Origin: Macrostomum lignano | Lineage: Eukaryota | Assembly: GCA_002269645.1 (NCBI GenBank) | Contig: NIVC01004108.1 | Location: 1 to 60,361 of the forward strand | Reading direction: 5' to 3' | DNA length: 60,361 nt | In this document: positions 1 to 60,361 of the stretch, in pieces | Position numbering within the stretch: the first letter of the stretch is position 1 | Layout of the letters: every line of letters begins with the position of its first letter | The notes under the pieces: generated by a model | Database searches by the model: none | Seen by the model: the letters and a program-made list of their open reading frames with translations, nothing else | Told to the model about the DNA's origin: nothing | Translations under genes and position numbers: made by a program

Positions 1-330
1 TGTCCTTTTTCAAAATGATACAATTTATACATATGAGGATGTAAAATTCTTTTCCTTCGTCAACACACAATCTTTCGCTTTTTTCTCCAAGACTTCTAAA
101 AGCAGCAGCAACATCCTCTCCTTTTTTGGATTTTAAAGGAACAGCCCACGCGTATCGGTAAAACCATCTAATATGGTTAAGATATATTATATCCTCTTTC
201 GTTCGGCATCGACATTAAATCAGCATACCAAATTTCATTCTTTTTGAAGTTCATGATTTTTCTATAAAATTTAGGTTTTCGATATTCTTTATGAAGAATC
301 TTTGCCTCATCAGAACTTAACCACCACTTA
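1..330 (-). CDS. Retroviral-like (rve, DDE) integrase of Polinton type, N-terminal part, frameshifted, runs off the window
   Basis: Manual minus-strand translation across 1-nt frameshifts: AKILHKEYRKPKFYRK..EIWYADLMSM..GY..ILTILDGFTRYAWAVPLKSKKGEDVAAAF..LCVDEGKEFY; first two catalytic Asp (WxADL, xDxGKEF) visible. Confidence 0.9.
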
Positions 331-1130
331 AAGTAAAACACTCACACAATTATTTCCATGTTGATTATAATTAATTCCCAAACCAAATTTAACTTTAGAC
401 TGCAAGATCTTTTTAACCATCCACTAGTTAATTTTGACCTACCGATAATCCCTGCAAGTTATCTAATCCTTGAATCATTTTTTTGATCGGCTTCATGTTT
501 TAATCTTAATGCTTCCTCGGCGTGGTTCTTGTCAGCATCTCTATATGCTAAGTCGTGATAGTATGCTAACCAATCAATCCCATTTATTGGAATTGAATCA
601 GATTTTGGGTGTCATCAGGATTTAATCTCAAATCTAAGCGAGTGCCGGGTAGTTTACCCTCAATCTTTCGAAAGAGGCTGGAGCACACCTTAAGCGGCGA
701 TAATTACCGCCCATCTCCGTCTGCTCTCTGAACCTTCTCCTTATATTTAAAATACTTAGGAGCTTGGCTGCGCATTGCCACCGTGTCTTCAAGCTTTTTA
801 CCTTTGGGAAGAGGAGTTACCTCTGTTCCTTCAAAAGATTTCTCAATTGAAGTGGTACTTGAAGCTGTATGACGGGTTTCACGCAATTTGGAGATGTCGC
901 CACAAATAGTGACTAGCAAGGACATTGCCTTCCTCACTCAGGCCACGGGTTAACCTGTGAAGTTCATTGATGGTAGGTGTAGTTCCCTGTATATTTACCA
1001 GTAGTAAAGATTGGTGGTAAGCTTGTTAATCCTTTTTGAACATCTAAAATCCTCCTTCAAATACTATTTGATCGTTCGAAGGAACGCGAACTTCGTTCGG
1101 TTGCTCATTTTTAATAGCCTTAAAATACAT
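328..1130 (-). CDS. PLA2X: parvovirus VP1u-like phospholipase A2 domain protein, split by a group I intron (650-952) and with 1-nt frameshifts
   Basis: Manual reconstruction: MYFKAIK..FEGGF/LDVQKGLTSLPP..G/ELHLPSMNFTG | PGTRLDLRLNPDDT/PKSDSIPINGIDWLAYYHDLAYRDAD..KHEADQKMI..KVKFGLG; matches the parvoviral PLA2 GPG Ca-binding loop and HDxxY catalytic motif. Confidence 0.85.
650..952 (-). ncRNA. Group I self-splicing intron, IC1-like, 303 nt, no internal homing endonuclease
   Basis: P/Q/R/S core: AAATTGCGTGAAA (889-877), AATGCGCAGC (776-767), GTTCAGAGAGCAGA (733-720), AAGGTGTGCTCC (691-680). P3 CATCTCC/GGAGATG; P7 G(A)GAGCA/TGCTCC; P1 exon CAGGT/IGS GCCTG with U.G at the splice site; P5abc with GAAA loop and A-rich bulge; P6a CTCCT/AGGAG; P8 GGCGGT/ATCGCC; P9 GAAA loop. 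Removal restores the reading frame. Confidence 0.9.
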
Positions 1131-1645
1131 GAAAGCACCAATTGTTTTGCAAATTCTTCAATTGTTGGTTGTTTAACTTTTTTATAGTTATTATCTACGC
1201 TAGTTAAGTATCTTTTATTTCTCCAATTTTCAGACTTTTTAATCTGATCATCGTCTTTGTAATTAAATGAAGAAGCGGGAATGAAATGATCAATATCTAA
1301 CTTTCCAGTATAATTTTTTGGAACATAATAATTTCTTGTGAAATTTAACCAATCAAAAAAGAATTCTTTTGTGCAACCAAGATAGGAGATATAATGTTTG
1401 TCATGAAAATTCTCAATGCCAATTATTTTAGCTCTAATTAGACTAATATTTTTGAATTTTCATCAGTGCGATATTTATTTTTGCATATTTATTACATTTA
1501 TCTTTATTGTTTATTCTCCACATAGTACATTTAACTTTCTCACAAGATCGACAAAGATTTTAAATTTTTTTGTGTCATTTCTCCAACAAAAAAATTCTTT
1601 AGTCATCGGTTTCTCAATTTACACGTAGTACAAATTTTGTTTCAT
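1064..1645 (-). CDS. Free-standing HNH (EndoVII-like) endonuclease with N-terminal CxxC..CxxC zinc finger, frameshifted
   Basis: Manual translation across frameshifts: KICTTCK..EFFCWRNDTKKF..CRSCEK...SYLGCTKEFFFDWLNFTRNYYVPKNYTGKLDIDHFIPASSFNYKDDDQIKKSENWRNKRYLTSVDNNYKK; resembles the large-DNA-virus LGC..E..W / HIDHIIP.SSF / N...L...DN..K family. Confidence 0.75.
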
Positions 1646-1669
1646 TTTTATAAAAAATAAATTTAACAA

Positions 1670-2338
1670 TTAATTAAAAACTACTAGTATGTCCAGCAGC
1701 TTTCGCAGCAGCTAAAACAAGTTTTCGCGGTGTTTTAAATCCTTCTCCAACAGCTGGTTTGTTATTTATAGAATTAACAATCCTTTTATACAAGCTGGTA
1801 TTTTTAAAGCTCTCCTAACTCATCATAAAAAATTCTAGCACTTACTTAATTCATCCCTAGTATATAAATCAGGGTTAAACTTTACCCTAGGGTTCATAAC
1901 AATATTATATGCTCCGCCCAATTCTCTATATAGTTCATTTCGATTTTTATCAACTCCACCAATTCGATAATTATTATTACCTAAATCTGTCGCAGCAATA
2001 CTAGCTGGTACTCTTGGATATTGTTCCCATCCCCCCGCTCTGCACGTCTAATCTCTGCAATCTCAATTGTGCTTGATCAACATCATAAGCAGGCGGCTCA
2101 TCCAAAATTTCATCCTCTTTTGGCTCCGTATTTTTAGCAATTTTTTCCAGAAGATCTTTATCTGTTTTTTCTAGTTCACTAATTTTCCCAGTAATAGGAT
2201 TAACAAAAGGAGCAGCAAATCTTTCACCGCTAATTGTATTCCTAACTTTCTTTTTTGTAAATTTCTAACAAAATCAGAATATCTTTGCTTCTCTTTATAA
2301 ATCGCTAACTCTCCATCAACGTCCATAAATTGACTCAT
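1670..2338 (-). CDS. Hypothetical Polinton protein, frameshifted
   Basis: AAAAAATG start at 2338; broken reading frames with Polinton-like segments (MSQFMDVDGELAIYKEKQ.., YTRDELSK.., KLVLAAAKAAGHT). Boundaries approximate. Confidence 0.45.
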
Positions 2339-2372
2339 TTTTTAACATAAAAAACTTTTTTAACTTAAAAAA

Positions 2373-3838
2373 ATGGCTGAAACAAAAACTATGTGGAGTG
2401 ATAAATTTCATTTCAAAAAGCACCGACAGTATATTAATGAGGTCAGAGCAAAGATTTAAATTATACCCTACCAACAAGTGATAATTCAAATAACTTTACT
2501 ACTGGAACGGTAACTTTTGACATCGGCGCAACCAACACTATATTGGATATGAAAAATGCGTTTTTCCGCGTTAGATGGTTGTATACTAGAAATGATGGAA
2601 CTGCTCTTGCAGCCGGAGATATCGCAGATCGATCCGGAATAATAATAGAAAATGATTGGTTTTATAAATGTTTTTCCCAAGCTCAACTAACTGTTAATGG
2701 TGCTGAGGTTGAGACATCATCAAACCCCGCAGAGATTAATGGAGTTTTGAAACATTTAAATTATACTTATTTATCAAAACAAGTTGGTGATAATGTTGGG
2801 TGGATGCCGGATAAAGGTAACGGCAAGCAGTAGTTTTCCCTAATGTACAAAACGCAGCCGGTGCAGATACTGCAGCGCTAATTGTTTACCTTAATACAAA
2901 CATAGTTCCAGTTGTAACCACTATGACTAATACAAAAGATATTAATACTGGTTTTATAGATCGTCAGAATAAATTCCCAGTCGCGGTTTTAACCACAGCA
3001 ACAGCATATGAGCAGGACTTTTCAATCTTTCCACTATTTGGGTTTTTCTCACCAAATCGGGTATGGAAAGGATTAAAATTTGGGATACAGTTGCAAATAT
3101 CTGGTGGATATCAGCCTAGGATACTTTATGGAACCTCAATTTCAACCGATATAGCAGTTCGTATAGATTCAATTCAATTAGTCGTACCAACTATTGAGGT
3201 AACAGCCCCACTTTTAAAACACATCGATAATCAGTTAACGCATGATCAGGAAATATTTTATTTGAATCGTCGACATTTTATGCGAACCATTAATAATAAC
3301 CAGGATTCATTCCAGTGGCAAATACTGACATCAAAACGTCGGGTGAGATATATTTTTGTTTGGTTTAAGATAACAAATAGAAGGAGTAAAAGAGCAAATG
3401 GGGATTTATATTGGCTTCAATCGGTGCATAGCAGCACAAGCAGCTACCGCAACAGACAACGCGTTGCTGCAATTAACGAGTTTAATGTTCAGAATATCCG
3501 CCTGCAGGTTGATGATCAATATTATCCGGTTAAAGACCCCTAATTTAAATATAGCAAATAATAATGTTAATGATTTTATAAAATATTATCAAGATTATGC
3601 CAAAAATGAAGCGTATGCCGTCCCTCAGTACACACCCACAGAGTTTCTAAACATTCATCCAGTGGTTGTTTATGATCTAACGGCACAGAAAGAAAACGTA
3701 GCCAATATTGGACTTAATTATATGTTAGAGATTAATAAAACCGGTAATCAGGCACTTGACGCCCACGTATTGTTTCTAGAGGAATATATGTCAATTGCTA
3801 AAGCTGATGGCACGATTGTTCGGGACGCACCATTGTAA
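2373..3838 (+). CDS. Major capsid protein (double jelly-roll), broken by several 1-nt frameshifts
   Basis: ATG at 2373 plus ORFs 2543-2833, 2923-3543 and 3398-3838 join into ~480 aa; motifs FSQAQLTVNGAEVE, RRVRYIFVWF, NIRLQVDDQYYP, VVVYDLTAQKE are Polinton MCP-like; adjacent to ATPase and penton. Confidence 0.8.
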
Positions 3839-3889
3839 AATGAGTGCAGGTCTCCGACCGTCGCGCCTATTTAAATTATTTCTTTAAAA

Positions 3890-4715
3890 ATGGTAAAGGC
3901 AAAACACAATAAATATTTCCAAATGATCCTTTTCTTTGTTTAGTAATCGGAGGATCAGGTAAAGGAAAAACACACTTTGTTTACGATTTATTAACAACAG
4001 ATGGAATGTTAGACTATAATAATTTAATAATTTATACTAATAAACCTAGAATAAAATATTATGAATTTCTTAAACATGGATTAAAAAACAAATTAAAAAA
4101 AGATGTCTTGTTTAGAATGTTAAGAGCATATGAGCAATATGAGGATGATGACGAACCGCGATTTAATCTAGCAGACATTGAGGATTTATGTAAAACAATG
4201 GCACAACAGCCAGAAAACATCACGATCGCCCCGAAGGGTCGCGACTTCGTCGATCGAGCCCCAACTGTTAGAGTATCAACCCGATTAGCCTATGATCAAA
4301 TTCCAAAACATGATAAAACACTAATTATTTTTGATGATTGTATTAATGACGGTGATCAAGAATTGCAAAAGGAAATTTTTGTTAGTGGTAGAGGAGATGG
4401 AATTGGAGCTTTTTATCTTACTCAATCCTTTAGAGAATTAGAATCGATTATAAAAAGAATGCTAGCTGTTGTGTAATGTTTGATTTAGATAACTATGATC
4501 TACAAAATATTCACGCTAGATTTAATCCCGGATTGGATGCAAAACCATTTAAAAGTATGTGTAAAAAAATTTGGGATGATAGCCAATACAAACATATTTA
4601 TATCAATCCGAGGTTAGAAAGGAAACATAGAATTTTAACAAATTTGATAAAAGAAGACGATGAGGAAGAAGAGGATCGTAGCACGCGACCTCGTACGATT
4701 AATTTCCCACTATAA
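3890..4715 (+). CDS. Genome packaging ATPase (FtsK/A32-like), frameshifted
   Basis: Walker A IGGSGKGKT (~3946-3972), Walker B LIIFDD, FYLTQSF motif; joins ORFs 4006-4476 and 4476-4715. Confidence 0.9.
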
Positions 4716-4717
4716 AA

Positions 4718-5568
4718 ATGACTACAAATTTAGATACTATAAAACAATTGGTAGATCGAACTAATTCAAAATTTAGTACAACATTACAGTTTATAATGAC
4801 AACCAGCGAGCAACGGATTCAATTGCGCGATCCATTACAACTTGATCAAAGCCTAAGTTATCAAATAGGTTTAATTCTATTTTCGGTTTTCAACATGCCT
4901 CAATTAATTAATGCAACAAATAATCAATTTAGATATTCTAAAGATTCCGGAGCCAATTGGACAACATTTAGCGTTAACCCAGGAGCGTATAGCTATACTG
5001 ATTTGAATGCTTATATAGAAGGAGAATTAACAACTAATGGTGATTGGGTAGCAGGAGCAATTGTTATAGGTGTTGATTTACCGTCTGGCAGATTCACACT
5101 ATCACTAGGATCCGGATATCAGGTTGATTTCACAATTGCAAATTCACTCAGAACCATACTTGGATTTAATTCCCGAATAGTTACCACATCAAGCACCGGT
5201 GATACAGTGGGAAATATTGAGGGGGAGTAATACAATTAATATAACAACCGACATATCAAACGGCGTTATATAACAGATAATAATGGAGTTTTGGTTCAAC
5301 GTGGAATTATTTATTCAATCCCATTTCTTGCTGTTCCAATTGGAGAGAAAATGATTGTTGCACCCAAACCCCAATATATTATCCTTTAAATCAATATAGC
5401 GTTCAATCAATTTATATTAGGATTGTAGATGAAAGCGATAGATTAATAAGTTTTGGTGGGCAGTCAATAACAATAATTTTACGTATAAAACAGGTTTATC
5501 GTAACGCGTGCTCACGATCGAACGAAGGTTCGCGGACTTTGTCCGTTTCCTATAGTAAAAATGGGTAA
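4718..5568 (+). CDS. Minor capsid (penton-like, single jelly-roll) protein, frameshifted
   Basis: LRDPLQLDQSLSYQIGL..FSVFNMP..INATNNQFRY N-terminus; continues after frameshifts with VNTINITTDI..GIIYSIP..IYIRIVDESDRLISFGGQSITIILRIK, typical of Polinton penton C-termini. Confidence 0.8.
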
Positions 5569-5767
5569 TCGAACAACATGTTCGCGTGCAAAGCACGATA
5601 ATAATAATTTAATAAAAAAACAATCAGAAAAAGTTAAAAAAGCTGAAGATAATTACGAACTAGAACTAGCAAAATTAAGGCAGTTACAAGCTGATAAAAT
5701 AAGAAAGGAATTGTTAAAACCCACACCTACGAAACTAACTAAAACCAAGAGTTTTTCAGGAACATAA
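5561..5767 (+). CDS. Small basic coiled-coil hypothetical protein
   Basis: 68-aa ORF with AAAAATG start, packed between penton and protease. Confidence 0.4.
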   Translation: MGNRTTCSRAKHDNNNLIKKQSEKVKKAEDNYELELAKLRQLQADKIRKELLKPTPTKLTKTKSFSGT

Positions 5768-5768
5768 A

Positions 5769-6166
5769 ATGACCATGACGTGGGATGATTTTAAACAAAG
5801 ATATGGAACAGACACAACAAGCAATATCGAATTAACAAATTGGGCGAGGCAGTTAAAAATAAAACCATTCAGATGTGTTATGCGGGATGAGATAAAAGAC
5901 TTACCAAGATATGGATCTTTCATTGTTAATATTGAAACAACAAAAGAAAATGGTGTTCATTGGTCAGCAGTTTATTCAAAACCAAAACTTGTTTATTTTT
6001 TTGATTCATACGCGCTTCCTCCGTTACAGGAAATAAAAGACAAATTTAATCATACTAAAAATCGTTTATGTGGAGATCATCACGAACAGTTTCAAACTTT
6101 GATAAAAGTTATTGCGGCAAGCGGCGTTGTATTTTTTATATCGACTTTCGAATGAAGCTCGTGTAA
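5769..6166 (+). CDS. Adenain-like cysteine protease (virion maturation), one frameshift near 6100
   Basis: IVNIET..NGVHWSAV (His), YFFDSYA (Asp), and in the shifted frame QFQT/DKSYCG (Gln, Cys). Confidence 0.88.
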
Positions 6167-6213
6167 ACCCCGAAGTATTTAGATTTTAGACTCTATAAAA
6201 TAGACAGTAAAAA

Positions 6214-8190
6214 ATGTTATTTTCTGGAACACCCTCATGGAACGGAACATCAAGTACTGGTGGTGGTACTTCTGGTGGAATAAGTGTTACATTCGGAGAT
6301 AACCGATATATTAATGAAGATGAAGGTTATAAAAAAAGTGAAGTTGATACTAAACTAAATTTAAAAAGAAATGTTGCAGATTCCTATACCAAAACTCAAA
6401 TAGATAATTCCCTAAATTTAAAACGGAACGTAGCCGATTCATATACAAAAACAGAGGTTGACAATGGGTTAAATTTAAAAAGAGATATAACTGATTCTTA
6501 TTCTCGAACTCAAATAGATGATTCATTAAATTTAAAACGCAATACGGCCGATTCTTATACCAAAACTGAAGTTGATAATTCCCTAAATTTAAAAAGAGAT
6601 ATAACTGATTCCTATACCAAAACTGAAGTTGATAATTCCCTAAATTTAAAAAGAGATATAACTGATTCCTATACCAAAACCGAAGTTGATAATTCCCTAA
6701 ATTTAAAAAGAGATATAACTGATTCTTATAGCAAAACTGAAGTTGATAATTCCTTAAATTTAAAAAGAGATATAACTGATTCCTATACCAAAACGGAGGT
6801 TGATAATTTAGTTGGAGGTGGAGCCTTAAAGCAGGATCGATTCCAAACGGTTGAAACTGGTCACATACCTACCATGGCAGATTGGAGTGGAAATGGTTTT
6901 GCAATAACCGCAAGCACTGCATTTAATACAACTGATTTTGCAAGTTGGAAAGCGTTTGATGGTAATGATTCAACAGATTGGGCAACAAATAATACTCAAA
7001 CCGATTATTGGATTCAGGTTCAATGCCCTTCCGCAATAATGTGTTATAAAATTGATTTACGTGGTAGGCCATCACCTTCAACCGAGCATCCAGCATCATG
7101 GCGATTTGAGGGAAGTAATGACAATACAAGTTGGGACGTATTAATACCTGTGGATAGTTCTGTAGCAATAAATAACTCAACTCAAACAATTAATGTCACA
7201 CAAAATTTTGATAAAACATATTCATATTTCAGATTGTTCTGTCTTACATCAACCTCGGGTTCAACCAACCCGGGTCTGTCAACCTTCCAGATTTATAGAC
7301 AGACGTTTACAATTCTTGATTTAAATTTGGGAGTGGTTAATCAATCAATTGATATGGGAGGTAATACAATTACTAATATCTCTACTATAAACAATAACAG
7401 TTCTGTTGTTACTAAAGGTTATGTTGATACGCGAGTAACACAAACGGCGGATGGCCGAATGTCTTTTAACGATAAAATAAAATTGGATGGAATACCTGCA
7501 ATCGATGCCGCTTTGTACGAGCCTGTAATTTGCAATTGGACTGGATATCAAAACCCAACCACCGCCGGCGATATTTTTCCAACAGGAAGTTTTGTTGGAG
7601 ATGCTTCTTATATAGATTATCAAAATGGTGCTAGAATTACTGATGAAGCATCGGGTCGGTCTGGAGCGTTGCAATTTAATTTCACCCATTTTCGTAATAT
7701 CTCCGCCTCCTTCTATTTCCGAGTTGCTAATGCTACAGGAAGTGGTGCTGATGCGGTTTGGTTTTATGCATATTGTCACGAACGTCCAACAAGTGAATTT
7801 GGATCCGGGTTAACAACCCGCGCCGGCTTGATTGTGTTTGCGAGTGAATGGCATGATAGAGTTGGGGTTGTTTGGAGCAATATAAAATCAGACGGTGCAA
7901 CAGCTCGTAATGATGTTCTTAATGACGCAGATCAAACTATAACCTATGCTAATATTGATAACGGCGATTGGCATCTTTTTGAAATTAATATTTTAAATCA
8001 AAGAGTTTGGTATCAAATAAGCACATACAATGTATCAGCTAATACATATACGCTAATTGGTCAAAACTTTTTTACATATGATAGTGGAACTTGGGGAGAT
8101 TTAGATAAAACGGGAACTCTTATGGGTTTTGGTGCTCGAACTGGAGGAGCAGATGCCGCACATTTTATTCGTGGCAGCCGTTTGTGGTAG
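6214..8190 (+). CDS. Fiber/receptor-binding-like protein: 19-aa repeat shaft, F5/8-C (discoidin)-like domain, neck motif, L-type lectin-like head
   Basis: Intact 658-aa ORF; repeats YTKTEVDNSLNLKRDITDS; ASTAF..WKAFDG..W....YWIQV..P.SWRFEGSND (discoidin-like); IDMGGNTITN..VVTKGYVD (fiber neck-like); GDASY..A.IT..SG.SGA..F..GSGAD..WF (legume lectin-like). Confidence 0.7.
   Translation: MLFSGTPSWNGTSSTGGGTSGGISVTFGDNRYINEDEGYKKSEVDTKLNLKRNVADSYTKTQIDNSLNLKRNVADSYTKTEVDNGLNLKRDITDSYSRTQIDDSLNLKRNTADSYTKTEVDNSLNLKRDITDSYTKTEVDNSLNLKRDITDSYTKTEVDNSLNLKRDITDSYSKTEVDNSLNLKRDITDSYTKTEVDNLVGGGALKQDRFQTVETGHIPTMADWSGNGFAITASTAFNTTDFASWKAFDGNDSTDWATNNTQTDYWIQVQCPSAIMCYKIDLRGRPSPSTEHPASWRFEGSNDNTSWDVLIPVDSSVAINNSTQTINVTQNFDKTYSYFRLFCLTSTSGSTNPGLSTFQIYRQTFTILDLNLGVVNQSIDMGGNTITNISTINNNSSVVTKGYVDTRVTQTADGRMSFNDKIKLDGIPAIDAALYEPVICNWTGYQNPTTAGDIFPTGSFVGDASYIDYQNGARITDEASGRSGALQFNFTHFRNISASFYFRVANATGSGADAVWFYAYCHERPTSEFGSGLTTRAGLIVFASEWHDRVGVVWSNIKSDGATARNDVLNDADQTITYANIDNGDWHLFEINILNQRVWYQISTYNVSANTYTLIGQNFFTYDSGTWGDLDKTGTLMGFGARTGGADAAHFIRGSRLW
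6328..6810 (+). repeat. 57-bp coding tandem repeat (8 full units plus a partial) in the fiber shaft
   Basis: Directly visible in DNA and protein. Confidence 0.95.
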
Positions 8191-8272
8191 CACATCAGCA
8201 GGATATGATTTTGCTGCGACCGCATATTTGGAACGGCCACAAACCGAAATAACTTAAATATTTATATATAAA

Positions 8273-8599
8273 ATGGCTTTTAGTAGAACTCCATCGATGC
8301 GGCAAAATAATGTTATTATTCCTATTCCTAAACAAGAATCAAATATAAAAACATTCAAATCTCATACCAAATTTTTATTTAGTACTGTAAATGTTCAGGA
8401 TAATAAGAAGCTTCAAGAATTAATTAAGTTATTAAAAAATCATATTATACTTCAAGAGTTTTGGAAAATAGGATTTAAATGGGAGAAAAAAGAAAGAATA
8501 ACTCCAATACAATACCTATTGAGCTCGGGACAAATCCCCAAAGAGCGCGGGGAATTCATTTTGGTGCTATTAAAAATAGACGAGAATGTCGGTATCTGA
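8273..8599 (+). CDS. Hypothetical protein
   Basis: 108-aa ORF, TATATAAAATG start. Confidence 0.55.
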   Translation: MAFSRTPSMRQNNVIIPIPKQESNIKTFKSHTKFLFSTVNVQDNKKLQELIKLLKNHIILQEFWKIGFKWEKKERITPIQYLLSSGQIPKERGEFILVLLKIDENVGI

Positions 8600-9242
8600 A
8601 GCAGATAAATGGGAACGCGACCGGTTCAACCAACGTAAAGGCCAGATGTTGAGTAATGTTGATCGAATAAATTATGATTATGATTTATATGCTAAAAAAG
8701 TAAGAAGAGTTTCAAACCATATAAGAAATATGGACTTTTTCAATATTGGATTTGGAAGCTTATCAATGTTATGTGTAATCGTTTTAGGTATTTTACAATC
8801 TATTCCAACTCTTAATTTATCTCAATTATTTTTAGGTATTTCAATTGGCTCAATATCAGGTTTTGAATTGATCAGGAACTTATCAATACTTTTAGCAATT
8901 AAATTATATCTTAAAAAAAGAAAGGAAAAATATAAATCTTTAAGAGATGTTGCAAAACAATATAAAAATCAATTATATTTATATGTGCAAAAAATATTGG
9001 ATGACGGAGAGATAACGATTCATGAATTATCAACCGCGGTTGAATTATATGAAAAATATTTAAAAGATAGAAATAGAATTTTAGATGTTGAAACTTTTAC
9101 CGATATGGAATTAAAAGAGTTGAGACTCGATAAACCCAAAGCTCCACCTATAGAAACATTAGGCATTTACGAACCTGAAACTATTGCTACTGGGGCACAA
9201 AGCCCGCGGTCAGGAAGTGCGGTAGAACTTCAGGTTGTTTAA
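8586..9242 (+). CDS. Putative membrane protein (hydrophobic hairpin followed by helical KILDDGEITIHE segment)
   Basis: 218-aa ORF with hydrophobic IGFGSLSMLCVIVLGIL..LFLGISIGSISGFELI; resembles a conserved Polinton accessory family (from recall). Confidence 0.6.
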   Translation: MSVSEADKWERDRFNQRKGQMLSNVDRINYDYDLYAKKVRRVSNHIRNMDFFNIGFGSLSMLCVIVLGILQSIPTLNLSQLFLGISIGSISGFELIRNLSILLAIKLYLKKRKEKYKSLRDVAKQYKNQLYLYVQKILDDGEITIHELSTAVELYEKYLKDRNRILDVETFTDMELKELRLDKPKAPPIETLGIYEPETIATGAQSPRSGSAVELQVV

Positions 9243-9722
9243 TTTATTTAATGCATATGTTATATATTCTTCCCAAAGTGGTAACTCTCTTCTGATTCTA
9301 GGTTTAAATTTTTTATCAATACATAAAAATTCCAATGACTTTTTCAGTAACATTTCGTTAGGTATGTTACCTATCCTTATAAACTTTGTATTCTCTCGAA
9401 TAAGAAAATTGAAATAATATCCAACTAAAATTAAAATCCTTTCAGAGTCTTTCGAACTTAATCCCTTTCCTTTATTTAAATGGAAAAAGTTATTATATAA
9501 ATAAACATTATTTCCGGGAATTAAAATTGGATCAGAAATGTCTCTTGTAAGATTTCTTAAAATTGTATTTTTAAAATAGTAATATGAGTTTTCAATCTTT
9601 TTTGTTTTTTCAAATTGATATATTTTAGAACATGAATAACACATATGATATATATCTCCGTTTGCTGTTTGCCCTCTGTGCATAGTCACATTACATTTAT
9701 TACAAACATAAATGTCTTTCAT
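9210..9722 (-). CDS. Hypothetical protein with N-terminal CxxC..CxxC zinc ribbon
   Basis: 170-aa ORF: CNKC..CYSC; A-rich ATG context. Confidence 0.55.
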   Translation of the reverse strand: MKDIYVCNKCNVTMHRGQTANGDIYHMCYSCSKIYQFEKTKKIENSYYYFKNTILRNLTRDISDPILIPGNNVYLYNNFFHLNKGKGLSSKDSERILILVGYYFNFLIRENTKFIRIGNIPNEMLLKKSLEFLCIDKKFKPRIRRELPLWEEYITYALNKLNNLKFYRTS

Positions 9723-9749
9723 TTTTTTTGTTATTTTTTTAGATTAAAA

Positions 9750-10121
9750 ATGGAGAGCTGGTTCAAAACCGATTCTAATGTGATTAATTATCTCACACCC
9801 AATATGTTGGAGAATAAAGAATATAATATTATATGTTTGAGACAGGTTAAATTTATTGGGCTTCAATCAATATTTTTACAATTAGATGGGCAAAAAATTT
9901 TATGTCTAAGCGGAGATGATGTTAAAAATTTTCCTGTTTTAGTTATTAATAAACCTAAAGCGTTTGTTATGAAATACTGCAACGAGGGTGGATTGCAATT
10001 TAAACTAAAACAAACAAATAATAAAAAGAGTGATAGGACTGTAAAATTGGCGGCTGTTTGGGAGGATGACCCGAATAAATTTTTTAAGTTTAAATTTTTT
10101 ATAAGAAAATGGATACGATAA
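9750..10121 (+). CDS. Hypothetical protein
   Basis: AAAAATG at 9750 within ORF 9645-10121. Confidence 0.5.
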   Translation: MESWFKTDSNVINYLTPNMLENKEYNIICLRQVKFIGLQSIFLQLDGQKILCLSGDDVKNFPVLVINKPKAFVMKYCNEGGLQFKLKQTNNKKSDRTVKLAAVWEDDPNKFFKFKFFIRKWIR

Positions 10122-10468
10122 AAATCCTTATCACTAAAGAGCGTGAACTTAATGATATTAATAAAAAAATAAATATAATTATATCTCAGAAATATCATGA
10201 GTATGGGGACGATATGTTTCCCATCCGATATGAGATAGATAAAAGAAAACGTTTTTTAAGACAAGATATTGTTTATGCTGAAATAGTAATTGAAATTGAA
10301 ATAGATAGATTGGTTAGAAAAATAAAAAAACTTAGGAAAAAAATAAAGGATTGTTTAAGTTACCCTGCCGACTGTGAGGATAATTGGTGCTCAATAATAT
10401 ATATATATGAAATTGAAGTTAATGATTTGCTTAAACAATTACATGCTTTAGTTTTTTTCAAGTGCTAA
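10109..10468 (+). CDS. Hypothetical coiled-coil protein
   Basis: 119-aa ORF overlapping both neighbours. Confidence 0.45.
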   Translation: MDTIKILITKERELNDINKKINIIISQKYHEYGDDMFPIRYEIDKRKRFLRQDIVYAEIVIEIEIDRLVRKIKKLRKKIKDCLSYPADCEDNWCSIIYIYEIEVNDLLKQLHALVFFKC

Positions 10469-13400
10469 TTCATCAATATCGAACTCAAAACAATTATAGT
10501 CAACGTCAAATAGTAAACTGTTATAATATTCAATTGATGTTCATGCTGTGGTTTGTCATCAAAATAGTTTTTAAAGAATGGTTTCATAACTCCGTTTTTA
10601 TCCGGTTTTTCTCTTTTAAATGTGTTTATCGTAGAGGTATATGTTTTTGATATTGTTGATCCGCTTTGAGGAATTGTTATACCACCTTCAAATGATCGTT
10701 TCCACGGAGCATTATTATTTACTTTTATTGACTGTCCATCATATAAAGTTTTAAACGATGCAAAATTAATCTTATCGTTTGCACATCCTTTAAATGTTTT
10801 TTTCTCTTCCATAATAAAATCGTCTTTCAATAAAAGACAATATTTAATTTTAGGAGCGATAAAATAACCGAATATAATTCCACCCTCTCCATAATCATTT
10901 TTTCCTTGACTTAAGTTATTTCCAACGTGCCCGTTTTTATTTAATGTGTCCCAATGTTTTTTATGTATATATAACGAATCTGTATCGCCGTAATAAATTT
11001 CTGGAGTCTTTGAGCCCTCTATAGAGGTAATAAAATTATTCATGATCCTTCTTGAATGAGCTAAGATAAATATTCCTAATTGTGCTGGACAAAGGCTTGT
11101 TATAGGCTTTCCTCTTCCTCATCTACATATTCTTGCGTGTCTTTATTTTTTTCAACATAATATAAATCGTCACATATTTTCTCATATGATTTGATTGTGT
11201 CATCGTATTCGGTTTTTAATGTTTGCAAATTCCAGAGATGTGTTGTGAAAGTAATGTCTCTTTGAACTGTTTTGCCATATAATGAATTTAATAGTGTTTT
11301 TACCAATTCAGAACCTGCCTCGTTATTTTCTTTTTTAAATACTTTTCTCATTTCAAAAAGATTTGTAATATAATTCTGAAACGGAGAGAAATCGTAATTT
11401 TTTTCATATACAATTCCACTATATATCTTTAATATTTTTCCACCCATTCTTACAATTTCTTGTATATCTACGGAACATAAGGTGTCAATTACTTTTCCGT
11501 TTCTAAACCTATTTAATGTTTTTGTTTCGTTTGCTTTTGTTTCCGGATTATAAAATTTCTCTTTATCTTTCGATGGGAGATGTTGAAGAAAAACGGTGTT
11601 AGGATTCTCATACATAATCTTTAAAACCGCTGTTTTTGGTCGAAAGGTTTGTGAATTAAATTGTGCCAAGAAATCTTTTTCCTCGCTTATATCAAAAACT
11701 CTTGCTGTTTCTGCTCTTGGATATTCACTATCCTTATCAGACATGGCAGATGGGTACAACGAAACTCCATCAAAATTCATTAAACAATCTGATACGGTAC
11801 CCAATTGCTTTTTTAGTTTAATTGCGATTTTCTTTTTTTCTTCCATATCGCTTTTGATATAAGATGATATAACCTCGCATGGGTCGCTTGTTGGTGTTTT
11901 TAAATGGGCTTTTACAACGTCTACAATTGTTTGAAAACAGTCGCTTTCATATTTATTTATTAGTGCAAATACCCTGCCTCCTTTGACTGCGTCCCGCATA
12001 AACCTTCGTATATAAGGATTGGTATGAGAGTGAACTGAAAATTCTTTTCTTAATAGTGTTTGGTATTTTGCTTTTTCAAGTTTGCTTAAGTCAAAATAAT
12101 CCTCTATTTTCAACGGAGATATTATTTCTTCAACTTTTTTAATGTAATTAGTTTTTTCTTCTGTCTTTAGATATTGTTTCATTTTGTCTTCAACTCTAAC
12201 AAAATCTTTAAACCAACATTTTAATGTTAAACTTGAACAGGTAAGAGTATCGAACATTGTCATTCCTCCAATTTCATATGCTATTTCATTATACTTATGA
12301 ATACAGGCGCATAAAGAAATAAGATCAAATTGTAAATATTCATACCATTCGTCCATGCGCTCTAAATAGTCGTGTTCGGTAATGTCGTGAACCATTGAGG
12401 TCTTTCGCAAATCCTCTCTAATTGTCATTGATGAGCAAAACTTTTTTAAACTCATTGATGCATGTTGATATGAACAAAGCATCGTAATGGTTTGTTTCGA
12501 ATCCTTATGATTCTTCTTCTTATCTTTGTTTATAAATGCGCTAACCTCTTTTGACGCGTAATCGTTTACAAAAGTTATTGATAATATTCCTCTTGGGGTT
12601 TTGAGAATTTTAATTGGTTTTATATTACAAAATAGTGGTATGTATGAATCGAAGCGGGATGAGTTATGCGCGATCAAAACAATCTTTTTTGACCTAACTG
12701 TACCAAGGTATTTAAACATTTTTCTAACACAATCAACCTTTGGTTGCGAACCTTCGGCACGGTCAACCTTATCTCCATCTGTTTGAAAATCACAACCGCG
12801 ATCTGATATCAAGATCTTAGTTAGTTTCTTTATTTGCTCTGGGGTTTCATTACACTTATTAGAAAAGTCGTTATAGTTTAAAAGACCAACCGCATACGGA
12901 CATGCTTGTTGATTATAATTTAAATATGTTTCAAAATCAAATATATATACGTTTGATTTATTGGGATTTGTGGGTGTGTTGAACATTTTTAGCTCCTTAA
13001 CATTTTCGAGCGTTGGGTTTTTATATACAACTTTATAATTGTCTTTTATCCGTTCGAGGGCGATTCCTCGTTGTTTATTTGATATAAGACAATAATGACC
13101 AATGTGATAATCGGGTGTGTGAAAGTAATTTATTAATAACCAATCGTGGTGAATCCCTCTTTGAGACTTTGGTTCAATGCCACGATTTTTGGTGTTGTAC
13201 AGCCCTATACTAAGATTAAAATGTTCGTTGAATCTTCCAATTCTTGAATTTGTCATTAAACCTCTTTGAGTTCTTGAGTCGTACAACCAAGCACCATATT
13301 CGTCTTTGCGTGGGGCTTTATCACCATAAATAAACTGAACACACTTATAGAAACAATTTCCATCACTAGGTATGTAACAGTACTCATCTTTATACTCTGC

Positions 13401-14066
13401 AATTTCACACATGACATTTGTTCCCATACCCTGCTTTGACCTTTCGTGTTTAAGTGTAATTTCGTTTGGTGTCATTTTAAGTCTTCCAGAAAACACACTT
13501 AAATTCATGTCGTAATTTTCTACCAAATGCTTAAACCAAGCTTGAAATTGACTTATATTATAAAATGTTGCTAAGTATTGATTAATCTCTTCACGATCAT
13601 CTCCGGTTTTATTATAAAAATATTGTACCCTCGCATTAGTAATTTCAACAGCATATCCGTTTGATAGCTGGGTTTCAATAAAATCTAAGACATTCTGCAT
13701 TGGTTCAAATCGATAAACCCTAATAAACTCATCTAATGGTTTTTCATCCGATTTATTCCGAGGTTTCCGACGTGTGGGTTTCTTTTGGTTTTTTTCTAAT
13801 TCTGCTATTCTTTTTTCATATTCAGCCTTTTCTATTAATCGCTTCATTTCATATTCTGCCCTTATATTATTTGCTAATGCATTTATTTGTTGGTCTTGTA
13901 TTTCTCTTTCTCTCTGCCTTTCTCTCTGTCTTTCTCTTGCTCTTTGGCGGCGTTGTTGTCTTTGGCGCTGTTCAATTTGTTCAATCTGTCTTTGTAATCG
14001 ATTGAACTGTTGGCGCTCATTTGCAAGAAGTTGTCGAATCTGATCTGGGGTCAATCTTTGTTCCAT
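10465..14066 (-). CDS. pPolB: Protein-primed family B DNA polymerase with N-terminal OTU-like/terminal-protein region; one frameshift near 11090
   Basis: ExoI YIFDFET, ExoII AHNSSRFD, ExoIII YLQFDLISL, PolA NFDGVSLYPSAM, PolB KTLLNSLYGK, PolC YYGDTDS; ORFs 11100-14066 and 10465-11043 are bridged by KPCPAQLGIFILAHSRRIM in the second frame. Confidence 0.97.
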
Positions 14067-14150
14067 TTTATAGAATATAATTTATATAATGTTTGAATTA
14101 TTGATTTTTTAATTTTGCGTTTTTGGTGTCCAGACCCTACCCCCAGGAGC

Positions 14151-15146
14151 CTATTCGAGATCTGCTTTTGGTAATAGCAATCCATTGCCCATAACGTTTG
14201 AATTTAAGAAAATTCCTGAACCTGCTTTTGGTCTCATTTCGAGATATAATCCGCTTCCATCATGTTTTTCAATGATGTTAAAATCTTTTCCTAATTTAGT
14301 AAAAATCTTCTGAACTGCTGGTCTAAAATTGGATCCAATATTGTCAAAAAATCCTTTAGCTTTCTCACCCGTTTTTTCTAAAGTTTGGCCAAATTCATGT
14401 AGTTTATCTGCGACAACTCCACTTCCTTGGGTTGTTCCTTGTAAAAGTAAACCATTGCCATGATTTGATCCTTTTAGTATTAACCCTTTTCCAGCTGATA
14501 ACCTAGCTTCTGCATTTCTTTTTTGCTCAGCTGTTGCTGAACTACTATTAATTGTATCGATAAGTTTTTGTTTAAATTGTGCGTCCTGCGTTATTTGCTG
14601 TCTTTGAAATTCTGCATCTCGTTTGGCTTTTTCGTCCGCAGCTTTTTTGTCATTTACTGCTTTTGCAATTCCAGCTGCTCCGCCAGCAACTCCTCCAGCT
14701 GCTCCAATTCCTGCAAAAATTATTGGGAGCAAAGCTGCAAGGGGTAAGATTCCCCCCTGTTTCGCTCTTAACTCTCCTAGCTGTTTTACATTATCATGAA
14801 TTCTTTTTCCGGCTAAACCGACTGCTCCAGCTGCGCCAAGCCCTAAAAGAAGCGGTAGAATGGGTAGTAATCCACCGTCCTTTTTAGTGTGAGTCTCCAT
14901 TAAAAATTTCACATCAGAGTCTGTCAACCTATAATTTCTGCCGCGATTCTTAAAGGATATTGGCCTTCCTTCTTGTGCATATTTTGCTGCGAGTTTAAAT
15001 GTATCGATGTCGTAGTCAAACTTTTTACCTAATCGATCCAATCTTTTTAACATTGTGTGGGTTTGCTTATTATCATCAAGATCTAAAGTATCTACAATTT
15101 CTCCTATAAAATATAACCGGTTTTCATCATCATTAACTGAGCCCAT
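14151..15146 (-). CDS. Putative core/membrane-lytic precursor protein (Gly/Ala-rich hydrophobic segments after GG motifs)
   Basis: 331-aa ORF with DGG-LLPILPLLLGLGAAG, QGG-ILPLAALLPIIFAGIGAAGG and repeated GxGLxL motifs. Confidence 0.55.
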   Translation of the reverse strand: MGSVNDDENRLYFIGEIVDTLDLDDNKQTHTMLKRLDRLGKKFDYDIDTFKLAAKYAQEGRPISFKNRGRNYRLTDSDVKFLMETHTKKDGGLLPILPLLLGLGAAGAVGLAGKRIHDNVKQLGELRAKQGGILPLAALLPIIFAGIGAAGGVAGGAAGIAKAVNDKKAADEKAKRDAEFQRQQITQDAQFKQKLIDTINSSSATAEQKRNAEARLSAGKGLILKGSNHGNGLLLQGTTQGSGVVADKLHEFGQTLEKTGEKAKGFFDNIGSNFRPAVQKIFTKLGKDFNIIEKHDGSGLYLEMRPKAGSGIFLNSNVMGNGLLLPKADLE

Positions 15147-15156
15147 TTTTATATTG

Positions 15157-15567
15157 TTAAAATTTCTTTAATCCTTTTCCACCTTTAATAGTATTTAACA
15201 TTTTATTAAAATCCTGAATATCTTTATTACTTATTGGTGCGCTTTTCGTGGGGGTTTCTGTTGGTTGTGCGGCTTGGGTTGCTTCCTGTGCTAATTTCAA
15301 ATCTTTTATTGCTTTTATCTGTGAGAGGGTATCGTTAAATTCTCTCAATTTCTTTAGTTCTTCTGCCGCTCTAGCTGCTTCAATTCCTCCTTTTACAGCA
15401 TTTGTTATAGAACCTGCTGCGGAGCCAGCTTGCCCTATAAGCCCCATATTGTCTTTAACAAAATTTGCTGCTGTTCCAACCACATCAAAAAGCCCCTCAC
15501 CTCGGTATTCAACTGGGTCTCCTACCTGCAATTCATTCAGATTTTGCATATGTGTAACGTGTGTCAT
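15157..15567 (-). CDS. Putative core protein
   Basis: 136-aa ORF, GEGLFD..GSAAGSITNAVKGG, C-terminal IKGGKGLKKF; co-directional with 14151-15146. Confidence 0.5.
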   Translation of the reverse strand: MTHVTHMQNLNELQVGDPVEYRGEGLFDVVGTAANFVKDNMGLIGQAGSAAGSITNAVKGGIEAARAAEELKKLREFNDTLSQIKAIKDLKLAQEATQAAQPTETPTKSAPISNKDIQDFNKMLNTIKGGKGLKKF

Positions 15568-15821
15568 TTTTTGTTCTATTTTTAGTAACAGAAAAAGATT
15601 GTCTGCATTCCATTTAGACCAGATTTTAGACCAAATTTTTGAAAACGAAAACCAAAACGATAGTCTAGTTTTGTTTGGTCTAAAATCTGGTCTAAATGGA
15701 ATGTTGGGTGGGTAGGTGAACTGACTATAAATAGCTTCTATTCTTTCCGACCCTTAGCGCCTGCGGCGCGTGCGACGGGTTCTAGAAAGTTTGTGTGTGT
15801 TGGAGAGAGTTGGAAGCGTTG

Positions 15822-16069
15822 ACGATACAAAATACCCAGCAAACCAAAGCGAACGACGAGAGCGTGTTCTCACCATTCAAAAAGAATTAATCGTTGTAAG
15901 TGTGAAATGGCCTGTTTGACCGAAATGAAGCGAGGATGAGCGAAGCGAGTTGAGCGAAGTGAAGACGAGCGAAAATGAAGGGAAACAGGCCATTTCACAC
16001 TGATAAAGGGTTAAATTGTTTGCAATGGTGAGAATGGTTTGCTGGGTATTTTGTATCGTATATACTACT
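15822..16069. repeat. Polinton right terminus with nested internal inverted repeats
   Basis: 25-bp perfect IR 15822-15846/16035-16059; 11-bp IR TTCTCACCATT/AATGGTGAGAA; 19-bp IR 15899-15917/15983-16001; terminal ACTACT. Confidence 0.85.
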
Positions 16070-18296
16070 ATACTGCCAAACCTAAAACTGAAAGATTTTA
16101 TTACTGAATATTTATACAGATATTATTTTAAATATTTATAGGATTTAACATGGGAGATTATAAAGTGGCAAAAAAATATATACTCAATAATAATACTAAT
16201 AGCAAACTATTATTAATAAACATCTACTCCTAGACCTAGCTAGACAAGCTAATAAAGATAACTTTTTATGCCTAATACTTATCTAGTACTTATCTAGTTA
16301 TACAACTTATTTTAAGAACTTTTAAAGCCAATGTTTGACAATATAATAAACAAAAAATAATTTTGCACTAGTTTTATGATTTTTGACATGAAAATCTCTA
16401 TTAATATATTAATTAGAAAGTAATCTAATTATAATCTAATAATTTATATTATCTAATGATAAATAAGCTCTAATATTCAAATAATCAAATAAATTATTAT
16501 AACTTTATAAATATACAACTACTAGCCAACCTAGCTTATCTAACCAATATAAATTTAAAAACCAAGAATAAGTTGTGAAACAGATGACCAAAAAAGTAAA
16601 AAGACAAGAAAGAAAAGAAATGCAAAGGAAAAAGAAAAATTAGCAATAGGAAATCAAAAAAAGCAAAATATAACAAGAACTTAAAAAAGCAAAAAGATAA
16701 AAAATAAAGGAATCTGTAAAAGAAAAGGATCAGACTAAGTCACATTTTCAATAAAAATAACAAAGTCGCATGCCAGTTTAATTTACAGATTGCGCACACA
16801 ACATGTACTTCTTTGCAGTGGTCCATTTATATTTGATGAATCTGAATGCAATGCATTATTATTATTTTTTTAAAAGCAAAAAATTAGGTAAACGGTGGAA
16901 ATAGATTGAAGAATACAGCACAGTGGGACCACTATAGCATATCACACTGTCTGTAACAACAATGGCAACAAAAGGCTTTTCTGGTTTCATTTTCACTGAA
17001 AAATGAAGTAAAATCTTTTATTCTAATATTCTTATAGGCCCAAGTAGAAATATCTACAGTCTCTACAGTTTCTTTTATAAATGAGTATGAAAGAATTCAT
17101 TCCAAAAATCAAGATAAATTTATGAGATAATTGTGCTTTCACTCTTAGTCTTAGGCCTAGCCTAGTCATACTACGAGCGCTCGTATTTCAAGCATCGTGG
17201 GGCGGACGGAAGTCCAACACAGGGCGTTTTCGTGGATTTACCCCAATTTAAATTTAAGTCGAAAAGACAGAGAAAAACAACACGAACAAACTCTTAGTCA
17301 GTTTTACAGCATAACGAATCAATACACGTTGTATATTTTTACTATCTAAACTACGTGGGTTAGTGATAATAAAAACCTAATTTTTGTTTATTATAGATCC
17401 TACGATAATTAGCATAACGCACTATTTAAAATTTTCATGAATTTGTCAAAGTATCCGTTCATTCGATATATTAAAGGCATTGAATAGATTGACTAGTTCC
17501 ATCAATTATGCAAATGTGAACTGTTAGATAGTACAACTATGGTGCGTTTTCTGCTTCTATTTTGTACTTTTACGGCGCAAATATTTGTTTCGGCTTCTCG
17601 GTAAGCATAAGCATACCTAATCCATGTTTTTAACTGTATCAAATCTCAGCCAGAGATAAATGTAAATTTTTATCAAAATACGCAGATTCACTTCAATGCA
17701 ACTCGTTCGAGCTCAATATGTACCATTGTAATGTAAATTACGTTTTAAACCTATAGGCTAAAAGTTTAACTGTATAAATGTCTAATTTTTTACAGTCGCA
17801 TATCATGCATGAAAAAGCACTTTAAGTACAGCTTGTAAATTTTATCATCATAACACCAGGCTTTCAAAACAATTTACCTAATTATTACATTTAATTAAGC
17901 TGCACGTTAATGAACTATGTCCATCTGAATTATAAATTATAAATTTAATAATTCTTTTGAGCTTTGGAATTGTTTGCGTAGCTTTTGGAAAAAAATAAAT
18001 AACTGATCATATATGTACATTTCTAAGAACTTTAAAAGCGGTTGAAAACACTAACTTTATAGCATGTATTTTTACAAACTGCTATGATGAGTGTTTCCAA
18101 CCGCTTTTAAAGTTTAAAGTTCGACTATAGTTTAAAGTTTAAAGTTTAAAGTTTAAGTTTAAAGCTCGACTATAGTCGAGCTTCTTTTCTTAGTCAGTAA
18201 TAATTGCAAACTATTTCTAATAATAAGTACTGGTTTATTGGTCTTACACCAGCGTACTTTCGATCAACCGTGCATTCTCTTCCAAAAATATTTCAG

Positions 18297-20126
18297 ATTT
18301 GAAACTAATCTGTTAGCCGAAGCTACAACAACAGCAAACGCACCACCATTTGAGACTATCTACTCACCAAAATCCGCAACACCAACAACCTCAACACTTA
18401 AAAATACAACACCAACAATCAAAACTACAACCACAAAACCTACAACATCAACATCGACAACAAAAGCTACAACAACCCTAACAACAACTACAAACACGCT
18501 AACAACCACAGCAGTACCAACAGCCAAAACCACAACCACATTAACAACCAAAACACCAAAAACTAAAACACCAGCAATCAGAACCACCCCGCCAACAACC
18601 ACAACACCAACAACCACAACACCAACAACCACAACACCAACAACCACAACACCAACAACCACAACACCAACAACCACAACACCAACAACCACAACACCAA
18701 CAACCACAACACCAACAACCACAACACCAACAACCACAACACCAACAACCACAACACCAACAACCAAAACACCACCAACCACAACACCAACAACTAAAAC
18801 ACCAGCAATCACAACCACAACCATACCAACAAACACAACACCAACAACCACAACACCAAAAACCACAACACCAAAAACAACAACACCAACAACCACAACA
18901 CCAACAACCACAACACCAACAACCAAAACACCACCAACCACAACACCAACAACTAAAACACCAGCAATCACAACCACAACCATACCAACAAACACAACAC
19001 AAACAACCACAACTCCAAAAACCACAACAATAACGACTAAAACACCAGCAATCACAACCACAATCACACCAAGAAGCACAACACCAACAAGCACAACTCC
19101 AACATCAACCTCAACAACAACCACAGCCGCAGTCACACCAACAACCACAACACCAATAACTACAACACCAATAACCACAACGCCAACAACTAAAATACCA
19201 ACAATCACAACCACCACCACCCCAAAAACTACAACCACAATACGAACAACAAAAACAACACCAACAAAAAACATAACACCAACAACTACAACATCAAGAA
19301 TCAAAACACTAACAAACACAACCACAACCACCCCAACAACCACAATAACAACAAAAACCAGAATACCAGCAACCACAACACCAAACACCACAAAACGAAC
19401 AAGCAGGGCTCTTAAAGCCACAGCAACACAAACACAAACACCAACAACAACCACAACACCAACAACCACAACACCAACAACTACAACTACAACACCAACA
19501 CCAACAACTACAACATCAAGAATCAAAACACCAACAAACACAACCACAACCACAACCACCCCAACAACCACAATAACAACAAAAACCAGAATACCAGCAA
19601 CCACAACACCAAACACCACAAAACGAACAAGCAGGGCTCTAAAAACCACAGCAACACCAACACAAACACCAAAAACAACCACAACACCAACAACCACAAC
19701 ACCAACAACTACAACTACAACACCAACACCAACAACTACAACATCAAGAATCAAAACACCAACAAACACAACCACAACCACAACCACCCAACAACCACAA
19801 TAACAACAAAAACCATAATACCAGCAACCACAACACCAAACACCACAAAACGAACAAGCAGGGCTCTAAAAACCACAGCAACACCAACAACGATAACACC
19901 AACAACCACAACACCGACAAAAACATTAACAACCACAACGCCAAGAGCCATAAAACCAGAAACTACAGCACGACCTACCAAAGCACAAGCGGCCATGACA
20001 ACAAGCGGCATATCAGCCTCAATTCAGCCGATGATATCACAACAGTCAACAATGTCAACAGCAAAACCAACCAGAAGATCAGTTCAATCAGTCGCTACCG
20101 AGCGTCTTAAACAAGATTATTCTGCG
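18297..20126 (+). CDS. Thr/Pro-rich mucin-like exon (one frameshift near 19800)
   Basis: ORF 18238-19803 of PTTT repeats; AG acceptor TTTCAG ending 18296 and donor GTAAGT at 20127; triplet periodicity kept over 1.8 kb. Confidence 0.6.
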
Positions 20127-20229
20127 GTAAGTTCCTCAGTTGCATTAAGCAGCGACAGTTTTGCATAGCAGCAAGTATTCATTACGGATGTAAGAGTAGC
20201 AAGCACTAAACCGCACCGCATCCTGACAC

Positions 20230-20700
20230 GTATTTCCTCAGGTGCTGTTAGCCACTCAACTGACACTGTCGGCGCTCTCTCTGACAAAGTTAGCCATCCT
20301 GATCGTTGTGTTGGTGTGCATTGTGCGCGTACGGCGCAGACTGCAGAACAATGTCTACCGAATCCGAATGGAAAGCATCGCGAACAGAGCTAGCAGGTAA
20401 GGCTGGATAGTTACCTGATTTACTACTGAATCGTGAAGCTGAGGCTGTTGAACGTCCGTTATCAAACGTAGATCCTTATTAGCTTTGGACCGTGTCGAGC
20501 AGAAGGCTGCCAGGATCACTGGTGACTCCATACAGGCTCCATACAGCCTTAACAGTCGCAGAACTGTTGCTGTACTGGCTTTTGTCCACAGCTTTCTGCA
20601 AGGTCAAGGCCAGCGAACTTCAGCAGCTCCTCCCTCCTTTTGCTCCACAGTCGCACCATCAGGTCTCCGCTCTGACAGCAACATCACAGCTTCTCCTTAA
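20230..20700 (+). mobile_element. Degenerate CR1/L2-like non-LTR retrotransposon RT C-terminal fragment
   Basis: LDRVEQKAARI..SLNSRRTVAVL..G..SELQQLLPP resembles the CR1-type post-RT motif LDRVQ.KA.R..SL.HRR.VA.L. Confidence 0.6.
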
Positions 20701-20949
20701 CAGTAGAAAGACCACGCTATTTTTCCCCATGGGGAAAGACCACGGGGGTGCATTACAAATACACACGACCCATTTCACGATAGCTCGCAAACCGAACTAC
20801 CGATTTTCGCAAAAGTCCACCATATGGATCAAAATTTTCCGCCCTTTCCGACGAACTAACCTTCAAAGTCATCCGACGTCAGCATTGTCGAGATATTAAA
20901 CAATTCTTGTCGAAGACACTGGTGGCAAGGAAAACCAACACTACACTGT

Positions 20950-22150
20950 ATAGACCTTTATGATGAATCCATATTGGCTCAATAATTTGGGTCCATCTGT
21001 CGTAGATGCCTTTGTTCTCAGCATCCCAGGCACCAGGGTCCCCTTCATCACTGTCTGGAGCATCGGCGGCAAGCATCGGGACCTTCAACAAAAGCACCCG
21101 ATCGGTATCTCAGAGACCACCGCTGAGGCAGGCCAACACGAGTGCGCATCTCTGTTCCAAGAAACATGAATCCCATTTCCTGTACCAGTGTCATCTGAAT
21201 GGATCAGCCAAGCGGTAAACAACTTGCTCACCACTCCACACCTTTGAGCCCTCGGCCGGCCGAGCATCGGATTCCTGTAATGCAAAAGTAGTGGACAGCA
21301 GTGTTCCTTTGCCAGTGCAGATTTCCGCATTGAACTCATAGCGGATGTCCATGTCATCCTGAATCTCTGGATTTCCAGCCGATGTCAGCAGGAACAGCTT
21401 GGCACCTTTGCGACCGGGCTTCTCCTTAGAAAGACCGTGAAGTCACAGTTCACACCCCAGTAGACAACCAGAGTTTCGTCGACGCAGAGGTACGGCCCGG
21501 AAAGAACAGGATGGCGCAGCTGACCTACAGGCGTCGGATGCCGTAGAGCTTGTCCGTTGCGGCCCTCCGCTGACGATATTCGGCAGTTTCGAATTTAACA
21601 TGGTGCAAAAGCACTGTATAATACGCAGACCTGCCTGGTTTGGTGCCTTGATAGAAGAAGCACGATGTTGGCGGTGTCAGCTTATCGGGGCCGCGTGGTG
21701 GCACTCCGTTGAAGGTCCCGAAGGTCGCCTGTAATGTCTACAGGCCAGCCTAGAGGGTCGCCATCGTCCATTTCATTCACCGATTATGTCTACTGACTGA
21801 ATGCTGCATGCAGAAGAGGATTCTTCCACTTCAGTTTTGGGAACGCAGCCGTCTCTGAGATACCGATCGGGTGCTTTTGTTGAAGGTCCCGACGGTTGCC
21901 GCCGATGCTCCAGATGGTGATGAAGGGGACCCTGTTGCCTGGGATGCTGAGAGCAAAAGTCCCTGCGACTGATATGCATAGTTTGTTGAGCCGACGTGGT
22001 TTCATGATGAGATTTTGTGAGCAGAAAATTTTTGCCAATGTTGGTGGTTTTTGCCACCAGACACCCCGAGGAGAATCGTTGAATATCTCGACGATGCCGA
22101 TTTTTCGTGATTCTCGAAGTTGCTTCATCGAATAGAGTGGAAAATTTTAG
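20950..22150 (-). mobile_element. Degenerate piggyBac-like transposase relic
   Basis: Minus-strand fragments FETAEYRQRRAATDKLYGIRRL, GPYLCVDETLV, FLRRKPGRKGAKLF, FNAEICTGK, GEQVVYRLADPF. Boundaries approximate. Confidence 0.75.
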
Positions 22151-22802
22151 CCCGCGTTCTGGATTTTCATGGCAATTGACTGAATATTTTTGGAGATCCA
22201 GACAAAGGAAAAATGTGTGCATTTGAAATGGTCTTTATACTGTTAAAGCTTCCTTTCTTTTCCACAAATTGTAGATTATGGAATGCTCAACCTGCAGCAT
22301 TAGCTAATCCTGGCATCAAGTCATCCATTTTCAAGAGCCAGGTGTGTCTCAAAGACCACCTTGGTCAGCTTTTTAGGCAATTCTTTTTTCCTTTGTCTTG
22401 TTACGTTCTTCTTCCATCCTCTCCCTTTATCTTCTTTCACTTCCTTTCCCCTTTTCCTCTTCGTAGTCATGGGGCACCGTTGGTGCTATTCGTTCTGGAC
22501 TGCTCTCATGGTGAGTTGCATTTACACGATTAATAATAATAACGCCCCTACTGACATTCAGGCCTCTACCGTCGATTGTGACTATGCCAGTCACCTCAGC
22601 TGATCAGCGCGAGCCGATGATGCAGCAGCAGAGCTGGCAGCCTGAGAACATTGACCTGGACTACGAGGACATTGTTTAGATGAAGCCTGACAAGCCATGA
22701 AGACAACACTGAGAACGACAGCAACAATAGTGACGCTATCGGAGAGGCTCAACATCAAGATCTGTCGACAATTCAACAGTGTAGCAATTAAAAGTTGTAT
22801 AC

Positions 22803-22937
22803 TTGAGCAAGACACTTAACTCTGCATTGCTTCAGTTCACCCAGCTGTAAAATGGGTGCCAGCATTAGCTGGATAATTGAGGGTGTGTGTGGCGACCCCC
22901 AGTCCTTGAACTGAACAGCCGTACGCAGCCTTCAGAT
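22803..22937 (+). mobile_element. SINE-like interspersed repeat, copy 1
   Basis: TTGAGCAAGACACTTAAC..CACCCAGCTGTAAAATGGGT resembles conserved SINE core motifs; second copy at 30916-31049. Confidence 0.6.
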
Positions 22938-23649
22938 GCGCCGCGCAATAGCTGCGGCTGAGCTGTCGGTTGCACATCCGGCTTACGGGGGAATAGCTGA
23001 GATGTCAAGGCTTGCTAGTTTAGTGGTAAAAATTGAAATGTTTCTGTCTTCCTGTTCATGGATTTTATCACTGCGAGTACTGCTAAATTAATTGCAATTC
23101 ACAGTTAAGCTTCTAAACTGTTGATATGTTAGAATTTTTCAATTATAAATAGTTTTTCGCCCATGTAGTTGGTAGTTTTGGGTGAGAGATGATTTATCGA
23201 TTAAACATGAAACGGTTGGAAGCATTCCAGCTGTGACAACCGTCTGACACTCTCAATTTCAGTTTCAGTTTCTAAAAGTAGCTGGTTATCAACAAAAATC
23301 GCAAGTTACCCAGTAAAGCAGTTAAAATCTGGTAAAATGATTTTTTAGCGCATCTTGTAAAATTATTTGCATTTTCCGACCCGGGAGAGCATGGTCAAAA
23401 TAGCATCAGATTTTGTTTTTAACGAAAGTTTTGGAACTTCATAAACTGATTAGAAAATCACACCTGATCCGAAATTCTATTTCGGACATGCAAGTGAAAA
23501 TTAGTGATGTTTTTTTTTAACTCCTCTCTGTCCCAAATGATTGGCTAATCAAGCTTATTTAAGTACAAGTTTCCACATTATATTAATTCGTACAGATCCA
23601 AGAGGTATTTTCTGCCTTGTTCCGCGTTTAATGCTTGTTGAACCCTGTT

Positions 23650-25190
23650 AAACTGGCACTGATGCACTGGCCATAGATAAACAATGGTACTGATGTACAG
23701 GCCATAGATAAACAATGGTACTGATTAGGGGTGTTCGGGGTTCGGGGTCGGGTCGGGTTTCGGGTCGGGTTTTGGTACCGGGTTCGGGGTTCGGGGTAGG
23801 TGTTCCGGGTCGGGTTCGGGGTTCGGGGTAGGGGTACCGGGTTCGGGGTTCGGGTCGGGTTTGGCCACCGGGTTTTCGGAGTTTTCGGGGTTTTGAACAA
23901 TTATCATTCTCAAGAGTATTTTCAAGCACTTTTTACTCCTTATGCAAAATCCACAATGCGAAAGATATGCATTGAGTTTCAGGTACAACTTAAGTTATAT
24001 TTTACATACAATTTGAAACGAAAATAGCAGATAGAACCATGGATTCATTTACACTTTCTGGTAAATAACGATTGTAGTTTTTCGACCCATTCAGTCTTGC
24101 AGTTGATGATTTAAAAAATTACGTTCAGTATTAATTTTACATGTGCTACGTGTAACATGGAATGAACTTCTGGATTGGATGAGGAAGCTTAAAATTTATA
24201 AATACACTATTATTCTCCACGCATCAGTCGCCAATAATCAATTATCACAATGATTACCTACTCATATCAGCATACAATTTTATGTAAAGACGTCACTTTA
24301 GTTTTTACATAGCAATTCTGTTATACAACTACTGACTTACTGTTAACTGTAGTCAAAAGTAAAAATAAATATATATTTGTGATTAACTCTCCTGTTTCAT
24401 TGTATCTTTGTTTTATCTGTGCTATCTCTTTATCGCTCTAGTTCTATCTCTACTGATATCTACACTACAGGGTATAATCTAATTTTATTGTACTCTATTT
24501 TTGCAGCTTAAATAAACTCATAGATGTAATATTACTATGAAAGCAATTTCGTTGTAAGTATAGGTACGAAATGGTCCTGATTTTAGTTGTGAACTTTCAT
24601 GTATCTTACTAATTAGATCTTGGGTCTTGGTATTCCTTCCATCTCAATCCCAATCCCATTGCAAGAAGTATACCATTTACACTTATACAACAAATATAAA
24701 CCTGTGTTTGTCCCAAGTCATTCATGAGCTAACGTCACGCCCAAAAGGCTTACAATTGAAGTGAAGTACAAATGAATATTGTACCTTTATCGGTGGAAAA
24801 AGTGTATTAATTTATTAAAATGATTGACCAAAATAAGCGTGAAAATGTTCGGGGTTACGTTCGGGGTCGGGTCGGGTTTTGGTACCGGGTTCGGGGTTCG
24901 GGGTTGGAAGAAATGTTCGGGACGGGGTTCGGGGTTCGGGGTATGGGTACCGGGTTCGGGGTAAACCCCGAACCCCGAAAAAATGGCCGACCCGAACACC
25001 CCTAGTACTGATGCACTGGTCATAGATAAACAATGGCACTGATGCACTGGCCATAGATAAACAATGGTACTGATGTACAGGCCATAGATAAACAATGGCA
25101 CTGATGCACTGGCCATAGATAAACAATGGCATTGATGCACAGGCCATAGATAAACAATGGCATTGATGCACAGGCCATAGATAAATAGAT
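23650..25190 (+). repeat. 31-bp tandem repeat (ACTGATGCACTGGCCATAGATAAACAATGGT-like) split by a hAT insertion
   Basis: About 2 units at 23650-23725 and about 6 at 25005-25190. Confidence 0.9.
23726..25004. mobile_element. Non-autonomous hAT-type DNA transposon (1279 bp)
   Basis: TIR TAGGGGTGTTCGGG / CCCGAACACCCCTA; 8-bp TSD GTACTGAT at 23718-23725 and 25005-25012; subterminal TTCGGGG arrays; no transposase ORF. Confidence 0.9.
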
Positions 25191-26226
25191 AGACAATTAC
25201 AGTTAGACACTCTTTTGAATCCGTTTTCATGGACTCTATAGGCTCTGCTAAGAATGCGGTTTATGCACATTCGCTGCACTGAGAATTTGGGGGACAGTGC
25301 TTTGGTATGTGTGCAGTGCTCATGTACGGAGGCAGGGGCATGTCCAGAAAGTGCCCAGTGGTTGATGTGCAGCAGTTTGGCCAGAAATTAATCAACAGTA
25401 TTTCATCAGCTTTTTTGAGTGAATACTTACAGTTCCGAACCTTTTAAATTGATACTTTCTACTAACAGTAGCACAAGTACGGTATATCTTGTATTTATTG
25501 TTTTTCACCACTAGACTGGAGCATTGGAGCGAAAGTCCCCAGAAGTGACTTTAAACTTCTCTAAAAGATACTCACAGATTCGCGACCGCTCATCGCAGTT
25601 GTTGAAAATTGCCAAGTATACTGGAATTTAATTGATTCATTGCTCCAACAGTTATAATGCTACAACATCAGGAAATTGAACAGAAGTGTACTAATATTGT
25701 CATTGAACTTGAAGACTGCAATTGTTGAGTCTAAATTGCTGGGAAAATGTTGTTTTTGTTTCCGCAGCCTTTGCACCATGACCTCCAATATAATTGTCCA
25801 AGTTGCTCAGTACAAATTCCGCAATGCATATTTATCAAACCATCATTATTATTTATAAAATTGAGCCAATCTGTTTAGTGCGCACATCAAACTGTGCAAT
25901 CCAAAAGCAGATGAATTCAACCTAAACAGGTGCGAATCACAGAGCCTTCAAGCCAATTTAGGATCGAAGCAAAGGATAGAAAAGCCTAAAAACGCACTGT
26001 CAATGTTCTTAGCGTTTACTGAAACCTACGTCGGAAATGCGAAGCTCTTTCTATAATAGACAAAGTGGGCCACAGTCTCTACCCTACGCGCTCGTAATGC
26101 TAGCAGAGTTTATCTCTCCACTAATAAACAAACCGGCCAAAAATTGAAAGTTTATGCGCTAATAAGAGAGAAATTCAACGCTAAAAATGTTTATCCTGCG
26201 CAACTTGACTCTCCTAGAGTTTCAAT

Positions 26227-29200
26227 ATGGACACGAGACATCTAATAGCAATTTGGCTTACTGCCTTCTTGGTAAGTTAGTGACAGATTTTTTAAGTGAT
26301 TTTCGTTGTCTTGAAGCAGTTCTCCAACAAACCCATGATCCATTCATTTCAGTCATTTCAGCCGCTTGCAAGCTCGTCCGCAGCGAGTGGAGCAGTACAC
26401 GTGAAATTCGACTCGTATCGACAGAGAGACCGAGGCAGCTGCGACCGGAGCTTCTTTGGAAGTGACCACTGCGACCCGTACTTTCTCATCTCCGTGTCGA
26501 CGCCAAGGAAAATTCTGGCAACCTTCGTTTCGTCTGAATACGACAATGCTCCGACAGTGATTCACTTCGGAGATTTCATCGGCCAGCTTATCAACCCTCT
26601 GGAGTTTCACTTCACCGGATCGGATCTGAAGCCCACTGACAATGTCCAAGTGTCGGTCACTGTCAAGGACAAAGACCCCGGAGAGCATGAGCTCATGTGC
26701 AGATTGCACCGCTCCTACAACGCCGCAGAGCTCCCATTTTTTGCTAACAACTCAGCAAACAGCCGCTGGTCATCGCAGCTCACTGAGATCTCTAGCAATG
26801 GCCACATCCTGAAACTGGCTGTCTGGATCGGGTGCAGGCCGAACTTCTACCAAGCTGCCTGTTCGGTGCACTGCGACCCGTCCAGGTTCGGCTGCAGCCC
26901 CAACGGCTCTGCGATCTGCCCTGCAGGCTACACGGCTCTCAACGGCAGCTGCGCTCCGTCAGACAAGTGTCTGCGGCAGGGACAGGCCTTCTGCCAGAAC
27001 GGAGGCAGCTGCTCGGAGGACCTGCAAGGACGGCCGGTTTGCCAGTGCCCGATGAACTTCACCGGACCTCACTGTCAGCTGGAGACTCACCCGTGCCATC
27101 GCAACGCCACGTGGTGCCGCAACGGAAGCTGCCAGACTTTCAACAGCAACGGCTCATCGGTGTGCGTCTGCGACAAAGGATTCACTGGCTACCACTGCGA
27201 CCAGGATGTTGACGAGTGCCGCCTGGTGGCAGGTCTCTGCGGCTCCTATGGCGACTGCGTGAACACCGTGGGCAGCTTCAGATGCGACTGCAGGAGCGGC
27301 TTCTCAGGAGCTGTGTGCCAGTTTCAGCAAACGCCTTCGATGAAGCGAGAGTCAGCACTGGACGATTCACTTCGACACACGAAAGCTTTTAAAGCCTCGA
27401 AAACTACTGCTACTGCAGACTCGTTCGCACAGGGCCTTGCACCAACCAAGCTGACAACATTCATAGCTCTACTTAGTGGCTCTACTAAAAAAACTTCGAA
27501 AATCAATTATGCCACAACAGCCTCGATTCCGTCCAGTCTTTCAAAAGCTGTTGCACTGGACAGTTCTGCCACAAAAGTATCTACTGCTGCAAGCACAGCG
27601 ACTCAATTAGCTAACAGAAATCCCCATACTAACACTGAAGCAACAGTACCTTACAGTTTAGCTACTCATGCTAAGGAGACTTCACACAGAGCCACATCTG
27701 CTTATACTGCGATCCCTACAGCTGCTTTCACAAAAAAACGTACAACAGCAGTGCCTTCAATAACAACAATTGGAGCAGTACACGTGAAGCTCGACTCGTA
27801 TCGACAAAGAGACCGAGACAGCTGCGACCGGAGCTTCTTTGGAAGTGACCACTGCGACCCGTACTTTCTCATATCCGTGTCGACGCCAAGGAAAATTCTG
27901 GCAACCTTCGTCTCGTCTGACTACGACAATGCCCGAGAGTGATTCACTTCGGCGATTTCATCGGCCAGCTTATCAACCCTCTGGAGTTTCACTTCACCGG
28001 ATCGGATCTGAAGCCCACTGACAATGTCCAAGTGTCGGTCACTGTCAAGGACAAAGACCCCGGAGAGCATGAGCTCATGTGCAGCTTGCACCGCTCCTAC
28101 AACGCCGCAGAGCTCCCATTTTTTGCTAACAACTCAGCAAACAGCCGCTGGTCATCGCACCTTACGGAGATCTCTAGCAATGGCCACATCCTGAAACTGG
28201 CTGTCTGGATCGGGTGCAGGCCGAACTTCTACCAAGCTGCCTGTTCGGTGCACTGCGACCCGTCCAGGTTCGGCTGCAGCCCCAACGGCTCTGCGATCTG
28301 CCCTGCAGGCTACACGGCTCTCAACGGCAGCTGCGCTCCGTCAGACAAGTGTCTGCGGCAGGGACAGGCCTTCTGCCAGAACGGAGGCAGCTGCTCGGAG
28401 GACCTGCAAGGACGGCCGGTTTGCCAGTGCCCGATGAACTTCACCGGACCTCGCTGTCAGCTGAAGACTCACCCGTGCCATCGCAACGTCTCGTGGTGCC
28501 ACAACGGAAGCTCAACAGCATCTCATTCAATAAAAACCGCTTCAACAAAACCCTTCTCAAATACGTCGCCTGCAAATACACGTGCGACAAGAACATCTGC
28601 GAAAACACCTCCGAAAACACCTGCGAGAACAACACATGCGACAACAGCATCTACGACAACAGCACCTGCGACAACAGCATCTGCGACATCACCACCTGCG
28701 ACAACAGCACCTGCGACAACAGCACCTGCGACAACAGCACCTGCGACAACACCTGCGACAACTACACCTGCGACAACAACACCTGCGACAACAACACCTG
28801 CGACAACAGCACCTGCGACAACAGCACCTGCGACTACAACACCTGCGACAACTACACCTGCTACAACAACACCTGCGAAAACAATACCTGCGAAAACAAC
28901 ACATGCAACAGCACCTGCGACAACACCTGTGAAAACCACGCGTGCAACAACACCTGCGATAACAATACCTGCGAAAACAACAGTCTTTTCAAACTCTGTC
29001 CCTTCAATAAGTGACAGCTCAAAACCTTCTCCAAGAGCGACGGTCACAGCGGCAGGCGCTACATCGGCGTCAGTAATTAAAGATACATCAGAATCCCATC
29101 AAATCAACAAACCAACCCAGATTAAGTTTCGTTTCTCGGCTTTAAATATCAAAGTGGTGAGTAAATTTAAGCAATTTAGCGACGATGCATGATGCTTTGG

Positions 29201-29411
29201 CTGAGTTAAAATGAAATAGATGCAATATGTATTAAAACATATCGCCCCCATTCAGGTTTCCTTAGTTCTGATGATCACCATCGTTCTGATGCTGTGCATC
29301 ATGATTGCAGTTATTGTCGGCTTTATTCTCTACCTAAAGAAGAGTACTTTAAGGCATCCGCTCACTCGGACAGTAAATTATCCCCTGGACGATCGAGAAC
29401 AGAATGGGTGA
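26227..29411 (+). CDS. Delta/Serrate-like type I membrane protein: signal peptide, C2-DSL-EGFx3, S/T linker, second C2-DSL-EGF, Thr-rich stalk, TM helix
   Basis: Exon 26227-26271 (MDTRHLIAIWLTAFL), exon 26362-29156 (1-nt frameshift ~27932), exon from 29256 (VSLVLMITIVLMLCIMIAVIVGFILYLKK); GT-AG sites in phase; DSL-like CRPNFYQAACSVHC; calcium-EGF DVDEC..C.NT.GSFRC. A donor at 29408 suggests the gene may continue. Confidence 0.75.
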
Positions 29412-30915
29412 GTGGCTGTGAAGTCTGCTTATTGCCAAACAAGTTCTGACATTTGTATCTGTGCCACCAGGTTCTGGTCTGTACTGTACAGAAATCTGAG
29501 GTCGGATACGTCAATCGAGGTTGATGGACGTCGCTGACATGGGTACTTTTGCAATGCACCGACGTTCAGCCGACGAATGACTTAGTTATTCCATAAAGTT
29601 ATTCGTCGGTGTAATGTAGAGGTGCGATGGGTACTTTAAATTACCCTGCATTTTCCATCAACGTCAGGTAACGTCGGCTTACCTCGGTAGAGCAGGTCAG
29701 TCAGGTGTACACGTACTCTGCCAACCCACAGGCGGCACACGGCGGAGTCGTTGGAGCTGCGCTATGCGAGACCAAACGGCGCCCAAAGTGCATCGACCGC
29801 TGACGCCAGCCAAGCGGCGTCTGTCGCTAACAGGGCCTACCAGTTCCAGCCCAGAGAGTCGTCAAACCGCGAATGGCAGCACACGCAGAGCTTCTCCTGG
29901 CATCAGGCTTAGCTTTGCTGGCATTCAAAACCCGTGTGCATATTTCATTGGAGGCCTCAACATTGACAACACGGGTTGGAGGACGCAACACTTGGATTTG
30001 TGCTGCAAAATGCATTCGCCATGCATGTAGGAAGTTTTGTCTTTTTTAGCATTAAATTCGCAGCATTTTACCTCAGGACCTTCGAATTATGCAGGGTGCA
30101 CCAACCAAATCAGAAAAACGGCATTGATAACTTTTTTATGGTTCAATCGCACCTTTGGCAAACCTTTGGTAAGACCCAATAGGTAATCTAATTAAGAATG
30201 ATTCTCATAAATATGAGCTCATTTCGTTCTCACAAGTCTGGGATAATCTCTCCAAGTTTTGGGAAAAACAAGTTTGGCCTTCTTCTCAAGCCCTGTGTGG
30301 AGCGTTTGTGAGCTGGATGTCAACAGCGAGCTGGAGCTGGCTTTTGAGCTAAAACAGGCAAATTGATGGGGCAGTTGCATCGGGGATTGGAAGCTTGTCG
30401 AAAAAATGCAGTTTGGCAAAGTACCTATGGTAGAGCTACCAGCGCACATTTGTTAAACCAATTTTGTAGACTTTGGATTTTTCCGTAGCGCTAAAATGGG
30501 GTTTTGAAAGAGACGAATTCCAGGACTGAGATTTTGCGAATTTATCACTAAAAAACTTCAAACTTCCTGTGTCGGCAATGCATTTCCCTGAGAGAGCCGT
30601 TGCGATTCAGCTCTCTTCACGGGCCCATGTTGTTGCCAAGTAAATTGGAATTTTACCTTCTCAAATAATGACTAGCAAAAACTCATTATGCAAAAGACGA
30701 TAATTTCGAATTCAGACTCAATGTGTTTAACAAAATGTTTACATGTCTGCTCATTGCTTTCCGAGCCGATATGCGTGTCTGGAAGAACTGGAAGCTTTTG
30801 TAAAAATCTATAAATATAGCCGTTTGATTGGCACCTATTTCTCGCCTAGTGGTCGGACTCACTACGTACTCAAGCGTCGGGGTTTGACTCGGAACGATTT
30901 GCATCCCTAAGCTAA

Positions 30916-31049
30916 ACACTTAACTCTGCATTGCTTCAGTTCACTCAGCTGTAAAATGGGTGCCAGCATTAGCTAGGGTAATCAACGATGTGTGTGGTGA
31001 GTGGTGACCCCCCAGTCCTCGGACTGAACAGCCGTACGTAGCCTTCAGA
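30916..31049 (+). mobile_element. SINE-like interspersed repeat, copy 2
   Basis: Close match to 22803-22937. Confidence 0.6.
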
Positions 31050-31883
31050 CGGTGCGCATTTGCGATGCCTTGAGTTGGGACGCAGCCCCTAACGAACTAT
31101 ATCTCAAAAGCACTAAACTAGCCAGTTGCTAAGGGGGTGGGGGGTCGGCTCTGCCCTTGCAGGGGTGGCGGAGTGGGGATTTGAACGCCCTGGTTGCGTT
31201 GGATGCAGCCTCCCCTTTTCCAAGCCTCTGCCCTCACTGTAAATTCAGTCCCTCCCCGTCAACGGTGCATTCTTCTGTTCATCTCCAGGAAGGGCCTCTC
31301 CAGCTATTTTCAGCTTGTCTCCCGGCCGGTCTGATCTCGTCCCGTTGCCAGGGGGGTGCGCGGCCGTTGTTGATCGGCTGTTTCTCCGCGGGCCCGCCCT
31401 CCGACCCGGCTCTGGTCGGTGTGCAAAATTGTTTCACGGGAAACCTGATGAAAATAAACTTGAACCAGCAGCAGTGTTTAGCAGGGCACCGGCTAATTCT
31501 CTGCTGAAGGCAGAGCCATGGACAACTGGGTAATTCTGCGCAATCATAAAAATCAGAAGAGACAACCTGAGAGTCACAAGAAGATTTGCGCAACTTGAGA
31601 GTCCTTCTACTTAGCTTTCCCTGACGAGACCCAGCAGCGGGTGAGATTGATCGGGATCGATTCGAAGGCATTTGAAAAGTTGAACGCTTAACATCGGTGG
31701 AAATTTTGTATTGTGTATTTTCTCGATCAGTATCGAGCGCTCCATCTGACGGATTTCTTTGCGTTAAAAAAATTTTTTTTAGTTTAGACAAATTTTCAAA
31801 ATTTTAAAGTTGGTTAGAAACTGCTTGAGCGCTCGATTTTGAGTTTCAGAAGCAGCATCTTCTGTGCCATCCAGCTGGTGCTG

Positions 31884-32929
31884 TTACAGAAGCAGCATCT
31901 CGAACTCCTTCAGCGAGAAGTAGAAGCCAAAATTAAAGCTCCAAATGACTCCCTCTGCATGAGCACCTCCGATGGCGGCAGATGCGTCTTTGTACTCTCC
32001 GTTCGGGTGGGTGTCGAAACAGCCCCTAAACCACCAGGCACCTTTATAAATTGTTGCGCAGTTGTCAGTGCTGATGTCGTGATCGGCGTCCTTCGTGCTG
32101 AACTGCATGCCGTTGCTCCGGGAGCGAGACTGTCGCCGATGCCGGCGCTGCCGGAGAAGCCGGACACGCTCAGCCGGTAGTTGTCGGACTCGGGACCCAC
32201 GGAGAAGCTGGAGTACTCAGCCCAGTGCTCAGAGTCGTTCCACGCCTTCATCAGGATCCTCAGCTTCCGAGGACCAGAAGCAGTGAGAGCGTGGAGAGAG
32301 TTCAGGCCTGGGAAGATGCGGACGTCATGGCGGTGTTTGTCATTGAAGTCCGAGTTGGAAAAAGAAGCGAATGGAGCAGATCTGGGATGCACTCACCGAT
32401 CCAGTAGTTTCCGTCGGGTCCCTCGCCGAACTCGCTCTGGTACTGAGTCCAGTTGCGGTAAAAGTCCACTGAGCCGGACACCCTGTGCTGCACGGTGGTC
32501 CAGCAGTCACTGCCGGCTGTCTGCAAGGTGACACAAAAGGTGTGCCAGCTTTTATGCTCTGCGTAAAAGCGTGGCTGTGATGCTGACACATCTAACGGAG
32601 TGACTCACCCACACTCGCTGAGCTCCCTTGTTCGCATTGCGGCACTTCCTGCAGTGGCTCAGGCCGAGGCGACACCTGAAGTGAGCGCACAGGCTGGAGC
32701 TGGCGTCGAACGCCACCAGCTGCACTGCGGAGTCGCTGCTGGCACGCACGGCGCATTCAGAGTCGCTTCGGACAGGCAGCGACCTCACGGCCTCGTAGTC
32801 GGAGAGGCTCTCGAGATTCGACCACCACGGTTGTTCGGAGGAGGAGGCGGCGGCTTCGGTCACGTGATGCGGGACTGCAGCGAGCAGCAGCAGCAGCAGA
32901 GCGACTTGACGAGCGGGTTGGAGCTGCAT
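31884..32929 (-). CDS. Secreted fibrinogen-related domain (FReD) protein, paralogue 1 (3 exons; 1-nt frameshift near 32120)
   Basis: Signal peptide [18 protein letters not shown]; [30 protein letters not shown]; [22 protein letters not shown]; [27 protein letters not shown]; GT-AG introns. Confidence 0.88.
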
Positions 32930-33172
32930 TTTCTCTGAATATGGAGTAGTGGGTGAAAGCCGTCGCCTCACTGTGGATTTCACCTGCTGCTTCTTTTTAG
33001 TAAAAGGCTTTTTCTGAGGGAGACAGCGGATGGAGAGGTGCTCAACACTCAGCAGCTATGTTGACTCTGCTGGGTTATCTCAGATTTTGCAAAATTCAGT
33101 TTGCAGTCTCACAGCAGGCAGAAGCTGCAGGCCAATATAAAAGCCCCGAGGCGGGATCATGTTTTAGCTGCG

Positions 33173-33186
33173 GTCGCCATGGCAAC
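33173..33186. promoter_or_regulatory. RFX X-box-like palindrome upstream of FReD paralogue 1
   Basis: GTCGCCATGGCAAC matches the X-box consensus (GTTGCCATGGCAAC type); conserved in the paralogous block at 39680. Confidence 0.5.
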
Positions 33187-33682
33187 CAGGCAGCTCTAGC
33201 TTTCCACAGGGGTTGTCCCTCAAAGAGGCAGTGAATGGCCTGAAGCTGACTGCAGCTCATTAATTTCTGGGTCAGAAGGCGCTGTCAGCTCGGCTCATTG
33301 CGGGCCCCATCTCCCTCCCTGTGTAGCGCCGGCCAGGGACATCTTCCCTATTTTCCCCACCGGGCTCGTCCGTGATGGTGATAGTCATTTACTTTATTGG
33401 GGCTAGAATTGAAAAATATTGAATAGTTTTTCAGTGAAGCGAGGTTGGAGGCTGCGGCACCAGCACTGGGGAGATAGGCGGCAATGCAAAACCATAGGAG
33501 AGAAAGAATGCACTGCGGGGATAGGAGGAGGGCAATAAATGTTTTACTGTTGCACAGAGGGAGGGTAGGTAATTCACTGGTGTACGCTTACCTTGATAGG
33601 CGGGGCTGGCTTAGATTGTGGGGGTCAGACTGGCGGTCAAGTAGTTACCTGAGCGTGTGACTGAATGCTCAAATGCGATATG

Positions 33683-34822
33683 CATCCACCTGTAACCCAC
33701 CATCCGCCTGTAACACAGCACCCACCTGTAACCCAGCACCCACCTGTAACCCAGCACCCACCTGTAACCCAGCACCCACCTGTAACCCAGCATCCGCCTG
33801 TAACCCAGCACCCTCCTGAAACCCAGCACCCACCTGTAACCCAGCACCCACCTGTAACCCAGCACCCACCTGTAACCCAGCACCCACCTGTAACCCAGCA
33901 CCCACCTGTAACCCAGCACCCACCTGTAACCCAGCATCCGCCTGTAACCCAGCATCCGCCTGTAACCCAGCATCCGCCTGTAACCCAGCACCCACCTGTA
34001 ACCCAGCACCCACCTGTAACCCAGCATCCGCCTGTAACCCAGCACCCACCTGTAACCCAGCACCCACCTGTAACCCAGCACCCACCTGTAACCCAGCACC
34101 CACCTGTAACCCAGCACCCACCTGTAACCCAGCACCCACCTGTAACCCAGCACCCACCTGTAACCCAGCACCCACCTGTAACCCAGCACCCACCTGTAAC
34201 CCAGCACCCACCTGTAACCCAGCACCCACCTGTAACCCAGCACCCACCTGTAACCCAGCACCCACCTGTAACCCAGCACCCACCTGTAACCCAGCACCCA
34301 CCTGTAACCCAGCACCCACCTGTAACCCAGCACCCACCTGTAACCCAGCACCCACCTGTAACCCAGCACCCACCTGTAACCCAGCACCCACCTGTAACCC
34401 AGCACCCACCTGTAACCCAGCACCCACCTGTAACCCAGCACCCACCTGTAACCCAGCACCCACCTGTAACCCAGCACCCACCTGTAACCCAGCACCCACC
34501 TGTAACCCAGCACCCACCTGTAACCCAGCACCCACCTGTAACCCAGCACCCACCTGTAACCCAGCACCCACCTGTAACCCAGCACCCACCTGTAACCCAG
34601 CACCCACCTGTAACCCAGCACCCACCTGTAACCCAGCACCCACCTGTAACCCAGCACCCACCTTTAACCTATCGAGCATGCAACCACCTGTAACCAACCC
34701 ACGCACCTACCTGTAACCAACCCCAGCACCCACCTGTAACCAACCCCAGCACCCATCTGTAACCAACCCCAGCACCCACCTGTAACCAACCCCAGCACCC
34801 ACCCGTAACCAACCCCAGCACA
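33683..34822 (+). repeat. 18-bp minisatellite (CCCAGCACCCACCTGTAA) grading into a 22-bp variant
   Basis: Directly visible. Confidence 0.97.
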
Positions 34823-35180
34823 AACCCATGGGCTTGGTGACCTCAATCAGTGAGTCGTGCAAGCCCACAGCACTCAGGCATACTGCTTCACTCAGAGCCT
34901 GTTGGAAGCAAATCTGAAACTGGGAACGGGCTCGAATGATGATGGCCGTTGAAGGCTCCGTGACTTTTTGCTTTCGCACCCCCTGTCTGCACTCTTCTTT
35001 CCTTGGTCTTCCTATTTTCAAGCCTTTTCCCAACAGCCTGTAATCAATCAATCAATTTCACCTCTAATTCTGTCAGCCAGCTCGTTGGCCATTGAGTTCC
35101 CACAAGTCCTGGCACGAGTTAAAGGTGAGTTGTTTGATAGATCCAACATGCAAAGGAGCTTCATATGTTGTATAGGGCTC

Positions 35181-36975
35181 ATTAGAAATATCCAGATCTC
35201 CAGATTCTCCATTAGAAATATCTAGGTCTCCAGATTCTCCATTAGAAATATCCACAACTCCAGATTCTCCATTAGAAATATCCACAACTCCAGATTCTCC
35301 ATTAGAAATATCCACAACTCCAGATTCTCCATTAGAAATATCCAGATCTCCAGATTCTCCATTAGAAATATCCAGATCTCCAGATTCTACATTAGAAATA
35401 TCCAGATCTCCAGATTCTCCATTAGAAATATCCTGATCTCCACATTCTCCATTAGAAATATCCAGATCTCCAGATTCTCCATTAGAAATATCCAGATCTC
35501 CAGATTCTCCATTAGAAATATCCAGATCTCCAGATTCTCCATTAGAAATATCCAGATCTCCAGATTCTCCATTAGAAATATCCAGATCTCCAGATTTTCC
35601 ATTAGAAATATCCAGATCTCCAGATTCTCCATTAGAAATATCCAGATCTGCAGATTCTCCATTAGAAATATCCAGATCTCCAGATTCTCCATTAGAAATA
35701 TCCAGATCTCCAGATTCTCCATTAGAAATATCCAGATCTCCAGATTCTCCATTAGAAATATCCAGATCTCCAGATTCTCCATTAGAAATATGCAGATCTC
35801 CAGATTCTCCATTAGAAATATCCAGATGTACAGATTCTCCATTAGAAATATCCAGATCTCCAGATTCTCCATTAGAAATATCCAGATCTCCAGATTCTCC
35901 ATTAGAAATATCCAGATCTGCAGATTCTCCATTAAAAATATCCAGATCTGCAGATTCTTCATTAGAAATATCCAGATCTGCAGATTCTCCATTAGAAATA
36001 TCTAGATCTCCAGATTCTCCATTAGAAATATGCAGATCTCCAGATTCTCCATTAGAAATATGCAGATCTGCAGATTCTCCATTAGAAATATCTAGATCTC
36101 CAGATTCTCCATTAGAAATAATTAGATCTCCAGATTCTCCATTAGAAATATCCACAACTCCAGATTCTCCATTAGAAATATCTAGATCTCCAGATTCTCC
36201 ATTAGAAATATGCAGATCTCCAGATTCTCCATTAGAAATAATTAGATCTCCAGATTCTCCATTAGAAATATCCAGGTCTCCAGATTCTCCATTAGAAATA
36301 TCCAGATCTCCAGATTCTCCATTAGAAATATCTAGATCTCCAGATTCTCCATTAGAAATAATTAGATCTCCAGATTCTCCATTAGAAATATCCACAACTC
36401 CAGATTCTCCATTAGAAATATCTAGATCTCCAAATTCTCCATTAGAAATATCCACAACTCCAGATTCTCCATTAGAAATAATTAGATCTCCAGATTCTCC
36501 ATTAGAAATATCCAGGTCTCCAGATTCTCCATTAGAAATATCCAGATCTCCAGATTCTCCATTAGAAATATCTAGGTCTCCAGATTCTCCATTAGAAATA
36601 TCCAGATCTCCACATTCTCCATTAGAAATATCTAGATCTCCAGATTCTCCATTAGAAATATCTAGATCTCCAGATTCTCCATTAGAAATATCCAGATCTC
36701 CAGATTCTGCATTAGAAATATCCAGATCTCCAGATTCTCCATTAGAAATATCCAGATCTCCAGATTCTCCATTAGAAATATCCAGATCTCCAGATTCTCC
36801 ATTAGAAATATCTAGGTCTCCAGATTCTCCATTAGAAATATCTAGGTCTCCAGATTCCCCATTAGAAATATATAGGTCTCCAGATTCCCCATTAGAAATA
36901 TCCAGATCTCCAGATTCTCCATTAGAAATATCCAGATCTCCTGATTCTCCATTAGAAAAATCTAGGTCTCCAGAT
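35181..36975 (+). repeat. 30-bp tandem repeat (ATTAGAAATATCCAGATCTCCAGATTCTCC), ~60 units; open on the minus strand as (DISNGESGDL)n
   Basis: Directly visible; ORF 35073-37028. Confidence 0.97.
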
Positions 36976-37250
36976 ACTGAATGCAGCGGCTTCCGCAGAG
37001 GATATATTAACAAATTTGAGGAGGGCAAACGAGCTTGAGTCGGCTTCTGTGAACCCGCGAGAGGCAGAGACGAGAAAGAGCTTCAGCATCATCTGGGCCG
37101 AACTGATGGCTAAGGGAAGACATCTGCAGCATCCGCAGAGACAGATTTGCGTCCAAATTCAAAGAGTCGATAGAGGTGAGTAGGGTGCGGGTGTCGCTAG
37201 AGATAGATAATTGATAGAGGATAAATGTGTAAGAGCGTGGATAGAGAGAG

Positions 37251-37722
37251 GCTGGTAGATAGGGAGACAAACTGGTAGATAGGGAGACAACCTGGTAGAT
37301 AGGGAGACAAACTGGTAGATAGGGAGAAAAACTGGTAGATAGGGAGACAACCTGGTAGATAGGGAGACAAACTGGTAGATAGGGAGACAACCTGGTAGAT
37401 AGGGAGACAACCTGGTAGATAGGGAGACAAACTGGTAGATAGGGAGAAAAACTGGTAGATAGGGAGACAACCTGGTAGATAGGGAGACAAACTGGTAGAT
37501 AGGGAGACAAACTGGTAGATAGGGAGAAAAACTGGTAGATAGGGAGACAACCTGGTAGATAGGGAGACAAACTGGTAGATAGGGAGACAAACTGGTAGAT
37601 AGGGAGAAAAACTGGTAGATAGGGAGACAACCTGATAGATAGGGAGACAAACTGGTAGATAGGGAGACAAACTGGTAGATAGGGAGACAAACTGGTAGAT
37701 AGGGAGACAACCTGGTAGATAG
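37251..37722 (+). repeat. 20-bp minisatellite (CTGGTAGATAGGGAGACAAA)
   Basis: Directly visible. Confidence 0.97.
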
Positions 37723-38350
37723 GCTCACTAAGTAGATAGGTAGTTGATTCCAAATTCATCTGAAAGCAAGTTTGCAAGGATTTGAAGCAGTGCTTTTTCA
37801 GAGAGCTGCCCCAGTTCCGCACCAGTTAATTGGGTCAGTGGCGCACGCAGGAGTTTTGTGCGTCCAATAATTTTGTGAAGTGGCTTCTGTTGCCAGCCGG
37901 TCATTTTGCTCAGTGATGCATCTCAAAGTCTGTGGTTTGAAAAAATGCAGATAGAAAAGAGACCTGTTTTAAGACTAATAGGTAAGTTAATTTAAATGAA
38001 TTCAGGTGCCAACTGCTCAGAGTGGCTGCGAGTGCATCCGAGAGATGGATCCGATTGAAAGGGTTAGAGTTGCTCACTGTTTCTCCAAACTTTTGAAGGC
38101 CATTCTGTGCAGAAGTTTTCCGGCAGGCAATAAAAGTCGGAGTCCATCGCTTTTGAATGCAAAAGGGGATCTTGTCATGGGTATCTTTATTGTCAGTAGT
38201 ATCGAGCGCTTTATCTGACGGATTTCTTCGCTGCGCAACAAAAGTTTTGGACAAATTTTCAAAAACGTCTATGTTGCTTCAAAACTGCTTGAGCGCTCGA
38301 TTTTGCAAGTTGCAGCAGCAGAAATCTTCTGTGCCATCATGCTGGTGCTG

Positions 38351-39393
38351 CTACAGAAGCAGCATCTCGATCTCCATCAGCGAGTAGTAGAATCCGAAGT
38401 TATATTGCCAAATGACTCCCTGTGCAAAAGCACCTCCAATGGCAGCAGATGCGTCTTTGTACTCTCCGTTCGGCAGGGTGGCGAAACAGCTCCTAAACCA
38501 CCAGGCACCTTTATAAATTGTTGCGCAGTTGCTAGCGTAGGTGTCGTGGTCGGCGTCCTTCGTGCTGAACTGCATGCCGTTGCTCCTGGGAGCGAGGCTG
38601 TCGCCGATGCCGCCGCTGCCGGAGAAGCCGGACACGCTCAGCCGGTAGTTGTCCGACTCGGGACCAACGGAGAAGCTGGAGTACTCAGCCCAGTGCTCAG
38701 AGTCGTTCCACGCCTTCATCAGAATCCTCAGCTTCCGAGGACCAGAAGCAGTGAGAGCGTGGAGAGAGTTCAGGCCTGGGAAGATGCGGACGTCATGGCG
38801 GTGTTTGTCATTGAAGTCCGAGTTGGAAAGGAAGCGAATGGAGCAGATCTGGGATGCACTCACCGATCCAGTAGTTTCCGTCGGGTCCCTCGCCGAACTC
38901 GCTCTGGTACTGAGTCCAGTTGCGGTAAAAGTCCACTGAGCCGGACACCCTGTGCTGCACGGTGGTCCAGCAGTCACTGCCGGCTGTCTGCAAGGTGACA
39001 CAACAGGTGTGTCAGCTTTTCTACTCTGTGTGAAAGCGTGGCTGTGATGCTGACACATCTAACGGAGTGACTCACCCACACTCGCTGAGCTCCCTTGTTC
39101 GCATTGCGGCACTTCCTGCAGTGGCTCAGGCCCAGGCGGCACCTGAAGTGAGCCCACAGGCCGGAGCTGGCGTTGAATGCCACCAGCTGCACAGCGGAAT
39201 CGCCGCTCGCTGAAAGTGCGCAGTCGAACCCATTCCGAGCCGAGCGCGACCTCACGGCCTCGTAGTCAAAGAGGCTCTCGCGACTGGAATGCCACGTCTG
39301 CACAGAGGAGGCGGCTTCGGTCACGTGACGCGGGACTGCAGCGAGCAGCAGCAGCAGCAGCAGAGCGACTTGACGAGCGGGTTGGAGCTGCAT
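38351..39393 (-). CDS. Secreted FReD protein, paralogue 2 (3 exons, apparently intact)
   Basis: Same exon structure and motifs as paralogue 1; ORFs 38974-39393, 38808-38993 and 38351-39058. Confidence 0.9.
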
Positions 39394-39679
39394 TTGCTCT
39401 GAATGTGGAGTAGTGGGTGAAAGCTGTCACTTCAGTGCGGATTTCCAGGTCTGGTGAATGATATTGTGGAGGGTGACGGAGGGATGTATAGAGAGCGGAT
39501 GTAGAGGGAGATGTAGAGACCGGAGGCCCAGCTCATGCCCTTTTCTCAACAGACTCACCAGTTAAGCTGACTCTGCCGTGATCTCTCAGAATCTTTAAAA
39601 TTCAGTAAGCAGTCGCACAGCAGGCAGGCGCTGCAAGCCAATATAAAAGCCCTGAGGAAGAAATCATGTTTTAGCTGCG

Positions 39680-39693
39680 GTCGCCATGGCAAC
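39680..39693. promoter_or_regulatory. RFX X-box-like palindrome upstream of FReD paralogue 2
   Basis: GTCGCCATGGCAAC, identical to 33173-33186. Confidence 0.5.
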
Positions 39694-40839
39694 CAGGGTA
39701 ATCTCTCGCCTTCAACAGGGGCTGCCTCTCTTAGAGGCAGTGGGGTTGGCCTTGCAGCCGACTACAGCTCATTGAAGTCAGACAGGCTGCATTCGAAGGC
39801 GCTGAGTCCGTCTTGGATGGCGGGGGCGCAGTTGGTGGCTGCTTCGGGGGGCCCAGCCGACTGGGAGTTCACCATGGGTGAATTGTGAATGATGCAAAGT
39901 ATGGTACAATAGAAGGCTAGAAGAGTTGTGAGTTTTCTATAGTCATTCATCTGCAGCCTCCAAACAGCCTTTCATGGGGGAGGCGTCTCGGTCCGGTGCG
40001 GAGAGCAGCTGAAGCTGCCTGAGCAGTAGTAGTGGGGCACAAGTGGATGAGCCACATCTTTTAGTGTCACTCGCGAGCAATAAGATGTGACTCATCACAC
40101 TACTACTGCCAGGGTTAGGAATTTACAATGAAGGGGCTGGTTGGGTGTGGAAGAAAGGAGACCTGTGGATTTTTTTAGGGGGGGGGGGGTTGGTTGGACA
40201 CTGAGGGTGAGGGCATGTTGGGAGCATTGGCTTGTAGTATGTTTCACAGACCCCCAGTTTCAGAACTCTTTTTTAAAAAAGGGTGCTCTCGCCCTCATGC
40301 CCTCACACCCTTTTGAAATCCACAAAAATATATGTGAAAATTGGCTAAAACGGGTGAAATCGGCCTGAAAACGGCGATTTTAGTGATTTTTTATTAATTT
40401 TGAAAATGCGCTTTTCTCGAGACACCAGCTCTAAAACCATTAGTTTAGTTGGATTCGCTGGTCATTTTCATATTTCAGTTATAATTATTCGGAGTTAAGT
40501 GGGTATATCTATACAGCAATAAAGGCATGTACTAATAATCATAAGCGTGGAAAATGTGCTATAGAGTCCGAGTTGAGTGGCGTCCCCTCATTTTCACACT
40601 ATTTTTTTACTCAAGTGTGACTCAAGAGGTCAAAAGCCAATCTACTTTTGAACATATTCAAGAGAGAAAAAGGGAGTTGTAAAGTCTGAAGACTGCGGTT
40701 CCAGCTGAGCGAGAAAAATAAGTGAGGCCCAAACTGGCCAAGTTAGCGATTATTTGAGGTTCTAAAAGTGAACAATACGATGTACGATTACATGAATAAT
40801 GCAAACTAAGATGTGCATTTATGTTAGAATATAACTCAC

Positions 40840-43800
40840 TCACTCAGGACAAATCGATACCAATTTTTCTCTAAACAAAAGAGTAACGAAATGAGTCACC
40901 TCGTAAACCCACTCGAGATGCGTGAGTATAGAGTACCGAATGCGCTGCGCCAGACTTGACTTACTTGACTTAGCTGCAGGGCTGTCCCGGGGGACACAGC
41001 GGGAAGGCGCGGGCGCCCATTCCGCTAGTCCCTGAACGGCCGACGCGTCGCTATGGACGGAGGGTTGGCGCCGCCCAGGGAGGTCCCCAGTGTCGCCAGC
41101 AGCTATGGTGCTCTCTGGAAAGGAGAGTTCAGCCCTGCGGGTGGCCCGAAGGTAGCGCATGAGCTGATTAAAGTTTTCGGGTTTGCACGCTTCAGTAATA
41201 GATGTGTGTGGCCCGAGGTAAGTGAGTCTGGCCCGCGTGAAGGCGGGACAGATGCTGACGAAATGCTCAGCGGTTTCGTCACCTGAGTTGCAGAAACTAC
41301 AGGTGGCGTTGGTGGCGTTGCCCTGCAGGTACTGGTGCCTGGAGAAGCAGCCGTGACCAGAGAGGGTCATGGTGGCAGCCCGGATGTCTCTGCGCGAGAG
41401 GCGCAAGAGGAGCTTCCGGAGCTGGTGAGAGGGCTGAGGGACAGCGCCTCTGGATTGCCTGCAGTTCGTGCGGTTCGCCCAAGTCGAGCGGTGCTGAGTC
41501 CTGATCCACGCTTTGATGCGCGAGTCGATGACACAGCCAGGAATCGGGACAAGAGGTTCGGGGCCGAGAGAGGAGCCGGAGGCACCAACTTTTGCAAGGG
41601 TGTCAGCCAACTCATTTCCTCGGATCCCCACATGCCCCGGAACCCACTTAAGGGTAATTTTGTTGGCGGAACCCAACACGTTGAGGAGTTTGATACAGTC
41701 GAGGACTGTAGCAGAGTTGGTGCTGCAGCCACTGATGGCGTGCAAGGCAGCTTGGCTGTCCGAATGGAAAATGATGTTCTTACCAGTAACGCCAGTGGCG
41801 AGAAGCTCTGCAGTGCAGGAGCTGATGGCCAGAACTTCATTTTGGAAAACACTGGAGTTGACCCCAGTGTATTGAGCGTGGGTAGCGATGACCCTCCCGT
41901 TCAGAAAGATTCCAACACCAAAGCCGGTGTTGGCTGACTGCTTAGAACCGTCGGTGTAGCAATGAAGCTCACCAGGGTTCCATTGGTCATTGATGTTATC
42001 GCGCGAGTCGATAGCTACGGAGTAGCGCTGTCTCAGGTTGAGCGTTGAGGCAATGCCATCGGTGAAGACGCGATTGGCCTGACACTCGTTGAGAAAGTTG
42101 AGGCACAGATCGCTATGCGGGACAAGGTTCCGCTTAGCAGGTGCTCTCATGTAAATGAATTTGACGCCGGCATCTATTAGACGCCGCGTCGTTCTAGCCG
42201 CCTCACCCCTGATGAAGAGGTCAAGAGGCGGAAGATTAAGGAAGGCCCCCATGCCAGCAAAGGGCGTGGACCTGGTGGCGTTGCAGATGAGCCTACACGC
42301 TCTGCCTTGGATCGTGTTGAGCAGGTCTGCATGGCTTTTGACCTGGGCAGCGCTAACCCAGACAACAGAGGCGTACGTAATGGCAGGTCTAACTACGGAA
42401 GTATAGATCCACCAAAGCCGCTTTGGGGATAGACCCCAAGAAGTGCCAAGTGCTCGTCGGAGCTGGGCCAGGATGGCTGAGGCACGCTTGGCTTTTGCTT
42501 TCACGTGGAAGGACCAGTTGAGCCGGTGGTCAAGTGTGACCCCGAGACATCTGGTCTGGTGCGCGAAGGCAATATCTCTGCCGTAGAGCTGCAGAGGACG
42601 TATGTTCCAGCGTAGTCTGCTGGTAAACATAATGGCAACGGTTTTGGGCTCAGAGAGTTCCAGACCATTGTCATTGGCCCAGGATTCTGCTTTGCGGATA
42701 AAGCTCTGCATCAGATCCCTGAGCGTGCTGGGAGACGGTCCTGCCACAATGGCCGTGACGTCATCAGCATACCCGACTTTGAAGACGGGGTCGGGTCGGG
42801 AGTCACTCAAAAGAGCGTCCATGACCAGGTTCCAGAGCGTCGGGGTGAGGACTCCGCCTTGGGGTCCACCCTTACAGACTCTGGTGGAGGCAGTTTGCCC
42901 AAGAAGTTGGGCAGTGACCGTACGGTTGGAGATCATGTACATGATCCACCGTATGAGGGTAGCATGAGCTTTGCGATTTTGAAGGGCCCTCTGAAACGCT
43001 TCAAAGATAACGTTGTCGAAGGCGCCAACAATGTCAAGAAAGAGAGCCAGAGCGTAACCGTCACCCAGTACCGCCCTTTCAATCTTCTCGACAATCGCAT
43101 GCAGGGCGCTGTCAGTCGACCTCCCGGTACGGAAGGCGTGCTGATTATTGCTGAGGGGCATCGCTGTCAGCTCGCAGGACAGCAGCCGCCAGAGAATAAG
43201 CCTCTCAGTGAGCTTAAGCATTGCTGACGTTAAGCTAATAGGCCGGAAGGCCTTGACGCTTTGGTAGTCACCCTTCCCAGGTTTGGGAATAAAGACTACC
43301 CGAGCTTCAGTCCAGCATTTGGGAACGTATCCCAGCTGGATAGAGGCCCGCATAAGATTGCGGGTGAGTCTCAGGAACGAGGGTATCTTGGCTGCTTCAC
43401 GAAGGAGAACAGGGTAGATACCATCAGGTCCAGGAGATTTGAAGGGTTTGAAGGTTCTGACCGCACGAGCGATTAGGTCTTCAGTGACAATGCCCGCCGC
43501 TAGGGTGGCTCCATCCATCGAATGGTTGGGCTCCGGTCTAGCAGTAGGTACCCTCGGAAGAATGTGCTAAGCATATGCTGAAGCACTTCTTCAGGGTCTT
43601 TAGTAAGAGAGCCATCATCTTTTTTGATCATGGCTAATTTGGACATTTTGTCCATTGTAAGGGCCTTGACAAGCCTAGAAGTAGGTCTGTCTTGATCCAA
43701 TTCATTGCAGAATTGGCGCCACTTACATTCCTTGGCCTTGCGCACTTCAGATTTGAAATTGCGGGAGGCTTGCCGGAAAAGCTCCATGTCCTCCGGGTTT

Positions 43801-44789
43801 CCGGTCTTCATGGCACGGCGATGAAGGCTTTTGGCCTTCCGCCTGAGTTTCCCCAGCTCCGGGTTCCACCACGGCGCCGAGGTCTTGCCTTTGTAGGCGC
43901 GAGCAGGACAAGCCGCTTCGTAGGCTTCAATAATGCAACCTGTCAGCGTCTCAGCCATATGATCCACATCCTCGCAGGTCTCAATCGGACGTAAGTCCGT
44001 GAGTTCCTGCAGGTGCAGATCAAGGGCAGCCTTGTAGGCCGCCCAATCAGTGTTGCGGATATTGCGTCTCCAAGTGATCGGAGACTGGGTTTTAGTGTCC
44101 GCGATGTTAAAGGCGATAAAGCAGTGGTCAGACAGGGAGGGCTCCTCAGACCAGACTCTCCACTCCTCAACTCTGTCAAAGAGTCTTGGGGTAACGAGTG
44201 TGGCGTCGAGGACCTCGGTCCATCTGCCATTATTAAAGGTAGGAGTGCTGCCGCGGTTGCAGAGCATGAGGTTTGTGTTAGAGATGAGGGCCAGAAGCTC
44301 CTCTCCTCTAGTGTTGGTATCTTTGCTGCCCCAGTGCTTGTGGTGCGCGTTGAGGTCGCCCCCTAAGCACAGCTCAGCGTTCTGGGACTCGCAGTACTGC
44401 GCGAGGCGCAGTAAACTCTCAGGAGCAGGGTCTCTGTCGCCTGGGATATAAACCGAGGCAACAAGACACGTACGCGGAGAGAAATGATTAGATTGGATGA
44501 CGCAAAGGTCTCCATCAGAGAGATCAGTCCTCAGCCAAGCCTGGAGATGGCTAGCAGCGAGGATAGCCGCTCTAGGGCGGCTGTTCCCCGGGCCACACAC
44601 ATAAAAATCAGAGTAGCCAGAGGGAATGTTGGGCAACTTACCGTTGCGCATCCAGGGTTCCTGGATCAGGATGAGGCCTGGCCTGTACAGCTCAGCAATC
44701 TTCATCAGATTTACTGACGCAGATACGCAATGCTGTAAATTAATTTGCAGACAGAATGTCGCTCCTTTGGCAGCGTGGAGCTTAGTCAT
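40840..44789 (-). CDS. LINE ORF2: APE endonuclease, reverse transcriptase, RNase H, CCHC; 1-nt frameshift near 43555
   Basis: QINLQH, LIQEPW, GGDLNAHH, SDHCFI (APE); FRPISL, FLDIVGAFDN, GPQGGVLTP.LWN, YADD (RT); YTDGSK, SDSQAAL, WVPGHVGIRGNELAD (RNase H); CSFC..ETAEHF..C. Confidence 0.95.
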
Positions 44790-46824
44790 ACTGTATTAAA
44801 TGCAATTTCTGGCTAGAGCCCAGGGCCATCAAGGAGACTTGGACAACAGATCGTCCTCGTCCCAGGCCGCTGGGGCTTGACTGGGAGATGGGAGTTGGTC
44901 GACGTCCATGGCCTCCTCACCCCCACCGGCCCCCCCAGCAGAGTCCTCAGGCTCCGATGACAGGATGGAGGAAGCTTCCTCACCTGCATCTTTACCTTCA
45001 GACCCCACCAGGGTGGCCGAGGAGAGCTCGGATTCCGAAGACCCGGCCTCGTCCTCAACTCCTTCTCCGACTGGCAGGTTTGGTTCCCGGGGCTTGGCCG
45101 GAGCCGTTACCGCGGTCGCCGAACTGCTGCTAGCAGAGGGGCGAGATGCAGCTTTGGCTTTGGGATCGGCTTGCGCCTTTCCTTGGGCCTTAGACTGCGC
45201 CCCGCTCTTGCCGGAGATGCCGGGGTTGGCAGTAGCCTTCCCTTTGGCAGACTTTCCTCGGCGCATCTTGAGCTTGAGGGCACCCAGCTGGAAAGAGGAT
45301 CCATTAGGGTACCGACTCGCCCAAGTGCTGGAAAGGCCGAGGACAATTGAGTTGCCCGTCTCCCCCCTGCGGACTTTACGGTGATACACCAGTCCACTAG
45401 CAGGGAGGTCGGGGTTCAGACGCAGTAGGACCCGGCGAATAACGTCTGGTCCAGCTGCGGTGCTCTTAGCAGGGACGAAAACCACATAGGGTATCGTCTT
45501 TGGACGCTGGCCCTCGCGAAGAAAAAGAGCTCCGCCAAGGTCAGCATCCAAGGAGACCGTTGGTAGCCGCTGGAGCAGCTGCCGAGCGTCCTCCTCGCTG
45601 CTAGGAGCAATAAGAACGAATGTGCTTCGCAGCACCATCCGCTCAATGCCGATGGAGATTCCCTCCTCGACAGTCAGCTCAATCAGATAGGAGTCAACAG
45701 CACTCCACACTTTTTGAAGCTGATCAGTGGTCCAGTCCTGGTCGCGACCTTGGATGATCACTCCCGGGATTTTGGCCTTGGCCTTCGCCGCAAAGGTAGC
45801 TCCCGAAGGAACCTCCTTGTTGGCAGTGGCCATTTGTTGCGCCGTGGTTTCGGCCTCAGCAGCCGCAGCAGCATCTCCAGGGAGCGCCGCCGCTGAACTA
45901 CCGGAGCTTCCACCGGCCGGCCCGTCTGGTTGCCTTGGGACGCCAGTCGCTTCAGCATCCATGGTGGACGCCGCCGCTTTGGCCCCCGCAGCTCCCTTCT
46001 TGGCCTGTCTTTTGGCGCGTTGTTTAGCGCGTTTGCGCTCAAGCCGAGCCCGCTGAGCTTCATCGGATCTGCCAGATTTGGCCGGTCCTTTAGGCTCAGA
46101 GCTCGCGGTTCCCTTAGATCCACCAGCGGAGCTGGCAGGTCTTTGGGTATTATGAGTTTGGTAGCTCTGGTCGGATCTGCCACAGTTGAATCAGTCGGTT
46201 GGGATCTGCAAGCAGGGCCGGCCGGTCCTTCGGACTGAGGTTGGGGTTTAGAAGGGTCCCCGTCCCTAGAAAAAGCTTTGTTATCCATAATCGGCTCGAA
46301 GGCCATGATAAAAGGTTGGTGGGCTACCCTCAAAGGGGCGCGGTACCCACCCGGCCGCTCCACCTGACCGGGCAGTAGGCCAATAGCACCCTCAAGGCTG
46401 GCCCGACACCAGGAGGGGGACCGCTTGCGACCGGACTACTCCCCGGCCTTCCAGCCCATCGGCACGGTCAACACCTTAGGCATTAGAGAGTACGTTGAGC
46501 AGTACCACGGCCTGCAGGTTGGCGAGCCAGACCCGCATACCCAAATTCGGCCGAAGCCACTGGATAGGGTCGCCAGCGCCGGAGCCCAGTCTGTCCAGCA
46601 GCCCTAGGGACTGCCTTGAACACACGCGGGGACGAGTACCCTGGGTCGACTTGCGAGACAGCGTGGGGGGGGGGTCTGCGGCTGCCAGAGGCAAATAGAG
46701 GGTGCAGACCTCCCACCAGCCTTGACCTGCTGAAGATAGGGGCAGGCGTGAAGCATCGCAGACCTTAGCCCATGGGCCTAGTCTGTCTCATACTTCACTG
46801 GCATGCTGAATACGCCTTCGCGTG
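40954..46824 (-). mobile_element. Full-length non-LTR retrotransposon with RNase H (R1/LOA/I-group-like)
   Basis: 13-bp TSD TGCGCTGCGCCAG at 40941-40953 and 46825-46837; 3' tail of AAGT(C) repeats; ORF1 plus APE-RT-RNaseH-CCHC ORF2. Confidence 0.93.
44829..46363 (-). CDS. LINE ORF1 (frameshifted)
   Basis: Overlapping ORFs 45758-46363 and 44829-45962 directly upstream of ORF2 within the TSD-bounded element. Confidence 0.7.
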
Positions 46825-49800
46825 TGCGCTGCGCCAGGGTGCTCACAGCCCTGCTACGAATGTAGCTTCTAACTTGAACTCGTTAAAAACCATACCGTGA
46901 CAAGAGTCGCTAAAAAGACGTTGGAAACAACTCTCTAGTGACTTGTGCCTCTGGGGCGACTCTTGAGACTTTTAACGACTCAAACGCGTCCATTGCGTTG
47001 GAGAGGCGACTGTTGGTTCACAAGCGCGTCACGTGAGTTGTCGACGCGTAAAAGAGTCGCAAAAAGTCGTCCAAGACTTTCCAAACTTTATAATAACTCA
47101 GTAGGCTAGAGAGTGCAACTATAGAGTTCAATAGGCTACAAGTAAAGCTGAGTGTTCATTTGCATCGTTTCAGAGTCCCAGACAATAAAACGCATCAAAG
47201 TGATTCTGGGGCGACTCTTTCACGACCTTTTGGCGACTTGTACCGTGATATCTCATCGTTTTAGCGTCGTTTAGAATCACTTCTTTCTTATTTGACCTGT
47301 CATCTGCAACACGTCCGAAACGACTCGGGGAGGGGGGGGGTGACGCTTTGACTCCGGGACGCTTCTTGGCCTAGATACCGTTTTCATCGGGGTAAAAGGA
47401 AAGAACTACATTGTAGGCATTCAAATGAAAACGCTATGAAATACTAAAACTGTATTCTCATTTGTGATGAGGACGCACTTTTTTCCAAACCCCGTGCTAG
47501 CACATGGGCTCAAAACTTACTTGCCTACTAACAGTGGGCAATGGGCATTTTTATCCTTTTTCTGCGAATAGTCATAGAATCTATACTAGATATAATGTCT
47601 GGTCATACTAGTAGTCATAATAACATAGGCGCAGCTTTTTGGGTCATAAATCATCGCTTTCGAAGCTGGTCTGACAGCCACCTGCGCCTCACTCAGTGTT
47701 GAGGCGGGCGCCAGATGGTCTGAGGGGATGCGGGCGGTAGCTTTTTTCTCATCATTTTGACAGGCCATCAAGATTTATGAGGTCAGAGCCTATTGTTCGT
47801 GTTCACTCAAGCGTGTGACAGCTTTGACAGCTATGCGTTTTACCCCTAAAAGTACTTTGGGATTACCGATTAGCGATTTCTCTTCATTATCTTCACTTTC
47901 TATTTAATAAGAGCTTTCTAATGTATATTTTTTCATTAATTTCTGTCAATCCTACGCGAAAAGTCATAAATCATTCTGTTGCGATTTTGATTGATTTATG
48001 GCCGCACCTGTCATCTTTTTACGACCCTGTGGGAACTGATAGGATCTCTCGGTCACGTGATTCTGGGTAGCAACAAGCTTAGCCAATCAGAAAATTCGGC
48101 GCTCATTTTAGCAAAACGGCTCAGCCAATCAGAATCGACGTGTTCCATTATAACAAACTGCGGTCCAGTTGGCGGCTATTTAAACCGGTGTTTTTGGCCC
48201 GCTCGGACCTCAACCTCCTGGGACCTTAGCCTAGCTTGAGACATCCCGGAGCGTGGCCGTCGTTTCTTGATCCCCGGATTGCGACTTCCCCCATCATCAT
48301 CAAGGACGAATCCCCCCGGTCATCAGCAGCGAACATCAAAGTTAAGATCATCACCTGCTAGCTATCTGCGAAGATTGTGACATCAGCATCATCCCGGGTC
48401 TACAGCTGCGAAGCATCAAGCCGATTCGGTCACTGTGGATAACCTGGTCTCCGGCTGTTGAGTTTCTGATTGGTTGGGTGAGAGGCTACCTAGACTTGCT
48501 TGATTGGGTGATCCCTTATCTGTCTCCTGTATCAGTAGCTGGATTCGGCGCACACTTTTGCTCATTTTGTTCAGTAGTGCTGTTACTGAGGCAGAAATCA
48601 CTTAATAATACTGCTAGTAGTCTAAACTCCAATTCAATCTGAAGTGTGAAGTGATCTAAGGAGAAGGTTAAATCTAACAGTTATTTTTATCGGTTTTATT
48701 TCTTTGTTCGCCGATGGCACAGATGAGTAGCTAAGCTAGTAGGCGCCGGTCACAGTGGACCAATGGCAAGGCGGTTCTCAGTCGATCAATCTATCAAATC
48801 AGTGAGCAAAACTGCCAGAAGTGCAAAATCGGCGCCAGAGATGTACTTTGTGCACTCTAGGATCGTTAAGCGGCTCGGGTAATGAATCCTGCGGTCTCTG
48901 AAGTTCGAGTTAGTCTATCATCAGCGCTAGGAGAGGCTAGTTGGCGCCTTGAAGGCCAAAAGTACATATCTTCGTATTTAGCAATGTAATAGTACATGTA
49001 GCTACCCCATAGACTCGCCACTGCAAGAATTCCCTGCACAAGTCCCCTCTGTACCTGCATGGCCAATGCGATCAAGTCCCAGCAGTGTCCCTTATCATCG
49101 GCTATGACATCGAGATTGACAGCAAAAGACACTTGTTGGCAGGTAAGTGCAAAGCCCCTTCTAGTCGGAAGCCCGATTTCGAGAGTCCCGGTGTGGTGAG
49201 CCAGGGCGCACGGGCTGGTGGCAGCGAGTTAGCTTAGTCTGCGGATTGGCTGATCTCTACCTTCAAATTTCTCCCTGCTTGTCTCTCGCTGTCCCTCTCT
49301 TAGCTATAGGACCTAGACTGCTCGCCACACGATCAAGCTACCATGGGGCTGACCATCTGACAGGAGTGGGGGCCAGGACTCTAATTAATTTATTTCTGAG
49401 ACCTGAGGCCAGAAGGCTTCCCCATAAGGGGGCCGAAAGGTCGAAACCCATCATTTTAATGAGCCATTGAGCACGAAAGTCAGCTGATATTATAGCAAAT
49501 TGCACGAGTTGAGCGAATCTCCAGTTTTTCGTTAAAATTGTATTCTAAATTAAGGATTGACAACACATTTACTCGTGTTTACCAAAGCTTGCTATTTTTG
49601 TCCTGATCTGGCTTTCTGATGTGGAAAATGTCTTGAAATGGAAAAATTACTGATTTAGATAGCAATTTATACTACCATTTATGCCTCGATGAACATTGTT
49701 AAGTGGCGAAGAGAAGGTAACTGTACACAATTCAAAGATAATAATTTCCGGTGATAAAAATGGGGATATCGGAGGTCTCAAATCAAACCTCAGTTTTTGC

Positions 49801-50027
49801 ACTCGTGACGGAGATCAGCAAAACGGTGCAGAATCTCCAAGGTGACAACAGAATCCGGTTTAGGATCTCCGGATGGGGAGACCTGACCATGCCCCGGAGC
49901 TCCCACAAGGGTTATGGATCTCCTATCGCGGAGACCCAAAACCGTTTGCAGACTCCGGATCGGCCACCCAAAACTGGCCGGAGCCCCGGAGATTCTAAAT
50001 AGCAACATCATGGACCACTGGCTAATT

Positions 50028-50192
50028 CTGTGCTGAAGACAGAGCCATGGACCACTGGCTAATTCTGTGCTGAAGACAGAGCCATGGACCACTGGCTAAT
50101 TCTGTGCTGAAGACAGAGCCATGGACCACTGGCTAATTCTGTGCTGAAGACAGAGCCATGGACCACTGGCTAATTCTGCGCTGAAGACACAG
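50028..50192 (+). repeat. 37-bp tandem repeat (~4.5 units) downstream of FReD paralogue 3
   Basis: CCATGGACCACTGGCTAATTCTGTGCTGAAGACAGAG repeated head to tail without spacers. Confidence 0.9.
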
Positions 50193-50538
50193 CCTGTAAG
50201 GCTAAACTCTGCGCAATCATAAAAATCAGAAGAGACCACAAGAAGATTTGCGCAACTTGAGAGTCCTTCTACTTAGCTTTCCGTGACGAGACCCAGCAGC
50301 GGGTGAGATTTATCGGGATCGATTCGAAGGCATTTGAAAAGTTGAATGCTTAACATCGGTGGGAATTCAGTACCGTGTATTTTCTCTATCAGTATCGAGC
50401 GCTTCATCTGACGGATTCTTTTTGCGTGGTAACTAAGTATTGCAGTTTGGACAAATTTTCAAAGTTGCTTTGAGACTGCTTGAGCGCTCGATTTTGAGTT
50501 TCAGAAGCAGCATCTTCCATGCCATCATGCTGGTGCTG

Positions 50539-51557
50539 TTACAGAAGCAGCATCTCGATCTCCATCAGCGAGTAGTAGTAGCCGAAGTTGGATTTCCAAA
50601 TGACTCCCTGTGCATGAGCACCTCCGATGGCGGCAGATGCGTCTTTGTACTCTCCGTTCAGGTGGGCGCAGTGACAGTTGGTAAACCACCAGGCACCTTT
50701 ATACTTCGTTGCGCAGTTGTCAGTGCTGATGTCGTGATCGGCTTCCTTTGTGCTGAACTGCATGCCGTTGCTCCAGGGAGCGAGACTGTCGCCGATGCCG
50801 GCGCTGCCGGAGAAGCCGGACACGCTCAGCCGGTAGTTGTCCGACTCGGGACCCACGGAGAAGCTGGAGTACTCGGCCCAGTGCTCAGAGTCGTTCCACG
50901 CCTTCATCAGGATCCTCAGCTTCCGAGGACCAGAAGCAGTGAGAGCGTGGAGAGAGTTCAGGCCTGGGAAGATGCGGACGTCATGGCGGTGTTTGTCATT
51001 GAAGTCCGAGTTGGAAAGGAAGCGAATGGAGCAGATCTGGGATGCACTCACCGATCCAGTAGTTTCCGTCGGGTCCCTCGCCGAACTCGCTCTGGTACTG
51101 AGTCCAGTTGCGGTAAAAGTCCACTGAGCCGGACACCCTGTGCTGCACGGTGGTCCAGCAGTCACTGCCGGCTGTCTGCAAGGTGACACAACAGGTGTGT
51201 CAGCTTTTCTACTCTGTGTGAAAGCGTGGCTGTGATGCTGACACATCTAACGGAGTGACTCACCCACACTCGCTGAGCTCCCTTGTTCGCATTGCGGCAC
51301 TTCCTGCAGTGGCTCAGGCCCAGGCGGCACCTGAAGTGAGCGCACAGGCCGGAGCTGGCGTTGAACGCCACCAGCTGCACAGCGGAGTCTCTGCTGGCAC
51401 GCACGGTGCATTCTAAGTCGCTTCGGACAGGCAGCGACCTCACGGCCTCGTAGTCGGAGAGGCTCTCGTGGCCAAGAGACCACTCTCGCCCAAGCGATGC
51501 GGCCTCGGGTGCAGCGGGCTGTTGTGCCATCAGCAAAATCAGAGCGGCGTGGATCAC
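50539..51557 (-). CDS. FReD protein, paralogue 3 (3 exons; start uncertain)
   Basis: Same exon 2/3 structure; ORFs 51162-51557, 50996-51181 and 50539-51246. Confidence 0.85.
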
Positions 51558-52710
51558 TATGTACTTTTCACTGCGATTTCCTGGAATTCATTTGGGGAAA
51601 ATATCTTGCTTGTTGTGTATGAGTCGTACTAAATGATAAGAAATTTTCTTTTTACATTGGGAAAAGGTGGATTCATTTTTACGATCAATCTACGAGTAGT
51701 CACTTGATTTCTAAACGGTCGAGAGAGCGTCGCGTCAGAGATGAATCATTCTGTACAGATCAAACAGTAGAAACGTACCGTTTACGGAGGCCTATAGATA
51801 GAGGTAAATGTTGAGCAGGGATGCAGAGCTGCTGCGACTCACTCCCTATCGCCAGGCTTATCTCAAGAACCGCCGCGCGAGCCCAAAAAATTATGGGCTG
51901 CTTTTTTAAGCAAAGCCAGTCCTCACAGCATGGCGTGAAGGCCCATAGCAACAAGCGATGGAGTGCCGGGATAAGACAATAGAAAACGCCTGTCTCAGCT
52001 CGTCCTGCATCTTTTCTGGAAACTCAGTTGCCAGTAACGAAGTAATTGGCAAGCTCGTGGATCTGTCAGTTAGAGTTCAAGGGCTACCAGGAATATACTC
52101 ATTAAAAAACATTTATACTCAAATCCACGTGACTGACGGACCGACTGCTTGTTCGGACACTGCAGCGCCCCTGCGAGTGCAGTGTAAATTGAAGAGTTTT
52201 TACTTAAAATACAGTTTGCACTCCATGTAGAGAGCATCTTACACCTGTCTGTAACTGTTGCGTAGGGACTAAAAACTACAAATATTAGTTCACTAGGACA
52301 GTGCATGCATTTAACACATTTTGATTGCTTTTTCAAATCAAAAAGCAGAAGTGTAGAATTTTTGTGTACAAAATATCATTATAATTAATATCTATCGCCC
52401 GGGCACTGATTAGCGCTCGGCTGTTTCGCTGAGTAATTTCCTGTTTCGAAAATAGTAATTTCCTCGGATGTTACATCCGGCTTCCGTTGCCAAGTCGAAG
52501 TCCAGATCCGTTATTGTTAGTTTCCAGGCGCGTTTGCTTCTTTATTTTTATGGCAAATGAGAGTAAAATACAAAGTACGAAGTACAATGAAAGTATATTT
52601 ATTATAAAAATTCATTCTCATAAATACAAAATACATTTATTTATAACACAATATATTTATTTTTATTGAGTTATGATACTGAAACCTCAGTATACTCGTA
52701 TTCACAGATA

Positions 52711-52954
52711 AGTGCCTCAGTCACAGAAGTGCCTCAGTCACAGAAGTGCCTCAGTCACAGAAGTGCTTCAGTCACAAAAGTGCCTCAGTCACAGAAGTGC
52801 CTCAGTCACAGAAGTGCCTCAGTCACAGAAGTGCCTCAGTCACAGAAGTGCCTCAGTCACAGAAGTGCCTCAGTCACAGAAGTGCTTCAGTCACAAAAGT
52901 GCTTCAGTCACAAAAGTGCTTCAGTCACAAAAGTGCTTCAGTCACAAAAGTGCT
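52711..52954 (+). repeat. 17-bp minisatellite (AGTCACAGAAGTGCCTC) overlapping the REV3L stop codon
   Basis: Directly visible. Confidence 0.95.
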
Positions 52955-55900
52955 TCGACGATTTGACGAATTTCTTCAAGCCGCCGCAGGGCCGCCGGGC
53001 TGCCGGCCGCCCACCGCTCGAAGGCCACCGGGCAATCCGCCGAGCGGCAGTCGACGTTCGCCGACGCTTCGAACGGTGCTAGACGGGGAGCCAGACACCC
53101 GGACTGGCAGACGGCGCAGGTCTCGGCAAGGTGCGCTGCCCGCGCTTCGGCGCCGGCCGCCGCAGAGAGGAGCGCCGCGCCGACAGCCCAGGGCACGCGA
53201 GCGCACTCGGCGCAGAGAGGCGGCGCCGAGGCGCCACTGGCGATGACGCCGGGTTGGCCGCAGGCGCCGCAGCTGCCCAGGCCGAGGAAGCGACCGATGG
53301 CGCCGGCGCCGCCGCCGACTCCGAGGCGCGCCAGGGCGCCGGGCTTCGCCAGGCCGGCGTTCCACGCGAAGACGTCGACGCCGAGCAGCGACAGGGCGCG
53401 GTGGAGCGGCGGCAGAATCTGCGGAGCGCCAAGCGAGTCTCACTAATCTGTGATCTAACCTCACTGTTATAACCCCACCCCAATCAAACATCACCCCAAT
53501 TAAATCTCACCCAATCCAATCCAATCCCACCCCAATCCAATCCAATCCACCCCAATCCAATCCAATCCAAATCCAATCCCACCCAATCCAATCCCACCCA
53601 ATCCAATCCCACCCCAATCCAATCCCACCCCAATCCAATCTCACCCAATCCAATCTCACCCAATCCAATCCAATCCCACCCCAATCCAATCCCACCCAAT
53701 CCAATCTCGCCCTAATCTAATCTCACCCCAATCCAATCCCACCCCAATCCAATCTCACCCAATCCAATCCAATCCCACCCCAATCCAATCTCACCCAATC
53801 CAATCCCACCCCAATCCAATCTCACCCAATCCAATCCAATCCCACCCCAATCCAATCTCACCCAATCCAATCTCACCCAATCCAATCTCACCCAATCCAA
53901 TCTCACCCAATCCAATCTCGCCCTAATCCAATCTCGCTTTAATCCAATCTCACTCCAATCCAAACTCACTCAATCCAATCTCACCCCAATCCAATCTCAC
54001 CCAATCCAATCTCACCCAATCCAATCTCACCCCAATCTAATCTCACCCTAATTTAACCCCATCATAATCTATTCTCAGCCCACCTGTTTGCTGGCATAAT
54101 AGTCCCGGTCGAGGCACTCGGGTCCGCCGGCCCCGCCACCGGCAGCACCCAGAAGCTCCTCGGGGGACCTGGCGCGGGCGCAGAGGCCCTGGCCCGGCTG
54201 GGACGGCCGCACCACGACAAACTGCACCCGGTAGCCGAGCGGCGGCTCCGCCCTCGGGTCGGCGGCGAGGCGGCGACGGACAACGGCTAGGCCTGGCACA
54301 GCCGCCCGCTCGCTGTAGTTCCTGCAGCCGCGGTGCTCCCGGGCGATGATCAGCTCCTGCAGAGGCGACCGGCCCCAGTGCAGGCGGTGCAGCTCGAACT
54401 CAACGACTCGCCGCACCCGGACAGGTCGAGACTGGAGAGTAGCTCCCGGAGGCTGCGGCCTAGGATGCGGCCTGCGGCGGGGCAGCTGTCGCGGCGGACC
54501 TGGACGGGTGGGATTTCAACTCAGAGATTGGGATTTGGGATTTCGAATCAGAGATTGGGATTTGAGGATTTCAAATCAGAGATTGGGAATTGGGATTTTG
54601 AATCAGAGATTGAAATTTGGGATTTCGGATCAGATATTGGGATTTGGGATTTCAACTCAGTGATAGGGATTTGGGATTTGGGATTTCAACTCAGAGATTG
54701 GGATTTGGGATTTCAACTCAGTGATAGGGATTTGGGATTTGGGATTTCAACTCAGAGATTGGGATTTGGGATTTCCACTCAGATATTGGGATTTGGGATT
54801 TCGAATCAGAGATTGGGATTGGGGATGTTGAATCAGATATTGGGATTTTGGATTTGGGATTCGGAATCAGAGACTGGGATTTGGGATTTCGAATTACAGA
54901 TTGGGATTCGGGATTTTAAATCAGAGATTGGGATTTCCCCAATTGGGCTTCGGAATTGGGAAATTCAGTCCACTCACCGTCTCGATGCCCTTGGCGTCGA
55001 AGGTTGGCTCCAGCTGGTCGGCGGTCTCGTACATGAAGCCGGCATAGTGCTTCTTGGTGAGCAGCAGGCAGGGCTGGTACACCTTCTCGAAGCGCAGCTT
55101 CACTGGCTTCGGGTTCACCGCCGTGACGGCCCGCGCCATCGCCTGCCCGATCTCAAAGGCTTCCCGACGGCTGCGGCCCGGCAGCAGCACGAACAGGCTG
55201 TCCGTGTCGCCGTAGATCACCTGGGCCCGCCAGGACGGCTCCGCCTGCACCAGCGCAATGGCCCGCTCCAGCGTCTCCCGCGCCTTACGGACAATGCTGT
55301 CACCCACCTGACAGCCGGCAGGGCGGGTGGGGAAGCTGACAGTGCAGTGGGATCTCAGTCTCAGTCTCTGAGCACAGTTTCTGAGCACAGTTTCTGAGCA
55401 GTCTCTGAGCACAGACTCTAAACACAGTCTCTGACAGTCTCTGAGCACAGTCTATGAGCACAGTTTTTGAGCACAGTCTATGAGCACAGTCTCTGAGCAC
55501 AGTCTATGAGCACAGTTTCTGAGCACAGTCTCTGACAGTTTCTGAGCACAGTCTTTGACAGTCTCTGAGCACAGTCTCTGAGCACAGACTCTAAACACAG
55601 TCTCTGAACAGTCTCTGAGCAGTCTCTGAGCACAGTCTCTGAGCACAGTCTCTGAGCACAGTCTCTGAGCACAGTCTCTGAGCACAGTCTCTGAGCACAG
55701 TCTCTAAGCACAGTCTATGAGCACAGTTTCTGAGCACAGTCTCTGACAGTTTCTGAGCACAGTCTTTGACAGTCTCTGAGCACAGTCTCTGAGCACAGAC
55801 TCTAAACACAGTCTCTGAACAGTCTCTGAGCAGTCTCTGAGCACAGTCTCTGAGCAGAGTCTCTGAGCACAGTCTCTGAGCACAGTCTCTGAGCACAGTC

Positions 55901-58900
55901 TCTGAGCAAGTACCAGACAACTAGCTGAGCACAGTGCCTGAGGACTAGCTGAGCACAGTGCCTGAGGACTAGCTGAGCACAGTGCCTGAGGACTAGCTGA
56001 GCACAGTGCCTGAGGACTAGCTGAGCACAGTGCCTGAGGACTAGCTGAGCACAGTGCCTGAGGACTAGCTGAGCACAGTGCCTGAGGACTAGCTGAGCAC
56101 AGTGCCTGAGGACTAGCTGAGCACAGTGCCTGAGGACTAGCTGAGCACAGTGCCTGAGGACTAGCTGAGCACAGTGCCTGAGGACTAGCTGAGCACAGTG
56201 CCTGAGGACTAGCTGAGCACAGTGCCTGAGGACTAGCTGAGCACAGTGCCTGAGGACTAGCTGAGCACAGTGCCTGAGGACTAGCTGAGCACAGTGCCTG
56301 AGGACTAGCTGAGCACAGTACCTGAGGACTAGCTGAGCACAGTGCCTGAGGACTAGCTGAGCACAGTGCCTGAGGACTAGCTGAGCACAGTGCCTGAGGA
56401 CTAGCTGAGCACAGTGCCTGAGGACTAGCTGAGCACAGTGCCTGAGGACTAGCTGAGCACAGTGCCTGAGGACTAGCTGAGCACAGTGCCTGAGGACTAG
56501 CTGAGCACAGTGCCTGAGGACTAGCTGAGCACAGTGCCTGAGGACTAGCTGAGCACAGTGCCTGAGGACTAGCTGAGCACAGTGCCTGAGGACTAGCTGA
56601 GCACAGTACCTGAGGACTAGCTGAGCACAGTGCCTGAGGACTAGCTGAGCACAGTGCCTGAGGACTAGCTGAGCACAGTGCCTGAGGACTAGCTGAGCAC
56701 AGTGCCTGAGGACTAGCTGAGCACAGTGCCTGAGGACTAGCTGAGCACAGTGCCTGAGGACTAGCTGAGCACAGTGCCTGAGGACTAGCTGAGCACAGTG
56801 CCTGAGGACTAGCTGAGCACAGTACCTGAGGACTAGCTGAGCACAGTGCCTGAGGACTAGCTGAGCACAGTGCCTGAGGACTAGCTGAGCACAGTGCCTG
56901 AGGACTAGCTGAGCACAGTGCCTGAGGACTAGCTGAGCACAGTGCCTGAGGACTAGCTGAGCACAGTGCCTGAGGACTAGCTGAGCACAGTGCCTGAGGA
57001 CTAGCTGAGCACAGTGCCAGAGAGCAGACCGCAAGCGCCTCTCACCTCAACACACGGCATTCTGCCCGAGAAGCTGGCGGCCGTGTACCCGTAGGTGACA
57101 TTCGCGATGAGCTTCAGGCCCAGCTGGCGAGCATCCAGCAGTTTGAGCAGCGGCTGAAATGAGGGCGAGGCTCGGCTTATCACTCTGGATGAATGCCAAC
57201 CTCAGCAGCAGTGGCAGCAGCTTTTAACAGAGACAGACCTCGTTGCCGCCATAGCGCTTCATCGCCGCTTTCACCATCAGGCGGGTGGCCAGAATCTCCT
57301 CCACCATCCTGGAGATGACGCCCCGCTGAACGCTGGCGTCCACAAACCCGATGCCCAGAGGGGAGAAGTTCAGGTGTCCGGCTGCGCGCTGCGGGGATCC
57401 AGGATGGCAATGGGAGACGGAGATGCTGAAGATTGGGATTCTGGGAATTCTGCCGTATTTGAGTTTAGGGTATATGAGATCTGAGATTTGGGATCCGGGA
57501 CCTGAGGTTTGGGATTTCAGAACTGAGGTTTGGAATCTGAGGTTTGGGATTTTGGAACTGAGGTTTGGGATCTGAGATTTTTTATCTCGGATTAGAAGTT
57601 TGGGATTTGAGGTTTGGGATCTGAGGTTTGGGATTTCGGAACTGAGGTTTGGGATCTGAGGTTTGGGATTTCGGATTTGAGGTTTGCGATCTGGGGTGTA
57701 GGATTTCGGAACTGAAGTTTGGAAGCGGGGGTTGGTGATTTTAGATTTGGGATTGAAGGTTTGAGATTTTGGATTGGATAATTAGGATATTGGATTGGAT
57801 AATTGGGATCTTGGATTGGATAATTGGGATCTTGGGTTGGATACTTGGGATCTTGGTTTGGATAATTGGGATCTTGGATTGGATAATTGGGATCTTGGGT
57901 TGGATAATTGGGATCTTGGATTGGATAATTGGGATTTTGGATTGGATAATTGGGATTTTGGATTCGATAATTGGGATCTTGGTTTGGATGATTGGGATTT
58001 TCGATTTGAGATCCGAGATCTGGGATCAGGAAGGGGAGTTTTGTATTACGATAACAAAAAGGCAGCCTTATTAACGTCTCAGTCATACCTGATAAGCGCC
58101 TGGATCCGTCATCAGTCGGTGACAGCCAAACTCGTAAGCCATAGGATCGCTTAAAAGTACAAATTTATCAATTGCCAATTGAAGCTGTCGAAATGCTTTG
58201 AGAAGAAGTTTTACAAAGGCACACAGCACTATCGCATACATTTAATTTATACAGGCAAATGTAGTTCATTTCTCTCACTATAAAACGCTACACGTACACA
58301 CTCACTGTGTATCCGATATGTATCGAAAACATTAATTCACAACACTAAAACTTATACATTCAATATTTACTCGATATGTATTGAAAATATTAATTCAAAA
58401 GATTAAAATTTATAAAGTTCTCTCTGTACCCAATATGTATTGAAAACAGTATTTTAAAAGCACTAAACCTTATACATTCACTATGTACCCGATACGTATC
58501 GAAAGTATTATTTTAAAGGACTAAAATGTATACATTCTCTCTGTACCCGATATGTATCGAAAACATTATTTTAAAAGCACTAAACCTTATACATTCACTA
58601 TGTACCCGATATGTATCGAAAATATTTTTTCAAAGGACTAAAATGTATACATTCTCTCTATACCCGATATGTATCGAAAAAAATGTTCGTCTCACCAAGT
58701 GGTAATGCTGGCTGCCCGGCCAATGCAGGTGGAGAAGCAGTAATTGTAGGCTATCATTATAGATGGTAGAGGCTCTGGAAGTCCAGCACCACCACCGGAT
58801 CTGTGTGCAGGCCAGACCGCGGCTCCAGGGTCAGCGGGATGGCGTCGGGCGCCGCCGCCTGCCGGGCCCGCTGCTGCACCGAGGGCGACAGCGGCAGCAG

Positions 58901-59100
58901 GCCGAGCGGCTTGGCCAGGCGCAGCATCATGGACTCGACGCGGTACTGGGAGCCGCGGACAGCACGTGGTAAAACTCGATGCCGAACACCCGAGCGAACT
59001 CGGCGGTGCGAGACACCAGCCCCAGGGTGGACAGCATGCGGAGGCTGCCGCAGGACCGCGTCTCCAGGTGCTCCACTACGCGCCAGGAGTCACGGCCGTC
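52942..59100 (-). CDS. REV3L: DNA polymerase zeta catalytic subunit, 3' six exons (59100-58696, 57381-57239, 57153-57046, 55307-54978, 54499-54084, 53418-52942)
   Basis: [116 protein letters not shown]-terminal CysA/CysB (CRSADCPV); GT-AG boundaries; two 1-nt deletions (~54418, ~58770). Confidence 0.95.
53472..54060 (+). repeat. (CCAAT)n-type intronic microsatellite
   Basis: Directly visible. Confidence 0.95.
54508..54960 (+). repeat. GGGATTT-rich intronic degenerate tandem repeat
   Basis: Directly visible. Confidence 0.9.
55355..55905 (+). repeat. 13-bp intronic minisatellite (AGTCTCTGAGCAC)
   Basis: Directly visible. Confidence 0.93.
55921..57018 (+). repeat. 24-bp intronic minisatellite (CTAGCTGAGCACAGTGCCTGAGGA), 45 full units in perfect phase
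   Basis: Unit starts at 55921 and again at 57001 (1080 = 45 x 24). Confidence 0.98.
57480..58020 (+). repeat. Intronic GGGAT-rich repeats including a 21-bp unit (TTGGATTGGATAATTGGGATC)
   Basis: Directly visible. Confidence 0.9.
58315..58680 (+). repeat. ~58-59-bp AT-rich intronic tandem repeat
   Basis: TATGTATCGAAA recurs at ~58-59 bp spacing (e.g. 58493, 58551, 58610). Confidence 0.85.
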
Positions 59101-59104
59101 CTGC

Positions 59105-60355
59105 GGGATGGGGAAATCGGATGGGGATCGGATGGATGGGGATGGGATGAGATGAGATAGGGATGGGATCGGGTGGGATGGGGATGGGATGAGATGTGGA
59201 TGGAATGAGATGTGGATGGGATGAGATAGGGATGGGATGAGATAGGGATGGGGATGGGATGAGATAGGGATGGGGATGGGATGAGATAGGGATGGGGATG
59301 GGATGAGATGGGGATGGATGAGATAGGGATGGGATGAGATAGGGATGGGATGAGATAGGGATGGGGATGGGATGAGATAGGGATGGGGATGGGATGAGAT
59401 AGGGATGGGGATGGGATGAGATGGGGATGGGATGGGATGAGATAGGGATGGGATGGGATGAGATAGGGATGGGGATGGGATGAGATGGGGATGGGATGAG
59501 ATAGGGATGGGATGAGATAGGGATGGGATGAGATAGGGATGGGGATGGGATGAGATGGGGATGGGGATGGGATGAGATAGGGATGGGATGAGATAGGGAT
59601 GGGGATGGGATGAGATAGGGATGGGATGGATGAGATAGGGATGGGATGGGATGAGATAGGGATGGGGATGGGATGAGATGGGGATGGGGATGGGATGAGA
59701 TAGGGATGGGGATGGGATGAGATAGGGATGGGATGAGATAGGGATGGGGATGGGATGAGATAGGGATGGGGATGGGATGAGATGGGGATGGGGATGGGGA
59801 TGATGAGATAGGGATGGGGATGGGATGAGATAGGGATGGGATGAGATAGGGATGGGATGGGGATGGGATGAGATAGGGATGGGATGGGATGAGATAGGGA
59901 TGGGGATGGGATGAGATAGGGATGGGGATGGGATGAGATAGGGATAGGATGAGATAGGGATGGGGATGGGATGAGATAGGGATGGGGATGGGATGAGATG
60001 GGATGGATGGATGAGATAGGGATGGGGATGGGATGAGATGGGGATGGGGATGGGATGAGATAGGGATGGGGATGGGATGAGATGGGGATGGGGATGGGGA
60101 TGGGATGAGATAGGGATGGGATGAGATAGGGATGGATGAGATAGGGATGGGATGGGGATGGATGAGATGGGGATGGGTGGGGATGGGATGAGATAGGGAT
60201 GGGGATGGATGAGATAGGGATGGGATGAGATAGGGATGGGATGGGGATGGGATGAGATAGGGATGGGATGAGATAGGATGGGATGAGATAGGGATGGGGA
60301 TGGGATGGGATGAGATGGGATGGGGATGGGATGAGATAGGGGATGGGGATGGAAT
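59105..60355 (+). repeat. (GGGAT/GAGATA)n intronic microsatellite
   Basis: Directly visible. Confidence 0.97.
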
Positions 60356-60361
60356 CGTGTA

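Follow-up and report, generated by a model that had tools for sequence, protein, structure and literature searches.

In a review, group I introns are placed in bacteria and phages, in viruses and organelles, and in nuclear rDNA from fungi, plants and algae (PMC3984707). Introns matching the Rfam model RF00028 have also been described in polinton-like viruses (PLVs), restricted to those of a small number of protists (Rhodomonas, Paulinella and Desmodesmus), as ribozymes of 300 to 380 nt in a protein gene of an integrated element; that gene is a short one upstream of the capsid gene, and the passages concerned mention neither a link to a nuclease nor a purge of sites (PMC12220804). Tables S11 and S12 of the same paper list ncRNA matches and could bear on the claim for an animal made below. 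The account of Bodo saltans virus describes, in its passages on introns, nuclease-bearing parent introns and ORF-less offspring introns in conserved viral genes, and proposes target masking as a weapon against competitors; these introns of cytoplasmic protist viruses use HNH or GIY-YIG homing enzymes (PMC5871332). In collaborative homing, as outlined in parts of two phage papers, an ORF-less intron is associated with a free-standing endonuclease that targets the insertion site; free-standing and composite stages (nuclease inside the intron) occur, and the enzymes recognize long sites (PMC3984707, PMC11296320). An HNH domain that is possibly intron-derived is mentioned in a further report (PMC10748475).

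The intron analyzed here is, like those of the protist PLVs, a ribozyme in a protein gene of an integrated element, but its host is an animal, the flatworm Macrostomum lignano, and the interrupted gene encodes a PLA2X-integrase. Unlike the giant-virus introns, the intron families described here are associated with a nuclease of a type II restriction fold with a presumed 5-bp target, for which specificity would come from purging the rest of the element genome. Both stages of phage collaborative homing are present in this genome, where they would serve a virus-like element of a eukaryote, here an animal. Protist polinton-like viruses are already known to carry group I introns. In the literature searched, which excluded most subscription journals, we found no report of group I introns from the nuclear genome or the Polintons of an animal, and none of a restriction enzyme plus site purge as a driver of homing.

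The window is the whole stretch of DNA that was analyzed, 60,361 nt of contig NIVC01004108.1. Its main features are as follows.

650..952, minus strand: group I intron, IC1-like and ORF-less (family A), 303 nt, last base A; identified by RF00028, covariation and intron-less alleles
953..1108, minus strand: exon 1 of the PLA2X-integrase gene; start approximate, frame broken by a small indel; the homologue L060 matches PF08398
1..649, minus strand: exon 2 of the same gene, remainder of the phospholipase plus a retroviral-type integrase; frameshifted and cut by the contig start
1064..1630, minus strand: free-standing HNH-like nuclease gene; interrupted upstream of 1459, with an approximate outer limit
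1..16100: Polinton/Maverick body without GGNCC; right end approximate
about 2376-3838: capsid-like gene in pieces; Atlas look-alikes only, low recognition
3913-4476: packaging ATPase, A32-like; Pox_A32 above cut-off in a sister copy
4703-5230: penton-like gene
5739-6155: protease-like gene
6214-8190: fibre-like gene
10465-14066: protein-primed PolB (PF03175, E 3e-16)
26335..27942, plus strand: host Delta-like EGF gene, 98% identical to a Macrostomum lignano protein; same contig

The penton, protease and fibre labels are our assumption from motifs and gene position, and the capsid gene is probable. The integrase model PF00665 scored above its cut-off in L002 and L126 and just below it in L060, to which the integrase piece of the window is 91% identical. 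No relative of PLA2X with a solved structure was found by sequence. In the window copy the frame is open for 14 codons before the intron and 21 after it, with small indels in both exons. The HNH-like protein had no Pfam or PHROG match, so that its label is putative; the Atlas placed it in unnamed clusters only, and its structure model was uninformative (pLDDT 41). With an ORF that lies next to an intron in a giant-virus capsid gene it shares 34% identity over 74 aa.

The original prediction was of a GC-rich insert of 303 nt at 952-650 on the minus strand, splitting the phospholipase motif NFTG|PGTRL and removable in frame. The insert is present as claimed, with a GC content of 0.46 against 0.35 and 0.32 in its flanks. 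In a 3-kb scan, RF00028 matched 962-659 on the minus strand over the entire model with 62.2 bits (E 1.1e-14), the gathering cut-off being 50 bits; the covariance search proposed with the prediction thus bore it out. A scan of the whole window against Rfam with fast filters did not pick up the intron, and larger Rfam inputs dropped known introns. Thus, the Rfam counts given here are lower bounds, and blanks are uninformative.

A search for intron-less alleles and further copies, also proposed at the outset, yielded both. The genome holds at least 111 copies of the intron, on many contigs, and 31 uninterrupted PLA2X sites (control, 0) on 29 contigs; by matched sequence, 19 of these sites belong to family B, 1 to family A and 11 to others. 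Two of the six intron-less sites that were excised are direct counterparts of families A and B, with a single open frame in which the phospholipase domain is joined to an rve integrase. In the intron-less alleles L059 and L060, G-P-G-T runs on uninterrupted with zero added residues. Because these alleles add nothing at Gly|Pro, the intron boundaries 952/650 are exact. A 3' splice site at G659 would be in frame, and the Rfam match stops there. However, it would add three residues that are missing from the intron-less alleles, and P9.0 indicates 650; G659 was therefore rejected, and may be used as a cryptic 3' site. That the feature at 952-650 is a real group I intron is practically certain.

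The intron also very probably lies in an integrated animal Polinton. Family-B elements have a terminal inverted repeat of ~590 bp and many distinct flanks, and the 6-bp target-site duplication is perfect in two of the three such elements with both ends recovered. These elements are chromosomal insertions. This terminal evidence comes from the family-B sisters, since the element in the window is truncated where the contig begins; the far end of element C219 was not found, and the ends of C5112 were mismatched. The nearest ribozymes lie in giant viruses, close relatives of the gene occur in metagenomes, and the element is AT-rich compared with its host, all of which would fit a contaminant or an assembly chimera in which an element of a food alga, a symbiont or a free virus was joined to worm DNA. 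Such an origin is nevertheless highly improbable, given the copies spread over many contigs, the flanks and duplications, and the fact that all 18 runs containing the stretch, from 6 studies, carry one organism label. Together with the RF00028 match and the host gene on the same contig, these data uphold the central claim of the original prediction, a group I intron in a Polinton protein gene of an animal nuclear genome. What that prediction missed was the terminal A, the number of copies, a second intron type at the same site, the nuclease associated with the intron and the purge of GGNCC, all described below. We also observed a family-B Polinton nested in a gene of a different Polinton family, one without the GGNCC purge (L002:2700-3384, L125:1-3700 and L068).

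The elements of the ribozyme, all on the minus strand, are as follows.

939..957: P1, in which the end of the exon (957-953) pairs with the guide (943-939) and the 5' splice site has a U.G; read from the sequence
896-890/718-712: P3, enclosing the P4-P6 domain (712..896)
885-880/774-769: P4
875-778: P5abc, with a GAAA loop at about 842 and an A-rich bulge at about 800
CCUAAG (760)/UAAGG (743): P6/P6a with tetraloop-receptor-like motif, here a variant
728-722/685-680 (region 680..728): P7, the guanosine-binding helix, with a double compensatory change in family A
711-696: P8
679-678/652-651: P9.0, in region 650..679 with the P9 GAAA loop and the last base, A, at 650

The helices from P3 to P9 had been named from the sequence, and in the window copy the P3, P4, P5, P5a/b/c, P6, P6a, P7, P8, P9.0 and P9 stems all pair fully, with P3 at the predicted position. 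Reading the sequence likewise confirmed P1 with its U.G exactly at the 5' splice site; intron-less alleles have a C at that U.G position. Covariation was scored on 11 introns (4 of family A, 3 of family B and 4 from giant viruses): 37 of 70 pairs were altered on both sides, and 90.7% of cells pair. None of 500 shuffles matched the 37 pairs, and slid partners gave 10 to 13, controls that overstate the significance somewhat because the window copy served to define the helices and the rows are related. Plain minimum free energy folding was weakly better than shuffles (z -1.6). The compensatory double change predicted in P7 holds, both pairs being swapped on both sides in 4 of the 11 rows; all four are of family A, and the swap is thus a single event. 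The J8/7 bases beside the altered pairs (window 670-690) are also off consensus in family A. These changes may compensate in a base triple of the G-binding site, and they may relate to the A at the last base.

Introns of subgroup IC1 are recognized by P5abc with an A-rich bulge, a GAAA loop and its receptor. With the Tetrahymena type of this subgroup, the present intron shares P2, P2.1, P5abc with the A-rich bulge, the GAAA loop and the P6a/b receptor, the last being canonical in family B and variant in the window copy. In contrast to that type, it has no P9.1/P9.2 extension, its P7 is altered, and most family-A copies end in A. In layout the intron is IC1-like. Palindromic inserts of ~30 nt vary in the P5, P5c and P6b loops (introns of L132, L002, L018 and L023) and near the PLA2X start (window 1075-1105); they are possibly a mobile mini-hairpin element.

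A terminal G (omega-G) is the canonical end of a group I intron. The last base of the window intron is A, not G, and among 100 listed of the 111 copies, tallied by hand, A stands last in 59 of 77 family-A introns and G in 18, compared with G in 23 of 23 of family B. Of the closely related aligned copies, 25 of 30 end in A. An error in one copy is ruled out by this spread over the subfamily. Omega-G is thus lacking in the window copy and most of family A and present in other family members, and self-splicing is accordingly less certain for the window subfamily. A natural group I intron ending in A reportedly occurs in Coxiella. We slightly favor the view that terminal-A copies splice precisely; such copies would be cut at 650, steered by P9.0 and P10, perhaps slowly, a weaker part of the model.

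The contigs of four runs guessed to be RNA showed no joint skipping 650-952, and contigs can show presence only. Unspliced junctions were bridged by contigs at the 5' side in runs X2 and X4 and at the 3' side in X1 and X2; the RNA nature of X1, X2 and X4 is a guess, and DNA is possibly included. None of the 18 runs containing the stretch is on record as RNA. These unspliced junctions would also fit an intron that is genuine yet dead in this animal, having come down from an ancestor associated with protists or giant viruses, with a terminal-A family that has ceased to splice. The phospholipase would then be dispensable, and the elements would transpose with an integrase that is translated from an internal start or provided in trans. 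The A at the end of most family-A copies and the frameshifted window copy agree with this, as does an integrase ORF with an internal Met that could start it without splicing. We nonetheless regard a dead intron as quite unlikely. The core helices are intact in 30 aligned copies, and all 23 listed family-B copies retain the terminal G. Exon 2 is open for 382 codons in 14 of 24 parsed copies, 10 of which end in A (parsed copies being 24 of the 30 family-A loci, with 6 lacking anchors left out). Diverged terminal-A lineages, moreover, change phospholipase codons mostly synonymously on both sides of the intron: 6 of 26 synonymous against 2 of 79 non-synonymous sites in exon 1, and 10 of 36 against 3 of 144 in exon 2. 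More than 100 copies in a laboratory-model flatworm make group I splicing from animal nuclear mRNA testable, along with the tolerance of a terminal A.

More than one kind of intron occupies this site. Our genome search with RF00028 scored 28 candidates, all above the cut-off, all of family B and all at the same PLA2X position. The family-B intron is ~880 nt long and contains a 228-codon frame that begins after P2 and enters the ribozyme core. A further type with a different core is found at the identical PLA2X site, in 24 copies at 93% identity or more, 12 of them identical. Its representative (L134:1409-1734) scored 34 bits with RF00028, below the cut-off (E 4e-7), with an ambiguous 3' junction; we take its core to be IE-like. 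L052 and L054 resemble recombinants, with P2 of the different-core intron on a window-type core.

Outside this genome, the closest ribozymes are introns of giant viruses in IMG/VR, for example at a capsid-gene start, with 88-90% identity over ~66 nt. The giant-virus loci L127 and L128 carry several group I introns in capsid and neighboring genes, including one right after the first capsid codons that is absent from the Rfam listing. The same PLA2X intron was found neither in IMG/VR, by pattern or protein, nor in GTDB genomes, and one metagenome scan for it returned only a restriction-modification (R-M) locus. The system also shows in database proteins from outside this genome. Seven homologues of the nuclease likewise read through at their end into the core of the intron; among the integrase homologues, two begin with the translated 3' end of the intron and four at the Pro of exon 2. 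Five nuclease and integrase pairs in the databases have source contigs of equal size, which suggests that they are linked. As part of the explanation that we prefer, the insert is probably a mobile group I intron of giant-virus ancestry. This is sequence evidence for ribozymes and nucleases common to animal Polintons and giant viruses.

The ORF of the family-B intron scored 25.2 bits with PF09553 (Eco47II), for which the cut-off is 25.9 (E 1.4e-5). Its structure model has EcoO109I (PDB 1wtd) as best fold (Foldseek E 5e-5; Z 9.8, rmsd 3.7, 163 aligned), and it appears to share with these enzymes the fold and a PD-(D/E)xK-type motif. Eco47II homologues cut GGNCC, according to passages of PMC10305163, and by analogy the nuclease would do the same. 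The genome gave 111 matches to it, fragments included. The 7-bp site of EcoO109I is RGGNCCY; this longer site mismatched at the two intron-less junctions checked and was rejected as the target.

The nuclease has a second clade (~65% identity), which in part of family A stands as a gene of its own immediately upstream of PLA2X. Twelve such copies were excised; 11 reach PLA2X, and all 11 then have an intron. Compared by eye, the 29 contigs with an uninterrupted site included none among the nuclease matches. The slot upstream of PLA2X is a swappable nuclease cassette, being filled by the HNH-like gene in the window and in the intron-less L060 and by an Eco47II-like gene in L132-L134. In 53 of 55 homologous viral or metagenomic nuclease loci there is a C5 methyltransferase within 2.5 kb. 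Unlike these, the family A and B Polinton stretches that we examined contain no methyltransferase, and since the cognate methylase is absent there, the nuclease is not classed as part of an R-M system. It also differs from the Eco47II and EcoO109I enzymes in its association with an intron and in its place in the tree: the Polinton branch is apart from the methylase-linked viral enzymes (SH-aLRT 99) in a quick, unrooted tree, built with 22 of the 55 viral loci, from which no direction of transfer can be read.

The intron is inserted within GGN|CC, between the invariant Gly-Pro codons of the phospholipase loop. Gly-Pro is always encoded by GGN-CCN, and every Gly-Pro therefore contains GGNCC. In window 1-16500 we found no GGNCC, against 14.7 expected, which makes it the most depleted of 16 such palindromes; 200 dinucleotide shuffles of the window element had a mean of 18.1 and a minimum of 8. 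The body of the intron-less family-A element has 0 (8.8 expected), that of family B has 0 (10.1 expected), and an intron-less family-B stretch has 2 (9.6 expected), 1 upstream of the gene and 1 at the insertion site. Other Polinton stretches are unpurged, with 19 against 19.3 and 13 against 22.3 expected, and the host DNA of the window is mildly low (117 against 154). The window and L067 are 92-95% identical, so that the evidence for the purge comes here from about two independent families. L068, with 13 sites, was considered as a counterexample and set aside, as it belongs to another Polinton that holds an inserted family-B element.

The proteins give the same picture. Families A and B contain no Gly-Pro in 11,128 aa (18.7 expected), compared with 18 in 8,113 aa of other elements (19.5 expected). 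Among 120 listed PLA2X-integrase homologues, the 68 closest, a boundary that is arbitrary, have only 7 of the 53 Gly-Pro expected outside the loop, and 88 Pro-Gly; the remaining 52 have 28 against 37. In the stretches examined, the sole genic GGNCC left in both families is that of the phospholipase loop which the intron splits. The purge explains the insertion site. The loop Pro is replaced in the database relatives P0270, P0275, P0281, P0288, P0292 and P0293, an alternative escape from GGNCC, and the site is therefore not strictly unrecodable.

We consider GGNCC masking with nuclease-driven spread of the intron the probable explanation on present sequence data. The intron would take the last GGNCC out of the element DNA, and splicing would restore Gly-Pro in the mRNA. 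An intron-bearing element would then be immune, whereas an intron-less one would be cut once, exactly at the insertion point, and repair after cutting would copy the intron into it. The 5-bp restriction enzyme would serve as a homing endonuclease or as a weapon against co-infecting elements. The window copy would be an ORF-less passenger that keeps immunity and is mobilized in trans. If so, homing specificity would have been reached in a new way, by combining a restriction enzyme of short site with a genome-wide purge, the intron being a substitute for the methylase. The fuller proposal, that active introns in the animal nucleus splice, the terminal-A form too, and home through a methylase-free 5-bp enzyme with a clade-wide purge, the intron replacing DNA methylation, is slightly more doubtful than even.

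Several points stand against masking with nuclease-driven spread. With no methylase to protect it, host chromatin would be expected to be shredded by an enzyme that cuts GGNCC; host DNA might survive through silencing while the element is integrated, or if cutting took place only in a lytic or cytoplasmic phase. Another point is that the window copy has the HNH-like gene upstream instead of the Eco47II-like nuclease. The same holds for most window-type copies (15 of 15 parsed), as would be expected if purge and intron were purely a shield against restriction, selected by the R-M enzymes of a helper or competing giant virus or of an earlier host. The nuclease would then be a late passenger or weapon, and the intron would have spread by inheritance and ordinary recombination. 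Purging is found across a wide clade and in intron-less, nuclease-less elements, so that another organism's enzyme may be the driver; the free-standing homologues are typical giant-virus R-M enzymes, and in passages of PMC12220804 the methylases of PLVs are proposed as protection against giant-virus restriction enzymes. However, such a shield accounts poorly for a nuclease that is encoded within the intron, both in family B and in relatives from the databases that read into the intron core, that was never seen beside an uninterrupted site, and that accompanies an intron more uniform than its exons. We therefore hold it to be unlikely, and prefer masking with nuclease-driven spread.

The uniformity is marked. 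Family-A introns are near-identical while their exons have diverged, for example 1 of 303 against 21 of 285 differences, and the nearest exon differences are usually more than 20 nt from the junctions. Across the compared copies most exon differences are synonymous. These patterns could also come from structural constraint on the intron and from selection that acted before the intron arrived, in place of homing and of selection on spliced copies.

Elsewhere in the window we observed a non-LTR retrotransposon at 40840-45962, with endonuclease, reverse transcriptase and RNase H; a near-duplicate pair of fibrinogen-domain genes at 38351-39058 and 50539-51246; and tandem Delta-like EGF genes at 26335-29192, along with long simple-repeat tracts.

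Follow-up and report, generated by a model that had tools for sequence, protein, structure and literature searches.

The position directly upstream of the PLA2-integrase gene in Macrostomum lignano Polintons is probably a homing-nuclease slot, as judged from sequence comparison. It is occupied either by a free-standing HNH endonuclease gene or by an unrelated Eco47II-like gene, and the adjoining PLA2-integrase gene is interrupted by a group I intron devoid of any ORF. We analysed a window of 60,361 nucleotides, that is, the whole stretch of contig NIVC01004108.1, and searched the 764-Mb assembly for further copies. Since this search yielded 128 HNH matches at about 110 loci (the full-length ones from about 57% to 100% identical) and more than 130 close PLA2 loci, the HNH-intron arrangement is no artefact. 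It is real and unusual, and the idea that it serves homing is plausible, with the HNH gene as one of two alternates and its target predicted.

The element (1-16069, no strand assigned) encodes PolB, an A32-like ATPase and an integrase; the window holds its AT-rich right part, the left end being truncated by the contig start. The two genes that define a Polinton/Maverick are both present, namely a protein-primed PolB (11100-14066, minus strand; PF03175, E 3e-16) and an rve integrase (PF00665, E 9e-8, measured in an open copy of the gene). The A32 ATPase match within the Polinton part of the window is weak, and a weak pX match sits in a separate ORF (14151-15146). Capsid-like and protease-like ORFs were labelled presumptively after the known Polinton layout, with no database match behind them, and ACTACT at 16064-16069 is, on the same layout, presumably the Polinton end motif. 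EGF, fibrinogen-C and LINE domains are encoded by the ORFs that flank the Polinton, which fits an animal host. Among them, a LINE (40840-45962) whose domains are endonuclease, RT and RNase H lies between two fibrinogen-C ORFs (38351-39058 and 50539-51246) that match Pfam almost identically. The upstream boundary of the nuclease slot is a conserved gene of unknown function (1683-2341, minus strand; about 224 aa), broken in the window copy.

The interrupted gene is a PLA2-integrase fusion on the minus strand. Exon 1 (954-1108) ends with the codons FTG and overlaps the 3' end of the nuclease gene, and exon 2 (1-650), which encodes 382 aa where the copy is open, holds the remaining PLA2-like domain and the rve integrase; both exons are broken in the window copy and exon 2 is further truncated by the contig start. 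The insertion splits the codons FTG|PGT, the uninterrupted PLA2 Ca-loop site being FxG|PGT. The gene had been labelled PLA2X in the sequence-only reading, a name that has to be abandoned: the PLA2 domain continues into the rve integrase, with no C-terminal pX-like domain, and the accessible part of the source defines the PLA2X of adintoviruses as PLA2 plus pX (PMC8502044). The dN/dS of exon 2 is 0.05. Between PLA2 and integrase lie the motifs LSGG/G and IYGK/G (exon 2 of locus L002, codons ~107-112, with a sister-family equivalent), which we take to resemble adenain cleavage sites; this suggests that the product is a polyprotein cleaved by the element's own protease. A variable hairpin-like insert, whose length differs between copies, is found in the overlap of nuclease and PLA2 (~1075-1110 and equivalents), and in a few copies the HNH frame continues into exon 1.

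The intron (651-953, minus strand) is 303 nt long and of IC1 type with P5abc, hereafter type A. As had been proposed, it leaves no space for an endonuclease, being too short for a nuclease ORF. RF00028 matched it with 62.2 bits (gathering score 50, E 1.4e-15) when positions 600-1000 were scanned, and did not detect it in a scan of the longer stretch 1-2500. P1 is formed by 958-954/944-940, P7 by 727-723/686-682 and P9.0 by 680-679/653-652. P4, P5a-c, P7 and P9.0 are retained across 71 distinct intron copies: all 71 have the U.G pair of P1 at the 5' splice site, P7 is paired in 70-71 of them at each position, P4 is essentially invariant and P2 shows compensatory swaps between A-U and G-C in about 21 (P6 and outer P9 were left out of these counts). 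The MFE z-score is weak (-1.8). A spliceosomal intron was rejected by inspection, as the adjacent GT and AG would break the reading frame. Contigs of four runs of guessed type contained no joint skipping 651-953, and one contig spans the intron unspliced, a result that weighs neither for nor against splicing. The segment 651-953 is a structurally conserved group I intron, with splicing predicted. At one locus (L159) the intron has undergone a tandem-repeat expansion.

A terminal G is a near-universal rule for group I ribozymes. This terminal omega-G was not found here: the window intron closes with an A (651), as do 70 of 97 type-A copies, the other 27 ending in G. The A-ending introns keep an unchanged G-binding site with the same P7, span 19 flanking haplotypes and coexist with G-ending sisters. 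Neither ending is confined to one nuclease: the Eco47II-like gene accompanies 19 introns ending in A and 5 ending in G, and is absent beside 51 A and 22 G introns. A terminal G was present in the 8 complete nuclease-bearing sister-family introns that were read. The possibility that the A-ending intron is dead is disfavoured, exon 2 having a dN/dS of 0.051 with A-ending against 0.061 with G-ending introns, a comparison in which recombination could mask decay. Together, the A-ending introns and their G-ending sisters constitute a natural paired test of the rule. The terminal G is likewise absent from the hexacoral mitochondrial intron ND5-717, which, according to the available part of the report, ligates its exons precisely with low efficiency and is mostly found unspliced; that intron is mitochondrial, obligatory and vertically inherited, whereas A and G forms of the Polinton intron occur in one population (PMC6545197).

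The same 5' site also receives a second, IE-like group I intron, intron B (1867-2200 of locus L034, and 17 further fetched loci). It scores 42.9 bits against RF00028, under the gathering score, and has P2 and P5abc sequence in common with type A, making the introns chimeric. Its 3' splice site is ambiguous, as alternative ends gain or lose codons. One copy (L058) contains an unrelated insertion of about 830 nt, and at three loci (L175-L177) a decayed IE-like intron and remnants of PLA2 exon 2 lie in a repeated non-Polinton context.

The HNH gene (1064-1645, minus strand) is free-standing and encodes a zinc ribbon and an HNH (bba-Me) domain, about 190-200 aa in open copies. It begins with an ATG at 1645 and extends across the PLA2 start codon (1108), its final frame closing at 1064, which leaves 110 nt to the 5' splice site; these coordinates bear out the earlier description of a same-strand zinc-finger and HNH gene overlapping the PLA2 start and ending about 110 nt from the splice site. 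This distance is 106 nt in 50 of 59 open copies. The window copy is broken: its frame shifts or meets stops at several places (around 1620, 1560 and 1450, and at the 3' end), and the HNH core (1181-1291; Asp-His, Asn, Asn and Lys, corresponding to D123, H124, N147, N156 and K159 in open copies) is in frame. Among 90 fetched copies, 62 are full-length and open and 28 are broken or partial. The four cysteines, D123, N147, N156 and K159 are present in 62/62 open copies and H124 in 61/62, so that catalytic and zinc residues are nearly invariant although open copies diverge by up to about 40%. The dN/dS is 0.43-0.53 (51 distinct copies), compared with 0.05 for PLA2 exon 2, a value compatible with relaxation and diversification alike. 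These data point to a selected HNH-type nuclease whose activity is predicted.

The fold was checked by structure prediction, and motif and model agree on an HNH (bba) fold. The model reached a pLDDT of 92.7 when built from 80 sequences and 42 from a single sequence. Compared with viral structures it gave 39 matches at E<=0.001, many of them named HNH, with mimivirus L246 among the best and a BsV intron encoded endonuclease (A0A2H4UUB1, E 2.9e-10) as second-best; its matches in the PDB are HNH folds as well, although weak (Z up to 5.5). Searches of the protein against Pfam gave no match and against PDB sequences no significant match. Its family comprises 3671 matches at E<=0.001. In nucleases of the endonuclease VII type, zinc-binding cysteine pairs flank the catalytic core. 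The suggested likeness to this type did not hold, CxxC pairs being confined to the N-terminal ribbon (residues 7-37) with none around D123-N156; PHROG 1035, 'endonuclease VII', matches the protein at E 3e-8 and 1e-3, and no Pfam EndoVII match was obtained. The Polinton nuclease belongs to an HNH/bba-Me giant-virus family without the EndoVII core cysteines. A word-index search found no HNH homologue, scans of viral contigs that started from alignment A2, P0007 or the sister PLA2 gene were equally negative, and a metagenome scan returned 5 distant loci, with no intron motifs in the 4 examined.

To see whether intron and HNH gene co-occur, PLA2 loci were classified by coordinates (150 of 508 and 150 of 792 candidates were scored). 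In 134 close PLA2 loci, the HNH gene lies at intron distance in 91, at 119 nt, corresponding to no intron, in 3, and across a longer intron in 1, and 39 have no HNH gene nearby. A table of 127 loci was then compiled, for which every exception and most other loci were fetched; L068, L069 and L178 (rearranged, with no PLA2 gene downstream of HNH) and L070-L072 (incomplete) were excluded, and the HNH class counts truncated remnants such as that of L139. HNH plus intron was found at 85 loci (74 type A, 11 type B), Eco47II-like plus intron at 37 (30 A, 7 B) and HNH without intron at 3; 2 loci are rearranged. With 124 of the 127 family-1 loci carrying it, the intron is close to fixed, and none of the 127 lacks both nuclease and intron. 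Because HNH and Eco47II-like genes alternate across these loci, the nuclease position is a swappable slot. At L139 the slot is filled by a non-nuclease gene plus the HNH tail remnant.

The co-occurrence of intron and HNH gene expected from the sequence-only reading gave a mixed picture: 85 of 88 HNH loci carry the intron, and 39 of 124 introns have no HNH gene, 37 of these holding the other nuclease in the slot. The refutation named in that reading, an HNH gene independent of the intron, applies in part, as HNH lacks the intron at 3 of 88 loci, in two of which (L061, L062) it is open-framed beside an uninterrupted site. HNH and intron identities are uncorrelated (rho 0.05; 1081 pairs, 47 loci), 30 of 87 near-identical HNH pairs have introns less than 96% alike, and the flanks of HNH- and Eco47II-like-bearing alleles are undifferentiated (Fst -0.005 to 0.044), with no fixed difference between slot types within 240 nt upstream or in exon 1. 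Given this rho and these flanks, nuclease, intron and flank modules recombine freely.

The three intron-less HNH alleles all differ near the site from intron-bearing haplotypes: L061 has C at -1 and differs at 2 of the last 24 bases of exon 1, and L062 and L063 show several, mostly synonymous, differences. Either these sites would resist cutting or the HNH nuclease would cut elsewhere, and they represent natural resistant-looking alleles. Target escape might show itself in a diversity peak at the insertion site. Variability is indeed highest in codons -6 to -4 (piN 0.34, piS 0.64), but this sign was rejected as unspecific, with piS at 0.5-0.6 in other exon-1 windows.

The alternate slot gene, unrelated to HNH, weakly matches RE_Eco47II (E 0.0024; Atlas 0.94). 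A sister Polinton family, whose PLA2 is about 60% identical, is polymorphic for an intron at the same site, and there an Eco47II-like gene lies close by in 23 of 25 split genes and in 0 of 20 unsplit ones, a tally of non-independent copies that leaves out partial sister-family matches (query start 63-82). At nine loci (L077, L146-L153) an Eco47II-like PD-(D/E)xK ORF resides inside intron loop L2.1 and runs into the core; public homologues of this nuclease run into the intron core in 4/4 cases (for P0165-P0168, and for the HNH homologue cluster P0007, the intron location was read from protein tails alone). In the sister family, exon 1 ends in ACT GGC at the 11 intron-less sites read and in GCA GGT at intron-bearing ones, a difference consistent with resistance or co-conversion. 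Judged by these associations, the nuclease best tied to the exact PLA2 site is the Eco47II-like one and not HNH, and the PD-(D/E)xK protein is a candidate for a new type of intron homing endonuclease; a titles-level literature search found no paper linking Eco47II-like proteins with intron homing. At L179 (C1063) and on C1064, a Polinton copy breaks off within the Eco47II-like gene, beyond which lie several RING-finger-like ORFs.

Relatives of the HNH protein are also found inside introns. In the P0007 cluster of HNH homologues, the protein tail is 61% identical over 46 aa to the Polinton intron core read as protein. In an IMG/VR giant-virus capsid gene (L143), an HNH of the same family (33% over 124 aa) lies inside a group I intron which adjoins an ORF-less intron resembling that of the Polinton; the giant-virus capsid genes L141-L145 hold related IC1-like introns. 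The presence of an HNH homologue embedded in a close relative of the Polinton intron indicates that the HNH family associates with this intron lineage. The closest relative of the Polinton HNH is neither P0007 nor L143 but P0002, which has no intron-core tail, and no HNH gene inside an intron at the PLA2 site itself was seen among the loci examined. The early part of the L143 capsid gene contains three group I introns, one ORF-less, one with HNH and one with a further ORF that, from its motif, we take to be GIY-YIG-like.

Our preferred reading, held at slightly less than an even chance, is that slot nucleases break intron-less PLA2 alleles and that repair spreads the intron from outside, as in collaborative (trans) homing. 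Co-resident or co-infecting Polintons would meet in one nucleus, where HNH would cut or nick the uninterrupted Ca-loop site near the insertion point; repair off an intron-bearing copy would transfer the intron, often with the nearby gene, and the intron would shield its own allele from the nuclease. The partnership would be loose, with nuclease, intron type and flanks reshuffled by recombination. That HNH itself cuts the intron-less PLA2 site is about evenly balanced. The pairing that characterises collaborative homing, an ORF-less intron with an adjacent free-standing nuclease, was found, and a homing slot is favoured by the conserved intron, the intact catalytic residues and the two interchangeable nucleases, both of which have intron-encoded relatives. 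It is further favoured by the near-fixation of the intron in family 1 and by the tie between Eco47II-like gene and intron in the sister family. The three intron-less HNH alleles differ near the site as resistant alleles would. Collaborative homing, as proposed in the sequence-only reading, is supported in part, as regards an HNH-type nuclease with intron-encoded relatives and the want of any family-1 locus lacking both partners; it does not stand as regards HNH as a fixed partner, given the 3 intron-less loci, the 37 with another nuclease and the rho of 0.05. Against collaborative homing also speak the open HNH frames of L061 and L062, the undifferentiated flanks, an HNH dN/dS that fits relaxation no less than diversification, the size of the HNH family, the 4 metagenome loci with no intron motifs and the failure to see any HNH gene within an intron at the PLA2 site among the loci examined.

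A reading that ranks close behind is that the free-standing HNH gene homes for itself, by intronless homing of the kind known from T4 seg, mob and hef: it would cut somewhere nearby regardless of the intron and compete for the slot, while the Eco47II-like nuclease, at first encoded in the intron, spread the intron and later moved out to the slot. This is a real possibility, albeit one we consider less probable than collaborative homing. HNH occurs without the intron at 3 loci and is not co-inherited with it, the Eco47II-like gene is the one found inside the intron at the PLA2 site, and a tree nests its free-standing copies among intron-encoded ones (midpoint root, for drawing only); T4-like phages, in the part of the source available, likewise swap nuclease classes in one slot (PMC2988022). 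Arguing the other way, neither exon 1 nor the 240 nt upstream shows a fixed flank difference that would point to another target, and a close relative of the Polinton intron has an HNH homologue inside it.

An improbable alternative is that the slot nuclease serves the element and takes no part in intron mobility; it might interfere with rival Polintons or giant viruses, damage host DNA, or act in replication or packaging. Nearly all family-1 elements retain a slot nuclease, the alternate gene resembles Eco47II restriction enzymes, and nucleases are common in such viruses, for which the accessible texts propose defence or restriction roles (10.64898/2026.10.13.758929; PMC12220804). However, intron-less sister-family elements have no such nuclease near the PLA2 gene, the slot of L139 holds a non-nuclease gene, and no methyltransferase motif was found in window positions 1-18500, the left end of the element lying beyond the contig. 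It is very improbable that HNH is a decaying passenger of an earlier homing cycle whose adjacency is historical, in spite of its dN/dS near 0.5, the 28/90 broken or partial copies and the rarity of homing targets that follows from the near-fixation of the intron, as catalytic and zinc residues are nearly invariant despite divergence of up to about 40% and many of the breaks would be small indels typical of long-read assembly.

A wider picture, which we regard as speculative and on balance unlikely, is that a live homing ecosystem of Polintons inhabits one animal nuclear genome. In it, the Eco47II-like protein would be an undescribed intron-encoded homing endonuclease that moved to the slot in one family, where a giant-virus-type HNH with this PLA2 site as its common target rivals it; two group I introns would compete for that site, and the commonest would splice with a terminal A, throttling PLA2-integrase. 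Since intron-less, free-standing and intron-encoded states exist in one genome, the proposed way in which mobile introns arise, and the opposite path, are directly testable. Homing would also imply frequent recombination among Polinton copies, which bears on whether Polintons behave as viruses.

What appears to be new here is a group I intron beside a swappable nuclease slot in an animal Polinton. In the literature surveyed, as far as its accessible text goes, collaborative homing is shown only in phages and group I introns in Polinton-like elements are protist cases only; no report was found there of an animal Polinton carrying a group I intron (the PMC12220804 tables may include such cases) or of an intron-plus-nuclease-slot arrangement. 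The portions available already describe HNH domains within nematode PolB and put forward collaborative homing as a hypothesis for PLV genes (further basis in the same partial form: 10.1101/2023.08.22.554363, PMC12768974, PMC3679873, 10.1101/2023.10.06.561300). The arrangement nevertheless has recognisable counterparts among known systems.

Collaborative homing of F-CphI and psbA was reportedly described by Zeng, Bonocora and Shub in 2009 and by Bonocora and Shub in 2009. F-CphI is a nuclease of the EndoVII class. In that phage system, F-CphI acts with the S-PM2 psbA intron, according to the accessible parts of the sources (PMC3984707; PMC2988022; PMC11296320). As in the Polinton, a group I intron with no ORF, in a conserved motif, adjoins a free-standing nuclease gene, and the end state predicted there, with the nuclease inside the intron, exists in Polinton relatives; the Polinton case differs in being eukaryotic and nuclear, in its other HNH family, in its reassorting nucleases and intron types, and in that cleavage is predicted. 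Bodo saltans virus carries group I introns with HNH and GIY-YIG genes, and trans-homing is proposed for its ORF-less 'offspring' introns in the text available (PMC5871332). Its intron-encoded endonuclease structurally matches the Polinton HNH, and IC1-like introns occur in giant-virus capsid genes; there, however, the nuclease lies inside the parent intron of a cytoplasmic giant virus (same source, in part), whereas the Polinton has a free-standing nuclease in an integrated element present in more than 100 copies. Among protists, the Polinton-like viruses of Rhodomonas, Paulinella and Desmodesmus also have ORF-less group I introns, about 300-380 nt long, in PLV genes; the part of the report at hand restricts them to a few protist groups and to a short gene without annotation, and describes no nuclease partner (PMC12220804), whereas here the host is an animal, the gene a PLA2-integrase and the nucleases both embedded and free. 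Finally, the free-standing seg, mob and hef genes of T4, unrelated nucleases that replace each other in one intergenic slot adjoining the target gene, share this arrangement with the swappable Polinton genes, the difference being that the phage system, as described in the available text, has mapped cut sites whereas the Polinton slot is known from sequence (PMC2988022).
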